DNA from: Candidatus Uhrbacteria bacterium
Lineage (GTDB): Bacteria; Patescibacteriota; Patescibacteriia; UBA9934; GWF2-40-263
Assembly (NCBI GenBank): GCA_016205995.1
Contig: JACQSJ010000013.1
Location: forward strand, 1 to 34,333
Reading direction: 5' to 3'
Length of the DNA: 34,333 bases
Each line of letters opens with the position of its first letter. Positions within the stretch are counted from its first letter, which is position 1. Below the pieces are notes generated by a model, which was given only the letters and a program-made list of their open reading frames with translations, made no database searches and was not told where the DNA came from. The position numbers were made by a program, and so were the translations under genes. Below are positions 1 to 34,333 of this stretch, in pieces.

Positions 1-18
1 CCGCCGCACAGACACTGT

Positions 19-834
19 ATGACCCATCACTTACTTGGCGTGAGAATTGATGATTTTTCCGCGGCAGAAATCGAGACGAAGCTCGAAGACTGGCTGCAGG
101 ACCAGGGGGGACATACCATTGTGACACCCAATGCGGAGTTTTTGCTGGAAGCACGCAAGAGCCCTGCGTTCGCCGACTTGCTTCATCGCAGCGATATCGC
201 GGTGGCGGACTCGGTGAGTCTGCAGTATGCGGCGGCGGCTCTTTCGCAACAGCGGCTCGTACATAGGATTCCTGGCGTGGACATCCTCGAGAAACTTTGT
301 GAGCTCGCCTCACGTCGAGGCGCTCAAATCTTGTTGCTCGGTGGCGCACCATCTTGCGCAGAAGCCTCAACGCAAAAGTTTCAACAACGGTTTGAGACGC
401 TCGATATTGTAGCCATCGATCCAGGATATATCTCGTGGCATGGGGAAGTACTTGAGGTGAGCGAGGATCTCCTGCGACAGATTAACGCTCTCGCTCCGTC
501 GATTGTCGCTGTTGCACTCGGTCACCACAAACAAGAACAGTTCATCGCCCAGGTTCGAGTGGCTTGTCCCAGTGTCAAAATCTGGATCGGTGTGGGTGGA
601 GCGTTTGAGATGATCTCGGGGCAAAAGAAACGTGCCCCGCGTTGGCTCTCCAACGTAGGACTCGAATGGCTCTGGCGTCTACTCATTGAACCTCGGCGTT
701 GGCGCCGCATCTTCCATGCCACGATCGTGTTCCCACTGATCGTCGTCCGAGAGGCGTTCCGCCGTAAAACGTTTCTTCAATCGACCCGTAGTGTATTCAG
801 CGAGGTTATTCAACAATGGGCCAAGGGCCTATAG
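19..834 (+). CDS. WecB/TagA/CpsF-family glycosyltransferase (WecG/TagA-like)
   Basis: 271-aa ORF from ATG 19. It has TPNAEF near the N-terminus and a C-terminal block GVGGAFE..SG..KRAP.W....GLEWLWRL..EPRRWRR typical of this family. Confidence 0.85.
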   Translation: MTHHLLGVRIDDFSAAEIETKLEDWLQDQGGHTIVTPNAEFLLEARKSPAFADLLHRSDIAVADSVSLQYAAAALSQQRLVHRIPGVDILEKLCELASRRGAQILLLGGAPSCAEASTQKFQQRFETLDIVAIDPGYISWHGEVLEVSEDLLRQINALAPSIVAVALGHHKQEQFIAQVRVACPSVKIWIGVGGAFEMISGQKKRAPRWLSNVGLEWLWRLLIEPRRWRRIFHATIVFPLIVVREAFRRKTFLQSTRSVFSEVIQQWAKGL

Positions 835-839
835 ATCCT

Positions 840-880
840 AACCACCCCTAGCCCCTCCTTAAAAAGGAGGGGAACCGAAT
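840..880 (+). repeat. REP-like hairpin repeat, copy A (AACCACCCCTAGCCCCTCCTTAAAAAGGAGGGGAACCGAAT); stem 852-858/866-872
   Basis: Near-identical copies lie at 18224-18264 and 22285-22326 in the same orientation. No U-tract follows, so it is not a classical terminator. Confidence 0.8.
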
Positions 881-882
881 CT

Positions 883-2349
883 ATGAACGTCAAGACCCGT
901 TTCCCCCCATCACCAACAGGATTTCTCCACGTCGGCTCACTGCGCACGGCTCTGTACAACTATCTCTTTGCGAAGAAGCACGGAGGGACGTTTATTGTAC
1001 GCGTAGAGGACACGGATCGTGAACGACTTGTTGAAGGCGCGGTCGAGTCCTTGATTCGCACACTTAAAACAGTCGGCATCAGCTACGACGAAGGCCCCAT
1101 CCTCGTTGGCGACAAACTTTCAGAGAAGGGAGGCAACGGTCCCTATACACAATCGCAGCGCCTTCCTATCTATAAAGAGCACGCCCAAAAGCTCGTAGAG
1201 CAGGGGAGTGCGTACTACTGCTTTTGCTCAAAGGAGCGTCTCGAGGAATTACGCAATCAACAGCAGATCGCCAAACTTCAAACCAAGTACGATCGTCACT
1301 GCTTAAAGCTCGACGCACAGGAGATCTCTCGCCGGCTCGCAGCAGGGGAGTCACATGTGATCCGTCTTCAGATTCCCGATGGCGAAACAACATTTCAAGA
1401 CGAAATCCGCGGATCCATCACGATCAGCAATTCTGAAATCGACGATCAAGTCCTCATGAAGGCGGATGGATTCCCGACGTACCATCTTGCGGTCGTCGTT
1501 GACGACCACCTCATGGGGGTCACGCACATCATCCGCGGTGAGGAGTGGATCTCAAGTGTTCCCAAACACGTCATCTTGTACAAGGCGTTTAGATTCCCCA
1601 TGCCGTCGTTTGCCCACTTGCCGCTCATCTTGAATCCAGACAAGTCCAAGCTCTCCAAGCGCCAGGGCGACGTGGCCGTCGAGGACTACCTCGAGAAAGG
1701 CTACCTTCCAGAGGCATTGGTGAACTTTGTCGCCCTTCTTGGCTTTAATCCGACAGGGGACCGCGAGATCTACACGATCGACGAACTCATAGAAGCCTTT
1801 GACCTTACAAAAGTGAATAAGAGTGGAGCGGTGTTCGATCGCACAAAACTCGACTGGATGAATGGGCAGTACATTCGTTCCATCGATTCTAAGCGACTGT
1901 TTGAGCTTGCCCAGCCATGCTTTGGGGATGCATCGACCCTTCCAGACGAACAGAAGAAGAAAATACTCGGAGTCGAGAAAGAACGACTTGTCACGCTCAA
2001 GGAACTCGAGGAACGGGCGAAGATGTACTTGGCGCTTCCGGAGTATCCTGCAACAGATCTCGTGTGGAAAAAGGCAGACGCCCAGGATGCGACACTTCAT
2101 CTCACGAATCTCTTGAAGCTCGTCGAGTCAACAGAGCCCGCGGTGTTTGATCGTCGTGAGTTGATTGAAGAGGCCATCAAGAAGTATATTGGAGATAACG
2201 GATATCAGAATGGAAACGTACTCTGGCCGCTGAGAGTCGCGCTTTCAGGCCAAACACAATCGTCAGGGCCGTTTGATCTTCTCTGGGTGCTAGGCGCACA
2301 CGAGGGGATACAACGCATCACGATCGCTATCGATAAACTTACGTCATGA
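883..2349 (+). CDS. gltX: glutamate--tRNA ligase
   Basis: HIGH-type motif PSPTGFLHVGSLRTALYN and KMSKS-type KLSKRQG; length (488 aa) and layout fit class I GluRS. Confidence 0.95.
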   Translation: MNVKTRFPPSPTGFLHVGSLRTALYNYLFAKKHGGTFIVRVEDTDRERLVEGAVESLIRTLKTVGISYDEGPILVGDKLSEKGGNGPYTQSQRLPIYKEHAQKLVEQGSAYYCFCSKERLEELRNQQQIAKLQTKYDRHCLKLDAQEISRRLAAGESHVIRLQIPDGETTFQDEIRGSITISNSEIDDQVLMKADGFPTYHLAVVVDDHLMGVTHIIRGEEWISSVPKHVILYKAFRFPMPSFAHLPLILNPDKSKLSKRQGDVAVEDYLEKGYLPEALVNFVALLGFNPTGDREIYTIDELIEAFDLTKVNKSGAVFDRTKLDWMNGQYIRSIDSKRLFELAQPCFGDASTLPDEQKKKILGVEKERLVTLKELEERAKMYLALPEYPATDLVWKKADAQDATLHLTNLLKLVESTEPAVFDRRELIEEAIKKYIGDNGYQNGNVLWPLRVALSGQTQSSGPFDLLWVLGAHEGIQRITIAIDKLTS

Positions 2350-3542
2350 GACGATATCTCCTCTCAAGCTTGATATTGAGCACGCTCGTCCTACTTGGGT
2401 CGGGAGTGTATGCGTTTGCCCAGGAGCTGTCGACGGATCAAATCAACGCGCTCAACGATGAGATTGAACAGAAGCAGCAGTCAATCGATCAGCTCAACCG
2501 CCAAATTGATACCTACAAGGACAAAATAGAAGAGAAGCAGGCACAGGAAGCGACGTTGTACGGTGAGCTTGATCTCTTGGACAACAGGATCGCAAAGACA
2601 CAGCTTGATATTGAGGCCACGGAGGCGGAGATTGATTTAGTGAACGCCCAAATCGCGCTTATTGAGCAAGAAGTCCATGATCTTGAAACGCTCATGAACA
2701 AGGACTTAGAGTTGGTTGCTCAGGTGATTCAAAAAATCGAGGTGCAGGACAACACACTCCCACTTCAGCTCGTGTTTGGCACAGACTCGTTTTCAGAATT
2801 CTTTAACAACCTCGAACAGCTTGAGGCGGTGAGCTCGGATCTTAAGACGGCGGTCGACACGGCGCGACAGTCAAAGGCACAGCTTCTTGAAAAACACGAA
2901 GCACAGCAGGGGAAGAAGGTTCAATTGACAGGACTCAGCGAATCACTTGCACAAGAGGGACGACGCCTTGAGGCCTCTGTGGGGGCGAAGTCGTCTTTGT
3001 TGGCCGTAACGCAAGACTCCGAGGCTCAGTTCCAGGCGCTCCTTGAGGATCTCCGACAGGAACAGGCATACCTGAATCAACAGATTGCCTTGCTTCAAAA
3101 GGACATCGAAGGAAGACTTAACGCCACAGACGAACTCGGCGATTCCTCAGTCTTATCGTGGCCCGTTGACCCGACCATTCGGGGGATCTCGGCCTACTAT
3201 CACGACCCGTCGTATCCATTCCGTCATTTGTTTGAGCACTCGGGACTTGACCTGCCGGCTCCGACTGGAACACCGGTTCGGGTCGCTGCGCCCGGATACG
3301 TCGCCTGGACGCGGCAGGGGACACTCTACGGAAATTACATCATGGTCATTCACACAAACGGCCTAGCGACCCTCTATGCGCATCTTTCTCGAATCGATGT
3401 AAGCGCTGACCAATTTGTGGGACGTGGGGACCAAATTGGCGCCGTTGGTAGCACGGGGCTTTCAACGGGTCCGCATCTTCACTTTGAGGCTCGACTCAAT
3501 GGGATCCCGACGGACCCTCTTGATTACTTGATTGCGTATTAG
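2346..3542 (+). CDS. M23/LytM-family metallopeptidase with N-terminal signal/TM and long coiled coil (EnvC-like architecture, catalytic residues intact)
   Basis: ATGA overlap with the gltX stop; heptad-rich Q/E/L region; C-terminal HSGLDL and GSTGLSTGPHLHFE motifs. Confidence 0.9.
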   Translation: MRRYLLSSLILSTLVLLGSGVYAFAQELSTDQINALNDEIEQKQQSIDQLNRQIDTYKDKIEEKQAQEATLYGELDLLDNRIAKTQLDIEATEAEIDLVNAQIALIEQEVHDLETLMNKDLELVAQVIQKIEVQDNTLPLQLVFGTDSFSEFFNNLEQLEAVSSDLKTAVDTARQSKAQLLEKHEAQQGKKVQLTGLSESLAQEGRRLEASVGAKSSLLAVTQDSEAQFQALLEDLRQEQAYLNQQIALLQKDIEGRLNATDELGDSSVLSWPVDPTIRGISAYYHDPSYPFRHLFEHSGLDLPAPTGTPVRVAAPGYVAWTRQGTLYGNYIMVIHTNGLATLYAHLSRIDVSADQFVGRGDQIGAVGSTGLSTGPHLHFEARLNGIPTDPLDYLIAY

Positions 3543-3546
3543 ACCT

Positions 3547-3750
3547 ATGACCCTTGAGCTCACACTCAAAATTCTCGGCTGGATGTTCACGATTATCCCG
3601 TTCAGTACATTCACAGTCATCAGCATCAACCTCATCAAAGGGGTAGGGAAGGACGACCCCCTGATCCTGGCGTTAGCGTTGATCGGACTCACGATGTTCC
3701 TGATGGGGGTGATTACGCTCATTCTCGTGTACCTGACCAGCTATATTTAG
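3547..3750 (+). CDS. small hypothetical membrane protein (two predicted TM helices)
   Basis: The ORF-track start at 3532 is TTG, so the first ATG at 3547 is used. Two hydrophobic stretches are present; no recognisable family. Confidence 0.4.
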   Translation: MTLELTLKILGWMFTIIPFSTFTVISINLIKGVGKDDPLILALALIGLTMFLMGVITLILVYLTSYI

Positions 3751-3775
3751 CTCTTCATGCGTACGACCTACAACA

Positions 3776-3807
3776 GTCCCAACGCGAGAGCGGGGACATT
3801 TTTGTTT
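3776..3807 (+). terminator. putative intrinsic terminator of the gltX-M23 operon
   Basis: Short stem GTCCC/GGGAC (3776-3780 / 3793-3797) followed by ATTTTTGTTT. Confidence 0.35.
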
Positions 3808-3936
3808 GGAGTGTTTCTGATACTGTAGCGTCGCACAATAAACCTTCTGCGACACCCTTGGGTACGAGGCTTGTTGTCTAGCGCCGACCGGCTCCATCGT
3901 CGAGGAAATTTGTTACGTCTGACCACGTTCGACTTC

Positions 3937-4782
3937 CTACTTGTAGTACACCTTATCTCCAAAACGCAGGTCGATATATTCAAGGGCCGAGGTGTCCGTG
4001 ATCTCCTGTAGCACGACGATTAAATTCCTGTACTGGGCGTCGATGTCTCCTGTGAGGTCAAAGAGGATGCTGTACCCGGGTTCTGTGACAAGTTTGACCC
4101 ACTTCCCTGCCAGACGGTCAATTTCAACGTATGCATAGACGACTCCTCCTTGCGTCAGCTGTTCAAGGAATCTGAACGCGCTCTCGACCTCATTGGGAGT
4201 CAGGACGATGGAACCGACCTCGACCGAGACATTGTTTGCGTCGATAAAAATTGGGAGCTCCTTCAGGTTAGGCTGCAGCAGGATGCTGTCCTGTTCGTCT
4301 TTGACCTCCCGTACGACCACCCCCTCAAGATCGACGACGTAGAGTCGATTCTGAGTTCGCCAGAACAATTGAGAGGTACGCTCCTCAAGTTGAATGAACA
4401 AGGTCCCCTCCCTCAGACCAACCGTGACAGAAGCAAGGGCGAACTGGTTCTGCAGAAGCGCTGAGAGCTTGTCGGGTGAGAAAAGAAATCGATTCGTCTG
4501 CGTAAAAAAGAGCAGGGCGCGATCCTGAAGGGCCCCCGAGACAGTAGATTCAAGTGTGGCGATATCAAGGTACTCGACGCCTGTTATGACAACGGTTTGG
4601 ATGCGAAAGGCTGGGTGTGTGAACATCCCTGTTCCAAGGGCAAGGAGAGCTAAACATAATCCCCCCACGGAAACCATCTGTCTCCATGGAACGGGTTTTC
4701 GGCCGTCCAAATGAGGATTTCGGTAGCTTCGAGACCGATACCTCCTTTTCTGTGCTTGTTTGAAATAGTCCCGATGAGCCAT
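3937..4782 (-). CDS. ftsQ: FtsQ-like cell-division protein (TM anchor + POTRA-like domain)
   Basis: Basic N-terminus, TM LCLALLALGTGMF, then FRIQTVVITGVEYLDIATLE typical of the FtsQ POTRA domain. The ORF-track start at 4797 is TTG, so the first ATG at 4782 is used. Confidence 0.65.
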   Translation of the reverse strand: MAHRDYFKQAQKRRYRSRSYRNPHLDGRKPVPWRQMVSVGGLCLALLALGTGMFTHPAFRIQTVVITGVEYLDIATLESTVSGALQDRALLFFTQTNRFLFSPDKLSALLQNQFALASVTVGLREGTLFIQLEERTSQLFWRTQNRLYVVDLEGVVVREVKDEQDSILLQPNLKELPIFIDANNVSVEVGSIVLTPNEVESAFRFLEQLTQGGVVYAYVEIDRLAGKWVKLVTEPGYSILFDLTGDIDAQYRNLIVVLQEITDTSALEYIDLRFGDKVYYK

Positions 4783-4789
4783 ACACTGA

Positions 4790-5929
4790 CTACACAATCA
4801 CTCGAGGAAGGAGCGGATTGATGCGTGTCACAACCTCGTAGGAGATTGTTTGGGCCGTCTTGGCAAGATCATCCGCAGAAATCCGGTGCAGACCATCTGT
4901 CCCCAATAGTATCACCTCATCCTCTTTTTGAGGTTGCGCAACCTGGGACACATCCACCATCATCATGTTCATACAGACTCGCCCGAGCACCTTGCATCGC
5001 GTCCCTTTGATAAGGACTTCTGACTTGCTCGAGAACCCGCGATCGTACCCATCCCAGTAGCCAACCGGAACCACGGCGATCCGTCCGCTCCGCTTCATGG
5101 CTTCCGAGAGCCCATAGCCGATGGGCTCCCCCATCGCGACCGTCTTGACTTGCGCAATGCGTGACTTCCACGTCAACACGGGTTGAAGGTCGCAGGAAAA
5201 TCCTTGCGTCCGAACCGTGTCCTCAACGATCTCTGAGGACCAGAGCCCATACATCGAGATCCCGGCGCGCACAAAATTGAGGTGCGTCTGCGGATACAAG
5301 ATGATGGCCGCCGAGCACGCACAATGCTTCCAAGTCGGATCGATCCCCGCATCGACAAACCGACTTCGGGCTTTCTGAAATTTGAGATACTGACCGGTCG
5401 CAAATTCTGGATTACGAGAGTCCTCGACATTGGCAAAGTGTGTAGAAAGACCCTCGACCCGCACCATCGTCGACCGTTGGAGAAGCCGGATGATATCGTC
5501 TTGGTCTTGTGGATGGACCCCCTGCCTATTCGTTCCCGTTTCAATCTTGATGTGCGCAGGGAACGGTCGTGCGAGCTCAAGCCCCACTCCCTGTGCCCGC
5601 TCAATCCCCTCCTTGTCATACAACGTCAGGTGAATGTTGGCTCGAAGCGCATCCTTGTAACGGTCGAACATGGTGTAGCCCAGAACCAGGATGAGGCTCG
5701 AGGGACCCCATTCCCGTAATTGGAGGGCATCGTCGATCGAGTCGACCGCAAACGTATCGACGCCATTGGTACGAGCAATCGTCGTGACTTCTCGAAGGCC
5801 ATGACCGTAGGCATTGGCTTTGACGACGGCACAAAAACGCGCCTCTGGATCCAGGAGCGCCTGCAGACTGGCGATGTTGGAACCCAAAGCGCGGGCACTG
5901 ACCTCAACCCATGTTCGGTGTGCGTGCAT
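4790..5929 (-). CDS. alr: alanine racemase
   Basis: PLP-lysine motif AVVKANAYGHG near the N-terminus; 379 aa; C-terminal beta-domain pattern GYGL...VPVGYWDGY. Confidence 0.92.
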   Translation of the reverse strand: MHAHRTWVEVSARALGSNIASLQALLDPEARFCAVVKANAYGHGLREVTTIARTNGVDTFAVDSIDDALQLREWGPSSLILVLGYTMFDRYKDALRANIHLTLYDKEGIERAQGVGLELARPFPAHIKIETGTNRQGVHPQDQDDIIRLLQRSTMVRVEGLSTHFANVEDSRNPEFATGQYLKFQKARSRFVDAGIDPTWKHCACSAAIILYPQTHLNFVRAGISMYGLWSSEIVEDTVRTQGFSCDLQPVLTWKSRIAQVKTVAMGEPIGYGLSEAMKRSGRIAVVPVGYWDGYDRGFSSKSEVLIKGTRCKVLGRVCMNMMMVDVSQVAQPQKEDEVILLGTDGLHRISADDLAKTAQTISYEVVTRINPLLPRVIV

Positions 5930-6338
5930 GCAGGAAGATGTGAAGAATATCGTTATTCGCCGAAAGGCTGTCGTAGTCGAGCGCCTCCGCGGGCGTCGGC
6001 CATGCGTGCTGGTAGGCCTTCTCGTCTTCGAGCCTCACGTCACCCTCCCCTACCACGCAATAGAAACAATGCACATGGACGCGCAATACCTTTTCCGGCA
6101 GATCCCAATCATGGTGGTGGAGATGAAAGAACGAGGACTCGAGGATTGGGAGCCCTGTTTCCTCGGTGACCTCACGGTGCATAGCCGCCTCTGGTGTCTC
6201 CCCTGCTTCAAGTTTGCCACCCGGGAACTCCCACTGTTTATCCCACATCGGGTTGTTGTCACGACGTTGGATGAGCAGGATTTTCCCAGCCCGTTCACAG
6301 ATAGCGATGGCGATCTCGATTTCCTTAAGCGGTTTCAT
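5904..6338 (-). CDS. NUDIX hydrolase (MutT-like)
   Basis: Nudix box GGKLEAGETPEAAMHREVTEETGL. The start is set at ATG 6338 (MKPLKEIEI), which forms an ATGA overlap with the upstream gene's stop. The longer ORF-track N-terminus is Arg/Pro-rich and implausible. Confidence 0.85.
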   Translation of the reverse strand: MKPLKEIEIAIAICERAGKILLIQRRDNNPMWDKQWEFPGGKLEAGETPEAAMHREVTEETGLPILESSFFHLHHHDWDLPEKVLRVHVHCFYCVVGEGDVRLEDEKAYQHAWPTPAEALDYDSLSANNDILHIFLHARTPNMG

Positions 6339-6706
6339 ACTTTCTTGAGGCGCATCATGGGCACATAGTGGCCGCTCTCCCCCATCCAGACAATGAGAGC
6401 CGTTTCCAGATCGAGCTGGTCGTGACCGAGGACAATGAGATCTGGCGCGACGTCCTGGACGATGTCGAAGGTCGAGGGTTCCTGGTCGCACAACTGTGCA
6501 CGGTCGACCATCGGGAGCGCCTGAATCTTTTCGAGACGTTTGTGCTCGTGATGGGCGGGTCTGCGACCCTTGAACACGACGACATGTGCATCGCGAGCGA
6601 CTCCTACGACCAGTTCTGTGCCGCGAGCCTTTGCCGCGCGCAGGAAAAATGTATGCCCAGCATGAATCCCATCGAACGTTCCGAACACCAACACGCGCTT
6701 GTGCAT
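6335..6706 (-). CDS. small cytidylyl/adenylyltransferase-fold protein (HxGH nucleotidyltransferase)
   Basis: VLVFGTFDGIHAGHTFFL carries the (T/H)xGH signature of the cytidylyltransferase superfamily; 123 aa. Confidence 0.75.
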   Translation of the reverse strand: MHKRVLVFGTFDGIHAGHTFFLRAAKARGTELVVGVARDAHVVVFKGRRPAHHEHKRLEKIQALPMVDRAQLCDQEPSTFDIVQDVAPDLIVLGHDQLDLETALIVWMGESGHYVPMMRLKKV

Positions 6707-6708
6707 AC

Positions 6709-8181
6709 TTACTCTCGTTCGGGGCGCAGCGTTGGGAAGAGGATCACTTCCTTGAGGTTTGGCGCGTCCGTGATGAATGCAGCGAGTCGGTCTATGCCGA
6801 TTGCCATCCCGCTTGTGGGCGGCATTCCGTGAGCGAGTGCGTTCAAAAACTCTTCGTCCATGAATTGTGCGACGTCGCTTCCCTGTTCTCGAAGGGTCTG
6901 CTGTTCTTCAAATCGACGACGCTGCTCCAGTGGATCGTTGAGCTCGTGATAGTATGCGTTGATAATCTCCTGACCTTTGACGATCAGCTGAATGGAGGCG
7001 CTCTTTGTTTCGTCGTCCGGATTTTGTCGAGCGAGGGGCTTGAGTTCTAATGGATAGTCCAACACCCATGTTGGCTGGTTGAACAGCGGACGAGCCGTTT
7101 TTTTGAAGAGCTCGTCATACCACTCCCCTATTCCGACACAGCGAGAAAAATCGATTTCCAGCTTCGCGTCGGACGCGGCTTTCGCAAGCGATTCGGTTGT
7201 GCGGTGCTCGTCAATGTCGATCCCGCATGCTTGTTGAACGGCTTCGCGGAATGTGACGCGCGGCCAAGACGCTTCAAAGTCAATCATCGTTCCTTCATGA
7301 GAGAGCTGCAATGTTCCGGTCGCCTGCCGCACGATGTGACGCATGATGTCTTCCAGCGTTTGGATAAACGTCTCTTTTGGCACAAACGCCCAGTACAACT
7401 CAATGGTCGTGAACTCCGGGTTATGGGACTGATCAATCCCCTCGTTTCGGAAAAGCCGACCAATTTCGTAAACTTTCTCGAAGCCACCGATGATGAGACG
7501 CTTAAGATAAATCTCCGGTGCGATTCGAAGGTAGAGATCCGAATGAAGCGCGTTGTGGTGCGTGATGAACGGTCTTGCGTTGGCGCCACCCGGTATCGGC
7601 TGAAGGATGGGCGTTTCCACTTCAAGAAAGTCCCTCGAGTCCAAAAAAGAACGCAGCGAAGAAATGAGCTTTGAACGAACGATGAATCGTTGACGAACGT
7701 CAGGATTCACGAGCAGGTCAAGTTCGCGCTGACGATAGCGCGCTTCAACATCACTCAACCCATGCCACTTTTCAGGCAGAGGAAGGATGGCCTTACTTAA
7801 GAGTTGCTGTTTGACAACCTCAACGGTTTTCTCACCTTTCTTTGTGACGAAGACGACTCCCTCCACGCCAAGGAAATCTCCGACATCTGTCGTCTCATGG
7901 AAAAAATTATAGGAGTCCTCTCCGAGGGTATCTTTTTTGAGCGCGATTTGAATCGTTCCGGTCTGATCTTGGAGCTGGCCAAATGTCAGACCGCCATGTG
8001 TACGCAACAAACGGATGCGACCGACGATCTTCACAGTCGTGCCTTTCTCGAGGAGTTCGTCGAAATGTTGTAAAACTTCCTGGGCGGTGTGCGACCGTTG
8101 AGCACGTGTTGGGTATGGATCGATGTGAGCCGCGCGCAATTTCTCGAGGCGCCCCAGCCGATCCTTTTCTTCTTGAATCAT
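6709..8181 (-). CDS. lysS: lysine--tRNA ligase (class II)
   Basis: 490 aa with an N-terminal OB anticodon-binding region and class II motifs (FLEVETP, RLFRNEG..HNPEFT, GIDRL). Confidence 0.95.
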   Translation of the reverse strand: MIQEEKDRLGRLEKLRAAHIDPYPTRAQRSHTAQEVLQHFDELLEKGTTVKIVGRIRLLRTHGGLTFGQLQDQTGTIQIALKKDTLGEDSYNFFHETTDVGDFLGVEGVVFVTKKGEKTVEVVKQQLLSKAILPLPEKWHGLSDVEARYRQRELDLLVNPDVRQRFIVRSKLISSLRSFLDSRDFLEVETPILQPIPGGANARPFITHHNALHSDLYLRIAPEIYLKRLIIGGFEKVYEIGRLFRNEGIDQSHNPEFTTIELYWAFVPKETFIQTLEDIMRHIVRQATGTLQLSHEGTMIDFEASWPRVTFREAVQQACGIDIDEHRTTESLAKAASDAKLEIDFSRCVGIGEWYDELFKKTARPLFNQPTWVLDYPLELKPLARQNPDDETKSASIQLIVKGQEIINAYYHELNDPLEQRRRFEEQQTLREQGSDVAQFMDEEFLNALAHGMPPTSGMAIGIDRLAAFITDAPNLKEVILFPTLRPERE

Positions 8182-8211
8182 ATTCGAAAAAAATACAGCA
8201 AAATATGCCGT

Positions 8212-8241
8212 ATTTTAGTCTATGTAAGTGCTGATTGTCAA
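8212..8241 (-). promoter_or_regulatory. putative sigma70-type promoter of lysS
   Basis: Minus-strand TTGACA (8241-8236), 18-nt spacer, TAAAAT (8217-8212), about 30 nt upstream of the lysS ATG. Confidence 0.5.
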
Positions 8242-8243
8242 AG

Positions 8244-8699
8244 TTAATGAATCTCGAGAATTCGGTAGGCAATCGTTCCTGAGGGGGCTTGAAACTCAAT
8301 CTTGTCGCCTGGCTTTGCTCCCAAAAACGCCAGACCGATCGGCGACTCGTTGCTGATCTTCCCCTCCAACGGATTGGCCTCGTTTGATCCCACCAGCGAG
8401 AATGTCTTTTTCTTTCCCTCCGTCTCCACCACAAACGTGGTTCCCAAAGCTATTTCTTTTGCGCCTGTCGCATCTTGGACGATCACGAGGTCGTGCATAA
8501 TATCCTCAAGCTCGAGGATGCGCGTCTCGTTGAGGGCCTGCTCTTCCTTGGCGGTTTGATATTCAAAATTTTCCGAGAGGTCACCCATCTCCTTTGCATG
8601 GAGGATACTTTGAGTGATCTCCGGTCGCAGGTTCTTTTTACGGTGTTCGAGCTCCTGCTTCAGCGCTTCGAGTGCCTCTGTGGATAAATAGGTTGGCAT
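8244..8699 (-). CDS. greA: transcription elongation factor GreA
   Basis: 151 aa; N-terminal coiled coil with the acidic tip DLSENFEYQ; C-terminal FKBP-like domain. Confidence 0.93.
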   Translation of the reverse strand: MPTYLSTEALEALKQELEHRKKNLRPEITQSILHAKEMGDLSENFEYQTAKEEQALNETRILELEDIMHDLVIVQDATGAKEIALGTTFVVETEGKKKTFSLVGSNEANPLEGKISNESPIGLAFLGAKPGDKIEFQAPSGTIAYRILEIH

Positions 8700-8737
8700 A
8701 TGCGTTGATCTCTGTAAAAGTCGCGATCTTTGCTTTC

Positions 8738-8798
8738 ACGGGGCCCCGCGACCACCTCAATGTAGGATTACCTACATCTCGGCGGCTCGCTTCCCCGT
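8738..8798 (-). repeat. structured hairpin element Y in the greA upstream region (core 8752-8786)
   Basis: Outer stem ACGGGG/CCCCGT and apical hairpin TGTAGG-ATTA-CCTACA. The reverse complement of the core matches 27208-27242 at 29 of 35 positions. Confidence 0.7.
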
Positions 8799-8839
8799 TC
8801 AAGCAAATCTCATCGACTTTTGTAGAGATCACATTTGCT

Positions 8840-8872
8840 AAATAATGACCACCCGAGATAAGACTCGAGTGG
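8840..8872 (-). terminator. putative intrinsic terminator after the YibE/F-like gene
   Basis: On the minus strand, CCACTCGAG-TCTTAT-CTCGGGTGG (one G-U pair) followed by TCATTATTT. Confidence 0.4.
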
Positions 8873-8882
8873 CTTTGCTAGG

Positions 8883-9983
8883 CTACGTGTGCAAGGTCGT
8901 CTTGTCAACAACCCTGGGGTTAAGTGTCGCGAACCAGGTGCTCAGAGGGACGAGGAGAACCAATGCACACGTGCCGGCCAACGTACGGACGAGTTCCTCC
9001 GCCACGATTTCGTTTTGGAGGAACTCCTGGTAGCCACCGAATTGATTCATGAACAAGAGGAACGCGGGCAGCGCCGCACCGGCGTACACCAGGATCAGCG
9101 TGTTCACAGCTGATGCGATATGGTGACGACCAATGCGCATGGCCTTTTGAAAGAGCTCTTTGCGGGTCACATGAGGGTTGGCAAGGAGGAGCTCGGAAAC
9201 AATTTCCGATTGCGTGATGGCGATGTCGTCCAGTACCCCACCCGCCCCCAGGATTATTCCCGCCGCGAGGATTCCGACGGGAACATGAACCGGATCGAGC
9301 TCCCAGAAGAGCAGCGCTCCCTCTTCAGACGCCAACCCGGAAAGCCGCGCCAGGGCGAGAAATCCCTTCGTAAAGACGAGGACAAGACCAAGGCCGCCAA
9401 GCGTGCTCAGAAAAGCAAAGAATGTTTGTCGCTTCAGCCCATGGGAGAGATGCATGTTGACCGCAAGGATGACCGCAGAGGCGATGACGGTGGCCAGTAC
9501 CGGTTCCGTTCCGGCAAGGATCGCCGGAAACAATCCACCGATGAGGACCGCGATGGTCACGAGAAGCCCCACGAGCGAGAGCAGGCCCCTGAGCAGACCA
9601 ACGAGAAGCGTCACCGCGGCAAAGAACCCGATGATCCACCAGACCCCCGTCTGTCGATGGACGTCGTCCAGGTACACCTCGACCCCTCCCTCGACGTCTA
9701 TGAGCCGCAGGTTTACAAGATCGCCTGGACGAAGAATGAATCCCACTCCAGAGACAAACGAGTCTGTCGTGTCCACCAAGAAGCTTTCTCCATAGGTGTC
9801 TTTGGCGGTGAAGACATGCTGGCGTACCCCGCCCTCCAGCTCCTGTGTTGACTGGATCTCGACGACCCGTGCCTCAACCTCTCGTGCGGTAAAGCCTTCC
9901 TGCGCCAGGCCTTGAGCCGGAAGCAGAAAAGCGACCAGGGCGATGATCGCGACAAAACGTTTGCGTACCGAATTACTCACCAT
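8883..9983 (-). CDS. YibE/F-like polytopic membrane protein
   Basis: Signal/TM, a beta-rich extracytoplasmic segment, then about 7 hydrophobic helices. The ORF-track start at 10043 is GTG and overlaps PBP2, so ATG 9983 is used. The family call rests on overall architecture only. Confidence 0.55.
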   Translation of the reverse strand: MVSNSVRKRFVAIIALVAFLLPAQGLAQEGFTAREVEARVVEIQSTQELEGGVRQHVFTAKDTYGESFLVDTTDSFVSGVGFILRPGDLVNLRLIDVEGGVEVYLDDVHRQTGVWWIIGFFAAVTLLVGLLRGLLSLVGLLVTIAVLIGGLFPAILAGTEPVLATVIASAVILAVNMHLSHGLKRQTFFAFLSTLGGLGLVLVFTKGFLALARLSGLASEEGALLFWELDPVHVPVGILAAGIILGAGGVLDDIAITQSEIVSELLLANPHVTRKELFQKAMRIGRHHIASAVNTLILVYAGAALPAFLLFMNQFGGYQEFLQNEIVAEELVRTLAGTCALVLLVPLSTWFATLNPRVVDKTTLHT

Positions 9984-11928
9984 AAAGGAACCACCAGTCA
10001 AAAATTTGTCGAGCGAGTGGAACGGCCGCGTCGTTACTTTCACCTCCCTCTTCGATCAACACAACCAGCGCGAGCGACGGATCCTCATAGGGACCAAACC
10101 CCGTAAACCAGGAGTGGTACGGCCTGTCTCCGGGCGTCTGGGCCGTTCCCGTCTTTCCTGCGACTGCCTCGGTAAGCGTTGAGAGCGATCGTGCACTTCC
10201 CAGCGTGACCGTCTGGCGCATCCCCTGTCGGACAACCGACATGGCATACGCGTCCAACCCCTCGATGCTGGCGGGTTGTGGGGAATCAAGCATCTGCGCG
10301 GCAAAGCCATCTGCCGATTCAACCACGTACGGCGTTACGCGCGACCCACCGTTGGCGATGGTTGCCGTGGCGACCGCCATCTGCAATGGGGTCGTGAGGA
10401 AATCCCCCTGACCGATCGCGAGGTGATACGTATCTCCAACATACCATCTCTCCCCTTTCACGTCCTCCTTCCACGCCTTGGACGGAAGAAACCCGTCGGC
10501 CTCATTTGGAAGATCAATGCCCGTTATCGACCCGAACCCAAACCTCCTTGCGTAATCCGTTATCCGCTCGACCCCAAGCCCCGTCACGGTGTCAAAGCCC
10601 CCGCCAACGATGTAGAAGTACGTGTTCACCGACTCAGAGATCGCCTTGCGCACATCGGTTACCCCGTGGCCGCCTGCCTTCCAGTCAGGAAAAAACCATT
10701 GCCCGATCCGCAACCCACCCGTTGAGAGAAACGAGGAATGCTCACCTACGATCCCCTCGGCCATCGCCGCATAGGCAATGACGGGCTTGAGCGTGGACCC
10801 AGACGGAAACTCGCCAGAGATGGCCCGGAAGAACAGAGGCAGGTCCTTGTTCTCAACAAGAGCCTCGTATCGTTCCTGCGAAATCCCCTCCGCGAACTCG
10901 TTGGCATCATAGGCGGGAAGACTGACCAAGGCGCGCACAGCACCGGTTTGCGGATCCATGGCAACGACCGACCCACGAGATGCACCGATGCGGTCAAAGG
11001 TCGCCTGGAGTTGTGTTTCGATGAACTTTTGGAACTCGTTGTTGATGCTTAGGGTGAGGTTGGACCCCAGGACCGGATCTTGCTTGGAGAGGATCGAGAG
11101 CTTGTGCCCTAAGGCATCCACCTCGTACACCAGCTTCCCTGGCACTCCTCTGAGCAGTCTTTCAGAGGTTCGCTCGATCCCCGTCTTGCCGATGGAGTCA
11201 ATGAGGCGGTAGCCCTCTGCGGGATGTTCCTCAAAATCCTGTTCGCTCAAGGATCCCGTGTACCCAAGGACGTGGGAAATCGATGGCGCGGAAGACGTGT
11301 AGATGCGTTTGGTGCGGGTGGTGAGGGAGAAGCCAGGGAGGTTCGAGACCTCGATCGCCAGCCGGATCGCTGACTCATACGGGAGGTCGTCTGCGATAGG
11401 GATGGCGTCCGTAGGTCTTGAGCTGTATTGCGAAAGAAGCAGATCAAGGTCCGTGGGTTGGCCACCAATGAGCCCTGCGACGCGCACAAAAAGCTCGTCG
11501 CGCGTTTGTCCGATGGGCAGGTCGGCGGGGGTCATGGTGAGGACAAATGCCGGTTCATTCCATGCCAGAGCAGAACCGGTTGCATCGTAGATGATGCCAC
11601 GTGGTGGGAGGATGAGTTCAACGCGCTCCCTATTTTGGCTGGAGAGGGCGAAGTATTGTCCCCCTTGGATGATCTGTAATTGGGCGGATCGACCGACAAA
11701 GAGCGCTGTTACCACGGCCACACAAATGAACCCGATGCGGACCCGACGACGGCTCACGGATGTCGATAACGGAACAGGGCCGCGACTGCCCGTTCCCTCC
11801 CCGTGCGCCCCAATCGCCATGAACGCTTCGAGGCCGGAGTCCGTTCGGTCACTGCCAAGCCGTCCATAGCGTCCGTCTTCTTGCAGACGGAACAGGCTTC
11901 CGTAGGATGGTCGCTTCCTGAAAAACAT
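9973..11928 (-). CDS. mrdA: penicillin-binding protein 2 (class B transpeptidase)
   Basis: N-terminal TM, then SxxK (GSTLKP) and KTG (GKTGTA) motifs; positioned directly downstream of mreD. Confidence 0.9.
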   Translation of the reverse strand: MFFRKRPSYGSLFRLQEDGRYGRLGSDRTDSGLEAFMAIGAHGEGTGSRGPVPLSTSVSRRRVRIGFICVAVVTALFVGRSAQLQIIQGGQYFALSSQNRERVELILPPRGIIYDATGSALAWNEPAFVLTMTPADLPIGQTRDELFVRVAGLIGGQPTDLDLLLSQYSSRPTDAIPIADDLPYESAIRLAIEVSNLPGFSLTTRTKRIYTSSAPSISHVLGYTGSLSEQDFEEHPAEGYRLIDSIGKTGIERTSERLLRGVPGKLVYEVDALGHKLSILSKQDPVLGSNLTLSINNEFQKFIETQLQATFDRIGASRGSVVAMDPQTGAVRALVSLPAYDANEFAEGISQERYEALVENKDLPLFFRAISGEFPSGSTLKPVIAYAAMAEGIVGEHSSFLSTGGLRIGQWFFPDWKAGGHGVTDVRKAISESVNTYFYIVGGGFDTVTGLGVERITDYARRFGFGSITGIDLPNEADGFLPSKAWKEDVKGERWYVGDTYHLAIGQGDFLTTPLQMAVATATIANGGSRVTPYVVESADGFAAQMLDSPQPASIEGLDAYAMSVVRQGMRQTVTLGSARSLSTLTEAVAGKTGTAQTPGDRPYHSWFTGFGPYEDPSLALVVLIEEGGESNDAAVPLARQIFDWWFLYGE

Positions 11929-11930
11929 AT

Positions 11931-12449
11931 TCAGGGGCGATCAAGAAAAAGCTGTTGCGCTACGAGGCGAACCCGACGCAGGGACGAAAATACAAAAAGA
12001 AGCAGTAGACAAGAGAAAAGGGCGGCCCACAGGTTGGTCAAGAGCAACGGTTTCCACAAGAATAGTTCTCCTGTCAGGATATGTGAAAGCCCCACGATGG
12101 CTAGTTCAGAGAGGGTAAGGACCGCCAGGCACAGCAGGGAGGTCGCAGCCATTCCATAAAACGACCGGTTCGTGAAGACATGGGCGACGAGCAACATCAT
12201 GGTCCCCGCTATCAGCAGGTACGAGAGGCTCTGGAGGGGAGCAAGGGAGAGGGACAAGATATCAAGCACGAGCCCGTAGGCGACCAACCACCACGCACAA
12301 GACCGCTGGTTCACGTACTGGTAGAGATAGATGGACACAACCAAGACAAGCGGGATGCGATCAAAGGGATATGGGAGGGCATGAACGAAGCTCACCTGAA
12401 GAGTCAGGAGAAAAAGAAGGGCAAGGACATGAGAAAAAAAACGGATCAT
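11931..12449 (-). CDS. mreD: rod-shape determining protein MreD
   Basis: 172-aa polytopic membrane protein between mreC and PBP2; 4-nt overlap with mreC. Confidence 0.7.
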   Translation of the reverse strand: MIRFFSHVLALLFLLTLQVSFVHALPYPFDRIPLVLVVSIYLYQYVNQRSCAWWLVAYGLVLDILSLSLAPLQSLSYLLIAGTMMLLVAHVFTNRSFYGMAATSLLCLAVLTLSELAIVGLSHILTGELFLWKPLLLTNLWAALFSCLLLLFVFSSLRRVRLVAQQLFLDRP

Positions 12450-13252
12450 GGAAGGGGGTCAGGGGGAATCAATACAAGCACCAGAGAAAGGCGTCGAATG
12501 TCCGAGAGTGGTTCCACGATCGCCTGTTGAAAAGGTGAACCCATTTGTTGTTCAACGGTGTTTACCACGCCCACGAGGAGCCCACTTGGCACCAAGGCCT
12601 CGAGACCGGACGTCACAACCAGGTCATTTTCTTGGATGGCCTGATCCGTGGGGATGAAGTCAATCTGGAGTAGGTCCCCCACCGTTCCGTTCGCCACACC
12701 GATGGTTCGGCTTTCGTTGAGGAGACTCACGGCCAGCGAGTGCGTCGGATCCGTAAGCGCGCTGACCGTCGCGGAGTGGCCGTTCAATTCAATAACCTTC
12801 CCGACGTATACCCCCTCGCCCGACACCACAGCAGAGCCAAGTTGGATGCCCTGTTTCGCTCCCACATCGATGAGGAAGCGGCTCACGGAATGGGAAACGC
12901 TCTTCGCCAGGACCTGGGCCGCAACCTCTTTAGCTCCAGAGCGTTCAATGAACCGAAGTTCCTGGCGAAGCAATTCGTTCTCCTCCTTGAGCTTCTCTAG
13001 CTCCAGGCGGTCGATGGCAAGTTCCACGCGGTCATCGTACAAATCCTGAAGCGCCTCGGGCGTGAGGGTTCCGCTCTCGCGCCACCAAAATGCGGTATCC
13101 GATATCCAGCTTGCTCCCGCCACCAGAGGAGCCGAGAAGGGCGCGATGAGTGTAGACAGAAATCCTTGAAGCGAAAAAAAGATCGCCAGAACCACGGCAA
13201 CGAGGATGATGACTCGACGCACGCGTTTCCTGCCTGTGGCGCTGGGCTTCAT
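12446..13252 (-). CDS. mreC: rod-shape determining protein MreC
   Basis: N-terminal TM, coiled coil (LELEKLKEENELLRQEL), two beta-barrel-like segments; located downstream of mreB. Confidence 0.85.
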   Translation of the reverse strand: MKPSATGRKRVRRVIILVAVVLAIFFSLQGFLSTLIAPFSAPLVAGASWISDTAFWWRESGTLTPEALQDLYDDRVELAIDRLELEKLKEENELLRQELRFIERSGAKEVAAQVLAKSVSHSVSRFLIDVGAKQGIQLGSAVVSGEGVYVGKVIELNGHSATVSALTDPTHSLAVSLLNESRTIGVANGTVGDLLQIDFIPTDQAIQENDLVVTSGLEALVPSGLLVGVVNTVEQQMGSPFQQAIVEPLSDIRRLSLVLVLIPPDPLP

Positions 13253-13258
13253 ACACTT

Positions 13259-14311
13259 CTAGATGATGCTTCCTTCGGTCGCCGATGGGAGGGAGATGTC
13301 TTTGAGAAGCTGCGGGTCCTCCAGGAGCATCCCGGCCCCGCGCACCACACACGTCAGCGGATCATCTGCCACACGGACAGGAATCGCGGCCTGGCGTGAG
13401 ATAAGTGTATCCATCCCCCGCAAAAGTGCTCCGCCTCCGACCAGAACGATCCCCCGCTCATAGATATCCGCAACCAACTCTGGCGGGGTCGTCTCAAGGG
13501 TTGCTTTGATATTTTCGACGATGGTGCGGACGGATCGCTGAAGGGCCTCTCGCACTTGCGTGTCATTGATCATGATCTCCTTAGGCAAGCCCGTGAGGAG
13601 GTCTCGTCCACGCATTTCGATCTCCAGCGGTTCCTCTGGCTCCATGGCGGTCCCGATCCGCATCTTCAACCGTTCAGCAATGCGCTCCCCTAAGAGCAGG
13701 TTGAAGGAGTCCCGTGCATACTGGATAATATTTTTGTTCATCTCCTCTCCGGCAATGTCCAACGACTTCCACGTGACAACGCCCGCCAAAGACATCACGG
13801 CGATTTCAGTCGTGCCACCACCAATATCAACGACCATCATCCCAACCGCCTCAGAAAGCGGAAGCCTGGCGCCCAGCGCGGCCAGGAGGGGGTTCTCAAC
13901 CAGGTGCACGGTCCTTGCCCCGGCCGATAGTGCTGCATCCTCAATCGCCTTGCGTTCCACCTCGGTCGTCTCAAGAGGGACGCCGATGACCACACTGGGA
14001 CGCGGAACGAAGGTGAAGGACTCATCATGGACCTTGTCGATAAAAAATTTCAGCATTTTTTCTGTCACTTCAAAGTCAGAAATAACTCCTTTGGACAGGG
14101 GCTTCGAGATCAAGATGTGCGGTGGGGTCTTGCCCAGCATGTCCTTGGCGTCCTTTCCTACGGAGAGAATTTGATCCGTCCTCGTGTTGATGGCGACGAT
14201 GGAGGGCTCGTTAATCACAATGCCCCCGTCCTTGGAGTACACGAGCGTGTTGGACGTTCCTAGGTCGATCCCGAGGTCTTTTGAAAATTTTCCCAGGAGC
14301 TTGTTGAACAT
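13259..14311 (-). CDS. mreB: rod-shape determining protein MreB (actin-like ATPase)
   Basis: DLGIDLGTSNT phosphate-1 motif, VVDIGGGTTE phosphate-2 motif, GIVLVGGGALLRG adenosine motif. Confidence 0.97.
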   Translation of the reverse strand: MFNKLLGKFSKDLGIDLGTSNTLVYSKDGGIVINEPSIVAINTRTDQILSVGKDAKDMLGKTPPHILISKPLSKGVISDFEVTEKMLKFFIDKVHDESFTFVPRPSVVIGVPLETTEVERKAIEDAALSAGARTVHLVENPLLAALGARLPLSEAVGMMVVDIGGGTTEIAVMSLAGVVTWKSLDIAGEEMNKNIIQYARDSFNLLLGERIAERLKMRIGTAMEPEEPLEIEMRGRDLLTGLPKEIMINDTQVREALQRSVRTIVENIKATLETTPPELVADIYERGIVLVGGGALLRGMDTLISRQAAIPVRVADDPLTCVVRGAGMLLEDPQLLKDISLPSATEGSII

Positions 14312-14338
14312 ACGAAAACGAGAGGTCTTAGCCTCCCG

Positions 14339-14367
14339 ATTCTACCAGGCCGCAACCGCAGCAGCAA
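14339..14367 (-). promoter_or_regulatory. putative promoter of the mreBCD-mrdA operon
   Basis: Minus-strand TTGCTG (14367-14362), 17-nt spacer, TAGAAT (14344-14339). Confidence 0.45.
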
Positions 14368-14392
14368 GGATAGACTTGGACAGTTTTTGTGT

Positions 14393-14770
14393 TCAGGAGT
14401 CACGCGAAGAAAGGAAGGTCATCTCGATGAGCCCGACAATGACGACAACCAGCAGCATGGTCCACCAACGGAACCAGCCTTGTGAGAACAGCAGGAGCGA
14501 GCTCATGAAAAGGATCGTCAACAGGATGCCGTGTCGGAACGACCGGACCGCAATGCGTGACGCAAGCTCTTCTTTAGATCGCCAAAGTCGGTAGAGCATT
14601 TCACCAAGCGAGATCGTTCCAAAGAGGGCCATGAGGAGTGTTAGGTAGAAGAGGACAAAGCCAAGAAGTCCCGAACGGGTGGGGTCTACCCCGTTGAGGA
14701 CGACCGCCCATGAGATCCAGGCGGCAACCGTGGCGATGGCCATGAAGAGCAGATACCTATGGAAGCTCAT
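14393..14770 (-). CDS. hypothetical membrane protein (about 4 TM helices)
   Basis: The start is set at ATG 14770 (MSFHRYLLFMAIA). Upstream of that, the ORF-track extension overlaps the preceding gene. No family recognised. Confidence 0.55.
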   Translation of the reverse strand: MSFHRYLLFMAIATVAAWISWAVVLNGVDPTRSGLLGFVLFYLTLLMALFGTISLGEMLYRLWRSKEELASRIAVRSFRHGILLTILFMSSLLLFSQGWFRWWTMLLVVVIVGLIEMTFLSSRDS

Positions 14771-15086
14771 AGCGGGTGGGTTCTCTTGAGAGGAAGGTTT
14801 GGATCCGATCAATCGTCGTAGTGGGAAACTCCTGGCGAAGCTTTGTGAGAAACTGTTGTTCCATGCCGACAATCCCATGGCGAGCCGCCGCGCTCTTTAC
14901 TCGCAATCGAAGGATTCCCCCTTTGAACGAAATCGCCACAACTTCAAACGCCTGCATCCCAGGAAGGTACCCGGGGATAATCCGATTCGCCGCCTCCACA
15001 ACCATGGAGGCATTGATCGATCGTCGGACGCCCGGTCGGTTAAACGCCGATCCCGAAAGGAGGTCGCGCATGGAAGATAAGCCCAT
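14757..15086 (-). CDS. small DUF721-like protein (tentative)
   Basis: 109 aa. The pattern A.V.....GG.L.L.V.S......L......FL..L resembles DUF721 proteins. This is a motif-level impression only. Confidence 0.4.
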   Translation of the reverse strand: MGLSSMRDLLSGSAFNRPGVRRSINASMVVEAANRIIPGYLPGMQAFEVVAISFKGGILRLRVKSAAARHGIVGMEQQFLTKLRQEFPTTTIDRIQTFLSREPTRYELP

Positions 15087-15113
15087 ATCGGAAACTAGTA
15101 TAGCAAGTCTCGC

Positions 15114-18100
15114 CTACTGTCGGAATTCGCAGATGTCGGCAAAGTCGCAGTACTGACAGTGGAACCCAGGCGTGGGATCGAACTTCGACGAGCGGATCGC
15201 CTGTACGCGAGCGACAATCGACTCCTGGAGGTCGAGAAGCTGGTCATCGGTGCCCAGGAAAGAAACCTGGCTGTTATCGGTCAGGTAGTGGTAGGTCAGT
15301 CGTTTTGGGACAAGCCCCAGTACGTCGCGCGCGGCGAGTTGGTACAAGAGGAGTTGCTCCTTGTCTTCCTTGGAGAGTTCGGTCTTAGGCGAGCCGGTCT
15401 TGTAATCGATGATCTCAACCCCATCCTCGAACCTGTCGATACGGTCGATCTGTCCTTTCAACACCACGTCCCCAAACTTCATCGTGAACCCCTGCTCCAC
15501 GGCCAGGGGGTCAGCCCCGACGTGCTCTGCAGTCGGGGCTCCGACCTCCGCGTAGCGGAGCGTCGGAGGTCTTCGGTCGTCTAGTTTTCGATAAAAGCCT
15601 TTGATTGACTCAAGTCCCTGTTGTCGATATTCCTCGCGCTGGCGGTCATTCATGAACCAATCGTCCTGCCAGCACGCGTGGTACGCCTCCACCAGCTCAT
15701 CGAGCGAAACGGGAAGCTGCTCGGACGTCGTGGTGCTACCAAACAAACTTGCCTGCCGTAACCCCTCGCGCTCCAACCACAGGGTGAAGAACCTCTGCAG
15801 TGTGTTGTGCATGGTCTTTCCAAACGAGAACGTCCACTTCCCCATGATCGGCACCTTGAGCACATGAGCAAACTTGTACTGCAACGGACAGGTTTTGAAT
15901 GCCGCGAGCTGGGTAAAGGAAAACTGTTTGGGGATGGGGAACGTGACAGTCTCGCTCGCGGGCGGTTGTCCCTGCTCCTCGTCAAACAGCTCGACGATCT
16001 CGCGAGGGGCCTCCGGCGACTCGTATCCAAGCTCGTGCAGGAATCGGGAAAGCTTGCGGGCGCGTGCCCCTCCATAGTCCTCGGCCGAGGTGAAGTAGAG
16101 TCCCACTTTCGCCCGCGTCATAGCAACGTAGAACAGTCGGCGCTCCTCCTCAAGGTGAGCATCTTTGTCGTTGGTCGGAGAGGAGCCGAGCCCTTCTGGC
16201 AGGGGTATCGCATCACTCTTCTGGTTTGTCGGAAACCGCTGGGCTACCAGGTTGACGACAAACACATGTTTGAACTCCAACCCCTTGGCCGCGTGCACGG
16301 TCATGATCCTCACCACGTCAGGCCCAGCTTCCAGGTCGATCGCGAGCGAGCCTTCCTCTCCGGCATCGCGCTCGTGGGCAAACTCCGCCAGAAAATTATG
16401 CAGAACAGGATGATCGCTCCTGCGTTCAAATGATTTGAGTCGTTGGTAGAACTGCTGAAGGTAACTAAAGCTATCGAGTTTCTTTTGCTCGGAGAGCCTA
16501 TTGAGATGCTCGAGGTACCCCGAGTCCTTCGCCACCATCACGAACAGCTCACCAACCTTGCGCGTCCGCGCGGCTTTCTGAAACGTATCAAGCTGCTCCA
16601 GAAGCCGACGAATCGCCTGCTGGTCGTCAACAGGAACCTGGAAGATTGACCCCACCTGCTCGCACGCTTCAAATAATGATTTGCCCTTGCGGTGCGCCCA
16701 CTGGTTGAGCTCGAGGATGCTGCGTTCCCCCACCCCAACGATCTTGCTCGCGAGCAGCCGGTAGAAACTCGGGCTATCAAACGGATTGTCGATCACACGC
16801 ATGTACGCCATGAGGTCCAGGACGGCTGGCTTGGTGTAGAGGCCGGAGAGCGCGAGAAACTGGTATGGGATCTTGTGCCGTTCAAGCGCGGCGGCAAAGT
16901 CCATCCCGCCGGCGTTGGAGCGCACGAGGATCGCAAAGTCACTCCAGTCAGTTCCTTCCTGCGCCTTCAGGCCCACGATTCGTTCTACGACTCGCGCGAC
17001 CTCCTCGGTCGCCGTGAGCGCGTGGATGTGTTCAACCTGGGCGGGAAGCGTGACCGCGGCCTCAAGCTTCTTGGAGAGCTGCCTCTGCGTGGCTGCCTCA
17101 AGCCGGTTGGGGTTGTTGTGCTGGATGAAGGCGTGGGCGCGGTCAAGGATCTCCTGGGCGGAGCGGTAGTTTTTTGTGAGCACCACGCGCTTCGTATCAG
17201 GGAAGTCCGCCTCGAAGCGCAAGATATTGGCAAGTGAGGCACCGCGGAATTTGTAGATGGACTGATCGTCATCCCCCACCACTGTGAGGTTTCGACGGGG
17301 CTCGGCGATGAGCTTCACAATCTCGTACTGCGCGTCGTTGGTGTCCTGGAACTCATCCACGAGGACAAACTTGAACCGCGCACGGATCTGGTCACGCACG
17401 GTCGGCCGCGTCCGCAGGAGTTTGAGCGTGTAGAGCATGAGATCTCCAAAGTCGAGGGCATCGTTTTCAAGCAAGATCTGCTGGTAGGTGGCGTACGCTC
17501 GCGCGAGCTCGTCTAGGCGTGCGATCTCACTGGTGGCCGCGTCATCCGCCTGCGCTGCGTCGAGATCCGCTTTCGTGCCCTCGACGAATTTCAGGTACTC
17601 GTCCGGGTCGATACCAACGTCCTTGGCGCGAGAGAAGTGGGTCAGCAGTGACCGAATGTACTTTGTCGGGTTCCCGAGCGGTCGGTAGTAGTCGAGGGCA
17701 AAGCGGTCGAAGTGTTGGCGGGAAAGCAGCCAGGCGTCGAGTTCGGTCATGAGTCGGAAGTCTCGCGAGAGTCCCAGCTCTGCGCCGTACTGCCGCAACA
17801 ACTTTTCCGCGAACGAATGAAACGTCGAGATCTGCAGATCGACATAGCCATACGGCAGCAACCGATCGACTCGCTCCTCCATTTCCCCTGCCGCCTTGTC
17901 GGTAAACGTGAGCGCCAAAATTTCCTCGGGCTTGGCGTGGCCTTGATCGATGAGCCAGGCGATGCGGTGAGTGACGACCGTTGTCTTTCCTGTTCCCGCG
18001 CCCGCGACGATCATCAGCGGCCCCTCCACGTGCGTGACAGCTTCGCGCTGCTCCTGGTTCAATTTTGCTAGTAAATCTTCACTCATAGTCGCTGACATCA

Positions 18101-18131
18101 TAGCATAGGGAGACGACTGAATCTCCGACAC
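15114..18131 (-). CDS. UvrD/PcrA-type SF1 helicase fused to a C-terminal PD-(D/E)xK Cas4/AddB-like Fe-S nuclease
   Basis: Helicase motifs: Walker A AGAGTGKT, DEFQD, VGDDDQSIYKFRGA, TVHAAKGLEF and YVAMTRA. Nuclease motifs: C-terminal DRIDRF...IIDYKTG plus four Cys (CPLQY ... CQYCDFADIC). The codon at 18131 is GTG; in-frame ATGs at 18101 and 18086 (MSEDLLAKLNQEQ) are plausible true starts. Confidence 0.9.
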   Translation of the reverse strand: MSEIQSSPYAMMSATMSEDLLAKLNQEQREAVTHVEGPLMIVAGAGTGKTTVVTHRIAWLIDQGHAKPEEILALTFTDKAAGEMEERVDRLLPYGYVDLQISTFHSFAEKLLRQYGAELGLSRDFRLMTELDAWLLSRQHFDRFALDYYRPLGNPTKYIRSLLTHFSRAKDVGIDPDEYLKFVEGTKADLDAAQADDAATSEIARLDELARAYATYQQILLENDALDFGDLMLYTLKLLRTRPTVRDQIRARFKFVLVDEFQDTNDAQYEIVKLIAEPRRNLTVVGDDDQSIYKFRGASLANILRFEADFPDTKRVVLTKNYRSAQEILDRAHAFIQHNNPNRLEAATQRQLSKKLEAAVTLPAQVEHIHALTATEEVARVVERIVGLKAQEGTDWSDFAILVRSNAGGMDFAAALERHKIPYQFLALSGLYTKPAVLDLMAYMRVIDNPFDSPSFYRLLASKIVGVGERSILELNQWAHRKGKSLFEACEQVGSIFQVPVDDQQAIRRLLEQLDTFQKAARTRKVGELFVMVAKDSGYLEHLNRLSEQKKLDSFSYLQQFYQRLKSFERRSDHPVLHNFLAEFAHERDAGEEGSLAIDLEAGPDVVRIMTVHAAKGLEFKHVFVVNLVAQRFPTNQKSDAIPLPEGLGSSPTNDKDAHLEEERRLFYVAMTRAKVGLYFTSAEDYGGARARKLSRFLHELGYESPEAPREIVELFDEEQGQPPASETVTFPIPKQFSFTQLAAFKTCPLQYKFAHVLKVPIMGKWTFSFGKTMHNTLQRFFTLWLEREGLRQASLFGSTTTSEQLPVSLDELVEAYHACWQDDWFMNDRQREEYRQQGLESIKGFYRKLDDRRPPTLRYAEVGAPTAEHVGADPLAVEQGFTMKFGDVVLKGQIDRIDRFEDGVEIIDYKTGSPKTELSKEDKEQLLLYQLAARDVLGLVPKRLTYHYLTDNSQVSFLGTDDQLLDLQESIVARVQAIRSSKFDPTPGFHCQYCDFADICEFRQ

Positions 18132-18146
18132 TCTCCCTCCGCGGTC

Positions 18147-18232
18147 TCCCCCCTGCCTGAGGGGGGATTAAGGGGGGAGGGAGCGCGGGGAGGTTGCCGG
18201 CGACTTCGTCCGAAGCGAACGGCAACCTCCCC
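18147..18232. other. G/C-run structured intergenic segment: hairpin 18147-18167, G-quadruplex-type motif 18161-18190, 13-bp hairpin 18187-18199/18220-18232
   Basis: TCCCCCC-TGCCTGA-GGGGGGA; G6-ATTAA-G6-A-G3-AGCGC-G4; GGGGAGGTTGCCG...CGGCAACCTCCCC. Confidence 0.6.
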
Positions 18233-18264
18233 TAACCCCTCCTTGGGAAGGAGGGGGATCGAAT
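18224..18264 (+). repeat. REP-like hairpin repeat, copy B (AACCTCCCCTAACCCCTCCTTGGGAAGGAGGGGGATCGAAT)
   Basis: Same flanks and stem as copies A and C; the loop is TTGGGAA instead of TTAAAAA. Confidence 0.75.
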
Positions 18265-18269
18265 AATGA

Positions 18270-18296
18270 TTGACATTTTTGCAAAAATGGGATAAG
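18270..18296 (+). promoter_or_regulatory. putative promoter of the vWA-FHA operon
   Basis: TTGACA (18270-18275), 15-nt spacer containing TG (18288-18289), then GATAAG (18291-18296). A small hairpin GGTTGG-CCTTT-CCAACC lies just before the AGGAGG RBS. Confidence 0.35.
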
Positions 18297-18330
18297 CCAA
18301 GGTTGGCCTTTCCAACCGATAGGAGGCTCG

Positions 18331-19599
18331 ATGTCTGCTCTTGAGATTCCTGCCGACGCCGTCCTGGACGTCCGCATCCGACTCGGACGAGATCGCCTGA
18401 CCGCTATTTCCCCCTCGCGGGTTCAGGTCCTCATCGACACGCGTCCCCAGGCGCTGACGCGGCGACAGACCGTCCCCGTGTCCATCCGGCTCGTCGTGGA
18501 CGTTTCCGGCTCCATGGGGGACCCCGTCGATCATGACCAGGAGAGCAAGCTCGAGGTCGTCAAGCAGGCGATCCTCAGACTACTCGACGAGCTGACCGAT
18601 CACGACTCCGTGCTCCTTTCGGTGTTCAGCACCGACGGCCGACTGGTGGTCCCGCAGATCCACGCACATCGCGACTCGCGACAGCGGATCCGAAATCTGC
18701 TGAAGAAGCTCAAGCCCGAGCAGTCCACCAACATCTCCGCTGGTCTCGAGCTCGCCCTGCATCCGGTCGTCGATGGTGCCCTGCCTCGTGTGATCCTGTT
18801 CACGGACGGCAACTCCTCGTTCCCGAACGAGGACCACCCGCGCCTTGTCAGGCTTGCGGACGAGGCGCGCGCGAGCCAGATCCCGCTCTCGATCTACGGC
18901 ACGGGCTCGAACTACAACTGGAGTCTGCTGCACCAGGTCGCCATCCAAGCCGGCGGAGGGAGCTTCCTCAAGCACGTCATGAACCCTTCGACCCTCGAGG
19001 GGCACATGCTCGCCGAGCTGGCGTTCCTGCGTGGCACGGCCATCAACGACTTCCGGATCAAGGGCTCTGTCCCCGACGGAGTCAAGATCATCTCGGTCAC
19101 GTCGATGATGCCCCTCATCCGCAAGCTCAAGCACGACGGTCACGTCTTCCGCGACTCGACGGGCGCGCTTGATCTCCACCGCGGAGCCCAGTACCTCGTG
19201 GAGCTGGAGGTCGCCAACCCGCAGGTCGGCCTCCTCGCCAGGGTGCTGACCATGCGCTTCCGCGGCCGGCTCTACGAAACGGGGCAGCGCTTCGACCACA
19301 CGCTGGACGCGCCCGTCACGTTCGTGGAGAACCCCTCCGAGGCCTCTGCGCCCGACCCCGAGGTCAAGAAGGTCCAACTGATGGTCATGGCCAACGACAA
19401 GGCGAAGGAGGGCAAGTTCCAAGAAGCCTCTACCCTCTACTCCCGCGCCGGTGACCGCGACACGTCCCAGGCCATGTCGGTTCTGCACACGGCCTCGCTG
19501 GGGGCCGACGCAGACCTCGAGGGGCTGACCCGCACGGGGTCGACCTTGGCCGGTGGGTCCGTGACCCAACTCTTCACGGCCAACCCCAACAAGAGCTAG
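18331..19599 (+). CDS. von Willebrand factor A (vWA) domain protein with complete MIDAS, plus an unassigned C-terminal region of about 195 aa
   Basis: AGGAGG RBS 5 nt upstream of the ATG. MIDAS elements DVSGSMG (D57), QSTNISAG and ILFTDGNS. G/C-ending codons predominate, with Lys always AAG and Phe always TTC. Confidence 0.9.
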   Translation: MSALEIPADAVLDVRIRLGRDRLTAISPSRVQVLIDTRPQALTRRQTVPVSIRLVVDVSGSMGDPVDHDQESKLEVVKQAILRLLDELTDHDSVLLSVFSTDGRLVVPQIHAHRDSRQRIRNLLKKLKPEQSTNISAGLELALHPVVDGALPRVILFTDGNSSFPNEDHPRLVRLADEARASQIPLSIYGTGSNYNWSLLHQVAIQAGGGSFLKHVMNPSTLEGHMLAELAFLRGTAINDFRIKGSVPDGVKIISVTSMMPLIRKLKHDGHVFRDSTGALDLHRGAQYLVELEVANPQVGLLARVLTMRFRGRLYETGQRFDHTLDAPVTFVENPSEASAPDPEVKKVQLMVMANDKAKEGKFQEASTLYSRAGDRDTSQAMSVLHTASLGADADLEGLTRTGSTLAGGSVTQLFTANPNKS

Positions 19600-19607
19600 G
19601 AGGTACC

Positions 19608-20183
19608 ATGCCCACCTGTCCCGCCTGTTCGGCTTCGTGCGTGCATGGGTCGCTCGTGTGCCCGCGTTGTGGTGAGGATTTGGACGCGGCCGCAGTGGCC
19701 GAGAACGTGCCCGTTACCCGAGCCCTGATGGTGGTGGGAGTAGGCCCAGAACGGGTCTACACCGTTCCCAAGATCGACCTCCATCTGATCATGGTGGAGG
19801 AACGGGTCTTCCCCGAGCACGCCATCGTGGCCACCATGCCGATCCGGCGCCTGGAAGTACCGGTCCGCATCGGTCGCAACGACCTGAGCAAGAGCCCGCC
19901 GATCCTTCCGGAGCTCGACCTGGGCCAGATCCTGGCGGAACTACTGCCAGGCAAGCGGCCGGTCGTGTCGCGGCTCCACGCCGCACTTCAGCTCAAGGAC
20001 GGCCGACCCGTCATCAAGCACCTGGTTGCCTCCCAGAATTCGACCTGGATCCAGCGCGGAAAGAGGCTCTCGGCTGTGCCGATCAACGCGCAGCGCGAGC
20101 TCGAGCACCGAGACACGCTCATCCTGGGAGACCCGCTGGGCCGCTACGTCGCTCTGCGCGTGATCCTGAGCGATCCGCGCTGA
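19608..20183 (+). CDS. zinc-ribbon + FHA domain protein
   Basis: The AGGAGG RBS overlaps the vWA stop. N-terminal CPAC-x10-CPRC. FHA core RIGRND...VSRLHAALQLKDG...SQNSTWI...LILGDPLG. Confidence 0.9.
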   Translation: MPTCPACSASCVHGSLVCPRCGEDLDAAAVAENVPVTRALMVVGVGPERVYTVPKIDLHLIMVEERVFPEHAIVATMPIRRLEVPVRIGRNDLSKSPPILPELDLGQILAELLPGKRPVVSRLHAALQLKDGRPVIKHLVASQNSTWIQRGKRLSAVPINAQRELEHRDTLILGDPLGRYVALRVILSDPR

Positions 20184-20196
20184 AGCAAGCGCTACG

Positions 20197-20228
20197 ATCC
20201 CGACCCTCGCGGCCGGGATTTTCATTTT
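20197..20228 (+). terminator. intrinsic terminator of the vWA-FHA operon
   Basis: ATCCCG...CGGGAT stem followed by TTTTCATTTT. Confidence 0.55.
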
Positions 20229-20263
20229 CCTCAACCAGGTCGGACATTAAATGTCCGACCTGC
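20215..20263 (+). repeat. palindrome-bearing repeat, copy 1 (perfect 27-nt palindrome 20236-20262)
   Basis: GGGATTTTCATTTTCCTCAACCAGGTCGGACATTAAATGTCCGACCTGC is nearly identical to 31543-31590 and shares its core with 29673-29715. Confidence 0.9.
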
Positions 20264-20265
20264 GA

Positions 20266-20302
20266 GCAAAAAGAATACCGCCCTGATCTGATCGTGGGCG
20301 GT
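20266..20302 (-). terminator. intrinsic terminator of the 202-aa gene
   Basis: Minus strand: ACCGCCC-12 nt-GGGCGGT followed by ATTCTTTTTGC. Confidence 0.55.
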
Positions 20303-20318
20303 CGTGATGGAGAGAACC

Positions 20319-20927
20319 TCAGTTGTCGAAGCGTGCCCCAGGGGCGTGTTCAGCGCCGAAGAGGTGTCCCCAGAGCTTGCGGCCTTGATTCTGCCAGAAT
20401 TCGATCCACTTCTGACGGCCGATGAAGTAGGTCCGCTTCCTGCCGTCGGGGTAGTCGACGTGGATGCGGCAGATCACCTTGTTGGTAGGGTCCACCGCCT
20501 TGATGCGCGGCTTGGCTGCCATCTGGAGCACGATCTGGTGCACCAGCGTGAGGCCGCAGCTCGCTGCCTTGCCGCACGGCACGTGGATCTCGGCGGAGAC
20601 GACGTGGATCTCCTTGAGCGCTTCCGCCTCGCGGATCTGTTGAAAGACGTACTCGTCGATCCCGCGACCCGGATAGAGCGGCGAGTCGGGTGCGACCACC
20701 ATGCACCCCCCGTGATGGGTGATGAGGTGGATGCGGGGCGTGACGCCAGCCTCGATCGCCACGCGGCGGTCGTGCTCGATGCGGTCGAGCATCTGGTCCC
20801 CGTCCGGGCATCGGATGACGATGACACCACGGGAGAGGTCGAGACCGTTCCCGTTCATGTCCTCGATGACACCGGCGCGACGAAGGGTTTCGATGACTTG
20901 GATGTCGAACGACGACAGCCGGCCCAT
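20319..20927 (-). CDS. hypothetical 202-aa protein with Cys/His motifs (IRCPDGD, THHGGC, HVPCGKAASCG)
   Basis: ATG 20927 is preceded by GGAGGATCC, with its own promoter and terminator. G/C-ending codons are strong in this frame. The ORF-track start at 20996 would run through the promoter. Confidence 0.75.
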   Translation of the reverse strand: MGRLSSFDIQVIETLRRAGVIEDMNGNGLDLSRGVIVIRCPDGDQMLDRIEHDRRVAIEAGVTPRIHLITHHGGCMVVAPDSPLYPGRGIDEYVFQQIREAEALKEIHVVSAEIHVPCGKAASCGLTLVHQIVLQMAAKPRIKAVDPTNKVICRIHVDYPDGRKRTYFIGRQKWIEFWQNQGRKLWGHLFGAEHAPGARFDN

Positions 20928-20967
20928 GGATCCTCCAGAGTTGTTCAGTTGAAACCAGAACGGCACT

Positions 20968-20996
20968 AAGATACTCCCCCTACCCCTTTTCGTCAA
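20968..20996 (-). promoter_or_regulatory. putative promoter of the 202-aa gene
   Basis: Minus-strand TTGACG (20996-20991), 17-nt spacer, TATCTT (20973-20968). Confidence 0.45.
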
Positions 20997-21024
20997 TTCA
21001 AAAACTGGGTTTCAGGCCCAGTTT
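20997..21024 (-). terminator. intrinsic terminator closing the atp operon
   Basis: Minus strand: AAACTGGG-CCTGAAA-CCCAGTTT followed by TTGAATT, 8 nt after the stop of the 261-aa gene. Confidence 0.55.
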
Positions 21025-21031
21025 CCAATGT

Positions 21032-21817
21032 TTACGCGGCTTCTGCCAGACGCTCCTGTCTGCTCCATTTTTGCATTCTCACAGGTCGATCACCAGCGAG
21101 GACCGCGATCTCTTGGGCCACCTGTTCCGACGTAACCTCCTCTCCCCCAATGGCGACGATGATGAGCGGCTCTTCGTGAGAAAACTTCTTTCCAAACCCA
21201 TGATCGCCAAACGCAATTGACATGGCGATGCTGGTTTCCGTCTTTGCCTGCTCAGGAGTCATGAACTTTCGGCTCACGACAAACCCGGCAGGTAATCCCT
21301 CTACCACCGAAGGATTAAACGATCCTGTGCCGTCGACATAGACAACTCGGGCATTGTGAAACTCTTTTGGTCGATCAAGTTCTGTGATGTGTCCCTTGTA
21401 GGGGATCCCTAGTTCCTCTGCGATCCGACGCGCGCCTTCTTGCGCAACCTCGTCGACCGACCTGTCAGTGATCCCCATCTTTTCTCGATACAGCGCGGCC
21501 GCACCGCACCCGGTATGACTGGTAACTTCTTTCACGCCCCCCGCCTTTAGGTTGGCGATGAATGTCGCCCGCTCCTCCCCTTGCGTCAAGATGCCAGATC
21601 CTGCACTGCGCATGTCCCCAAAAGGGGCGCCCTCATCTATGCAGCAAAGCGTATGGTCCTGGGTCTCAAACGCCAAATCGATTCCATCCAGAGAGTCGGC
21701 ATAGTTTTCCATGCCACGTGACAAAATCGACTCGATGACAGCAGACTGCTTTGTCCATTCATGTTCAAGCTGTGCCTCGTGTTCATGCTCTGGGTTCATA
21801 TGTTCTTGATGATGCAT
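21032..21817 (-). CDS. hypothetical 261-aa protein with a His/Glu-rich N-terminus and CxDxG ... HxxCG motifs; last gene of the atp operon
   Basis: Its ATG lies 3 nt after the atpC stop. Six His occur in the first 20 residues. Motifs are LCCIDEGAPFG, SAGSGIL, VTSHTGCGAAALY and ARVVYVDGTG. Codon usage is host-like. Confidence 0.8.
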   Translation of the reverse strand: MHHQEHMNPEHEHEAQLEHEWTKQSAVIESILSRGMENYADSLDGIDLAFETQDHTLCCIDEGAPFGDMRSAGSGILTQGEERATFIANLKAGGVKEVTSHTGCGAAALYREKMGITDRSVDEVAQEGARRIAEELGIPYKGHITELDRPKEFHNARVVYVDGTGSFNPSVVEGLPAGFVVSRKFMTPEQAKTETSIAMSIAFGDHGFGKKFSHEEPLIIVAIGGEEVTSEQVAQEIAVLAGDRPVRMQKWSRQERLAEAA

Positions 21818-21820
21818 ACT

Positions 21821-22264
21821 CTAGGAAGAAACCTTACCGACATCTCGATACTTCCTTCGTTTCATGGCCACACGATGCCGTGCAAGCTCTCGCTCAAGGA
21901 TCGCGGCCGCGTCGGCAAAGGCAACGTCGTCCACGTGCCGCTTTTCCAAAAGCAGTTGTCGTGCGCGTTCACGCGCCTCTTCAATTTTTTCAAGTTCGAG
22001 TTCCTCCGCGCGCTCAGCTGTATCAGCAAGCACAACCAATTTGTTTCCAGGACGCACCTCGAGGAATCCCGTGGACGCGACCAGGTACTGGACGGCTCCG
22101 TCTTTGCGCAGGGTCAATTCCCCAGCGCGTAGATTCGCAACAAGTGGAATGTGATCCGGGAGCACGGTCACTTCCCCCATATCGGTCATGACCGTAACCG
22201 AATCCACCTCGTCCTCATAGACGATCCGTTCTGGTGTGACGATGCTGAGATGGAGCTTTTTCAT
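21821..22264 (-). CDS. atpC: F1 ATP synthase epsilon subunit
   Basis: MKKLHLSIVTPE..., a beta-sandwich plus C-terminal helical hairpin pattern; position after atpD. Confidence 0.9.
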   Translation of the reverse strand: MKKLHLSIVTPERIVYEDEVDSVTVMTDMGEVTVLPDHIPLVANLRAGELTLRKDGAVQYLVASTGFLEVRPGNKLVVLADTAERAEELELEKIEEARERARQLLLEKRHVDDVAFADAAAILERELARHRVAMKRRKYRDVGKVSS

Positions 22265-22284
22265 AACGTGGACGTCAAATTCGT

Positions 22285-22325
22285 AACCACCCCTACCCCC
22301 TCCTTAAAAAGGAGGGGGACCGGAA

Positions 22326-22326
<1 letters not shown>
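22285..22326 (+). repeat. REP-like hairpin repeat, copy C (AACCACCCCTACCCCCTCCTTAAAAAGGAGGGGGACCGGAAT)
   Basis: Lies between atpD and atpC and touches the atpD stop codon; 8-bp stem 22296-22303/22311-22318. Confidence 0.8.
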
Positions 22327-24612
<2,286 letters not shown>

Positions 24613-24658
24613 ATTCCGGTCCTCACCCTTTCCAAGGGGGAGCTAGAGGGGGTTGCCG

Positions 24659-26164
24659 TTAAGCGTTAAATGTTTGGTTGAAGTCTTCGATGAGTTTCTT
24701 GAGACTCGCTTCGATCTCATCCGTGATGGCCTTCTCGTTCCGGAGCGACGTCATGACCTCAACGCCAGACGAGAGTATGTACTGCTGGAATGCTTCTTCC
24801 CAATCGACGATCTTCTCGACTGGCACCTGGTCAAGGTACCCGTTGATCGCCGCGAACAATACAGCGACCTGCGCTTCAAACGGGAGGGGGTGATACTGCG
24901 GTTGCTTCAACAACTCGGTAAGTCGGCGTCCGCGCTCGATCTGTTGGCGCGTACCGGCATCAAGGTCGGTGGCAAACTGGGCGAACGCTTCAAGCTCACG
25001 GAACTGCGCAAGCTCGAGGCGCAACTTCCCTGCTACCTTTTTCATGGCCTTGGTCTGCGCAGCTGATCCCACACGCGAGACGGAGAGTCCAACGTTAAGC
25101 GCTGGGCGAATACCGCGATAAAAGAGATCCGTTTCAAGATAGATCTGACCATCGGTGATGGAAATGACGTTGGTGGGAATGTACGCAGAGACGTCACCTG
25201 CCTGCGTCTCGATAATCGGAAGCGCGGTCAACGATCCACCGCCGTTCTCCTCATTGAGCCGAGCCGCACGCTCGAGCAAACGAGAGTGCAAGTAGAACAC
25301 ATCACCTGGATACGCCTCACGACCTGGAGGCCGGCGCAGCAACAGGGAAATTTCGCGGTACGCCCAAGCTTGCTTTGAAAGATCATCGTAAATGACAAGG
25401 GCGTCTTCCCCCTTAGCCATGAAGTACTCGCCGATCGTGCAGCCGGTAAACGGGGCGATGTAGGAGAGCGCCGCAGGATCAGACGCACCTGCCACGACCA
25501 CGGTCGTGTACTCCATGGCACCGGCTTCTTCCAGCTTGGCGACGATCTTTGCGATTTTGGATTCCTTCTGTCCGATCGCCACGTAGATGCATTTCACTCC
25601 CTGCCCTTTCTGGTTGATGATCGTATCCACGGCAATGGCCGTCTTCCCTGTTTGTCGGTCGCCAATAATAAGCTCGCGCTGGCCACGACCAATAGGGATC
25701 ATGGAGTCCACGGCCTTGATACCCGTCTGAAGCGGAACGCCTACAGACCTACGCGTCATCACGCCCGGCGCAATTTTCTCGATTGGGTAAAACTTCTTCG
25801 CTGTAAATTTGCCTTTGCCATCGACGGGACTCCCTAGCGGGTCAATGACACGCCCGAGCACCTCGTCGGAGATTGGTACGGACAAAATTCGCCCCGTGGT
25901 CTTCACGGTATCCCCCTCTTTGATCTTCGAGGCTTCCCCCAGCACAACCGCTCCCACACCGTCCTCCTCAAGATTGAGGGCTACTCCGTAGACACCGCCC
26001 GGAAACTCAATCATCTCAGAGGCTTTCACCCCAGAGAGTCCACTCATGCGAGCGGTTCCGTCTCCCACCGCCATGACCGTTCCCACCTCTTCCTGCTTGG
26101 TTTCAGCGTGAAAGTTTTCAAGCGCTCCTTTCAGTGCCTCGATGATATCCGTTTTTGTCGTCAT
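24659..26164 (-). CDS. atpA: F1 ATP synthase alpha subunit
   Basis: Walker A GDRQTGKT; 501 aa; the conserved [20 protein letters not shown] block. Confidence 0.97.
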
Positions 26165-26167
26165 ACG

Positions 26168-26554
26168 TTATGCGTTTCTAAGTGCCTGATTGAGCTGAGC
26201 AAGATGTCCTTCAATGGAGCCATCAATGATGGTCTCGTCGATGCGGAGCTTCGCTCCGCCGATGATTTCTGTTCGTATCTTTTCCCTGATCTCTGCACCC
26301 GATGCCAAGGCTTCAAGTTTCTTTCGCAGTGCGGCCGTAAGCGGATGGGCGGTCTCGATCTTCACCGTTGCCGCCCCATACGTTTCTCGCCAAACCGTCT
26401 CGACAACCTCGATCACCCCCTTCACTCGATGTACTTCGTTGCGCGAGGCAAGAAGGGCGACCAGTTCGACCGCCGCCGCCTCGACTTGGGGATGCGTCGC
26501 TCCCTCGAGTGCCGTGACAAACGTGCGAGCAAGTTGTTTCTCGTTACGTTTCAT
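26168..26554 (-). CDS. atpH: F1 ATP synthase delta (OSCP) subunit, short form
   Basis: C-terminal IIGG..L.I.....DGS....L..L pattern; position between atpF and atpA; only 128 aa. Confidence 0.8.
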   Translation of the reverse strand: MKRNEKQLARTFVTALEGATHPQVEAAAVELVALLASRNEVHRVKGVIEVVETVWRETYGAATVKIETAHPLTAALRKKLEALASGAEIREKIRTEIIGGAKLRIDETIIDGSIEGHLAQLNQALRNA

Positions 26555-26555
26555 A

Positions 26556-27116
26556 TTATGTGCTCATCTTGTCGACAACGGCCTCTGCGAGTTTGGTTGC
26601 CTTCTTTTCGTCCACACTGTCCTCAAGAATCTTGCGAGCCGCCTCAACCGCAATCGCCGCAATCTCTTCACGAGCGTCGCGGACCATCTGTTCCTTCTGT
26701 GCTTCAAGTTGAACTTTCCCTTGTGCGACAACTGCCTTCACTTCCTCTTTCGCCTTAGAAAGCAGCTCCTTCTTTCGATCCTCGGATGCGGTACGGGCTT
26801 CGTCGAGAATCTTTGCGGCTTCAGATTTCGCCGTGGCGATGACTTCTTTTTGTTCAGATTCAAGCTCAAGAACACGTTTCTCCACGTCATCCGCCTGCTT
26901 CACGCTGCGCTCGATTTTTTCCTGACGCTCTTCCAACAGCTTCACGATCGGCTTGTAGGCCCACTTCCAGAGCACAAACAGCACAACGGCAAAGTTGAGG
27001 AGCTGCGCGAGAAAAATCTTGAGGTTAATCCCAAGCGTTCCAAGGCCACCGGTGGCCTCTGTTGCTGATGCGACCTCTTGTGCCGCTTGCGCAGCTTGTT
27101 GAATTTCGACAGACAT
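26556..27116 (-). CDS. atpF: Fo ATP synthase b subunit
   Basis: Single TM (LLNFAVVLFVLWKWAYKPI) followed by a long charged helix. The ORF-track start at 27131 is TTG, so ATG 27116 is used. Confidence 0.85.
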   Translation of the reverse strand: MSVEIQQAAQAAQEVASATEATGGLGTLGINLKIFLAQLLNFAVVLFVLWKWAYKPIVKLLEERQEKIERSVKQADDVEKRVLELESEQKEVIATAKSEAAKILDEARTASEDRKKELLSKAKEEVKAVVAQGKVQLEAQKEQMVRDAREEIAAIAVEAARKILEDSVDEKKATKLAEAVVDKMST

Positions 27117-27161
27117 ATATTTTCTCAACAAATACCCACAAACACTTCTGGATATTAGTTG

Positions 27162-27285
27162 AGAAATCTATATGACAGATGAGATGCGCCGCTCTGGAGG
27201 TCGGAAAGCCGCCGAAACGTAGGTAACCCTACGATGAGGCGGTTTCCGACCGAAGAGCAAGCAGATCGCTGTCAGATAGATTTCT
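27162..27285 (+). repeat. long rod-like hairpin element X between atpE and atpF (core 27208-27242)
   Basis: Outer 17-bp stem 27162-27178/27269-27285 with 1 mismatch; inner stem GGTCGGAAAGCCGCC/GGCGGTTTCCGACC; apical CGTAGG-TAAC-CCTACG. It overlaps the atpE stop codon. Confidence 0.75.
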
Positions 27286-27502
27286 ACAACGTGAACGAAA
27301 CCACCAGCGAGTAGATGGCAATAGCCTCGGCAAATGCCATACCAAGAAGCATCGGAACAAAAATCTTCCCGGCTGCCTCTGGGTTGCGGCCGATGGCTTC
27401 CATCGCCTTCATCCCGACAAGACCGATACCAATGGCTGGTCCAAGACCGCCGATGGCGATCGTGATTCCCTTGGTAAAGGTTGCAATTGTTTCTGCATCC
27501 AT
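27284..27502 (-). CDS. atpE: Fo ATP synthase c subunit
   Basis: 72-aa two-helix proteolipid with GxGxGxG (GGLGPAIGIG) and the carboxylate in FAEAIAIY. Confidence 0.95.
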   Translation of the reverse strand: MDAETIATFTKGITIAIGGLGPAIGIGLVGMKAMEAIGRNPEAAGKIFVPMLLGMAFAEAIAIYSLVVSFTL

Positions 27503-27540
27503 AGTTGAATGATTAGGAGTTAATTGAGTTATGGATAAGG

Positions 27541-28365
27541 TTAAGCGTGGGCTGGCTCATGAGCCTCTTCTTCATGCCCGTGATCCTGTGTCGCCACAGT
27601 CAGATACGCAAGCGTTAGCATAGCGAACACCGTTGCCTGGATCGCCCCGACCAACAGTTCAAGGAACATGAATGGAATGGGCAAGAAGTACGCAAGGATC
27701 CCAAGCATGACGGTTAAAAGGACTTCTCCGGCAAAGATGTTACCAAACAACCGCAGCGACAGGGAGAGGACCTTTGCTATCTCTGAGATAATCTCCAGGA
27801 GTCCAACACCGAACTCAATGAGTGCCACCAGGATCGCCATCGGCCCCTTCTTGATCGAGTGGATCACCCCTCGAATATTCACGAACTTGCTCAGGTGCGT
27901 CATGGGACCCAACGTGAGCAGACCGATGACGTGAGACGTCAGGACCGCGAACAAGGCGATGGCAAGCGTGAGGTTAAGGTCGCTTGCCGCTGGTCGCAAG
28001 AATGGAATGAGCTCGATCTCTCCTTCATGGAGAGCCCAGATCCCGATCGATCCTGTTCCAGGCAAGAGACCAAGCCAGTTGGAGAACAGGATGAATAAGA
28101 AGATCGTCCCCACGATGGGAAGGAACTGCTTTGCGCGCTTGACGTCCCCTGTAACCTTTTGAGTTTCCGTGAGCATGAACTCGATCGTTCCTTCAATGAC
28201 GTTGTGGACACCCTTGGGCACAAGGCCCCTGCGTCGGCTTGCCACAAACGCGACAACAAGGAAAAAAAAGACGGCAATCCAGCCGTTGATCATTGCGTTG
28301 GTAATGGGAAAACTTCCGACGTGGAACAGGGATTCGGCCGCAGCTGGTGGGATAAGCAATTCCAT
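27541..28365 (-). CDS. atpB: Fo ATP synthase a subunit
   Basis: Polytopic membrane protein with the conserved LSLRLFGN Arg motif. Confidence 0.93.
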   Translation of the reverse strand: MELLIPPAAAESLFHVGSFPITNAMINGWIAVFFFLVVAFVASRRRGLVPKGVHNVIEGTIEFMLTETQKVTGDVKRAKQFLPIVGTIFLFILFSNWLGLLPGTGSIGIWALHEGEIELIPFLRPAASDLNLTLAIALFAVLTSHVIGLLTLGPMTHLSKFVNIRGVIHSIKKGPMAILVALIEFGVGLLEIISEIAKVLSLSLRLFGNIFAGEVLLTVMLGILAYFLPIPFMFLELLVGAIQATVFAMLTLAYLTVATQDHGHEEEAHEPAHA

Positions 28366-28368
28366 ACG

Positions 28369-28614
28369 TTACTTCGGTTCGTTCATCAGGCGCTCGTAGG
28401 CGTTCTTGTACATCTTTGCCTTTCGGACAACCGCATAGGCGCTAAGCGCGAACGCGACAACGAGGAGGATAACCATGTAGCGAGGTTCTGTGCCGTAACG
28501 GCCGTCGAGCCACTTGCCAAGAAGGGCGGCCAGGACGGCGGGTATCGCAATGGTGCCGCTGAAGTCAGCAAAGATGCGTCCGGCGAGCCTGTAATACTTA
28601 GCGTCTTGTGCCAT
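28369..28614 (-). CDS. AtpZ/AtpI-like small membrane protein preceding atpB
   Basis: The start is set at ATG 28614 (MAQDAKYYRLAGR..), giving 81 aa with two TM helices. The longer ORF-track version would overlap the island-B gene and its terminator. Confidence 0.6.
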   Translation of the reverse strand: MAQDAKYYRLAGRIFADFSGTIAIPAVLAALLGKWLDGRYGTEPRYMVILLVVAFALSAYAVVRKAKMYKNAYERLMNEPK

Positions 28615-28636
28615 ACCTCTAAACAAAGGCGCCGCC

Positions 28637-28665
28637 AGTGTACCGGATTCAACGTCCAGGGTCAA
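28637..28665 (-). promoter_or_regulatory. putative promoter of the atp operon
   Basis: Minus-strand TTGACC (28665-28660), 17-nt spacer, TACACT (28642-28637), about 25 nt upstream of ATG 28614. Confidence 0.45.
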
Positions 28666-28690
28666 CAGAATCTTCAAAAATTGTCCCCAG

Positions 28691-28756
28691 AAAAAAGAAA
28701 ATCCCCACGCATGAAGCAATGGGGCGTCGATCCCTCCGCTCGCGAGCGGAGGGATC
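28691..28756 (-). terminator. tandem hairpins terminating the 283-aa gene
   Basis: A perfect 28-nt palindrome GATCCCTCCGCTCGCGAGCGGAGGGATC (28729-28756) overlaps the TGA stop. It is followed on the minus strand by CCCCA...TGGGG (28724-28703) and ATTTTCTTTTTTC. Confidence 0.6.
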
Positions 28757-29606
28757 AGTCCGTGTAGTTGTTGCCGGTCTTGTAGATGCCCTCGAAGTAC
28801 GATGGACGACGAAGGTCGACCCATCCCTCGAGGTCGCGGATCATCATGACCAGGTGCATGCCCGTGGCCTCTGCCATGATGTCGCTGGAGCGAGACAACT
28901 CGGTCACCTCCCGCTTGAGGGTGGTGATCGTATCTCCGTTTGTACTGCCAGCTCTCTGGTCGAGGAACGCCGCGATGACTCGATCACGCAGTTCCTGGTA
29001 GCGCGTCGTGGCCAGGATCGCCTGTCCCAGGAAGGAGAGCGGACTGGTCTGTGCCGGCCGCGTGAACAGCGGGATCATGGGACGAGGGGGCTCTGGAGGC
29101 CCACGATCTCGCCGCGCGCGACGGTCGTCCGGGTCATCGTCATCCTCATCATCCCCAGTATTGACGATGACACCGCCCCCTCCTCCCCCTCTGCGATCGC
29201 TACCGCCTGGCGGAGGGGCTCCACCCGCAAGGGCGTCGGGGTCGATCCCCTGTTCGGGCTCGGGCTCGTCGACAGCCGGCGTGGCCGGTGCGGCGGTCGA
29301 ACCAGCCGTGGAGGGCGAGGCTGTACTCGCCGGGGCAGCGCTGCTCGTCACCGTTACGGCGAGCGCACGGGCGAGCTTATCCCACCAGGAATGGCGGGGG
29401 TCGGTCGTGGAAGCCTTCTTGACCCAACCGGCTGAATCGCCGACGAAGTCCTGGAAGGTCTCCGCCAGTTCATCGAGCGTTGTAGCGTCGGCCTGCGAGA
29501 GGTCCGTGTCTCTTTTTCCTTTGAGGGCGTTGAATGCCCCCTCGAAGTCCGCGCCCGCAGGCGCGGTTTTTCCAAACAGTACCTGAATGGCGTTCACAAG
29601 AGTCAT
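28755..29606 (-). CDS. hypothetical 283-aa protein: helical N-domain, Ala/Pro/Ser/Thr linker, Gly6 and acidic run, C-terminal domain
   Basis: ATG 29606 is preceded by GGAGG (8-nt spacing) and a TTGACA-17-TAAAAG promoter. No recognisable domain. Confidence 0.7.
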   Translation of the reverse strand: MTLVNAIQVLFGKTAPAGADFEGAFNALKGKRDTDLSQADATTLDELAETFQDFVGDSAGWVKKASTTDPRHSWWDKLARALAVTVTSSAAPASTASPSTAGSTAAPATPAVDEPEPEQGIDPDALAGGAPPPGGSDRRGGGGGGVIVNTGDDEDDDDPDDRRARRDRGPPEPPRPMIPLFTRPAQTSPLSFLGQAILATTRYQELRDRVIAAFLDQRAGSTNGDTITTLKREVTELSRSSDIMAEATGMHLVMMIRDLEGWVDLRRPSYFEGIYKTGNNYTD

Positions 29607-29632
29607 GTTCTCTACCTCCAGAAGAACGACTA

Positions 29633-29661
29633 CTTTTACCACTCTAAACTTGCCCTGTCAA
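29633..29661 (-). promoter_or_regulatory. putative promoter of the 283-aa gene
   Basis: Minus-strand TTGACA (29661-29656), 17-nt spacer, TAAAAG (29638-29633). Confidence 0.45.
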
Positions 29662-29672
29662 TCACCTCTAAC

Positions 29673-29715
29673 GAATTTCCCTGCGCCCTGTCGGACATTT
29701 AATGTCCGACAGGGC
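29673..29715 (+). repeat. palindrome-bearing repeat, copy 2 (perfect 31-nt palindrome 29685-29715) between the divergent island-B promoters
   Basis: GAATTTCCCTGCGCCCTGTCGGACATTTAATGTCCGACAGGGC, in the same orientation as copies 1 and 3 and followed by GAAAAGAAT. Confidence 0.9.
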
Positions 29716-29776
29716 TGAAAAGAATTGATAAATGTATCGAAATTTGTCATTGACTGGCAACGGATGTAGGAGTCCT

Positions 29777-29805
29777 TTGACATTTGCCGATTTCCCTGCT
29801 AATCT
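29777..29805 (+). promoter_or_regulatory. putative promoter of the 540-aa gene
   Basis: TTGACA (29777-29782), 17-nt spacer, TAATCT (29800-29805). An 8-bp 5'-UTR hairpin (29848-29867) lies just before the GGAG RBS. Confidence 0.5.
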
Positions 29806-29882
29806 CCGACCCTGGCATTTCTTCCGCCAGTGTTCCGTACAACCCCCGTGCAAGGCCGACCTTGCACATTCCTGGAGAAGCC

Positions 29883-31505
29883 ATGAGTTCAGCCCCGAAC
29901 CTCCTTCCCATCCCGCTCTCGCGGACCGGCCGCACCCTGCTGCTGGCCCTCGACCTCGTCGAAGGCTTCATGTGGAAGATGCTCCCCTCCATCCGCAACG
30001 AGGACGACGGGAAGGGCGGCACCAAGCGCGTGCGCGTCTCCAAGCAGGACCGCATCGACTTCCTGAAGTCCCGCCTCGTCATGAGCGCGGAGAACGAGCA
30101 GGTCCCCCACATGGCCGGCGTCGACTGGCGCGCGGACGTGCCCAAGTACGCCACCGAGGTCCTGATCCCCGCGATCAAGGACGGGCAGTACCAGTACGAC
30201 GGCGACGGCAACGTCGCTCTCGCTCCCGAGAAGCGCTGGCCCTACGCGGTCCGCGGCCAGACCAAGCTCCCGGACGGTAATGCCATCACGGTGCGCCCGC
30301 TCGTGCTCTGCGATGGCAAGGGCTTCCTCCTCCCCTACGTCAAGCCCCGTCAGCAGCAGGGCGAGGTCGTCTACGACGGCGTCGACGGCATGATCAGCTT
30401 CCTCTTCCGCGACTTCAACCCGTGGACCTGGGAGGACATCCTCGACGGTGACAAGCCCTCCTTCCGCGCCGTTCCGGCCGCGCTCGCGCGCCCCGAGACC
30501 GTGGCGCGCTGGAACGAGCTGGTCAAGCGCCGCGGCGAGCAGGACAAGTCCTACCCGGTCGCCTCCGAGCTCGTGACGCCCATCGCGCACAACCAGTTCG
30601 GCCGCCGCGTCCTCAAGTACCGCCCGCAGGGACACCCCCTGGTCCGCGACGGGATGCTGGGAATCCTCAAGCCCCCCCGCGACCGCGAGGAGGCCGGTGC
30701 GATCAACGTTCGCAAGGACGTGAAGCGGTGGACCCTGGGCGACCTGGTCGGCAAGACACTCGCGCTGGGCAAGGGCCTCAAGCTCATCCAGCCCGAGAAG
30801 AGCGGGCGCTTCGAGCCCCACAAGCTCGCCATCAACGAGATGTGGAGCTGGATCGATGTCGAGCAGGTCGACGGGATCTGGGGTGCGGGCACCCGCGTGG
30901 ACCAGCACGTCATCAAGGCGGAGCAGGACCCGATCGACGCCCTCGCGGCGCTCGGCCTCACGCTCTACTCCTGCAGCCCCTTCGAGGTGAAGGGAATCGT
31001 GACCCGACTCCTGACCGCCCCGATCACCGACGATCACCCGATCATCGTGAACCTGCGCAGCCGCGGGGACCTCGAGGTCGACGCCGACGAGGATCTCGCC
31101 CGGCGTCAGATGCGCGCGATCGAGACGATCCTCGTGGACGGCGCCCGCGGCACCATCCGCGAAGCCCGGCGGCGGCTCGAGCACGAGCTCGGCGGCGCCG
31201 GCAGCCAGAACCCGGGCATCAACCTGGAGCAGGCGCTGGGTGCCGAACCCACGCCGGAGCTCCTCCGGCAGGTCCACGACAACCCGACCGGGGACAACCT
31301 CCTCGTGATCGGGATGCTCACCAGCAAGACGGCCTCCGACCTCGGCCTGACCGAGTGGGACCCCAAGTGCTGGGTCCTCGTCGAGGCCTTCAAGACCCTG
31401 CTCCTCGCCCTGGCCGCCTCGGCCGGGATCGAGATGGCGCCCCCGCCGGCGCCGCCCGAGGCTCCCGCGGTCACCGAGGACCAGCCGCCCGCCACCAACC
31501 CCTGA
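29883..31505 (+). CDS. hypothetical 540-aa protein, no recognisable domain
   Basis: ATG 29883 has GGAG 6 nt upstream. The ORF-track start at 29784 lies inside the promoter. Extreme G/C-ending codon bias (Lys AAG, Phe TTC). Pro/Ala-rich C-terminal tail. Confidence 0.8.
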   Translation: MSSAPNLLPIPLSRTGRTLLLALDLVEGFMWKMLPSIRNEDDGKGGTKRVRVSKQDRIDFLKSRLVMSAENEQVPHMAGVDWRADVPKYATEVLIPAIKDGQYQYDGDGNVALAPEKRWPYAVRGQTKLPDGNAITVRPLVLCDGKGFLLPYVKPRQQQGEVVYDGVDGMISFLFRDFNPWTWEDILDGDKPSFRAVPAALARPETVARWNELVKRRGEQDKSYPVASELVTPIAHNQFGRRVLKYRPQGHPLVRDGMLGILKPPRDREEAGAINVRKDVKRWTLGDLVGKTLALGKGLKLIQPEKSGRFEPHKLAINEMWSWIDVEQVDGIWGAGTRVDQHVIKAEQDPIDALAALGLTLYSCSPFEVKGIVTRLLTAPITDDHPIIVNLRSRGDLEVDADEDLARRQMRAIETILVDGARGTIREARRRLEHELGGAGSQNPGINLEQALGAEPTPELLRQVHDNPTGDNLLVIGMLTSKTASDLGLTEWDPKCWVLVEAFKTLLLALAASAGIEMAPPPAPPEAPAVTEDQPPATNP

Positions 31506-31521
31506 GCCACGCGCTCAACGC

Positions 31522-31556
31522 CCCCGACATCGAAAGATCGTCGGGGTTTTCATTTT
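31522..31556 (+). terminator. intrinsic terminator of the 540-aa gene
   Basis: CCCCGAC-ATCGAAAGATC-GTCGGGG followed by TTTTCATTTT. Confidence 0.7.
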
Positions 31557-31590
31557 CCCTGCCAGGTCGGACATTTAATGTCCGACCTGC
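31543..31590 (+). repeat. palindrome-bearing repeat, copy 3 (perfect 27-nt palindrome 31563-31589)
   Basis: GGGGTTTTCATTTTCCCTGCCAGGTCGGACATTTAATGTCCGACCTGC. Confidence 0.9.
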
Positions 31591-31593
31591 TTA

Positions 31594-31614
31594 CAAAAAA
31601 CGGCCTAGAGGCCG
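31594..31614 (-). terminator. intrinsic terminator of tatD (hairpin overlaps the stop codon)
   Basis: Minus strand: CGGCC-TCTA-GGCCG followed by TTTTTTGTAAG. Confidence 0.55.
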
Positions 31615-32456
31615 AAAATTTGTTTTGTGTTTTTTACGGTTTGTTCTGCCACCTCCTCGACCTTCATCCCTTTCAACTCCGCCAGCTTCTGGACGACAAC
31701 TTCGACCCGCCATGGCTCATTGCGTTTTCCTCGATCCGGCGCCGGTGTGAGGTACGGCGCATCCGTTTCAACAAGCAGCCGTTCAAGCGGCAACGCACTT
31801 GCAACTTCCTGGAGGTTTTTTGAAAACGTCAAAATCCCGCTGAACGAAATGTAAAAACCAAGATCGATAAACGCCTGTGCCTCCTCGAGTGTCCCCGTAA
31901 AACAATGGATCACTCCTCGTCGGGCCAGCTTCCCTGCCTCGATCGCCTCACGAATCATTATTGCCTGTTGCGGATAGGCATCTCGACAATGAATCACGAC
32001 CGGCTTGTTCATCTTGCTCGCAAGATCGAACTGCGCCCGCACGGTTTCCTCTTGCCGGCGGATGACCTCATCGCGATCAACCCCCACGGGGATCCGATAG
32101 TAGTCGAGTCCGAACTCCCCGATGCCGACACACTTCGGGTGCTTCGCCAGCGCGCGATAATAGTCCATGTCAAACATCTCGGCGCGTGTCTTGATCTTGG
32201 GGGTTGCCTGCTCTTCAGGCGGAAGCTCGTCGTTGTCCCAAAATTCCTGTTCCACCGTATGATTTGGATGAAGCCCCACCGTCGCCCACATTCCGTCATA
32301 GCGCTGTGCAACCTCGAGTCCGTGCTTGGACGTATCTCTCTGCGTCCCAACCGTAATCATAAAGACCCCGTGATCCAGGGTCCTCTTGATCACTTCCCGC
32401 ATATCTTCCTTGTACGCGTTGAAGTGCACGTGGCAGTGCGAGTCGATGAGCTTCAT
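31605..32456 (-). CDS. tatD: TatD-family metal-dependent hydrolase/DNase
   Basis: MKLIDSHCHV start, plus the internal GEFGLDY, HCR.A and ETDAPYL motifs. Confidence 0.93.
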   Translation of the reverse strand: MKLIDSHCHVHFNAYKEDMREVIKRTLDHGVFMITVGTQRDTSKHGLEVAQRYDGMWATVGLHPNHTVEQEFWDNDELPPEEQATPKIKTRAEMFDMDYYRALAKHPKCVGIGEFGLDYYRIPVGVDRDEVIRRQEETVRAQFDLASKMNKPVVIHCRDAYPQQAIMIREAIEAGKLARRGVIHCFTGTLEEAQAFIDLGFYISFSGILTFSKNLQEVASALPLERLLVETDAPYLTPAPDRGKRNEPWRVEVVVQKLAELKGMKVEEVAEQTVKNTKQIFGL

Positions 32457-32458
32457 AG

Positions 32459-33010
32459 TTACGGAGACGCAGGGGCAGGAATCACCTCGGCCGTGGAATC
32501 AGCGGCAGACTCGACCGCTTGTTGAGCGGCCTCTGGGAAGAACACTTGGAGCACGCTCATGGTCGCAATAAGAAAGTTCGCCACGGAAGACGTTGAGAGC
32601 ATCGTGCGCAACGTATCGTCCGGTAGTACCTGCATGGCATAGAACAACACAACGCCTACGACGATCACGCCCTCGACGAAACCAAACAGGGCTCCCAGCA
32701 AGCGATCCAACGACCTCGCAAACGGAATCCAGGCGAGGACGTTGAAAATTTTTCCCACAAACCAGAACACAATTCCGATGAGTCGCGTGATGATGAAGAA
32801 AATCAGGATGAAGATAATGATCCTCGCAACCGTGCCTCCCCCAAACAAAAACCCGAACGTCTCAAACGCCGGGTCTACAAGGCGAGAAGCAAAAATGATA
32901 CCGACGATCGTCCCTAAGAGTGAACCTAGCGTGTGGACGAGCCCGAAGAAGAGTCCGAAAAAGACGAACGCTCCGACGATCACGATGAGAACGATGTCGA
33001 TGAAGCCCAT
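32459..33010 (-). CDS. cvpA: CvpA-family membrane protein
   Basis: The N-terminal DIVLIVIVGAFVFFG..G pattern and four TM helices typical of the colicin V production protein family. Confidence 0.75.
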   Translation of the reverse strand: MGFIDIVLIVIVGAFVFFGLFFGLVHTLGSLLGTIVGIIFASRLVDPAFETFGFLFGGGTVARIIIFILIFFIITRLIGIVFWFVGKIFNVLAWIPFARSLDRLLGALFGFVEGVIVVGVVLFYAMQVLPDDTLRTMLSTSSVANFLIATMSVLQVFFPEAAQQAVESAADSTAEVIPAPASP

Positions 33011-33013
33011 AGG

Positions 33014-34333
33014 TTACTGATCTCGACGTGGGAACAAACCTTCCCCTGTCTGGATAATCGTACCATAGCGACGGAGGATTTCCTCGCTACAGTGTGGAAG
33101 AACCGGCGCAAGCGCCGAGCCGATCCATCGGATCTGGGAGGCGATCGTGGAGAGAACCTGCTTGGCCGCCGCTTCATCTTGTTTCACAAGTTTGAATGGT
33201 TCCTTCTTGTCGACCTCCTCGTTCGCTTCATCCACGACGCTAAAAATCTCGTCGAGATACGCTTTGAAATCGTACTGCTCCATCGCGTCGTCGAGCACCT
33301 TCTCGCGAGCCGACCAGTCAACCTGTACGTCATCAAGTTTCCCATCGAAGTACTTCACGCTCATGGCGGCGACACGGCTCACAAGGTTGCCCAAGCGGTT
33401 GGCGAGCTCGGCATAGCGTTCCTCCATGCGAGCACGAGAAAAGTCGCCATCATCATGCGAAGGAATTTCTCGAAGGAGATAGTAGCGCAACGCGTCCGTC
33501 CCGTACTCGTTCACTTCATCAAACGGATCAACGACGTTCCCCAGGCTCTTGCTCATCTTCTGTCCACCGGAGGTGATGAATCCATGAATGAAAATCTGCT
33601 TGCTCGGCGCTACGCCCGCGGAGAGCAACATCGCCTGCCACATCGCGGACTGTTGGCGCAAATTATCTTTTCCCGCGACCTGCACACCTGGCCAAAATGC
33701 GAACGCGCCGCTCTCATCGGGCCAGCCCAAGGTCGAAATATAATTCACGAGCGCGTCAAACCAGACATACATAACCTGGGCGTCATCACCCGGCACCGGC
33801 ACGCCCCAGGGCATCTTGGACGCAACACGAGAGATACTGAAGTCCTTCAACCCTCCTTCGACAAACGTTTTAATCTCACGCAGACGATTCTCTGGCACGA
33901 CAAAGTCGGGATGTTTCTCGTAGAGGTCTAGCAGTGGCTGTTGGTAGTTTGAAAATTTGAAGAAATAGTTTTCTTCGTCAATGAGCTGGAGTTCGAGATT
34001 TGGATGGACAGGACATTGGTTGTCGACAAGCTCGGAGTCGGTCTTCTCCAGCTCACATCCCACGCAGTACTTCACTCGGTATCGCGCCTTGTAAATATCT
34101 CCTCGCGCTTCACATCGTTTCCAAAATTCTTGCGCCGCGGCCTCGTGCTTTGGATCGCTGGTCTGGATGAAGTTCGTGTAGGAAAGGTTCAGCGCTTCCT
34201 TGAGTCCATCAAACTTCGCCGCATATTCATCGACATAGACCTTGGGCTCCTTCCCTTCCTCGAGTGCCTTCTCGTAAATTTTTTGCCCATGCTCATCTGT
34301 ACCGGTATTGAAAATAACTTCCTCTCCGCGCAG
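33014..34333 (-). CDS. metG: methionine--tRNA ligase (5'-partial; continues beyond the window end)
   Basis: KMSKS (QKMSKSLGN) is present. The frame stays open upstream of the GTG at 34075 to the window edge and reads ...GTDEHGQKIYEKA...YCVGCE (zinc knuckle). Confidence 0.93.
   Translation of the reverse strand: MRGEEVIFNTGTDEHGQKIYEKALEEGKEPKVYVDEYAAKFDGLKEALNLSYTNFIQTSDPKHEAAAQEFWKRCEARGDIYKARYRVKYCVGCELEKTDSELVDNQCPVHPNLELQLIDEENYFFKFSNYQQPLLDLYEKHPDFVVPENRLREIKTFVEGGLKDFSISRVASKMPWGVPVPGDDAQVMYVWFDALVNYISTLGWPDESGAFAFWPGVQVAGKDNLRQQSAMWQAMLLSAGVAPSKQIFIHGFITSGGQKMSKSLGNVVDPFDEVNEYGTDALRYYLLREIPSHDDGDFSRARMEERYAELANRLGNLVSRVAAMSVKYFDGKLDDVQVDWSAREKVLDDAMEQYDFKAYLDEIFSVVDEANEEVDKKEPFKLVKQDEAAAKQVLSTIASQIRWIGSALAPVLPHCSEEILRRYGTIIQTGEGLFPRRDQ

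What the first reader, a model, noticed from the sequence alone, without database searches (positions are those of the whole stretch)
18265..20263. Island A: self-contained vWA(MIDAS) + zinc-ribbon/FHA operon with no kinase, phosphatase or AAA+ partner in cis
Seen in the sequence:
- The 422-aa protein has a complete MIDAS (DVSGSMG, STNISAG, ILFTDGNS) in roughly residues 50-225. About 195 further residues carry no motif I can name.
- Eight nt downstream, with its RBS overlapping the vWA stop, a 191-aa protein starts with CPAC-x10-CPRC and ends in a canonical FHA core (RIGR ... SRLHAAL ... SQNSTWI ... LILGD).
- The pair has its own TTGACA-type promoter and terminator.
- It uses AAG/TTC exclusively for Lys/Phe, whereas the adjacent helicase and atp genes use AAA/TTT freely.

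Established knowledge: FHA domains bind phospho-threonine. vWA domains occur with FHA, PP2C phosphatases and Ser/Thr kinases in TerY-P-type modules, and with MoxR ATPases in vWA-MoxR conflict or signalling systems.

Inference: no kinase, PP2C or MoxR gene is visible within the window. This may therefore be a minimal or new variant of a phospho-signalling, conflict or host-interaction module acquired by HGT.
Basis: partly seen in the sequence, partly recalled or inferred. Interest (0 to 1): 0.75.

Follow-up and report, generated by a model that had tools for sequence, protein, structure and literature searches.

The report
ArnAB-like vWA plus zinc-ribbon-FHA pair
This is a real two-gene unit that looks like a phosphorylation-read "switch" complex known from archaea (ArnA/ArnB); it is a stripped-down, vertically inherited version of a larger bacterial kinase-phosphatase signalling operon, not a recently imported island or a defence system.

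Summary
Window 18331-19599 encodes a 422-aa vWA protein with an intact MIDAS. Window 19608-20183 encodes a 191-aa CxxC-x10-CxxC zinc-ribbon + FHA protein. The two are tightly coupled, GC3 is 0.81-0.86, and no kinase, PP2C or MoxR lies in the window.

The unnamed 195 C-terminal residues of the vWA protein fold as a beta-sandwich plus four-helix bundle. This is the tripartite ArnB/Sec23-24-core architecture (Foldseek: 4FX5, then ArnB 8S05, TM about 0.7). The partner's best structural and profile hit is ArnA, the zinc-finger-FHA partner of ArnB.

Relatives of the FHA protein in Anaerolineae sit in STK-PP2C-vWA-ZnR-FHA-80aa-OmpR operons, with the same gene order and the same overlap. So the "minimal phospho-signalling variant" idea is supported.

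The "HGT island / conflict module" idea is not supported. The pair occupies the same site, divergent from a UvrD/PD-(D/E)XK helicase, in 11 Uhrbacteria-type genomes. It co-diverges with its flanks but faster, has a conserved TTGAC promoter, and matches no defence model. The high GC3 is shared by the orthologues and remains unexplained.

Most likely function: a cytoplasmic adaptor pair whose FHA reads phospho-threonines on the vWA protein's C-terminus, written by a kinase encoded elsewhere. The kinase and the downstream target are unknown.

The parts
18270..18296 (+). Promoter-like element: TTGACA (18270-18275) and GATAAG (18291-18296), with the palindrome CATTTTTG/CAAAAATG in between
   Evidence: TTGAC and TAA of the second box are invariant in 10 orthologous upstream regions, while the surrounding spacer is not conserved. 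The palindrome is I7. The strict sigma-70 scan does not report it.
18331..19599 (+). Gene for the 422-aa ArnB-like scaffold protein (N-terminal strands + vWA + beta-sandwich + helical bundle)
   Evidence: ORF. Pfam vWA. AF2 model pLDDT 82, pTM 0.73. Full-length Foldseek matches to 4FX5 (TM 0.72/0.71) and ArnB 8S05_A (0.66/0.72).
18478..18960 (+). vWA domain (aa 50-210) with complete MIDAS (D57-x-S59-x-S61, T133, D159)
   Evidence: Pfam. MIDAS residues invariant in 15 sequences.
19036..19326 (+). Beta-sandwich domain (aa 236-332), completed by the N-terminal strands aa 12-39 (18364-18447)
   Evidence: Secondary structure of the AF2 model. Same topology as ArnB/ArnE/4FX5 (PMC6509490, PMC12852372).
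19357..19572 (+). C-terminal four-helix bundle (aa 343-414) plus tail with conserved Ser/Thr (T378, T405, T412, T416; tail motif G-S-[VI]-[TS]-x-x-[YF]-T). Candidate phospho-acceptor region.
   Evidence: AF2 helices 343-359, 363-372, 376-389, 396-414. Column counts. By analogy with the phosphorylated helical bundle of ArnB (PMC12852372). Phosphorylation itself is inferred.
19597..19610 (+). Stop codon TAG overlapping the GGAGG ribosome-binding site, then the ATG of the second gene (translational coupling)
   Evidence: Sequence. Orthologues have 1- or 4-nt overlaps or a 3-nt gap.
19608..20183 (+). Gene for the 191-aa ArnA-like adaptor (zinc ribbon + linker + FHA)
   Evidence: ORF. Pfam FHA above cut-off. 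Best PDB profile hit is ArnA 5A8I/8S05_C, colinear over the ribbon and the FHA (E 0.034). Foldseek top hit is ArnA FHA.
19617..19670 (+). Zinc ribbon C4-x2-C7-x10-C18-x2-C21
   Evidence: All four Cys invariant in 14 sequences. Same spacing as ArnA C21/C24/C35/C38 (PMC12852372).
19770..20168 (+). FHA beta-sandwich (aa 55-187) with G89-R90 and S121-R122-L-H124; a conserved P-x-I-x-P-E-L-D-L insert lies between the two motifs
   Evidence: AF2 pLDDT 86-96 over this range. Foldseek. Invariant columns. The insert motif is shared with Chloroflexi-type ZnR-FHA proteins.
20196..20230 (+). Hairpin (20196-20220) followed by a U-rich tail: likely terminator of the pair
   Evidence: RNA fold of 20184-20300: MFE -49.5 kcal/mol, z -5.8. 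Not reported by the strict scan because of one mismatch in the stem.
20236..20262 (.). Perfect 12-bp palindrome CAGGTCGGACAT-TAA-ATGTCCGACCTG, one of three copies in the window
   Evidence: family D1; other copies at 29677-29723 and 31553-31599.

Best explanation
The two genes encode a cytoplasmic two-protein adaptor complex of the ArnA/ArnB type. The 422-aa protein is a scaffold: a vWA domain with a metal-binding MIDAS site, a beta-sandwich and a C-terminal helical bundle. The 191-aa protein is its reader: a zinc ribbon tethered by a flexible linker to an FHA domain.

By analogy with ArnAB, the zinc ribbon docks on the beta-sandwich/helical side of the scaffold to give a loose complex. A Ser/Thr kinase encoded elsewhere then phosphorylates conserved threonines in the scaffold's C-terminal helices and tail. 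The FHA domain binds these phospho-threonines and the complex tightens. This changes what the MIDAS face or the zinc ribbon can bind, and so passes a signal to an unknown downstream target.

In evolutionary terms the pair is the non-enzymatic core of a bacterial STK-PP2C-vWA-ZnR-FHA(-80aa-OmpR regulator) operon. In Uhrbacteria it has been kept alone at a fixed chromosomal site, under its own conserved promoter.

Shown here: domain content, folds, conserved MIDAS and FHA phosphate-binding residues, strict co-occurrence and coupling, synteny, and homology to the operon version.

Inferred: physical interaction, phosphorylation, the identity of the kinase, and the output.
For: Architecture and fold:
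- The vWA model matches ArnB (8S05_A/B, E 1.8e-22, TM 0.66/0.72), its paralogue ArnE (5A8J) and bacterial 4FX5 over the full length, ahead of Sec23/24.
- The family profile hits 8S05_A at 5.6e-8 and 5A8J at 1.2e-5.
- The partner profile's best PDB hit is ArnA, colinear over the zinc ribbon and the FHA. Its model's best Foldseek hit is ArnA FHA.

Functional residues conserved:
- MIDAS D57/S59/S61/T133/D159.
- FHA R90/S121/H124 and the four Cys.
- Conserved S/T at 378, 405, 412 and 416.

Linkage:
- The pair is adjacent and coupled in all 11 Uhrbacteria-type genomes.
- It is also adjacent and coupled in three Anaerolineae-type operons that add a kinase, PP2C, an 80-aa protein and an OmpR regulator.
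- hhalign of the vWA family against the operon vWA proteins gives probability 98.6-99.1 %.
- FHA-profile E-values for the operon FHA proteins are 1e-15 to 1e-21, with 91-98 % coverage.

Mechanistic template: the ArnAB loose/tight phospho-switch (PMC12852372, PMC6509490). In that system the kinases (ArnC, ArnD) and the phosphatase (PP2A) are proteins separate from ArnA/ArnB; their position in the genome was not checked in the texts read here.
Against: - No Ser/Thr kinase or PP2C was found in the window or within about 8 kb of the pair in 10 relatives. Whether Uhrbacteria encode any such enzyme could not be checked here.
- The FHA is highly diverged. It is only just above the Pfam cut-off, and no precomputed Pfam hit exists for any close orthologue.
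- The Asn of the N-G motif is not conserved in the family.
- The zinc ribbon is missing in some lineages.
- Sequence similarity to ArnA is marginal (E 0.034), and identity to ArnB is 14-15 %, so common descent with the archaeal pair is not proven.
- C-terminal Ser/Thr content is not clearly enriched over the rest of the protein.
- No complex prediction could be run.
Confidence: 0.6

Rival explanations
1. Phospho-independent relic. Uhrbacteria lost the kinase and phosphatase of the ancestral operon. The remaining pair works as a constitutive, phosphorylation-independent complex, or the FHA now binds an unphosphorylated surface, with a repurposed scaffold role.
For: - No kinase or PP2C in cis in any of 11 genomes.
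- The FHA is barely recognisable by Pfam, and the N-G Asn is lost in most members.
- The zinc ribbon is lost in some lineages.
- The pair evolves two to three times faster than its flanks.
Against: - The phosphate-binding Arg of GR and Ser of SxxH are invariant across sequences only 26-56 % identical to the window protein.
- Conserved Thr positions sit in the partner's C-terminus.
- ArnAB works with kinases that are separate proteins, not part of the module (PMC12852372).
Confidence: 0.2
2. The output is tied to the neighbouring DNA-repair helicase-nuclease. The pair is a DNA-damage-response regulator, as reported for ArnA/ArnB in Saccharolobus islandicus, that shares a divergent control region with the UvrD/PD-(D/E)XK gene. 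This concerns the target and is compatible with the best explanation.
For: - The divergent arrangement with the helicase is invariant in all 11 genomes, while the right flank varies between an Mbh/complex-I-like cluster and the atp operon.
- The spacer between the two start codons is only 54-200 bp.
- SisArnA represses DNA-damage genes together with ArnB (PMC10470591).
- A Deinococcus vWA-STK-FHA-PP2C operon is linked to DNA-damage kinases (bioRxiv 10.64898/2026.01.23.701218).
Against: - The whole left block (pbp2-mreDCB, two small genes, helicase) is syntenic in these genomes, so adjacency may be simple inheritance.
- Watad et al. found no DNA binding by ArnA/ArnB (PMC12852372).
- No DNA-binding domain is present.
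Confidence: 0.12
3. A conflict or defence module (TerY-P-like or vWA-MoxR-like) or a host-interaction factor carried on a horizontally acquired island.
For: - High GC3 and codon bias relative to neighbours.
- Fast sequence divergence.
- vWA/FHA/STK/PP2C combinations occur in conflict systems. FHA occurs sporadically among vWA-associated effectors (PMC7159879). The TerY-P triad is recalled from memory of Anantharaman et al. 2012 and was not re-read here.
Against: - Fixed position and co-divergence with the flanks in 11 genomes.
- The GC3 excess is shared by the orthologues.
- No PADLOC match for either protein or for their operon homologues' vWA/FHA.
- No effector, NTPase, mobile-element gene, tRNA-type junction or direct repeats at the borders.
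- Only generic, partial vWA matches on viral contigs and plasmids.
- No signal peptide or transmembrane segment is evident in either sequence (by eye).
Confidence: 0.05

Closest known systems
ArnA (Saci_1210) / ArnB (Saci_1211) motility-repression module of Sulfolobus acidocaldarius (PDB 5A8I, 8S05; paralogue ArnE/vWA2 5A8J)
   Same: - Two adjacent genes.
- One product is a CxxC-x10-CxxC zinc ribbon + linker + FHA of about 190-215 aa.
- The other is a roughly 380-420-aa cytoplasmic vWA + 8-stranded beta-sandwich + C-terminal four-helix bundle with an intact MIDAS.
- The kinases and phosphatase are separate proteins, not part of the module.
- These are the best or near-best structural matches for both proteins.
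   Different: - Bacterial (CPR) rather than crenarchaeal.
- Gene order is vWA then FHA.
- 14-17 % identity; the ArnA profile match is only E 0.034.
- The linker is shorter and lacks the Q-rich stretch.
- The FHA carries a conserved PxIxPELDL insert.
- No archaellum is present to regulate.
- Phosphorylation is untested.
Anaerolineae/Chloroflexota-type operon STK(Pkinase+PQQ propeller)-PP2C-(DnaJ-)vWA-ZnR-FHA-80aa-OmpR regulator
   Same: - Closest sequence relatives outside Uhrbacteria.
- Same vWA-then-ZnR-FHA order with overlapping stop/start.
- Same FHA insert motif (IGRxD...PELDL...VSRLHA).
- vWA + beta-sandwich homologous at hhalign probability 98.6-99.1 %.
   Different: - The Uhrbacteria pair lacks the kinase, PP2C, 80-aa protein and response regulator.
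- Its helical C-terminus does not align with the operon version.
- Its FHA is more diverged.
Deinococcus radiodurans DRA0331-DRA0334 operon (vWA, STPK, FHA, KI-FHA-PP2C)
   Same: A vWA protein and a stand-alone FHA protein encoded together as part of a Ser/Thr phospho-signalling unit (bioRxiv 10.64898/2026.01.23.701218).
   Different: - The enzymes are present in cis.
- The FHA protein has a different architecture (FHA at residues 225-283, FraH-like).
- Homology of DRA0331 to the present vWA protein was not tested.
vWA-like protein Caci_2163 of Catenulispora acidiphila (PDB 4FX5)
   Same: Best structural match over the full length (E 6.9e-28, TM 0.72/0.71), with the same tripartite architecture in a bacterium (noted as ArnB-like in PMC6509490).
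   Different: 17 % identity. Function and gene neighbourhood are unknown and could not be checked here.
Sec23/Sec24 COPII inner-coat core
   Same: The same order of trunk (vWA), beta-barrel and helical domains, with a zinc finger contributed here in trans (ranks 9-50; PMC12852372).
   Different: Sec23/24 are about 730-aa single chains with a gelsolin domain. TM normalised to the target is only about 0.33. No membrane-coat role is implied.
TerY-P triad and vWA-MoxR ternary systems
   Same: A vWA protein associated with Ser/Thr phospho-signalling parts or with an AAA+ partner.
   Different: - No PP2C, kinase or MoxR in cis.
- The vWA protein is tripartite rather than a short TerY-type domain.
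- No effector domains and no PADLOC hit.
- The TerY-P definition is recalled from memory.

Membership tests
ArnA/ArnB-type module | Partner 1: N-terminal four-Cys zinc ribbon (CxxC-x10-CxxC) followed by a C-terminal FHA domain in a protein of about 200 aa | tested here: met
   C4/C7/C18/C21 invariant. Pfam FHA 23.9 bits > 20.7. Foldseek top hit is ArnA FHA 5A8I. Profile hit to ArnA is colinear over both parts.
ArnA/ArnB-type module | Partner 2: tripartite vWA + beta-sandwich (with N-terminal strands) + C-terminal four-helix bundle, with an intact MIDAS | tested here: met
   AF2 model. Foldseek 8S05_A/B TM 0.63-0.72 and 5A8J. MIDAS invariant.
ArnA/ArnB-type module | Statistically significant sequence homology to ArnA and ArnB (common descent) | tested here: inconclusive
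   The vWA profile hits 8S05_A at 5.6e-8, but only over the generic vWA domain, and other vWA proteins score similarly. The FHA profile hits ArnA at E 0.034.
ArnA/ArnB-type module | The two genes are adjacent and co-inherited | tested here: met
   Adjacent and coupled in 11 of 11 Uhrbacteria-type genomes.
ArnA/ArnB-type module | Multi-site Thr phosphorylation of the C-terminal helical bundle, read by the FHA domain (loose-to-tight switch) | not testable with these tools
   Only indirect evidence: conserved T378, T405, T412 and T416 and invariant FHA R90/S121.
ArnA/ArnB-type module | The zinc ribbon binds the beta-sandwich/C-terminal domain of the partner | not tested
STK-PP2C-vWA-ZnR-FHA operon (Anaerolineae type) | vWA gene immediately followed by a homologous ZnR-FHA gene with overlapping or abutting stop/start | tested here: met
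   Window gap is 8 nt with the RBS over the stop.
STK-PP2C-vWA-ZnR-FHA operon (Anaerolineae type) | Hanks-type kinase and PP2C phosphatase directly upstream; 80-aa protein and OmpR-type regulator downstream | tested here: not met
   No Pfam Pkinase, PP2C or Response_reg in the window. tblastn with the operon proteins finds nothing in 172 kb of Uhrbacteria sequence.
TerY-P triad | vWA (TerY) + PP2C + Ser/Thr kinase encoded together (definition recalled from memory) | tested here: not met
   Only the vWA component is present.
vWA-MoxR systems | MoxR-type AAA+ ATPase gene next to the vWA gene | tested here: not met
   No AAA+/MoxR in the window or in any orthologous neighbourhood.
Known anti-phage defence systems (PADLOC-DB v2) | A match of either protein to a defence-system model | tested here: not met
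   No hits at E <= 0.1. Orthologue and operon-version vWA/FHA also give none.
Horizontally acquired genomic island | Patchy distribution, variable location, a phylogeny discordant with the flanks, and atypical composition restricted to this genome | tested here: not met
   Same site in 11 genomes. Identity ranks as for the helicase. The GC3 excess is shared by the orthologues. Only the composition criterion is met in the window itself.

The most novel reading that the evidence does not exclude
The pairing of a zinc-ribbon reader with a vWA/beta-sandwich/helical-bundle scaffold, the 'Sec23/24 core in two pieces', may be an ancient module shared by Bacteria and Archaea rather than a crenarchaeal invention. 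In genome-reduced CPR bacteria it may survive as an orphan switch. That switch could be driven by an unconventional or partner-derived kinase, or it could work without phosphorylation. Its target could be the adjacent DNA-repair helicase-nuclease or the type IV pili that such episymbionts depend on, paralleling ArnAB control of the archaellum and Ups pili.
Probability: 0.15. Interest if true: 0.65.

Novelty: new variant of a known kind. Interest (0 to 1): 0.4.

Why it matters
The finding gives names and a testable mechanism to two "hypothetical / VWA domain-containing" genes that are conserved across a whole candidate-phylum lineage (Uhrbacteria).

It also shows that the ArnA/ArnB architecture, studied only in Sulfolobales, has a bacterial counterpart in two forms. 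One is a full kinase-phosphatase-regulator operon in Anaerolineae. The other is a two-gene remnant in CPR bacteria.

This offers a route to study Ser/Thr phospho-signalling in organisms with minimal regulatory repertoires. It adds bacterial data points to the discussion of where the Sec23/24 core fold came from.

It also corrects a tempting misreading: atypical GC3 here does not mean a recent island.

Tried and rejected
- Single-sequence searches against PDB gave only generic vWA hits, and nothing for the FHA protein. Family profiles were needed.
- NCBIfam gave only sub-threshold vWA/FHA hits, so no curated family exists.
- PADLOC gave nothing for the pair.
- Rfam on 17900-20500 gave only chance-level miRNA-type matches.
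- The strict promoter/terminator scan gave nothing at the expected places.
- The 'Candidatus Aquicultor primus' hit (L015), which would have implied an actinobacterial relative, was rejected as a chimeric contig. Homology stops abruptly inside the vWA gene.
- The Deinococcus deserti plasmid vWA hit (H3) turned out to be a MerR-vWA context without FHA, so it is not informative.
- Viral-contig and plasmid searches gave only generic vWA relatives at 21-32 % identity.
- Literature searches for Uhrbacteria + FHA and for Hanks-type kinases in Patescibacteria found nothing usable.
It was re-run with A4.
- Strand bias was considered as an explanation of the GC3 excess and rejected, because unk225 on the opposite strand also has GC3 0.83.


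Full report

Yes. The window has ORFs at 18331-19599 (+, 422 aa) and 19608-20183 (+, 191 aa).

The first protein matches Pfam VWA_2, VWA and VWA_3 over residues 53-209 (E 5.9e-14 to 2.4e-9). Its MIDAS residues (D57-x-S59-x-S61, T133, D159) are invariant in a 15-member family alignment.

The second protein begins C4-P-A-C7-x10-C18-P-R-C21. It matches Pfam FHA just above the gathering score (23.9 vs 20.7 bits).

The weak FHA call is backed by three independent results:
- G89-R90, S121-R122-L-H124 and the four Cys are invariant in 14 sequences.
- An AlphaFold model (pLDDT 81) has FHA domains as its top hits.
- A profile of the family retrieves more than 2000 proteins that carry Pfam FHA.

The vWA stop codon overlaps a GGAGG, 8 nt before the next ATG.

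The codon-usage statement is exact. AAA and TTT are absent from both genes. GC3 is 0.86 and 0.81, against 0.56-0.74 for the helicase, mre and atp genes.

Pfam scans of 25 of the window's long ORFs found no kinase, PP2C or MoxR.

The strict consensus scan reports no promoter or terminator. However, TTGAC and a gATAAg box are invariant or nearly so in ten orthologous upstream regions, while the rest of the spacer is free to vary. The 3' spacer folds into two strong hairpins (z -5.8), the first followed by a U-rich tract.

**2. What are the 195 unnamed residues?**

The AlphaFold model of the 422-aa protein (pLDDT 82, pTM 0.73) has four parts:
- N-terminal strands;
- the vWA domain;
- a beta-sandwich (residues 236-332) that the N-terminal strands complete;
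- a four-helix bundle (residues 343-414).

Foldseek against the PDB gave these full-length matches:
- 4FX5, a Catenulispora vWA protein (TM 0.72/0.71);
- ArnB in the ArnA-ArnB complex 8S05, titled 'an archaeal ortholog of the Sec23/24 core motif' (TM 0.66/0.72);
- the ArnB paralogue ArnE, 5A8J;
- then ITIH1 and many Sec23/Sec24 chains.

The family profile also finds 8S05_A (5.6e-8) and 5A8J (1.2e-5) by sequence.

For the partner protein:
- The best PDB hit of the family profile is ArnA itself (5A8I and 8S05_C). The match is colinear over the zinc ribbon and the FHA, but marginal (E 0.034).
- The best Foldseek hit of the model is the ArnA FHA domain (E 1.3e-5).

**3. The known system it resembles**

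ArnA (zinc finger + FHA) and ArnB (vWA + beta-sandwich + helical bundle) of Sulfolobus acidocaldarius form a phospho-switch (PMC6509490, PMC12852372):
- The zinc finger binds the beta-sandwich and C-terminal domain of ArnB, giving a loose complex.
- The kinase ArnC phosphorylates threonines of the C-terminal bundle sequentially.
- The FHA domain then binds them, giving a tight complex.

The enzymes ArnC, ArnD and PP2A are proteins separate from ArnA/ArnB. 'No kinase in cis' therefore does not rule out this kind of module.

In the present family the C-terminus has conserved Ser/Thr positions:
- T378 is invariant.
- Positions 405, 412 and 416 are S/T in 14-15 of 15 sequences.
- There is a tail motif G-S-[VI]-[TS]-x-x-[YF]-T.

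Overall Ser/Thr content there is not clearly enriched.

**4. Relatives and their neighbourhoods**

Full-length relatives of both proteins are few. Those that carry names are all Candidatus Uhrbacteria or 'Patescibacteria group'.

In every contig long enough to judge, the arrangement is helicase (UvrD + PD-(D/E)XK, minus strand) | vWA (+) | FHA (+). The loci are L001/L011, L004/L013, L006, L007, L008, L009/L014, L012, L016, L025/L026 and L029, plus the window: 11 distinct genomes.

- On the left, two small genes and mreBCD-pbp2 usually follow.
- On the right there is either an Mbh/complex-I-like cluster, or, as in the window, two unknown genes and the atp operon.

Identity of the pair falls in step with that of the helicase. 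Helicase/vWA values are 92/68, 86/60, 84/60, 85/53, 71/45, 69/45 and 60/35 %. The FHA drops to 26 %.

This is vertical co-divergence, with the pair evolving two to three times faster than its flanks.

The pair's GC3 excess is present in the orthologues too. Examples are L001 at 0.83 vs 0.57-0.62, L008 at 0.78-0.80 vs 0.44-0.60, and L007 at 0.60 vs 0.39. It is weaker but of the same sign in the 40 %-GC genomes.

A recent island is therefore excluded. An ancient acquisition by the Uhrbacteria ancestor cannot be excluded.

**5. Where the pair came from**

A profile of the FHA family reaches a large family of 160-210-aa zinc-ribbon + FHA proteins (2068 hits).

Three of these were inspected: L027, L028, and L030 from an Anaerolineae MAG. 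Each lies in the same operon:
- Ser/Thr kinase (Pkinase + PQQ propeller);
- PP2C;
- vWA protein of 450-490 aa, sometimes with an N-terminal DnaJ domain;
- ZnR-FHA, with a 4-nt overlap;
- an 80-aa protein;
- an OmpR-type response regulator.

Their vWA proteins align with the Uhrbacteria family over the vWA domain plus beta-sandwich (hhalign probability 98.6-99.1 %). Their FHA proteins share the unusual insert I-G-R-x-D...P-E-[LI]-D-[LF]...V-S-R-[LM]-H-A.

The exhaustive profile search shows the tripartite architecture grading out into many 400-490-aa proteins. There are 62 cluster representatives at or below 1e-30 and 12,062 at or below 1e-10.

The Uhrbacteria pair is the non-enzymatic core of that operon.

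None of the operon's other four proteins has a homologue in 172 kb of Uhrbacteria sequence around the locus.

**6. What it is not**

- Neither protein matches a PADLOC model, nor do the orthologue or operon-version vWA/FHA proteins.
- No AAA+/MoxR gene, effector or mobility gene is nearby.
- Viral contigs and plasmids hold only generic vWA relatives at 21-32 % identity.
- No N-terminal signal peptide or hydrophobic segment is evident by eye in either protein. A cytoplasmic role is therefore expected, as for ArnAB.

**7. Most likely mechanism, and what is uncertain**

I favour (0.6) an ArnAB-like adaptor switch driven by a kinase encoded elsewhere. The output is unknown.

The main rival (0.2) is that the enzymes were lost from the lineage altogether and the pair now acts without phosphorylation. 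Supporting this rival:
- the very diverged FHA;
- the non-conserved N-G asparagine;
- loss of the zinc ribbon in some lineages (P0067, P0060).

I could not survey whole Uhrbacteria genomes for kinases with the tools and quotas available. That survey is the single most decisive missing computation.

One lead on the target is the invariant divergent pairing with the helicase-nuclease. ArnA represses DNA-damage genes in Saccharolobus islandicus (PMC10470591). A Deinococcus vWA-STK-FHA-PP2C operon is tied to DNA-damage kinases (bioRxiv 10.64898/2026.01.23.701218). However, the whole left block is syntenic in these genomes, so adjacency alone proves little.

**8. Novelty and score**

ArnB-like folds in bacteria have been noted before (4FX5 and YfbK; PMC6509490, PMC12852372). 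vWA/FHA/STK/PP2C clusters are also known.

I found no description of the following:
- the pairing of an ArnB-like scaffold with an ArnA-like ZnR-FHA reader in bacteria;
- the six-gene Anaerolineae operon;
- its two-gene remnant conserved across Uhrbacteria.

This is a new variant of a known kind. It is useful for annotation and as an entry point to signalling in CPR bacteria, but it is not a new principle. Interest 0.4.

Noticed in passing
window 18331-20996 and 29784-31505; loci L001, L006, L007, L008, L004, L009: The GC3 excess of the pair (0.81-0.86) is shared by its orthologues in genomes of 40-55 % GC. In the window it is also seen in other poorly conserved, lineage-specific genes: unk225 at 20319-20996 (0.83) and unk573 at 29784-31505 (0.93). 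At 35-60 % protein identity, synonymous sites should be saturated. The bias therefore seems to be actively maintained rather than a leftover of a donor genome. No explanation was found, and strand is not the cause.
   Followed up: partly
window 20226-20272, 29677-29723, 31553-31599: There are three copies of a palindrome, (C)AGGTCGGACATT[TA]AATGTCCGACCTG. One lies just after the FHA gene. The other two flank the 70 %-GC gene at 29784-31505. The palindrome is absent from the 30 related loci held at the time. It may be a genome-specific REP-like element or a shared bidirectional terminator that marks the high-GC3 genes.
   Followed up: partly
window 836-877, 18220-18261, 22281-22322; also L001 5493-5513, L011 3493-3513, L012 2948-2968: A second repeated intergenic hairpin, CCCCTCCTT-nnn-AAGGAGGGG, is present. 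In the window it is part of a roughly 130-bp hairpin-rich, GC-rich stretch (18133-18260). This stretch sits in the divergent helicase/vWA spacer and has no counterpart in the shorter spacers of the nearest relatives.
   Followed up: partly
L015 (MELI01000021.1, labelled Candidatus Aquicultor primus), 1-1343 versus 1344-7343: The contig looks chimeric. Its first 1343 nt are the nearest relative of the window (helicase 92 % aa, vWA 68 %). Homology then stops abruptly inside the vWA gene (= window 19047), and unrelated genes follow. The actinobacterial label should not be read as evidence of the pair outside CPR.
   Followed up: yes
L029 5392-6931: In this relative the vWA gene is called only from profile position 118 (370 aa, no Pfam hit), leaving 428 uncalled bases upstream. 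This could be a frameshift, an assembly error or decay of the MIDAS-bearing N-terminal half. Its FHA partner also lacks the zinc ribbon.
   Followed up: partly
L027 7669-7911, L028 7513-7752, L030 7502-7744: A conserved 80-aa protein with no family match (…IHL/I-x-NEDPI-x-x-EI…NPRRRDGKD…FIEI-x-P…) always sits between the ZnR-FHA gene and an OmpR-type regulator in the Anaerolineae-type operons. It is probably a further component of that signalling cassette.
   Followed up: no
window 20319-20996 (-) and 21032-21817 (-): Two proteins of 225 and 261 aa have no Pfam, NCBIfam or PADLOC match. They lie between the pair and atpC and are conserved in the same place in L009/L014 and L016 (46-61 % identity). 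They are Uhrbacteria-specific genes of unknown function, and the first shares the pair's high GC3.
   Followed up: partly
window 14757-15086 (-): A small conserved gene lies next to the helicase. Its counterpart in L029 has a weak Pfam DciA (replicative-helicase loader) hit, so this may be the DciA of these genomes.
   Followed up: no
L031 and L034 (IMG/VR contigs of 448 kb and 184 kb): Large 'viral' contigs encode vWA proteins that align with the query over vWA plus beta-sandwich (residues 15-374, 25-27 % identity). The tripartite architecture therefore also occurs on giant-virus-sized or misclassified contigs.
   Followed up: no

Follow-up and report, generated by a model that had tools for sequence, protein, structure and literature searches.

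A lineage-restricted palindromic hairpin repeat, possibly REP/MITE-like, in intergenic A/T tracts of Candidatus Uhrbacteria

Three near-identical palindromes lie in the 34,333-nucleotide contig of Candidatus Uhrbacteria that was analysed here at its full length (the window). We show that they are members of an ordinary though undescribed repeat family, and are not the edges of genomic islands. Our favoured explanation, which we hold with only modest confidence, is that the family consists of lineage-restricted hairpin repeats of Candidatus Uhrbacteria, non-autonomous and REP/MITE-like, which survive in A/T tracts that are not transcribed. Its mobility is something we infer from indels alone. 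Genomes of the Candidate Phyla Radiation are small and are thought to be poor in repeats, and a search of the literature returned no paper on REP- or MITE-like families in this radiation or in Uhrbacteria.

The repeat is defined by a 21-nt core, GTCGGACATTWAATGTCCGAC, which is present three times in the window where 0.01 matches to the pattern are expected; none of 100 dinucleotide shuffles reached three. A repeat finder also recovers the family, flanks included, and a covariance model scores the three 53-nt units (Table 1) at E = 5e-11 to 6e-14. All three copies are intergenic, and all stand beside genes of high GC content at third codon positions (GC3). Further copies in the source metagenome suggest a full-length unit of about 53 nt, itself palindromic, with the arrangement CATTTTCYTCAACCAG-core-CTGGTTGARGAAAATG. 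The core is the same in five copies, whereas the flanks diverge, and the conserved 5' flank of the stem reads CAACCAG or a variant of it. No enrichment of the half-site TCGGACA was seen outside the palindromes. DNA folding predicts strong hairpins in copies 1 to 3 (z-scores of -5 to -7; -17.6 kcal/mol and z = -6.6 for copy 2), in which the perfect core extends to arms of 12-15 bp; copy 1 folds as a 12-bp hairpin with a terminator hairpin on each side. The outer arms are either CAG/CTG or GCCCT/AGGGC, each pair being complementary. Thus the three copies, the core, the shared flanks, the A-runs and the complementary outer arms described in the initial annotation were all recovered, with two corrections. 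An A-run does follow each copy, but the strings given for copies 2 and 3 had been swapped; and the common orientation ascribed to the copies holds for their flanks but not for the central base, which in copy 1 is A, the complement of the T in copies 2 and 3. Copies 1 and 3 share their orientation on the strand with G<C.

Table 1. Positions of the repeat copies, their flanking signals and other palindromic insertions in the window
Feature	Position	Strand	Sequence or structure	Score or basis
Second-family copy	836-877	+		repeat finder
Second-family copy	18220-18261	+		repeat finder
Intrinsic terminator of Zn-ribbon/FHA gene	20197..20228	+	stem CCCGACC..GGCCGGG, tail ATTTTCATTTT	fold
Palindrome copy 1	20223..20275 (core 20239-20259)	+	left flank CATTTTCCTCAACCAG	66.9 bits, E = 5.6e-14
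Intrinsic terminator of convergent 225-aa gene	20268..20302	-	ACCGCCC..GGGCGGT, then ATTCTTTTT	fold
Second-family copy	22281-22322	+		repeat finder
Second-family copy	24610-24660	-		repeat finder
Long hairpin in atpF-atpE gap, inside atp operon	27158-27290		near-perfect, ~130 nt	-43 kcal/mol, z = -9.8
Promoter-like site of 283-aa gene (putative function)	29633..29661	-	TTGACA, 17 nt, TAAAAG	TGTCAA invariant in alignment
Palindrome copy 2	29674..29726 (core 29690-29710)	+	perfect 15-nt arms GCCCTGTCGGACATT / AATGTCCGACAGGGC	55.2 bits
Promoter-like site of 540-aa gene (putative function)	29777..29805	+	TTGACA, 17 nt, TAATCT	invariant alignment columns
Intrinsic terminator of 540-aa gene	31522..31556	+	CCCCGACATCG..CGTCGGGG, then TTTTCATTTT	fold
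Palindrome copy 3	31550..31602 (core 31566-31586)	+		covariance model; empty sites in relatives
Intrinsic terminator of tatD	31591..31614	-	CGGCCTCTAGGCCG, then TTTTTTGTAA	fold

Comparison of nine sequences of the family points to constraint on pairing within a single strand. The inner ten pairs of the stem are almost always paired, and the three innermost pairs are never unpaired even though both sides have changed in four of the nine sequences. The covariation score is 0.318, compared with 0.159 for shuffles (none of 500 reached 0.318) and at most 0.114 for slid partners. Since the innermost pairs covary right up to the 3-nt loop, an intrastrand hairpin would be recognised rather than a duplex bound by a dimeric protein, which would not enforce pairing to that point. 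With only nine sequences, some of them related by descent, this covariation is supportive rather than decisive. Nor does it reach all outer arms: the complementarity said to be maintained is found in the three window copies but not in the copy at locus L006 from another metagenome, whose outer arms CAG / AGG do not pair, and covariation of the arms is therefore not universal. Rfam gave no match in the window at the gathering score.

At copies 1 and 3 the T-run on the plus strand is part of the terminator of the plus-strand gene upstream; at copy 1 the tail of the Zn-ribbon/FHA terminator runs into the left flank of the palindrome. The A-run that follows is the U-tract of a minus-strand terminator, that of the 225-aa gene at 20277-20302 for copy 1 and that of tatD at 31601-31614 for copy 3. 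Each of these copies thus has a terminator on either side, which makes it the central hairpin of three, within a stretch that neither gene is expected to transcribe. A terminator scan called the palindrome on neither strand, and no U-tract follows it on either strand. The initial annotation was thus right that the palindrome is no intrinsic terminator and that a separate, genuine one precedes copies 1 and 3; we add that a second, convergent terminator follows each.

This placement exactly between convergent terminators (copies 1 and 3, and L006) or divergent promoters (the copy 2 site) raises the question of whether the hairpin serves transcription, either as a symmetric hairpin that acts as a fail-safe or roadblock where genes converge, or as a cruciform that absorbs supercoils beside strongly transcribed genes. 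BIME/REP elements have been proposed to absorb supercoiling. The stability of the hairpin would suit such a role, and the consensus-like promoters and extreme GC3 of the neighbouring genes are compatible with high expression. Against it stand the missing U-tract on both strands and the complete flanking terminators that are already present, and that function alone in the relatives L008 and L014. In addition, according to the well-established twin-domain model, positive supercoiling builds up between convergent genes and disfavours the extrusion of a cruciform there. We therefore regard a structure tied to transcription as rather improbable.

Comparison with related genomes shows presence and absence of the palindromes at all three sites. 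The site of copy 3 is empty in L008 and L014, that of copy 2 in L007 and L008, and that of copy 1 in L016 and L017. At copy 3 the edges are clean. In L008 the empty site reads GGGGGTTTTCATTT|ACAAAAAACGGCCTAGAGGCC; the window matches it throughout save for an insert at the bar, the 37 nt TCCCTGCCAGGTCGGACATTTAATGTCCGACCTGCTT (about 31556-31592), which the L014 site lacks as well. The insert lies exactly at the junction TTTTCATTT|ACAAAAAAC, where the tails of the two convergent terminators meet, and in L007 and L008 the conserved terminator of the 540-aa gene runs straight into ACAAAAAAC. The junction permits a TT target-site duplication, which is ambiguous owing to the T-run. A candidate for a preferred target is TTTTCATTT, which L007 and L008 also have at their empty sites; we rejected the idea that it is a general terminator tail, as it occurs in the window only at copies 1 and 3. 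In L013 the copy 3 site holds a variant core (GTCGGACATTAAGTGT...) and the contig ends inside the copy, an example of how such repeats break assemblies. L007, L009, L015 and L018 have unrelated MITE-like inserts in the same gap, which thus seems to serve as a landing pad for small elements. Those at L007 11640-11740, L009 11770-11880 and L018 7650-7780, between the 540-aa gene and tatD, have terminal inverted repeats (e.g. GTCATTGCGAGG...CCTCGCAATGAC).

We also noted two conserved palindromes that flank the tatD terminator, CGATCAATTATGTCCGA|TCGGACATAATTGATCG and TTTTGTCCGG|TCGGACAATTT (L015 8470-8510 and 8590-8615; L018 7835-7875 and 7950-7970). They use the 8-mer half-site of the window core (TCGGACAT / ATGTCCGA) in everted order, like the junction of tandem copies, and the sharing may reflect coincidence or a related family.

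Copy 2 has a different setting, between the -35 boxes of the divergent promoter-like sites of the 283-aa and 540-aa genes and about 30 nt upstream of the -35 box of the former. A hairpin stands at this position in five of eight genomes (the window, L009, L013, L014 and L015) and is kept across deep divergence (53% protein identity), which could reflect a host function. L018 has no hairpin here, and the two closest relatives, L007 and L008, show a 45-column alignment gap; the difference may reflect either insertion in the other genomes or loss of the copies of L007 and L008 by palindrome deletion. The promoter region around the hairpin is otherwise well conserved among the genomes compared. The stems differ from genome to genome yet always pair (CAT/ATG, AGC/GCT, GGC/GCC, CAGC/GCCG), and L013 has two stem types within one genome. 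The flank CTGGTTGARGAAAA conserved at this site corresponds, as its reverse complement, to the left flank TTTTCYTCAACCAG seen in copy 1 and L006. Beyond the TAATCT box, the 540-aa gene has a leader (window 29800-29850), CCGNCCCTGGCATTTCTTNCGCCAGTGTTCCGTACAACCC, that is conserved in every relative and near-invariant across genomes in which protein identity is no more than 53-84%. Within it lies a small hairpin, CTGGC..GCCAG; the leader has no match in Rfam and may be regulatory.

The copy 2 site would fit a duplex palindrome bound by a dimeric protein of the host or of an element, such as a regulator or a nucleoid-associated protein, that would mark or control conserved GC3-rich genes. A position between divergent consensus-like promoters, occupied in most of the genomes, is what such a site would look like, and so is a core that stays invariant while its flanks diverge. 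Other observations are hard to reconcile with it. Copies 1 and 3 and L006 are located between convergent terminators, a setting that leaves an operator nothing to control; the hairpins differ in sequence among genomes and, in L013, even within one; and the two closest relatives run the same promoters without a palindrome. We consider a dimeric-protein site unlikely overall, though it deserves more weight than a structure tied to transcription. In its classical form, an operator can be rejected, as the palindrome has no fixed position relative to a promoter and the stems at the copy 2 site differ between genomes.

The family is not confined to the window. The sequencing runs that hold the window contig are groundwater metagenomes, and in the source metagenome (run X1 and sister runs) at least five further loci contain the core after strain variants are merged. 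They carry it with the left flank of copy 1 or the right flank of copy 3, followed by unrelated sequence, at depths of 4.6-10.8, similar to the 7-9 of the window strain; one has two adjacent palindromes. Several of these copies start at CATTTTCC.., which places the left edge of the unit there. Finding the core elsewhere in the same community, amid unrelated flanking sequence, is largely the outcome that the initial annotation had named as refuting its reading. Related copies occur in other gene contexts in two other metagenomes. L006 repeats the architecture of copies 1 and 3 (gene, terminator stem, TTTTCATTTTCTTCAACCAG, core, convergent terminator). At L003/L004, AACCAG and the core stand 15 nt upstream of the start codon of a secreted-protein gene, and in L003 the core adjoins a divergent gene for a TrmB-like regulator, a context that would favour the binding site of a dimeric protein. 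Metagenome contigs aligned to copy 2 were limited to the window's own contig, and those aligned to L006, in its own runs, were limited to the L006 contig at about 3.5x depth; a match to the core at L005 was rejected as a chance hit. In 185,579 species-representative genomes the core was found only as two chance-level palindromes (Oscillospiraceae and Leucobacter; about one expected), and it was found in none of the viral contigs and in neither the phage nor the plasmid collections. The covariance model, built from nine members, detected no further members in ~159 kb of the window and its relatives.

The genes beside the palindromes had been taken for foreign modules, a reading at odds with their distribution. 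The window holds housekeeping genes (the atp operon, tatD, cvpA, metG, gltX, mreBCD, PBP2, greA and an AddA-like helicase), and the genes at 29883-31505 (the 540-aa gene), 18331-20183 and 20319-20927, with GC3 of 0.81-0.95 against ~0.6 in their neighbours, are conserved and restricted to Uhrbacteria. The divergent 283-aa/540-aa pair is located between atpI and tatD in eight related genomes (34-84% protein identity), and the vWA and Zn-ribbon/FHA pair adjoins the helicase in L016 and L017 too. In every genome the 540-aa gene has a GC3 of 0.85-0.96 (0.5-0.65 in its neighbours), with or without the palindrome, and the vWA/FHA genes likewise keep their high GC3 in both cases. Having the same position in all Uhrbacteria relatives examined and high GC3 regardless of the palindrome, these are conserved Uhrbacteria genes and not recent islands. 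For the protein encoded by the 540-aa gene, which lies beside copies 2 and 3, homologues were confined to Candidatus Uhrbacteria; it had no match in Pfam, PHROGs, PADLOC or NCBIfam, an exact look-up found none on record, and its AlphaFold model (pLDDT 73) had no fold match in the PDB.

Island boundaries, likewise, do not coincide with the palindrome. In the gap of copy 1, the homologous Zn-ribbon/FHA terminator stem is present in both L016 and L017, and the palindrome is absent from both. L016 has a ~7-kb complex-I/Mbh-like operon between the FHA gene and the homologue of the 225-aa gene (window 20184-20318 versus L016 4379-11800), whereas L017 has the same gene arrangement as the window; breakpoints in gene content and the palindrome are thus separate matters. 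A similar ~7-kb operon, again downstream of the 225-aa homologue, adjoins atpC in L007 and L009 and is absent from the window and L017. L007 and L008, for their part, have the module designated B without a copy. The proposed check of presence or absence in related genomes therefore gave a divided answer: the palindromes are polymorphic, as anticipated, but not in step with module boundaries. Repeats of this kind next to GC3-rich genes can be mistaken for the boundaries of an island.

These observations also bear on the proposal that the palindrome is a site for site-specific recombination (Xer/dif-like, att or attC-like) that delimits mobile gene modules. The operon difference at copy 1 could be read in its favour, and the consensus flanks CYTCAAC / GTTGARG agree with the R''/R' consensus of integrons at 6 of 7 positions. 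Nevertheless, the modules occupy the same position in all relatives with or without a palindrome, and L017 has the window-like order without one. Three near-identical symmetric sites within 11.3 kb would, by recombination between them, delete or invert the atp operon. The palindrome has no asymmetric spacer of 6-8 nt, the right side of all three window copies lacks GTT, and no integrase or Xer gene is nearby. We consider recombination of this kind very improbable. A Xer/dif site is rejected specifically by the number of copies (three in 34 kb and further loci), by a 1-nt centre in place of the 6-8-nt spacer and by their position flanking the essential atp operon; an integron attC site (R'' RYYYAAC, R' GTTRRRY) is rejected by the right sides without GTT, the perfect pairing and the missing integrase.

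The repeat resembles REP/REPIN elements, as defined in PMC3184786, in several respects. Its 21-nt core falls within the 20-40 nt of a REP hairpin palindrome, and it is short and lineage-specific, present at several loci and intergenic in all three window copies, with a conserved stem and variable flanks. Like them it is often found at gene 3' ends and convergent junctions, has a short motif 5' of the stem and includes one locus with an adjacent dimer. The differences are also clear. REP/REPIN elements have GT(A/G)G 5' of the stem, where the present repeat has CAACCAG and no GTAG; they number hundreds of copies, compared with about eight known loci or more here, known from a 34-kb contig and metagenome; and they are accompanied by a RAYT (Y1 transposase) gene flanked by REPs, whereas no RAYT was seen in the window or the related loci. 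The core is, unlike that of REPs, a perfect palindrome with an AT-rich centre, and the copies lie outside transcription units rather than in 3' UTRs. Well-known families of the REP/REPIN type include the REP/BIME elements of E. coli and the SMAG elements of Stenotrophomonas.

MITEs, exemplified by Correia, RUP, SPRITE and RPE, provide the second point of comparison. The repeat is, like them, non-autonomous and essentially an inverted repeat (CATTTTCYTCAACCAG..CTGGTTGARGAAAATG), inserts into A/T-rich intergenic DNA and has empty sites in relatives, and unrelated small elements use the same landing gap. In contrast, its 37-53 nt are below the usual MITE size and it has no clear target-site duplication. 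MITEs derive from a parent IS with matching ends, and none was found in the loci or in the viral, phage, plasmid and representative-genome collections. With the subterminal hairpins of IS200/IS605 elements (PATEs) it shares a hairpin with a conserved flanking motif, and copies 1 and 3 have the same orientation; unlike those elements, it has one symmetric hairpin without distinct left and right ends and no tnpA or tnpB nearby. The window gave no match to a recombinase, transposase, integrase or Y1_Tnp, and the gene tables of ~125 kb of related loci list no transposase or recombinase.

A REP/MITE-like hairpin repeat could be maintained as follows. The core would be kept near-invariant among copies while the flanks drift, and whole blocks of about 37-45 nt would come and go as discrete units. 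Copies would persist where they do no harm, in the A/T tracts between convergent terminators or divergent promoters. The constraint would act on intrastrand pairing, in a hairpin of single-stranded DNA or a cruciform. Spread would depend on a trans-acting, hairpin-recognising enzyme encoded elsewhere, for instance of the HUH/Y1 type, with CAACCAG perhaps taking the role of the REP GTAG motif for recognition or cleavage. Quasi-palindrome template switching at replication, a process established in E. coli, may keep the arms perfect. Among the recombinase, protein-binding and hairpin options originally put forward, handling of the hairpin by a Y1/RAYT-like enzyme is the most compatible with the data, while Xer/dif and a classical operator fail.

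One feature sits uneasily with a purely selfish element. Each of the five independent placements of known context adjoins genes of elevated GC3; the adjacency to GC3-rich genes first described for the window is real, and a model of random insertion would not predict it. This is also what the binding site of a dimeric protein would lead one to expect. The probability of such adjacency by chance is ~0.18^5, a rough figure from an ascertainment biased towards these loci, and the link is confounded with strand-switch gaps, since copies occupy three of the window's five convergent or divergent gaps. The adjacency would also accord with a bolder reading, which we find doubtful and rank below even a role in transcription: that the hairpin is a cis-element for a dedicated protein which marks the conserved extreme-GC3 genes of Uhrbacteria (the vWA/FHA pair, the 283-aa/540-aa pair and small secreted or unknown proteins), either as a shared regulatory site or as a hotspot of breakage or recombination, repair of which by GC-biased gene conversion would help to hold the GC3 of these genes high. 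The link to GC3 is the sole part of this work that could lead somewhere new.

Two further families of small palindromic insertions are present in the window and missing from the corresponding gaps in relatives. The second family has four copies of the form CCCCTCCTT-N5-AAGGAGGGG, also written AACCNCCCCTANCCCCTCCTT-N5-AAGGAGGGG, which is an anti-SD/SD-like hairpin. Two copies lie directly upstream of start codons (gltX and atpG), so that the ribosome-binding site is part of the 3' arm. Over the copy within 18201-18301 the metagenome depth is 336-904, compared with about 8 for the strain. The second family is absent from all relatives compared, where the corresponding gaps are short or overlapping. 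The other insertion is the long hairpin between atpF and atpE, in place of which L007, L008 and L013 have a 55-nt gap. Its copy in L015 is ~99% identical (one mismatch in ~190 nt) while the flanking genes are only ~80% identical, which suggests, from this sequence comparison, a recent exchange of a MITE-like element between lineages and points to active exchange of small elements among co-occurring Uhrbacteria. With at least three distinct families of small palindromes on one contig, the genome has been colonised by several such families.

Follow-up and report, generated by a model that had tools for sequence, protein, structure and literature searches.

Hypervariable, highly expressed surface genes with conserved anchors include the S-layer genes slpA of Lactobacillus and sapA of Campylobacter fetus, as well as the flagellin gene fliC. 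PopZ-like hub and scaffold proteins have helical ends with a Pro/acidic disordered region between them. In addition, 5'-terminal stabiliser hairpins and leaders sequestering the Shine-Dalgarno (SD) sequence are represented by E. coli ompA and B. subtilis aprE and ermC. Here we analyzed a gene pair of Candidatus Uhrbacteria, ultra-small bacteria of the CPR/Patescibacteria, that shares some features with each of them. The pair lies in a window of 34,333 nucleotides, the whole stretch of DNA analyzed, and comprises a 283-aa gene termed SMALL and a 540-aa gene termed BIG; L-numbers denote the related loci compared. The explanation that we favor, and hold to be rather probable, is an old locus of fixed position with recombining mosaic alleles, encoding an abundant non-enzymatic BIG and an adaptor SMALL, and harboring a dispersed palindrome.

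As described in the original prediction, the two open reading frames are present and divergently transcribed, each with a TTGACA promoter, a ribosome-binding site and a terminator hairpin of its own. Their features are as follows.

28637–28665, minus strand: promoter of the atp operon (TTGACC, 17 nt, TACACT), directly downstream of the SMALL terminator and conserved in orthologous loci
28691–28757, minus strand: 3' end of SMALL, where a perfect palindrome of 28 nt overlaps the stop codon (28729–28756) and is followed by a further hairpin and its T-tract AUUUUCUUUUUUC (28691–28724); −38.5 kcal/mol by folding, z = −3.5
28755–29606, minus strand: SMALL gene, an open reading frame of 283 aa with a 12-homologue family
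29633–29661, minus strand: SMALL promoter (TTGACA, 17 nt, TGG-TAAAAG) from sequence reading, its −35 box being the reverse complement of 29656–29661
29758–29779, no strand assigned: candidate operator, inverted repeat CAACGGA-N8-TCC(G/T)TTG, overlapping the BIG −35 box
29777–29805, plus strand: BIG promoter (TTGACA, 17 nt, extended −10 TGC-TAATCT), −35 box at 29777–29782
29812–29882, plus strand: structured 5' leader of BIG, two predicted hairpins and the SD sequence GGAG
29883–31505, plus strand: BIG gene, 540 aa, GC3 0.95, ENC 29
31522–31558, plus strand: intrinsic BIG terminator, in which a bulged stem of 10 bp, capped by a GAAA loop, precedes TTTTCATTTTCC; hairpin 31522–31546, −18.7 kcal/mol by folding

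Both promoters read TTGACA, 17 nt, TGn-TAxxxx (TGCTAATCT for BIG and TGGTAAAAG for SMALL), and direct reading of the sequence gave the ribosome-binding sites GGAG for BIG and GGAGG for SMALL. A simple promoter consensus scan listed neither promoter, because their −10 boxes match only three to four of the six positions. With a promoter and a terminator per gene, the pair is indeed a self-contained two-gene module.

These signals are conserved among relatives. The BIG promoter is almost invariant across six orthologous loci, TGTCAATCA of the SMALL promoter is kept in orthologues, and orthologues carry equivalent terminators after BIG. Together with the first 45 nt of the leader, the BIG promoter is 82%–95% identical in five loci whose flanking genes have a saturated dS. 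The candidate operator repeat is perfect in L007 and L003, in the latter with another spacer of 8 nt; the window copy has a single mismatch. Within the leader, the first hairpin (CTGGC...GCCAG, 29812–29830) is also found in the distant loci L135 and L138. It is followed by a conserved single-stranded stretch, UGUUCCGUACAACCC (29831–29845), possibly engaged in anti-SD pairing (UUCCG:CGGAG), and by the second hairpin (29848–29867). One stem carries a compensatory change, a thin covariation signal from five sequences. A covariance model of the leader matches solely upstream of BIG orthologues. Curated Rfam models gave no match to the leader; the sole sub-threshold match, L31-leader, fell on the palindrome described below, at 19 bits against a gathering threshold of 33.

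The pair had originally been interpreted as a horizontally acquired two-gene module inserted just upstream of the atp promoter, a model taken here as a recent foreign island from a high-GC donor. Its composition agrees with this picture: G+C is raised to 0.68–0.73 in the gene pair against 0.51–0.58 in the flanks with sharp boundaries, the codon usage of BIG is like that of high-GC bacteria, and the other GC-rich segment of the window, Island A, is partly missing from the relative L008. However, slot and orientation are identical in all related assemblies. The order atpZ, SMALL, BIG, tatD recurs in L001–L011 and L135, covering more than 10 independent Candidatus Uhrbacteria assemblies from NCBI and ENA; in the distant L137 and L138, a divergent gene of 240–265 aa and tatD adjoin BIG. 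SMALL and BIG co-occur invariably across the fetched loci, as predicted, and none of the 12 related loci fetched has an empty atpZ–tatD site. Since at least 10 samples, assembled independently, yielded an identical gene order, an assembly chimera is ruled out. Moreover, the open reading frame list and Pfam scans revealed no integrase, transposase or tRNA, no flanking, att-like direct repeats were found around the pair, and neither tblastn against phages and plasmids nor IMG/VR scans found phage, plasmid or viral relatives.

The composition itself also argues against a recent arrival. BIG has a GC3 of 0.81–0.96 in eight of nine orthologues, where flanking genes have 0.39–0.66, and the high value persists in orthologues that are only 27%–39% identical. 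The ninth, L138, has 0.53 in BIG against 0.29 in its flank, and L137 has 0.81 against a background of 0.41, such that the GC3 of BIG scales with the host background. The dS of flanking genes is 1.2–3.2 and thus saturated; that of BIG is pinned at 0.4–0.6, a value distorted by codon bias. Amelioration toward host composition was not seen among these orthologues, and GC3 persisting at saturated flank dS is the reverse of an island drifting to host composition. Given the conserved slot, the lack of mobility signs and the stable gene-specific GC3, we rejected the recent island, which now appears highly improbable. These results show that the pair is an ancestral, fixed-position, lineage-specific locus of a clade within Candidatus Uhrbacteria. 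It resembles horizontally acquired genomic islands in its sharply bounded compositional anomaly and ORFan content, and differs from them in clade-wide synteny, the lack of mobility genes and att sites, and a stable, gene-specific bias.

Analysis of codon positions traced the GC excess of the pair to two unrelated sources. BIG owes it to an extreme synonymous bias to C/G-ending codons, maintained per lineage relative to its own background: within the window, BIG has a GC3 of 0.95 and an ENC of 29, compared to 0.56–0.72 and 44–58 in flanking genes. In SMALL it stems from the amino-acid composition of the Ala/Pro/Gly/Arg-rich disordered linker, with GC2 and GC3 of 0.55 and 0.72 in the window and 0.49–0.56 and 0.55–0.75 across loci, the latter near the host level, which also speaks against a foreign pair. 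The predicted difference in codon usage from the flanks is therefore large for BIG and small for SMALL. Elsewhere in the window, the vWA gene, the FHA gene and the 225-aa ORF of Island A have GC3 values of 0.81–0.86 without any sign of abundance. GC3 is 0.75–0.85 in the 225-aa ORF, a fast-evolving, lineage-specific gene, and in the syntenic homologues (37% identical) of L001 and L006.

The bias of BIG might result from GC-biased gene conversion at a recombination hotspot, or from another DNA-level force, rather than from expression-linked selection. The locus is clearly mosaic and recombining, and a second fast-evolving, lineage-specific gene, the 225-aa ORF, is GC3-raised as well. Furthermore, genes that are normally well expressed (atpA/D/E, AhpC and MreB) have almost no codon bias in these genomes, so translational selection yielding an ENC of 29 would be exceptional for a CPR bacterium. 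Against conversion, SMALL keeps a GC3 near the host level although it is no less mosaic than BIG and only 277 bp away from it. In addition, the shift in BIG is gene-specific and very large, at about 1–2.3 logit units, which to our knowledge exceeds the reported effects of biased gene conversion in bacteria. We thus regard a DNA-level origin as improbable and retain expression-linked selection on BIG as the preferred reading.

Comparison of the loci showed that BIG and SMALL are both mosaics of one conserved and one hypervariable module. SMALL consists of a helical conserved N-domain (residues 1–87), a disordered linker (about residues 85–185) and a helical hypervariable C-domain (residues 186–283), with pLDDT values above 90 in the C-domain and below 50 in the linker of its AlphaFold2 model. 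The linker is composed of Ala, Pro, Gly, acidic and basic residues and carries a conserved motif, EPEQGIDPDALAGGAPPP; the predicted GGGGGG run, DDEDDDDPDD run and Ala/Pro/Ser/Thr linker were all found. BIG consists of a β-rich, hypervariable N-terminal part of about 430 aa that occurs in allele classes, a helical conserved C-module of about 90 aa, and a Pro-rich tail; the L137 homologue carries a second copy of the C-module at its N-terminus (E = 1e-14). The two conserved modules, SMALL N-domain and BIG C-module, both adjoin conserved regulatory DNA, and the hypervariable modules fall into deeply divergent allele classes. The SMALL N-domain is 52%–81% identical between loci in five of the seven loci compared and only 27%–42% in L006 and L135; the C-domain of the window shares 21%–39% identity with other loci.

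The two genes also depart from their neighbors. The concatenated flanking proteins are 87%–92% identical with a star-like relationship, compared to 35%–83% for BIG and 25%–74% for SMALL, whose groupings differ, and the dN of BIG is 0.11–0.40 against 0.04–0.12 for the flanks. L006 shares only 26%–29% identity with other loci in the BIG N-part and 61%–75% in the C-module. Between the window and L001, the BIG N-part is 89% identical, the C-module 61% and the SMALL C-domain 26%; between the window and L007, the N-part is 56% and the C-module 72% identical. As the distribution of allele classes conflicts with the flanks and between both genes, these sequence comparisons indicate that alleles have been replaced by recombination, both within and between SMALL and BIG.

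The prediction that neither protein belongs to a described family or fold was borne out by profile and structure searches: among the families and folds of Pfam, NCBIfam, PHROGs, PADLOC, PDB and BFVD, none matched BIG or SMALL. All family members likewise lacked Pfam, NCBIfam and PHROG domains, and the 12 SMALL homologues lacked Pfam domains. The AlphaFold2 models are of moderate quality (pLDDT 73 and 68, from alignments of 10–13 sequences), so the missing fold matches are weak evidence of a new fold. In the 31-member alignment of the BIG family, the near-invariant columns hold only Pro, Gly and Leu besides the start Met, and no polar or catalytic residue is conserved. Consistent with the original reading of BIG, signal peptides and convincing TM helices are lacking from both proteins; the top 19-residue Kyte-Doolittle score, 1.81, belongs to an amphipathic charged helix. 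The N-termini of both proteins are not signal-like, and BIG ends in its Pro-rich hydrophilic tail.

Hypervariable proteins with conserved "handles" and alleles replaced by recombination are also what a conflict system would present, either an anti-phage defense pair or a polymorphic toxin with its immunity protein, the hypervariability reflecting an intracellular arms race. SMALL combines a conserved N-domain with a variable C-domain, as polymorphic toxins do, and the vWA/FHA module, a type often tied to conflict systems, bears the same 3' element as the pair. Nevertheless, PADLOC-DB v2, a check proposed with the original prediction, returned no significant defense match, its best and sole match being SP_VI with an E-value of 0.055 over 30 residues of SMALL. 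Recognizable domains are likewise missing from every family member searched, and the BIG family lacks a conserved polar or catalytic residue. Besides, the pair is core and position-fixed rather than patchily distributed, it is transcribed divergently and not as an operon, and the extreme codon bias is atypical for defense genes. A conflict role is accordingly doubtful, and we keep to a non-enzymatic BIG with an adaptor SMALL.

Between the two −35 boxes lies the 31-nt perfect palindrome of the original prediction, with 15-nt arms and a 1-nt center. Three copies of its core 21-mer, GTCGGACATTwAATGTCCGAC, lie in the window (at 20239, 29690 and 31566), against a chance expectation of 0.01, and all of them are intergenic.

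20199–20262, no strand assigned: composite element behind the vWA/FHA operon of Island A, consisting of a terminator hairpin, ATTTTCATTTTCC, TCAACCAGG and palindrome copy 1
29685–29715, no strand assigned: palindrome copy 2, perfect over 31 nt; single-strand fold −27.8 kcal/mol, z = −9
31563–31589, no strand assigned: palindrome copy 3, 27 nt, between the convergent BIG and tatD terminators

In the composite element, the conserved T-tract motif TTTTCATTTTCYTCAACCAGG is fused to the palindrome, and the two window copies other than copy 2 sit behind terminators. Related copies were found in three unrelated metagenome contigs (L012, L013 and L014, of which L013 duplicates L012), and none in the species-representative genomes searched. 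The exact palindrome was not found in the orthologous intergenic regions, although promoters there are conserved; L003 and L007 have degenerate or different palindromes at the position of copy 2. Hence the palindrome does lie between the two −35 boxes as claimed, but it is probably not a private operator of the pair.

The palindrome might instead be an operator through which a dimeric regulator controls a regulon of GC3-rich genes. Every scorable neighbor gene of the three window copies and of those in L012 and L014 is GC3-rich, one copy is placed between divergent −35 boxes, that of L012 lies immediately upstream of a ribosome-binding site, and other palindromes occupy the equivalent intergenic position in L003 and L007. 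However, in L014 and at two of the three window sites the palindrome follows an intrinsic terminator in the gap between convergent genes, a place that offers an operator nothing to control, and the exact sequence is missing at orthologous loci with conserved promoters. The arm extensions differ yet stay complementary (CAG/CTG versus GCCCT/AGGGC), which points to selection for the hairpin. We thus consider a regulon operator unlikely. The palindrome is probably a copy of a dispersed REP-like element composed of terminator, T-tract and palindrome. Similar to proteobacterial REP/BIME sequences, these are perfect palindromes of 21–31 nt with covarying arm extensions, extragenic and mostly between convergent genes right after terminators, with several copies per genome (three in 34 kb) and with clustered palindromes in L006 and L007. 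They differ in an unrelated sequence, a CPR host, the fusion to the T-tract motif, and no RAYT transposase identified in the 34 kb.

We infer that BIG is a very abundant, non-enzymatic structural or binding protein. Its predicted abundance follows from the perfect −35 box, the extended −10 box, the 5' mRNA hairpin and conserved leader, the strong SD sequence and terminator, and the ENC of 29; the non-enzymatic character is predicted from the conservation of only Pro, Gly and Leu across the wider family. In this putative model, the variable N-part of BIG would face a changing partner, which may be the host cell, a phage or a competitor, and the conserved C-module would serve assembly or anchoring. 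SMALL might act as a disordered-linker adaptor or scaffold, binding a conserved partner via its N-domain or linker motif and a variable partner via its C-domain. A surface role of BIG would need non-classical export, given that it has no signal peptide or convincing TM helix. More speculatively, and with a small chance of being right, the two proteins could adopt new folds and together make up an unrecognized apparatus of the cell envelope or of host contact that is specific to CPR bacteria, BIG being a surface-lattice or adhesion protein of Uhrbacteria. If so, BIG would be made massively and exported by a route needing no classical signal peptide. Recombination would exchange its N-terminal 430 aa among lineages, with diversifying selection acting on them, and SMALL would be its disordered-linker adaptor for export or assembly.

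Among described systems, slpA, sapA and fliC are functional analogs only. BIG differs from them in that it lacks an N-terminal signal peptide, carries none of the SLH, CWB2 and flagellin domains, gave no match in fold searches, and is paired with a divergently transcribed disordered-linker protein; regarding S-layer proteins, no export signal was read in BIG or SMALL, and Pfam and NCBIfam revealed no anchoring or lattice domain in any family member. It shares with them a strong promoter, a structured 5' UTR, a very strong codon bias, conserved and hypervariable modules, recombining divergent alleles at a fixed locus, and the lack of catalytic residues. SMALL has no sequence or fold similarity to PopZ-like proteins and is alike in architecture only, with helical N- and C-domains, a Pro/Ala/acidic disordered linker of about 100 aa and a short conserved motif. 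The BIG leader, which differs from those of ompA, aprE and ermC in matching no Rfam model and in a covariation drawn from five sequences, is reminiscent of them in its hairpin a few nucleotides from the predicted transcript start, its conservation and its possible anti-SD pairing.

Island B consists of two divergently transcribed genes, here called SMALL and BIG, which lie where the original prediction had placed them. The palindrome between their promoters is likewise confirmed, and the G+C content reaches 0.68–0.73 within the region versus 0.51–0.58 outside. The features of the locus are listed below.

Features of the SMALL/BIG locus in the window
28691–28724: SMALL terminator, hairpin plus T-tract, preceded by a 28-nt palindrome over the stop codon
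28755–29606, minus strand: SMALL, 283 aa, ribosome-binding site GGAGG
29656–29661, read as reverse complement: SMALL −35 box TTGACA, 17-nt spacer, extended −10 TGG-TAAAAG
29685–29715: perfect 31-nt palindrome between the two −35 boxes
29777–29782, plus strand: BIG −35 box TTGACA, 17-nt spacer, extended −10 TGC-TAATCT
29883–31505, plus strand: BIG, 540 aa, ribosome-binding site GGAG
31522–31546: BIG terminator, bulged 10-bp stem with a GAAA loop, followed by TTTTCATTTTCC

Neither promoter was picked up by a crude promoter scan because the −10 hexamers are weak; both are supported by their conservation across orthologues. An antisense 462-aa ORF was dropped as a real overlapping gene: at a GC3 of 0.95, a gene is expected to cast such a shadow ORF. 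In the fetched loci L008, L009 and L011 (8088–9737), the gene caller took the full-length 549-aa antisense shadow ORF and not the BIG orthologue on the opposite strand, whose true protein is identical at 547/548 residues to the BIG-family protein P0003. Given such wrong-strand calls in several public assemblies, the family is under-represented in protein databases. At the other end of the locus, the mechanical atpZ ORF (28369–28824, minus strand, 151 aa) runs into the 3′ end of SMALL. The true atpZ is 81 aa long; its ATG at 28614 (MAQDAKYY...) follows the atp promoter (28637–28665).

The window is an ordinary CPR chromosome, encoding gltX, alr, lysS, PBP2, mreBC, a UvrD/PD-(D/E)XK helicase, the atp operon, tatD, cvpA and metG. 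Database searches yielded only about 10–12 relatives for each of the two proteins, and the two relatives with a named source are both from Candidatus Uhrbacteria MAGs. In a full-database profile search, the BIG family grew to 35 clusters (50% identity), with lengths of 500–690 aa throughout, and a further protein search with the broad alignment returned only the 10 known proteins. The order atpZ, SMALL, BIG, tatD is retained with the same orientations in every contig fetched (L001–L011 and L135); these belong to 10 or more assemblies, independent of each other, in NCBI and ENA. The two distant BIG members with some genomic context, L137 and L138, also have a divergent 240–265-aa gene upstream and tatD alongside. 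No integrase, tRNA or flanking direct repeat was found at the locus, and mobile relatives were found neither by tblastn against phages and plasmids nor in two IMG/VR scans. Neither an assembly chimera nor a recent insertion is compatible with the conserved synteny and the absence of mobility signs and mobile relatives, and it is highly improbable that the pair is a recent island. With the order from atpZ to tatD fixed and a codon bias that is maintained (see below), the proposed horizontal acquisition is not borne out. SMALL and BIG are an ancestral, syntenic, lineage-specific gene pair, on which a literature search found nothing relevant.

The GC-richness of the two genes has different causes. 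BIG displays GC1, GC2 and GC3 values of 0.70, 0.44 and 0.95, respectively, with an ENC of 29, whereas SMALL has a GC2 of 0.55, a GC3 of 0.72 and an ENC of 45, and the neighbouring genes have a GC2 of 0.33–0.48, a GC3 of 0.56–0.74 and an ENC of 44–58. BIG is biased toward codons ending in C or G, with frequencies of, for example, 1.00 each for ATC, AAG, CAG, TAC and TTC, 0.75 for CGC and 0.62 for GGC. The GC excess of SMALL arises because its Ala/Pro/Gly/Arg/Asp-rich linker raises GC2, and its GC3 stays near the host level. The bias of BIG recurs in eight of nine orthologues (GC3 0.81–0.96, ENC 29–39), and its GC3 tracks the host background, at 0.81 beside flanks of 0.41 in L137 and 0.53 beside flanks of 0.29 in L138. 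Between genomes, the flanking genes show a saturated dS of 1.2–3.2, whereas the dS of BIG is held at 0.4–0.6 at any amino-acid divergence. Each lineage thus actively keeps up the bias, which is no fading foreign signature; it is a gene-specific property of BIG. We rejected dN/dS as a test of positive selection, since the dS of BIG is capped at about 0.4–0.6 by codon bias and the flanks are saturated.

The force behind this bias acts on BIG specifically, because SMALL, only 277 bp away, lacks it. The contrast points rather to selection linked to the mRNA of BIG itself or to its translation. A recombination hotspot or biased gene conversion would place the cause at the DNA level; with SMALL unaffected at so short a distance, such a cause is unlikely. 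Judging from its sequence features, the locus is probably highly expressed. Two caveats apply to an explanation by expression: usually well-expressed genes (atpA/D/E, AhpC and MreB) show little codon bias here, and the genes of Island A, another GC-rich segment of the window, also have a GC3 of 0.81–0.86. Fast-evolving, lineage-specific, GC3-rich genes may thus form a class with a shared cause.

Comparison of the orthologous loci revealed a conserved BIG promoter and leader. Identity among the five closer loci is 82%–95% over the stretch that runs from the −35 box through the first 45 nt of the leader, though the synonymous divergence of the flanks is saturated. The leader comprises four parts: a hairpin CTGGC...GCCAG a few nt past the expected transcription start, recognisable even in the distant L135 and L138; a stretch, UGUUCCGUACAACCC, that is single-stranded and invariant; a second hairpin, with one pair kept via two-sided changes and with several G-U wobble changes; and the SD sequence. 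RNAalifold on five sequences proposed that UUCCG pairs with the SD (C/U)GGAG, which we offer only as a hypothetical SD-sequestering structure. No Rfam family matches the leader, and a leader covariance model matches only upstream of BIG orthologues. An inverted repeat, CAACGGA-N8-TCCGTTG, overlaps the BIG −35 box in L003 and L007, and also in the window, there with one mismatch; it is a better candidate operator than the palindrome. A sigma-54 reading of CTGGCA-N-GCCAG was dropped, as the GG-to-GC spacing is 8 nt and 10 nt are required. Besides, a 14-nt near-repeat, CCGCCAGTGTACCG / CCGCCAGTGTTCCG, connects the atp promoter region (28632–28645) to the BIG leader (29824–29837), both on the plus strand; the similarity is probably due to chance.

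Sequence comparison further revealed that SMALL and BIG are both mosaic and hypervariable. BIG is composed of a hypervariable N-part of about 430 aa and a conserved helical C-module of about 90 aa; SMALL has an N-domain, a disordered linker and a C-domain.

Sequence identities among the window and the fetched loci
Concatenated flanking proteins, six loci: 87%–92%, star-like
Flanking proteins, L135 versus the six: about 80%, outgroup
BIG within window, L001 and L002: 80%–83%
BIG within L003 and L007: 79%
BIG, L006 versus all others: 34%–39%
BIG N-part, L006 versus others: 26%–29%
BIG C-module, L006 versus others: 61%–75%
Window versus L001: BIG N-part 89%, BIG C-module 61%
Window versus L007: BIG N-part 56%, BIG C-module 72%
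SMALL, L002 versus L003: 74%
SMALL, L001 versus closer loci: 41%–47%
SMALL N-domain among window, L002, L003 and L007: 75%–81%
SMALL C-domain, window versus all others: 26%–39%

The allele classes of BIG are out of step with the flanking genes; the flanks of L006, for instance, are no more distant from the other loci than those of any other locus. The grouping of SMALL differs in turn from that of BIG. These incongruent histories of BIG, SMALL and the flanks are best explained by allele replacement via recombination. The variation of BIG sits in the N-part, and the C-module is independent of the N-part classes. SMALL mirrors this organization, with an N-domain conserved among the closer loci and a hypervariable C-domain, so that the locus reads as variable, conserved, conserved promoters, variable, conserved. 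Moreover, the distant 692-aa BIG homologue of L137 (1334–3412) possesses an extra N-terminal copy of the C-module (31% identity, E = 1e-14), and the C-module is therefore an independent, movable domain.

The original prediction had treated the palindrome as a site shared by the pair, but its 21-nt core occurs three times in the window, at 20239, 29690 and 31566, against 0.01 expected by chance, and two of these copies lie elsewhere than between SMALL and BIG. The first and third copies and that of the metagenome contig L014 have in common a composite unit of about 45 nt, in which an intrinsic-terminator hairpin is followed by TTTTCATTTTC(C/T)TCAACCAGG and this by the palindrome. In all three cases (3/3), this unit sits at a gene 3′ end between convergent genes; the copy between SMALL and BIG has the same T-rich flank. 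The palindromes found at its position in L003 and L007 are degenerate or different. The arm extensions differ yet remain complementary (CAG/CTG versus GCCCT/AGGGC), a pattern that fits a hairpin-forming element better than a fixed recognition sequence for a protein. We thus read the palindrome as a putative dispersed, REP/BIME-like element. Between BIG and tatD, L006 (11836–11969) and L007 (8473–8608) contain a cluster of palindromes, namely the 36-nt perfect palindrome ACGATCAATTATGTCCGATCGGACATAATTGATCGT, which has the half-site TCGGACAT of the window palindrome in swapped order, and two more; the cluster resembles a BIME in arrangement. In L012 (2004–2542) and L013, an exact palindrome is located directly upstream of the RBS of a gene for a 167-aa signal-peptide protein, on an unrelated, Patescibacteria-like contig (GC3 0.75 in L012, versus 0.49–0.56 for its neighbours). 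By this position ahead of an RBS, the palindrome might also have a regulatory role. The exact palindrome is absent from species-representative genomes, the 16-mer ATGTCCGATCGGACAT is unspecific, matching at least 120 loci in unrelated phyla, and Rfam gave only a sub-threshold match. Reading the palindrome as an integron attC site was dropped, as it lacks the GTTRRRY core.

Other GC3-rich genes are found in the neighbourhood. The Island A operon (18331–20183, plus strand; GC3 0.81–0.86) encodes a vWA-domain protein (422 aa) and a zinc-ribbon/FHA protein (191 aa). Its TTGACA promoter and 5′ hairpin leader are like those of BIG, and its 3′ element (20199–20262) is the same terminator-TTTTCATTTTCC-palindrome unit. 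It is seemingly missing at the equivalent position in the relative L008, and may thus be truly variable, unlike Island B. An ORF of 203–225 aa at 20319–20930 (minus strand, GC3 0.85), counted with the genes of Island A, has no known domain; its homologues in L001 (1199–1936) and L006 (399–1139) are 37% identical and syntenic, beside atpC, with a GC3 of 0.75–0.76. It represents a second GC3-rich ORFan that evolves fast and keeps its position next to the atp operon. In addition, the interval that separates the start of the UvrD-like gene from the vWA promoter contains a self-complementary stretch very rich in G/C runs (about 18115–18265, ...CTCCCTCCGCGGTCTCCCCCCTGCCTGAGGGGGGATTAAGGGGGGAGGGAGCGCGGGGAGGTTGCCGGCG...CGGCAACCTCCCCTAACCCCTCCTTGGGAAGGAGGGGG).

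As originally suggested, neither protein resembles a known family. HMM searches against Pfam, PHROGs, PADLOC and NCBIfam were negative for both, as were 31 BIG relatives against Pfam and PHROGs, 13 SMALL-family members against Pfam, and the isolated domains scanned separately; PDB sequence profiles gave only low-complexity noise. The AlphaFold2 model of BIG (pLDDT 73, pTM 0.51) has a helix at the N-terminus, then beta-rich domains, and ends in a helical domain. That of SMALL (pLDDT 68) has a helical N-domain (residues 1–87), about 100 disordered residues and a helical C-domain with pLDDT >90; its motifs are the linker EPEQGIDPDALAGG and the C-terminal WFQANYxTG. Foldseek found no fold match for either model, with all E-values above 0.2 (none better than 0.28 for BIG against PDB or BFVD, and than 4.6 for SMALL against PDB). 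The near-invariant columns of the 31-member BIG family contain only Pro, Gly and Leu, besides the start Met, suggesting that BIG is a structural or binding protein and no enzyme. Both proteins lack a signal peptide and a convincing transmembrane segment; a C-terminal anchor in BIG was dropped, as the hydrophobic stretch is about 12 residues long and charge-flanked. The BIG homologues P0009 and that of L135 have a further segment of about 45 aa at the C-terminus (IVWHE..L...LY..AK....G(I/V)TS..(T/D)K..L(V/I).AL..VC), the motif of which recalls a HeH/Rho_N-like domain, an assignment we rejected as it lacks Pfam support.

The Island B finding is real, yet it is other than had been supposed. The pair had been put forward as an undescribed system, for which we found no evidence in the defence or mobile-element sense; that it is a conflict system appears improbable. 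A possible, tentative reading is that BIG would be an abundant, non-enzymatic structural or interaction protein, the variable N-part of which would meet a changing partner and the C-module of which would serve assembly or anchoring, with SMALL as an adaptor with a disordered linker. As a case of codon bias, BIG is unusual: its GC3 of about 0.95, versus about 0.6 in the other genes of the genome, is held past synonymous saturation, and the housekeeping genes are almost unbiased. For method, the lesson is that a GC-rich "island" does not imply foreign origin. CPR bacteria presumably live in attachment to other cells, and, to our knowledge, little has been learned about which proteins form their surface and make the contact. 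Found in all members examined, fast-diversifying, probably highly expressed and with no database relatives outside its family, the locus is a concrete candidate for this biology, and the pair is a good lead for CPR cell biology. Although it lacks the defining features of surface-structure genes that were assessed, an export signal and a known domain, its closest functional analogy is to the hypervariable genes of this kind, such as S-layer and flagellin genes.
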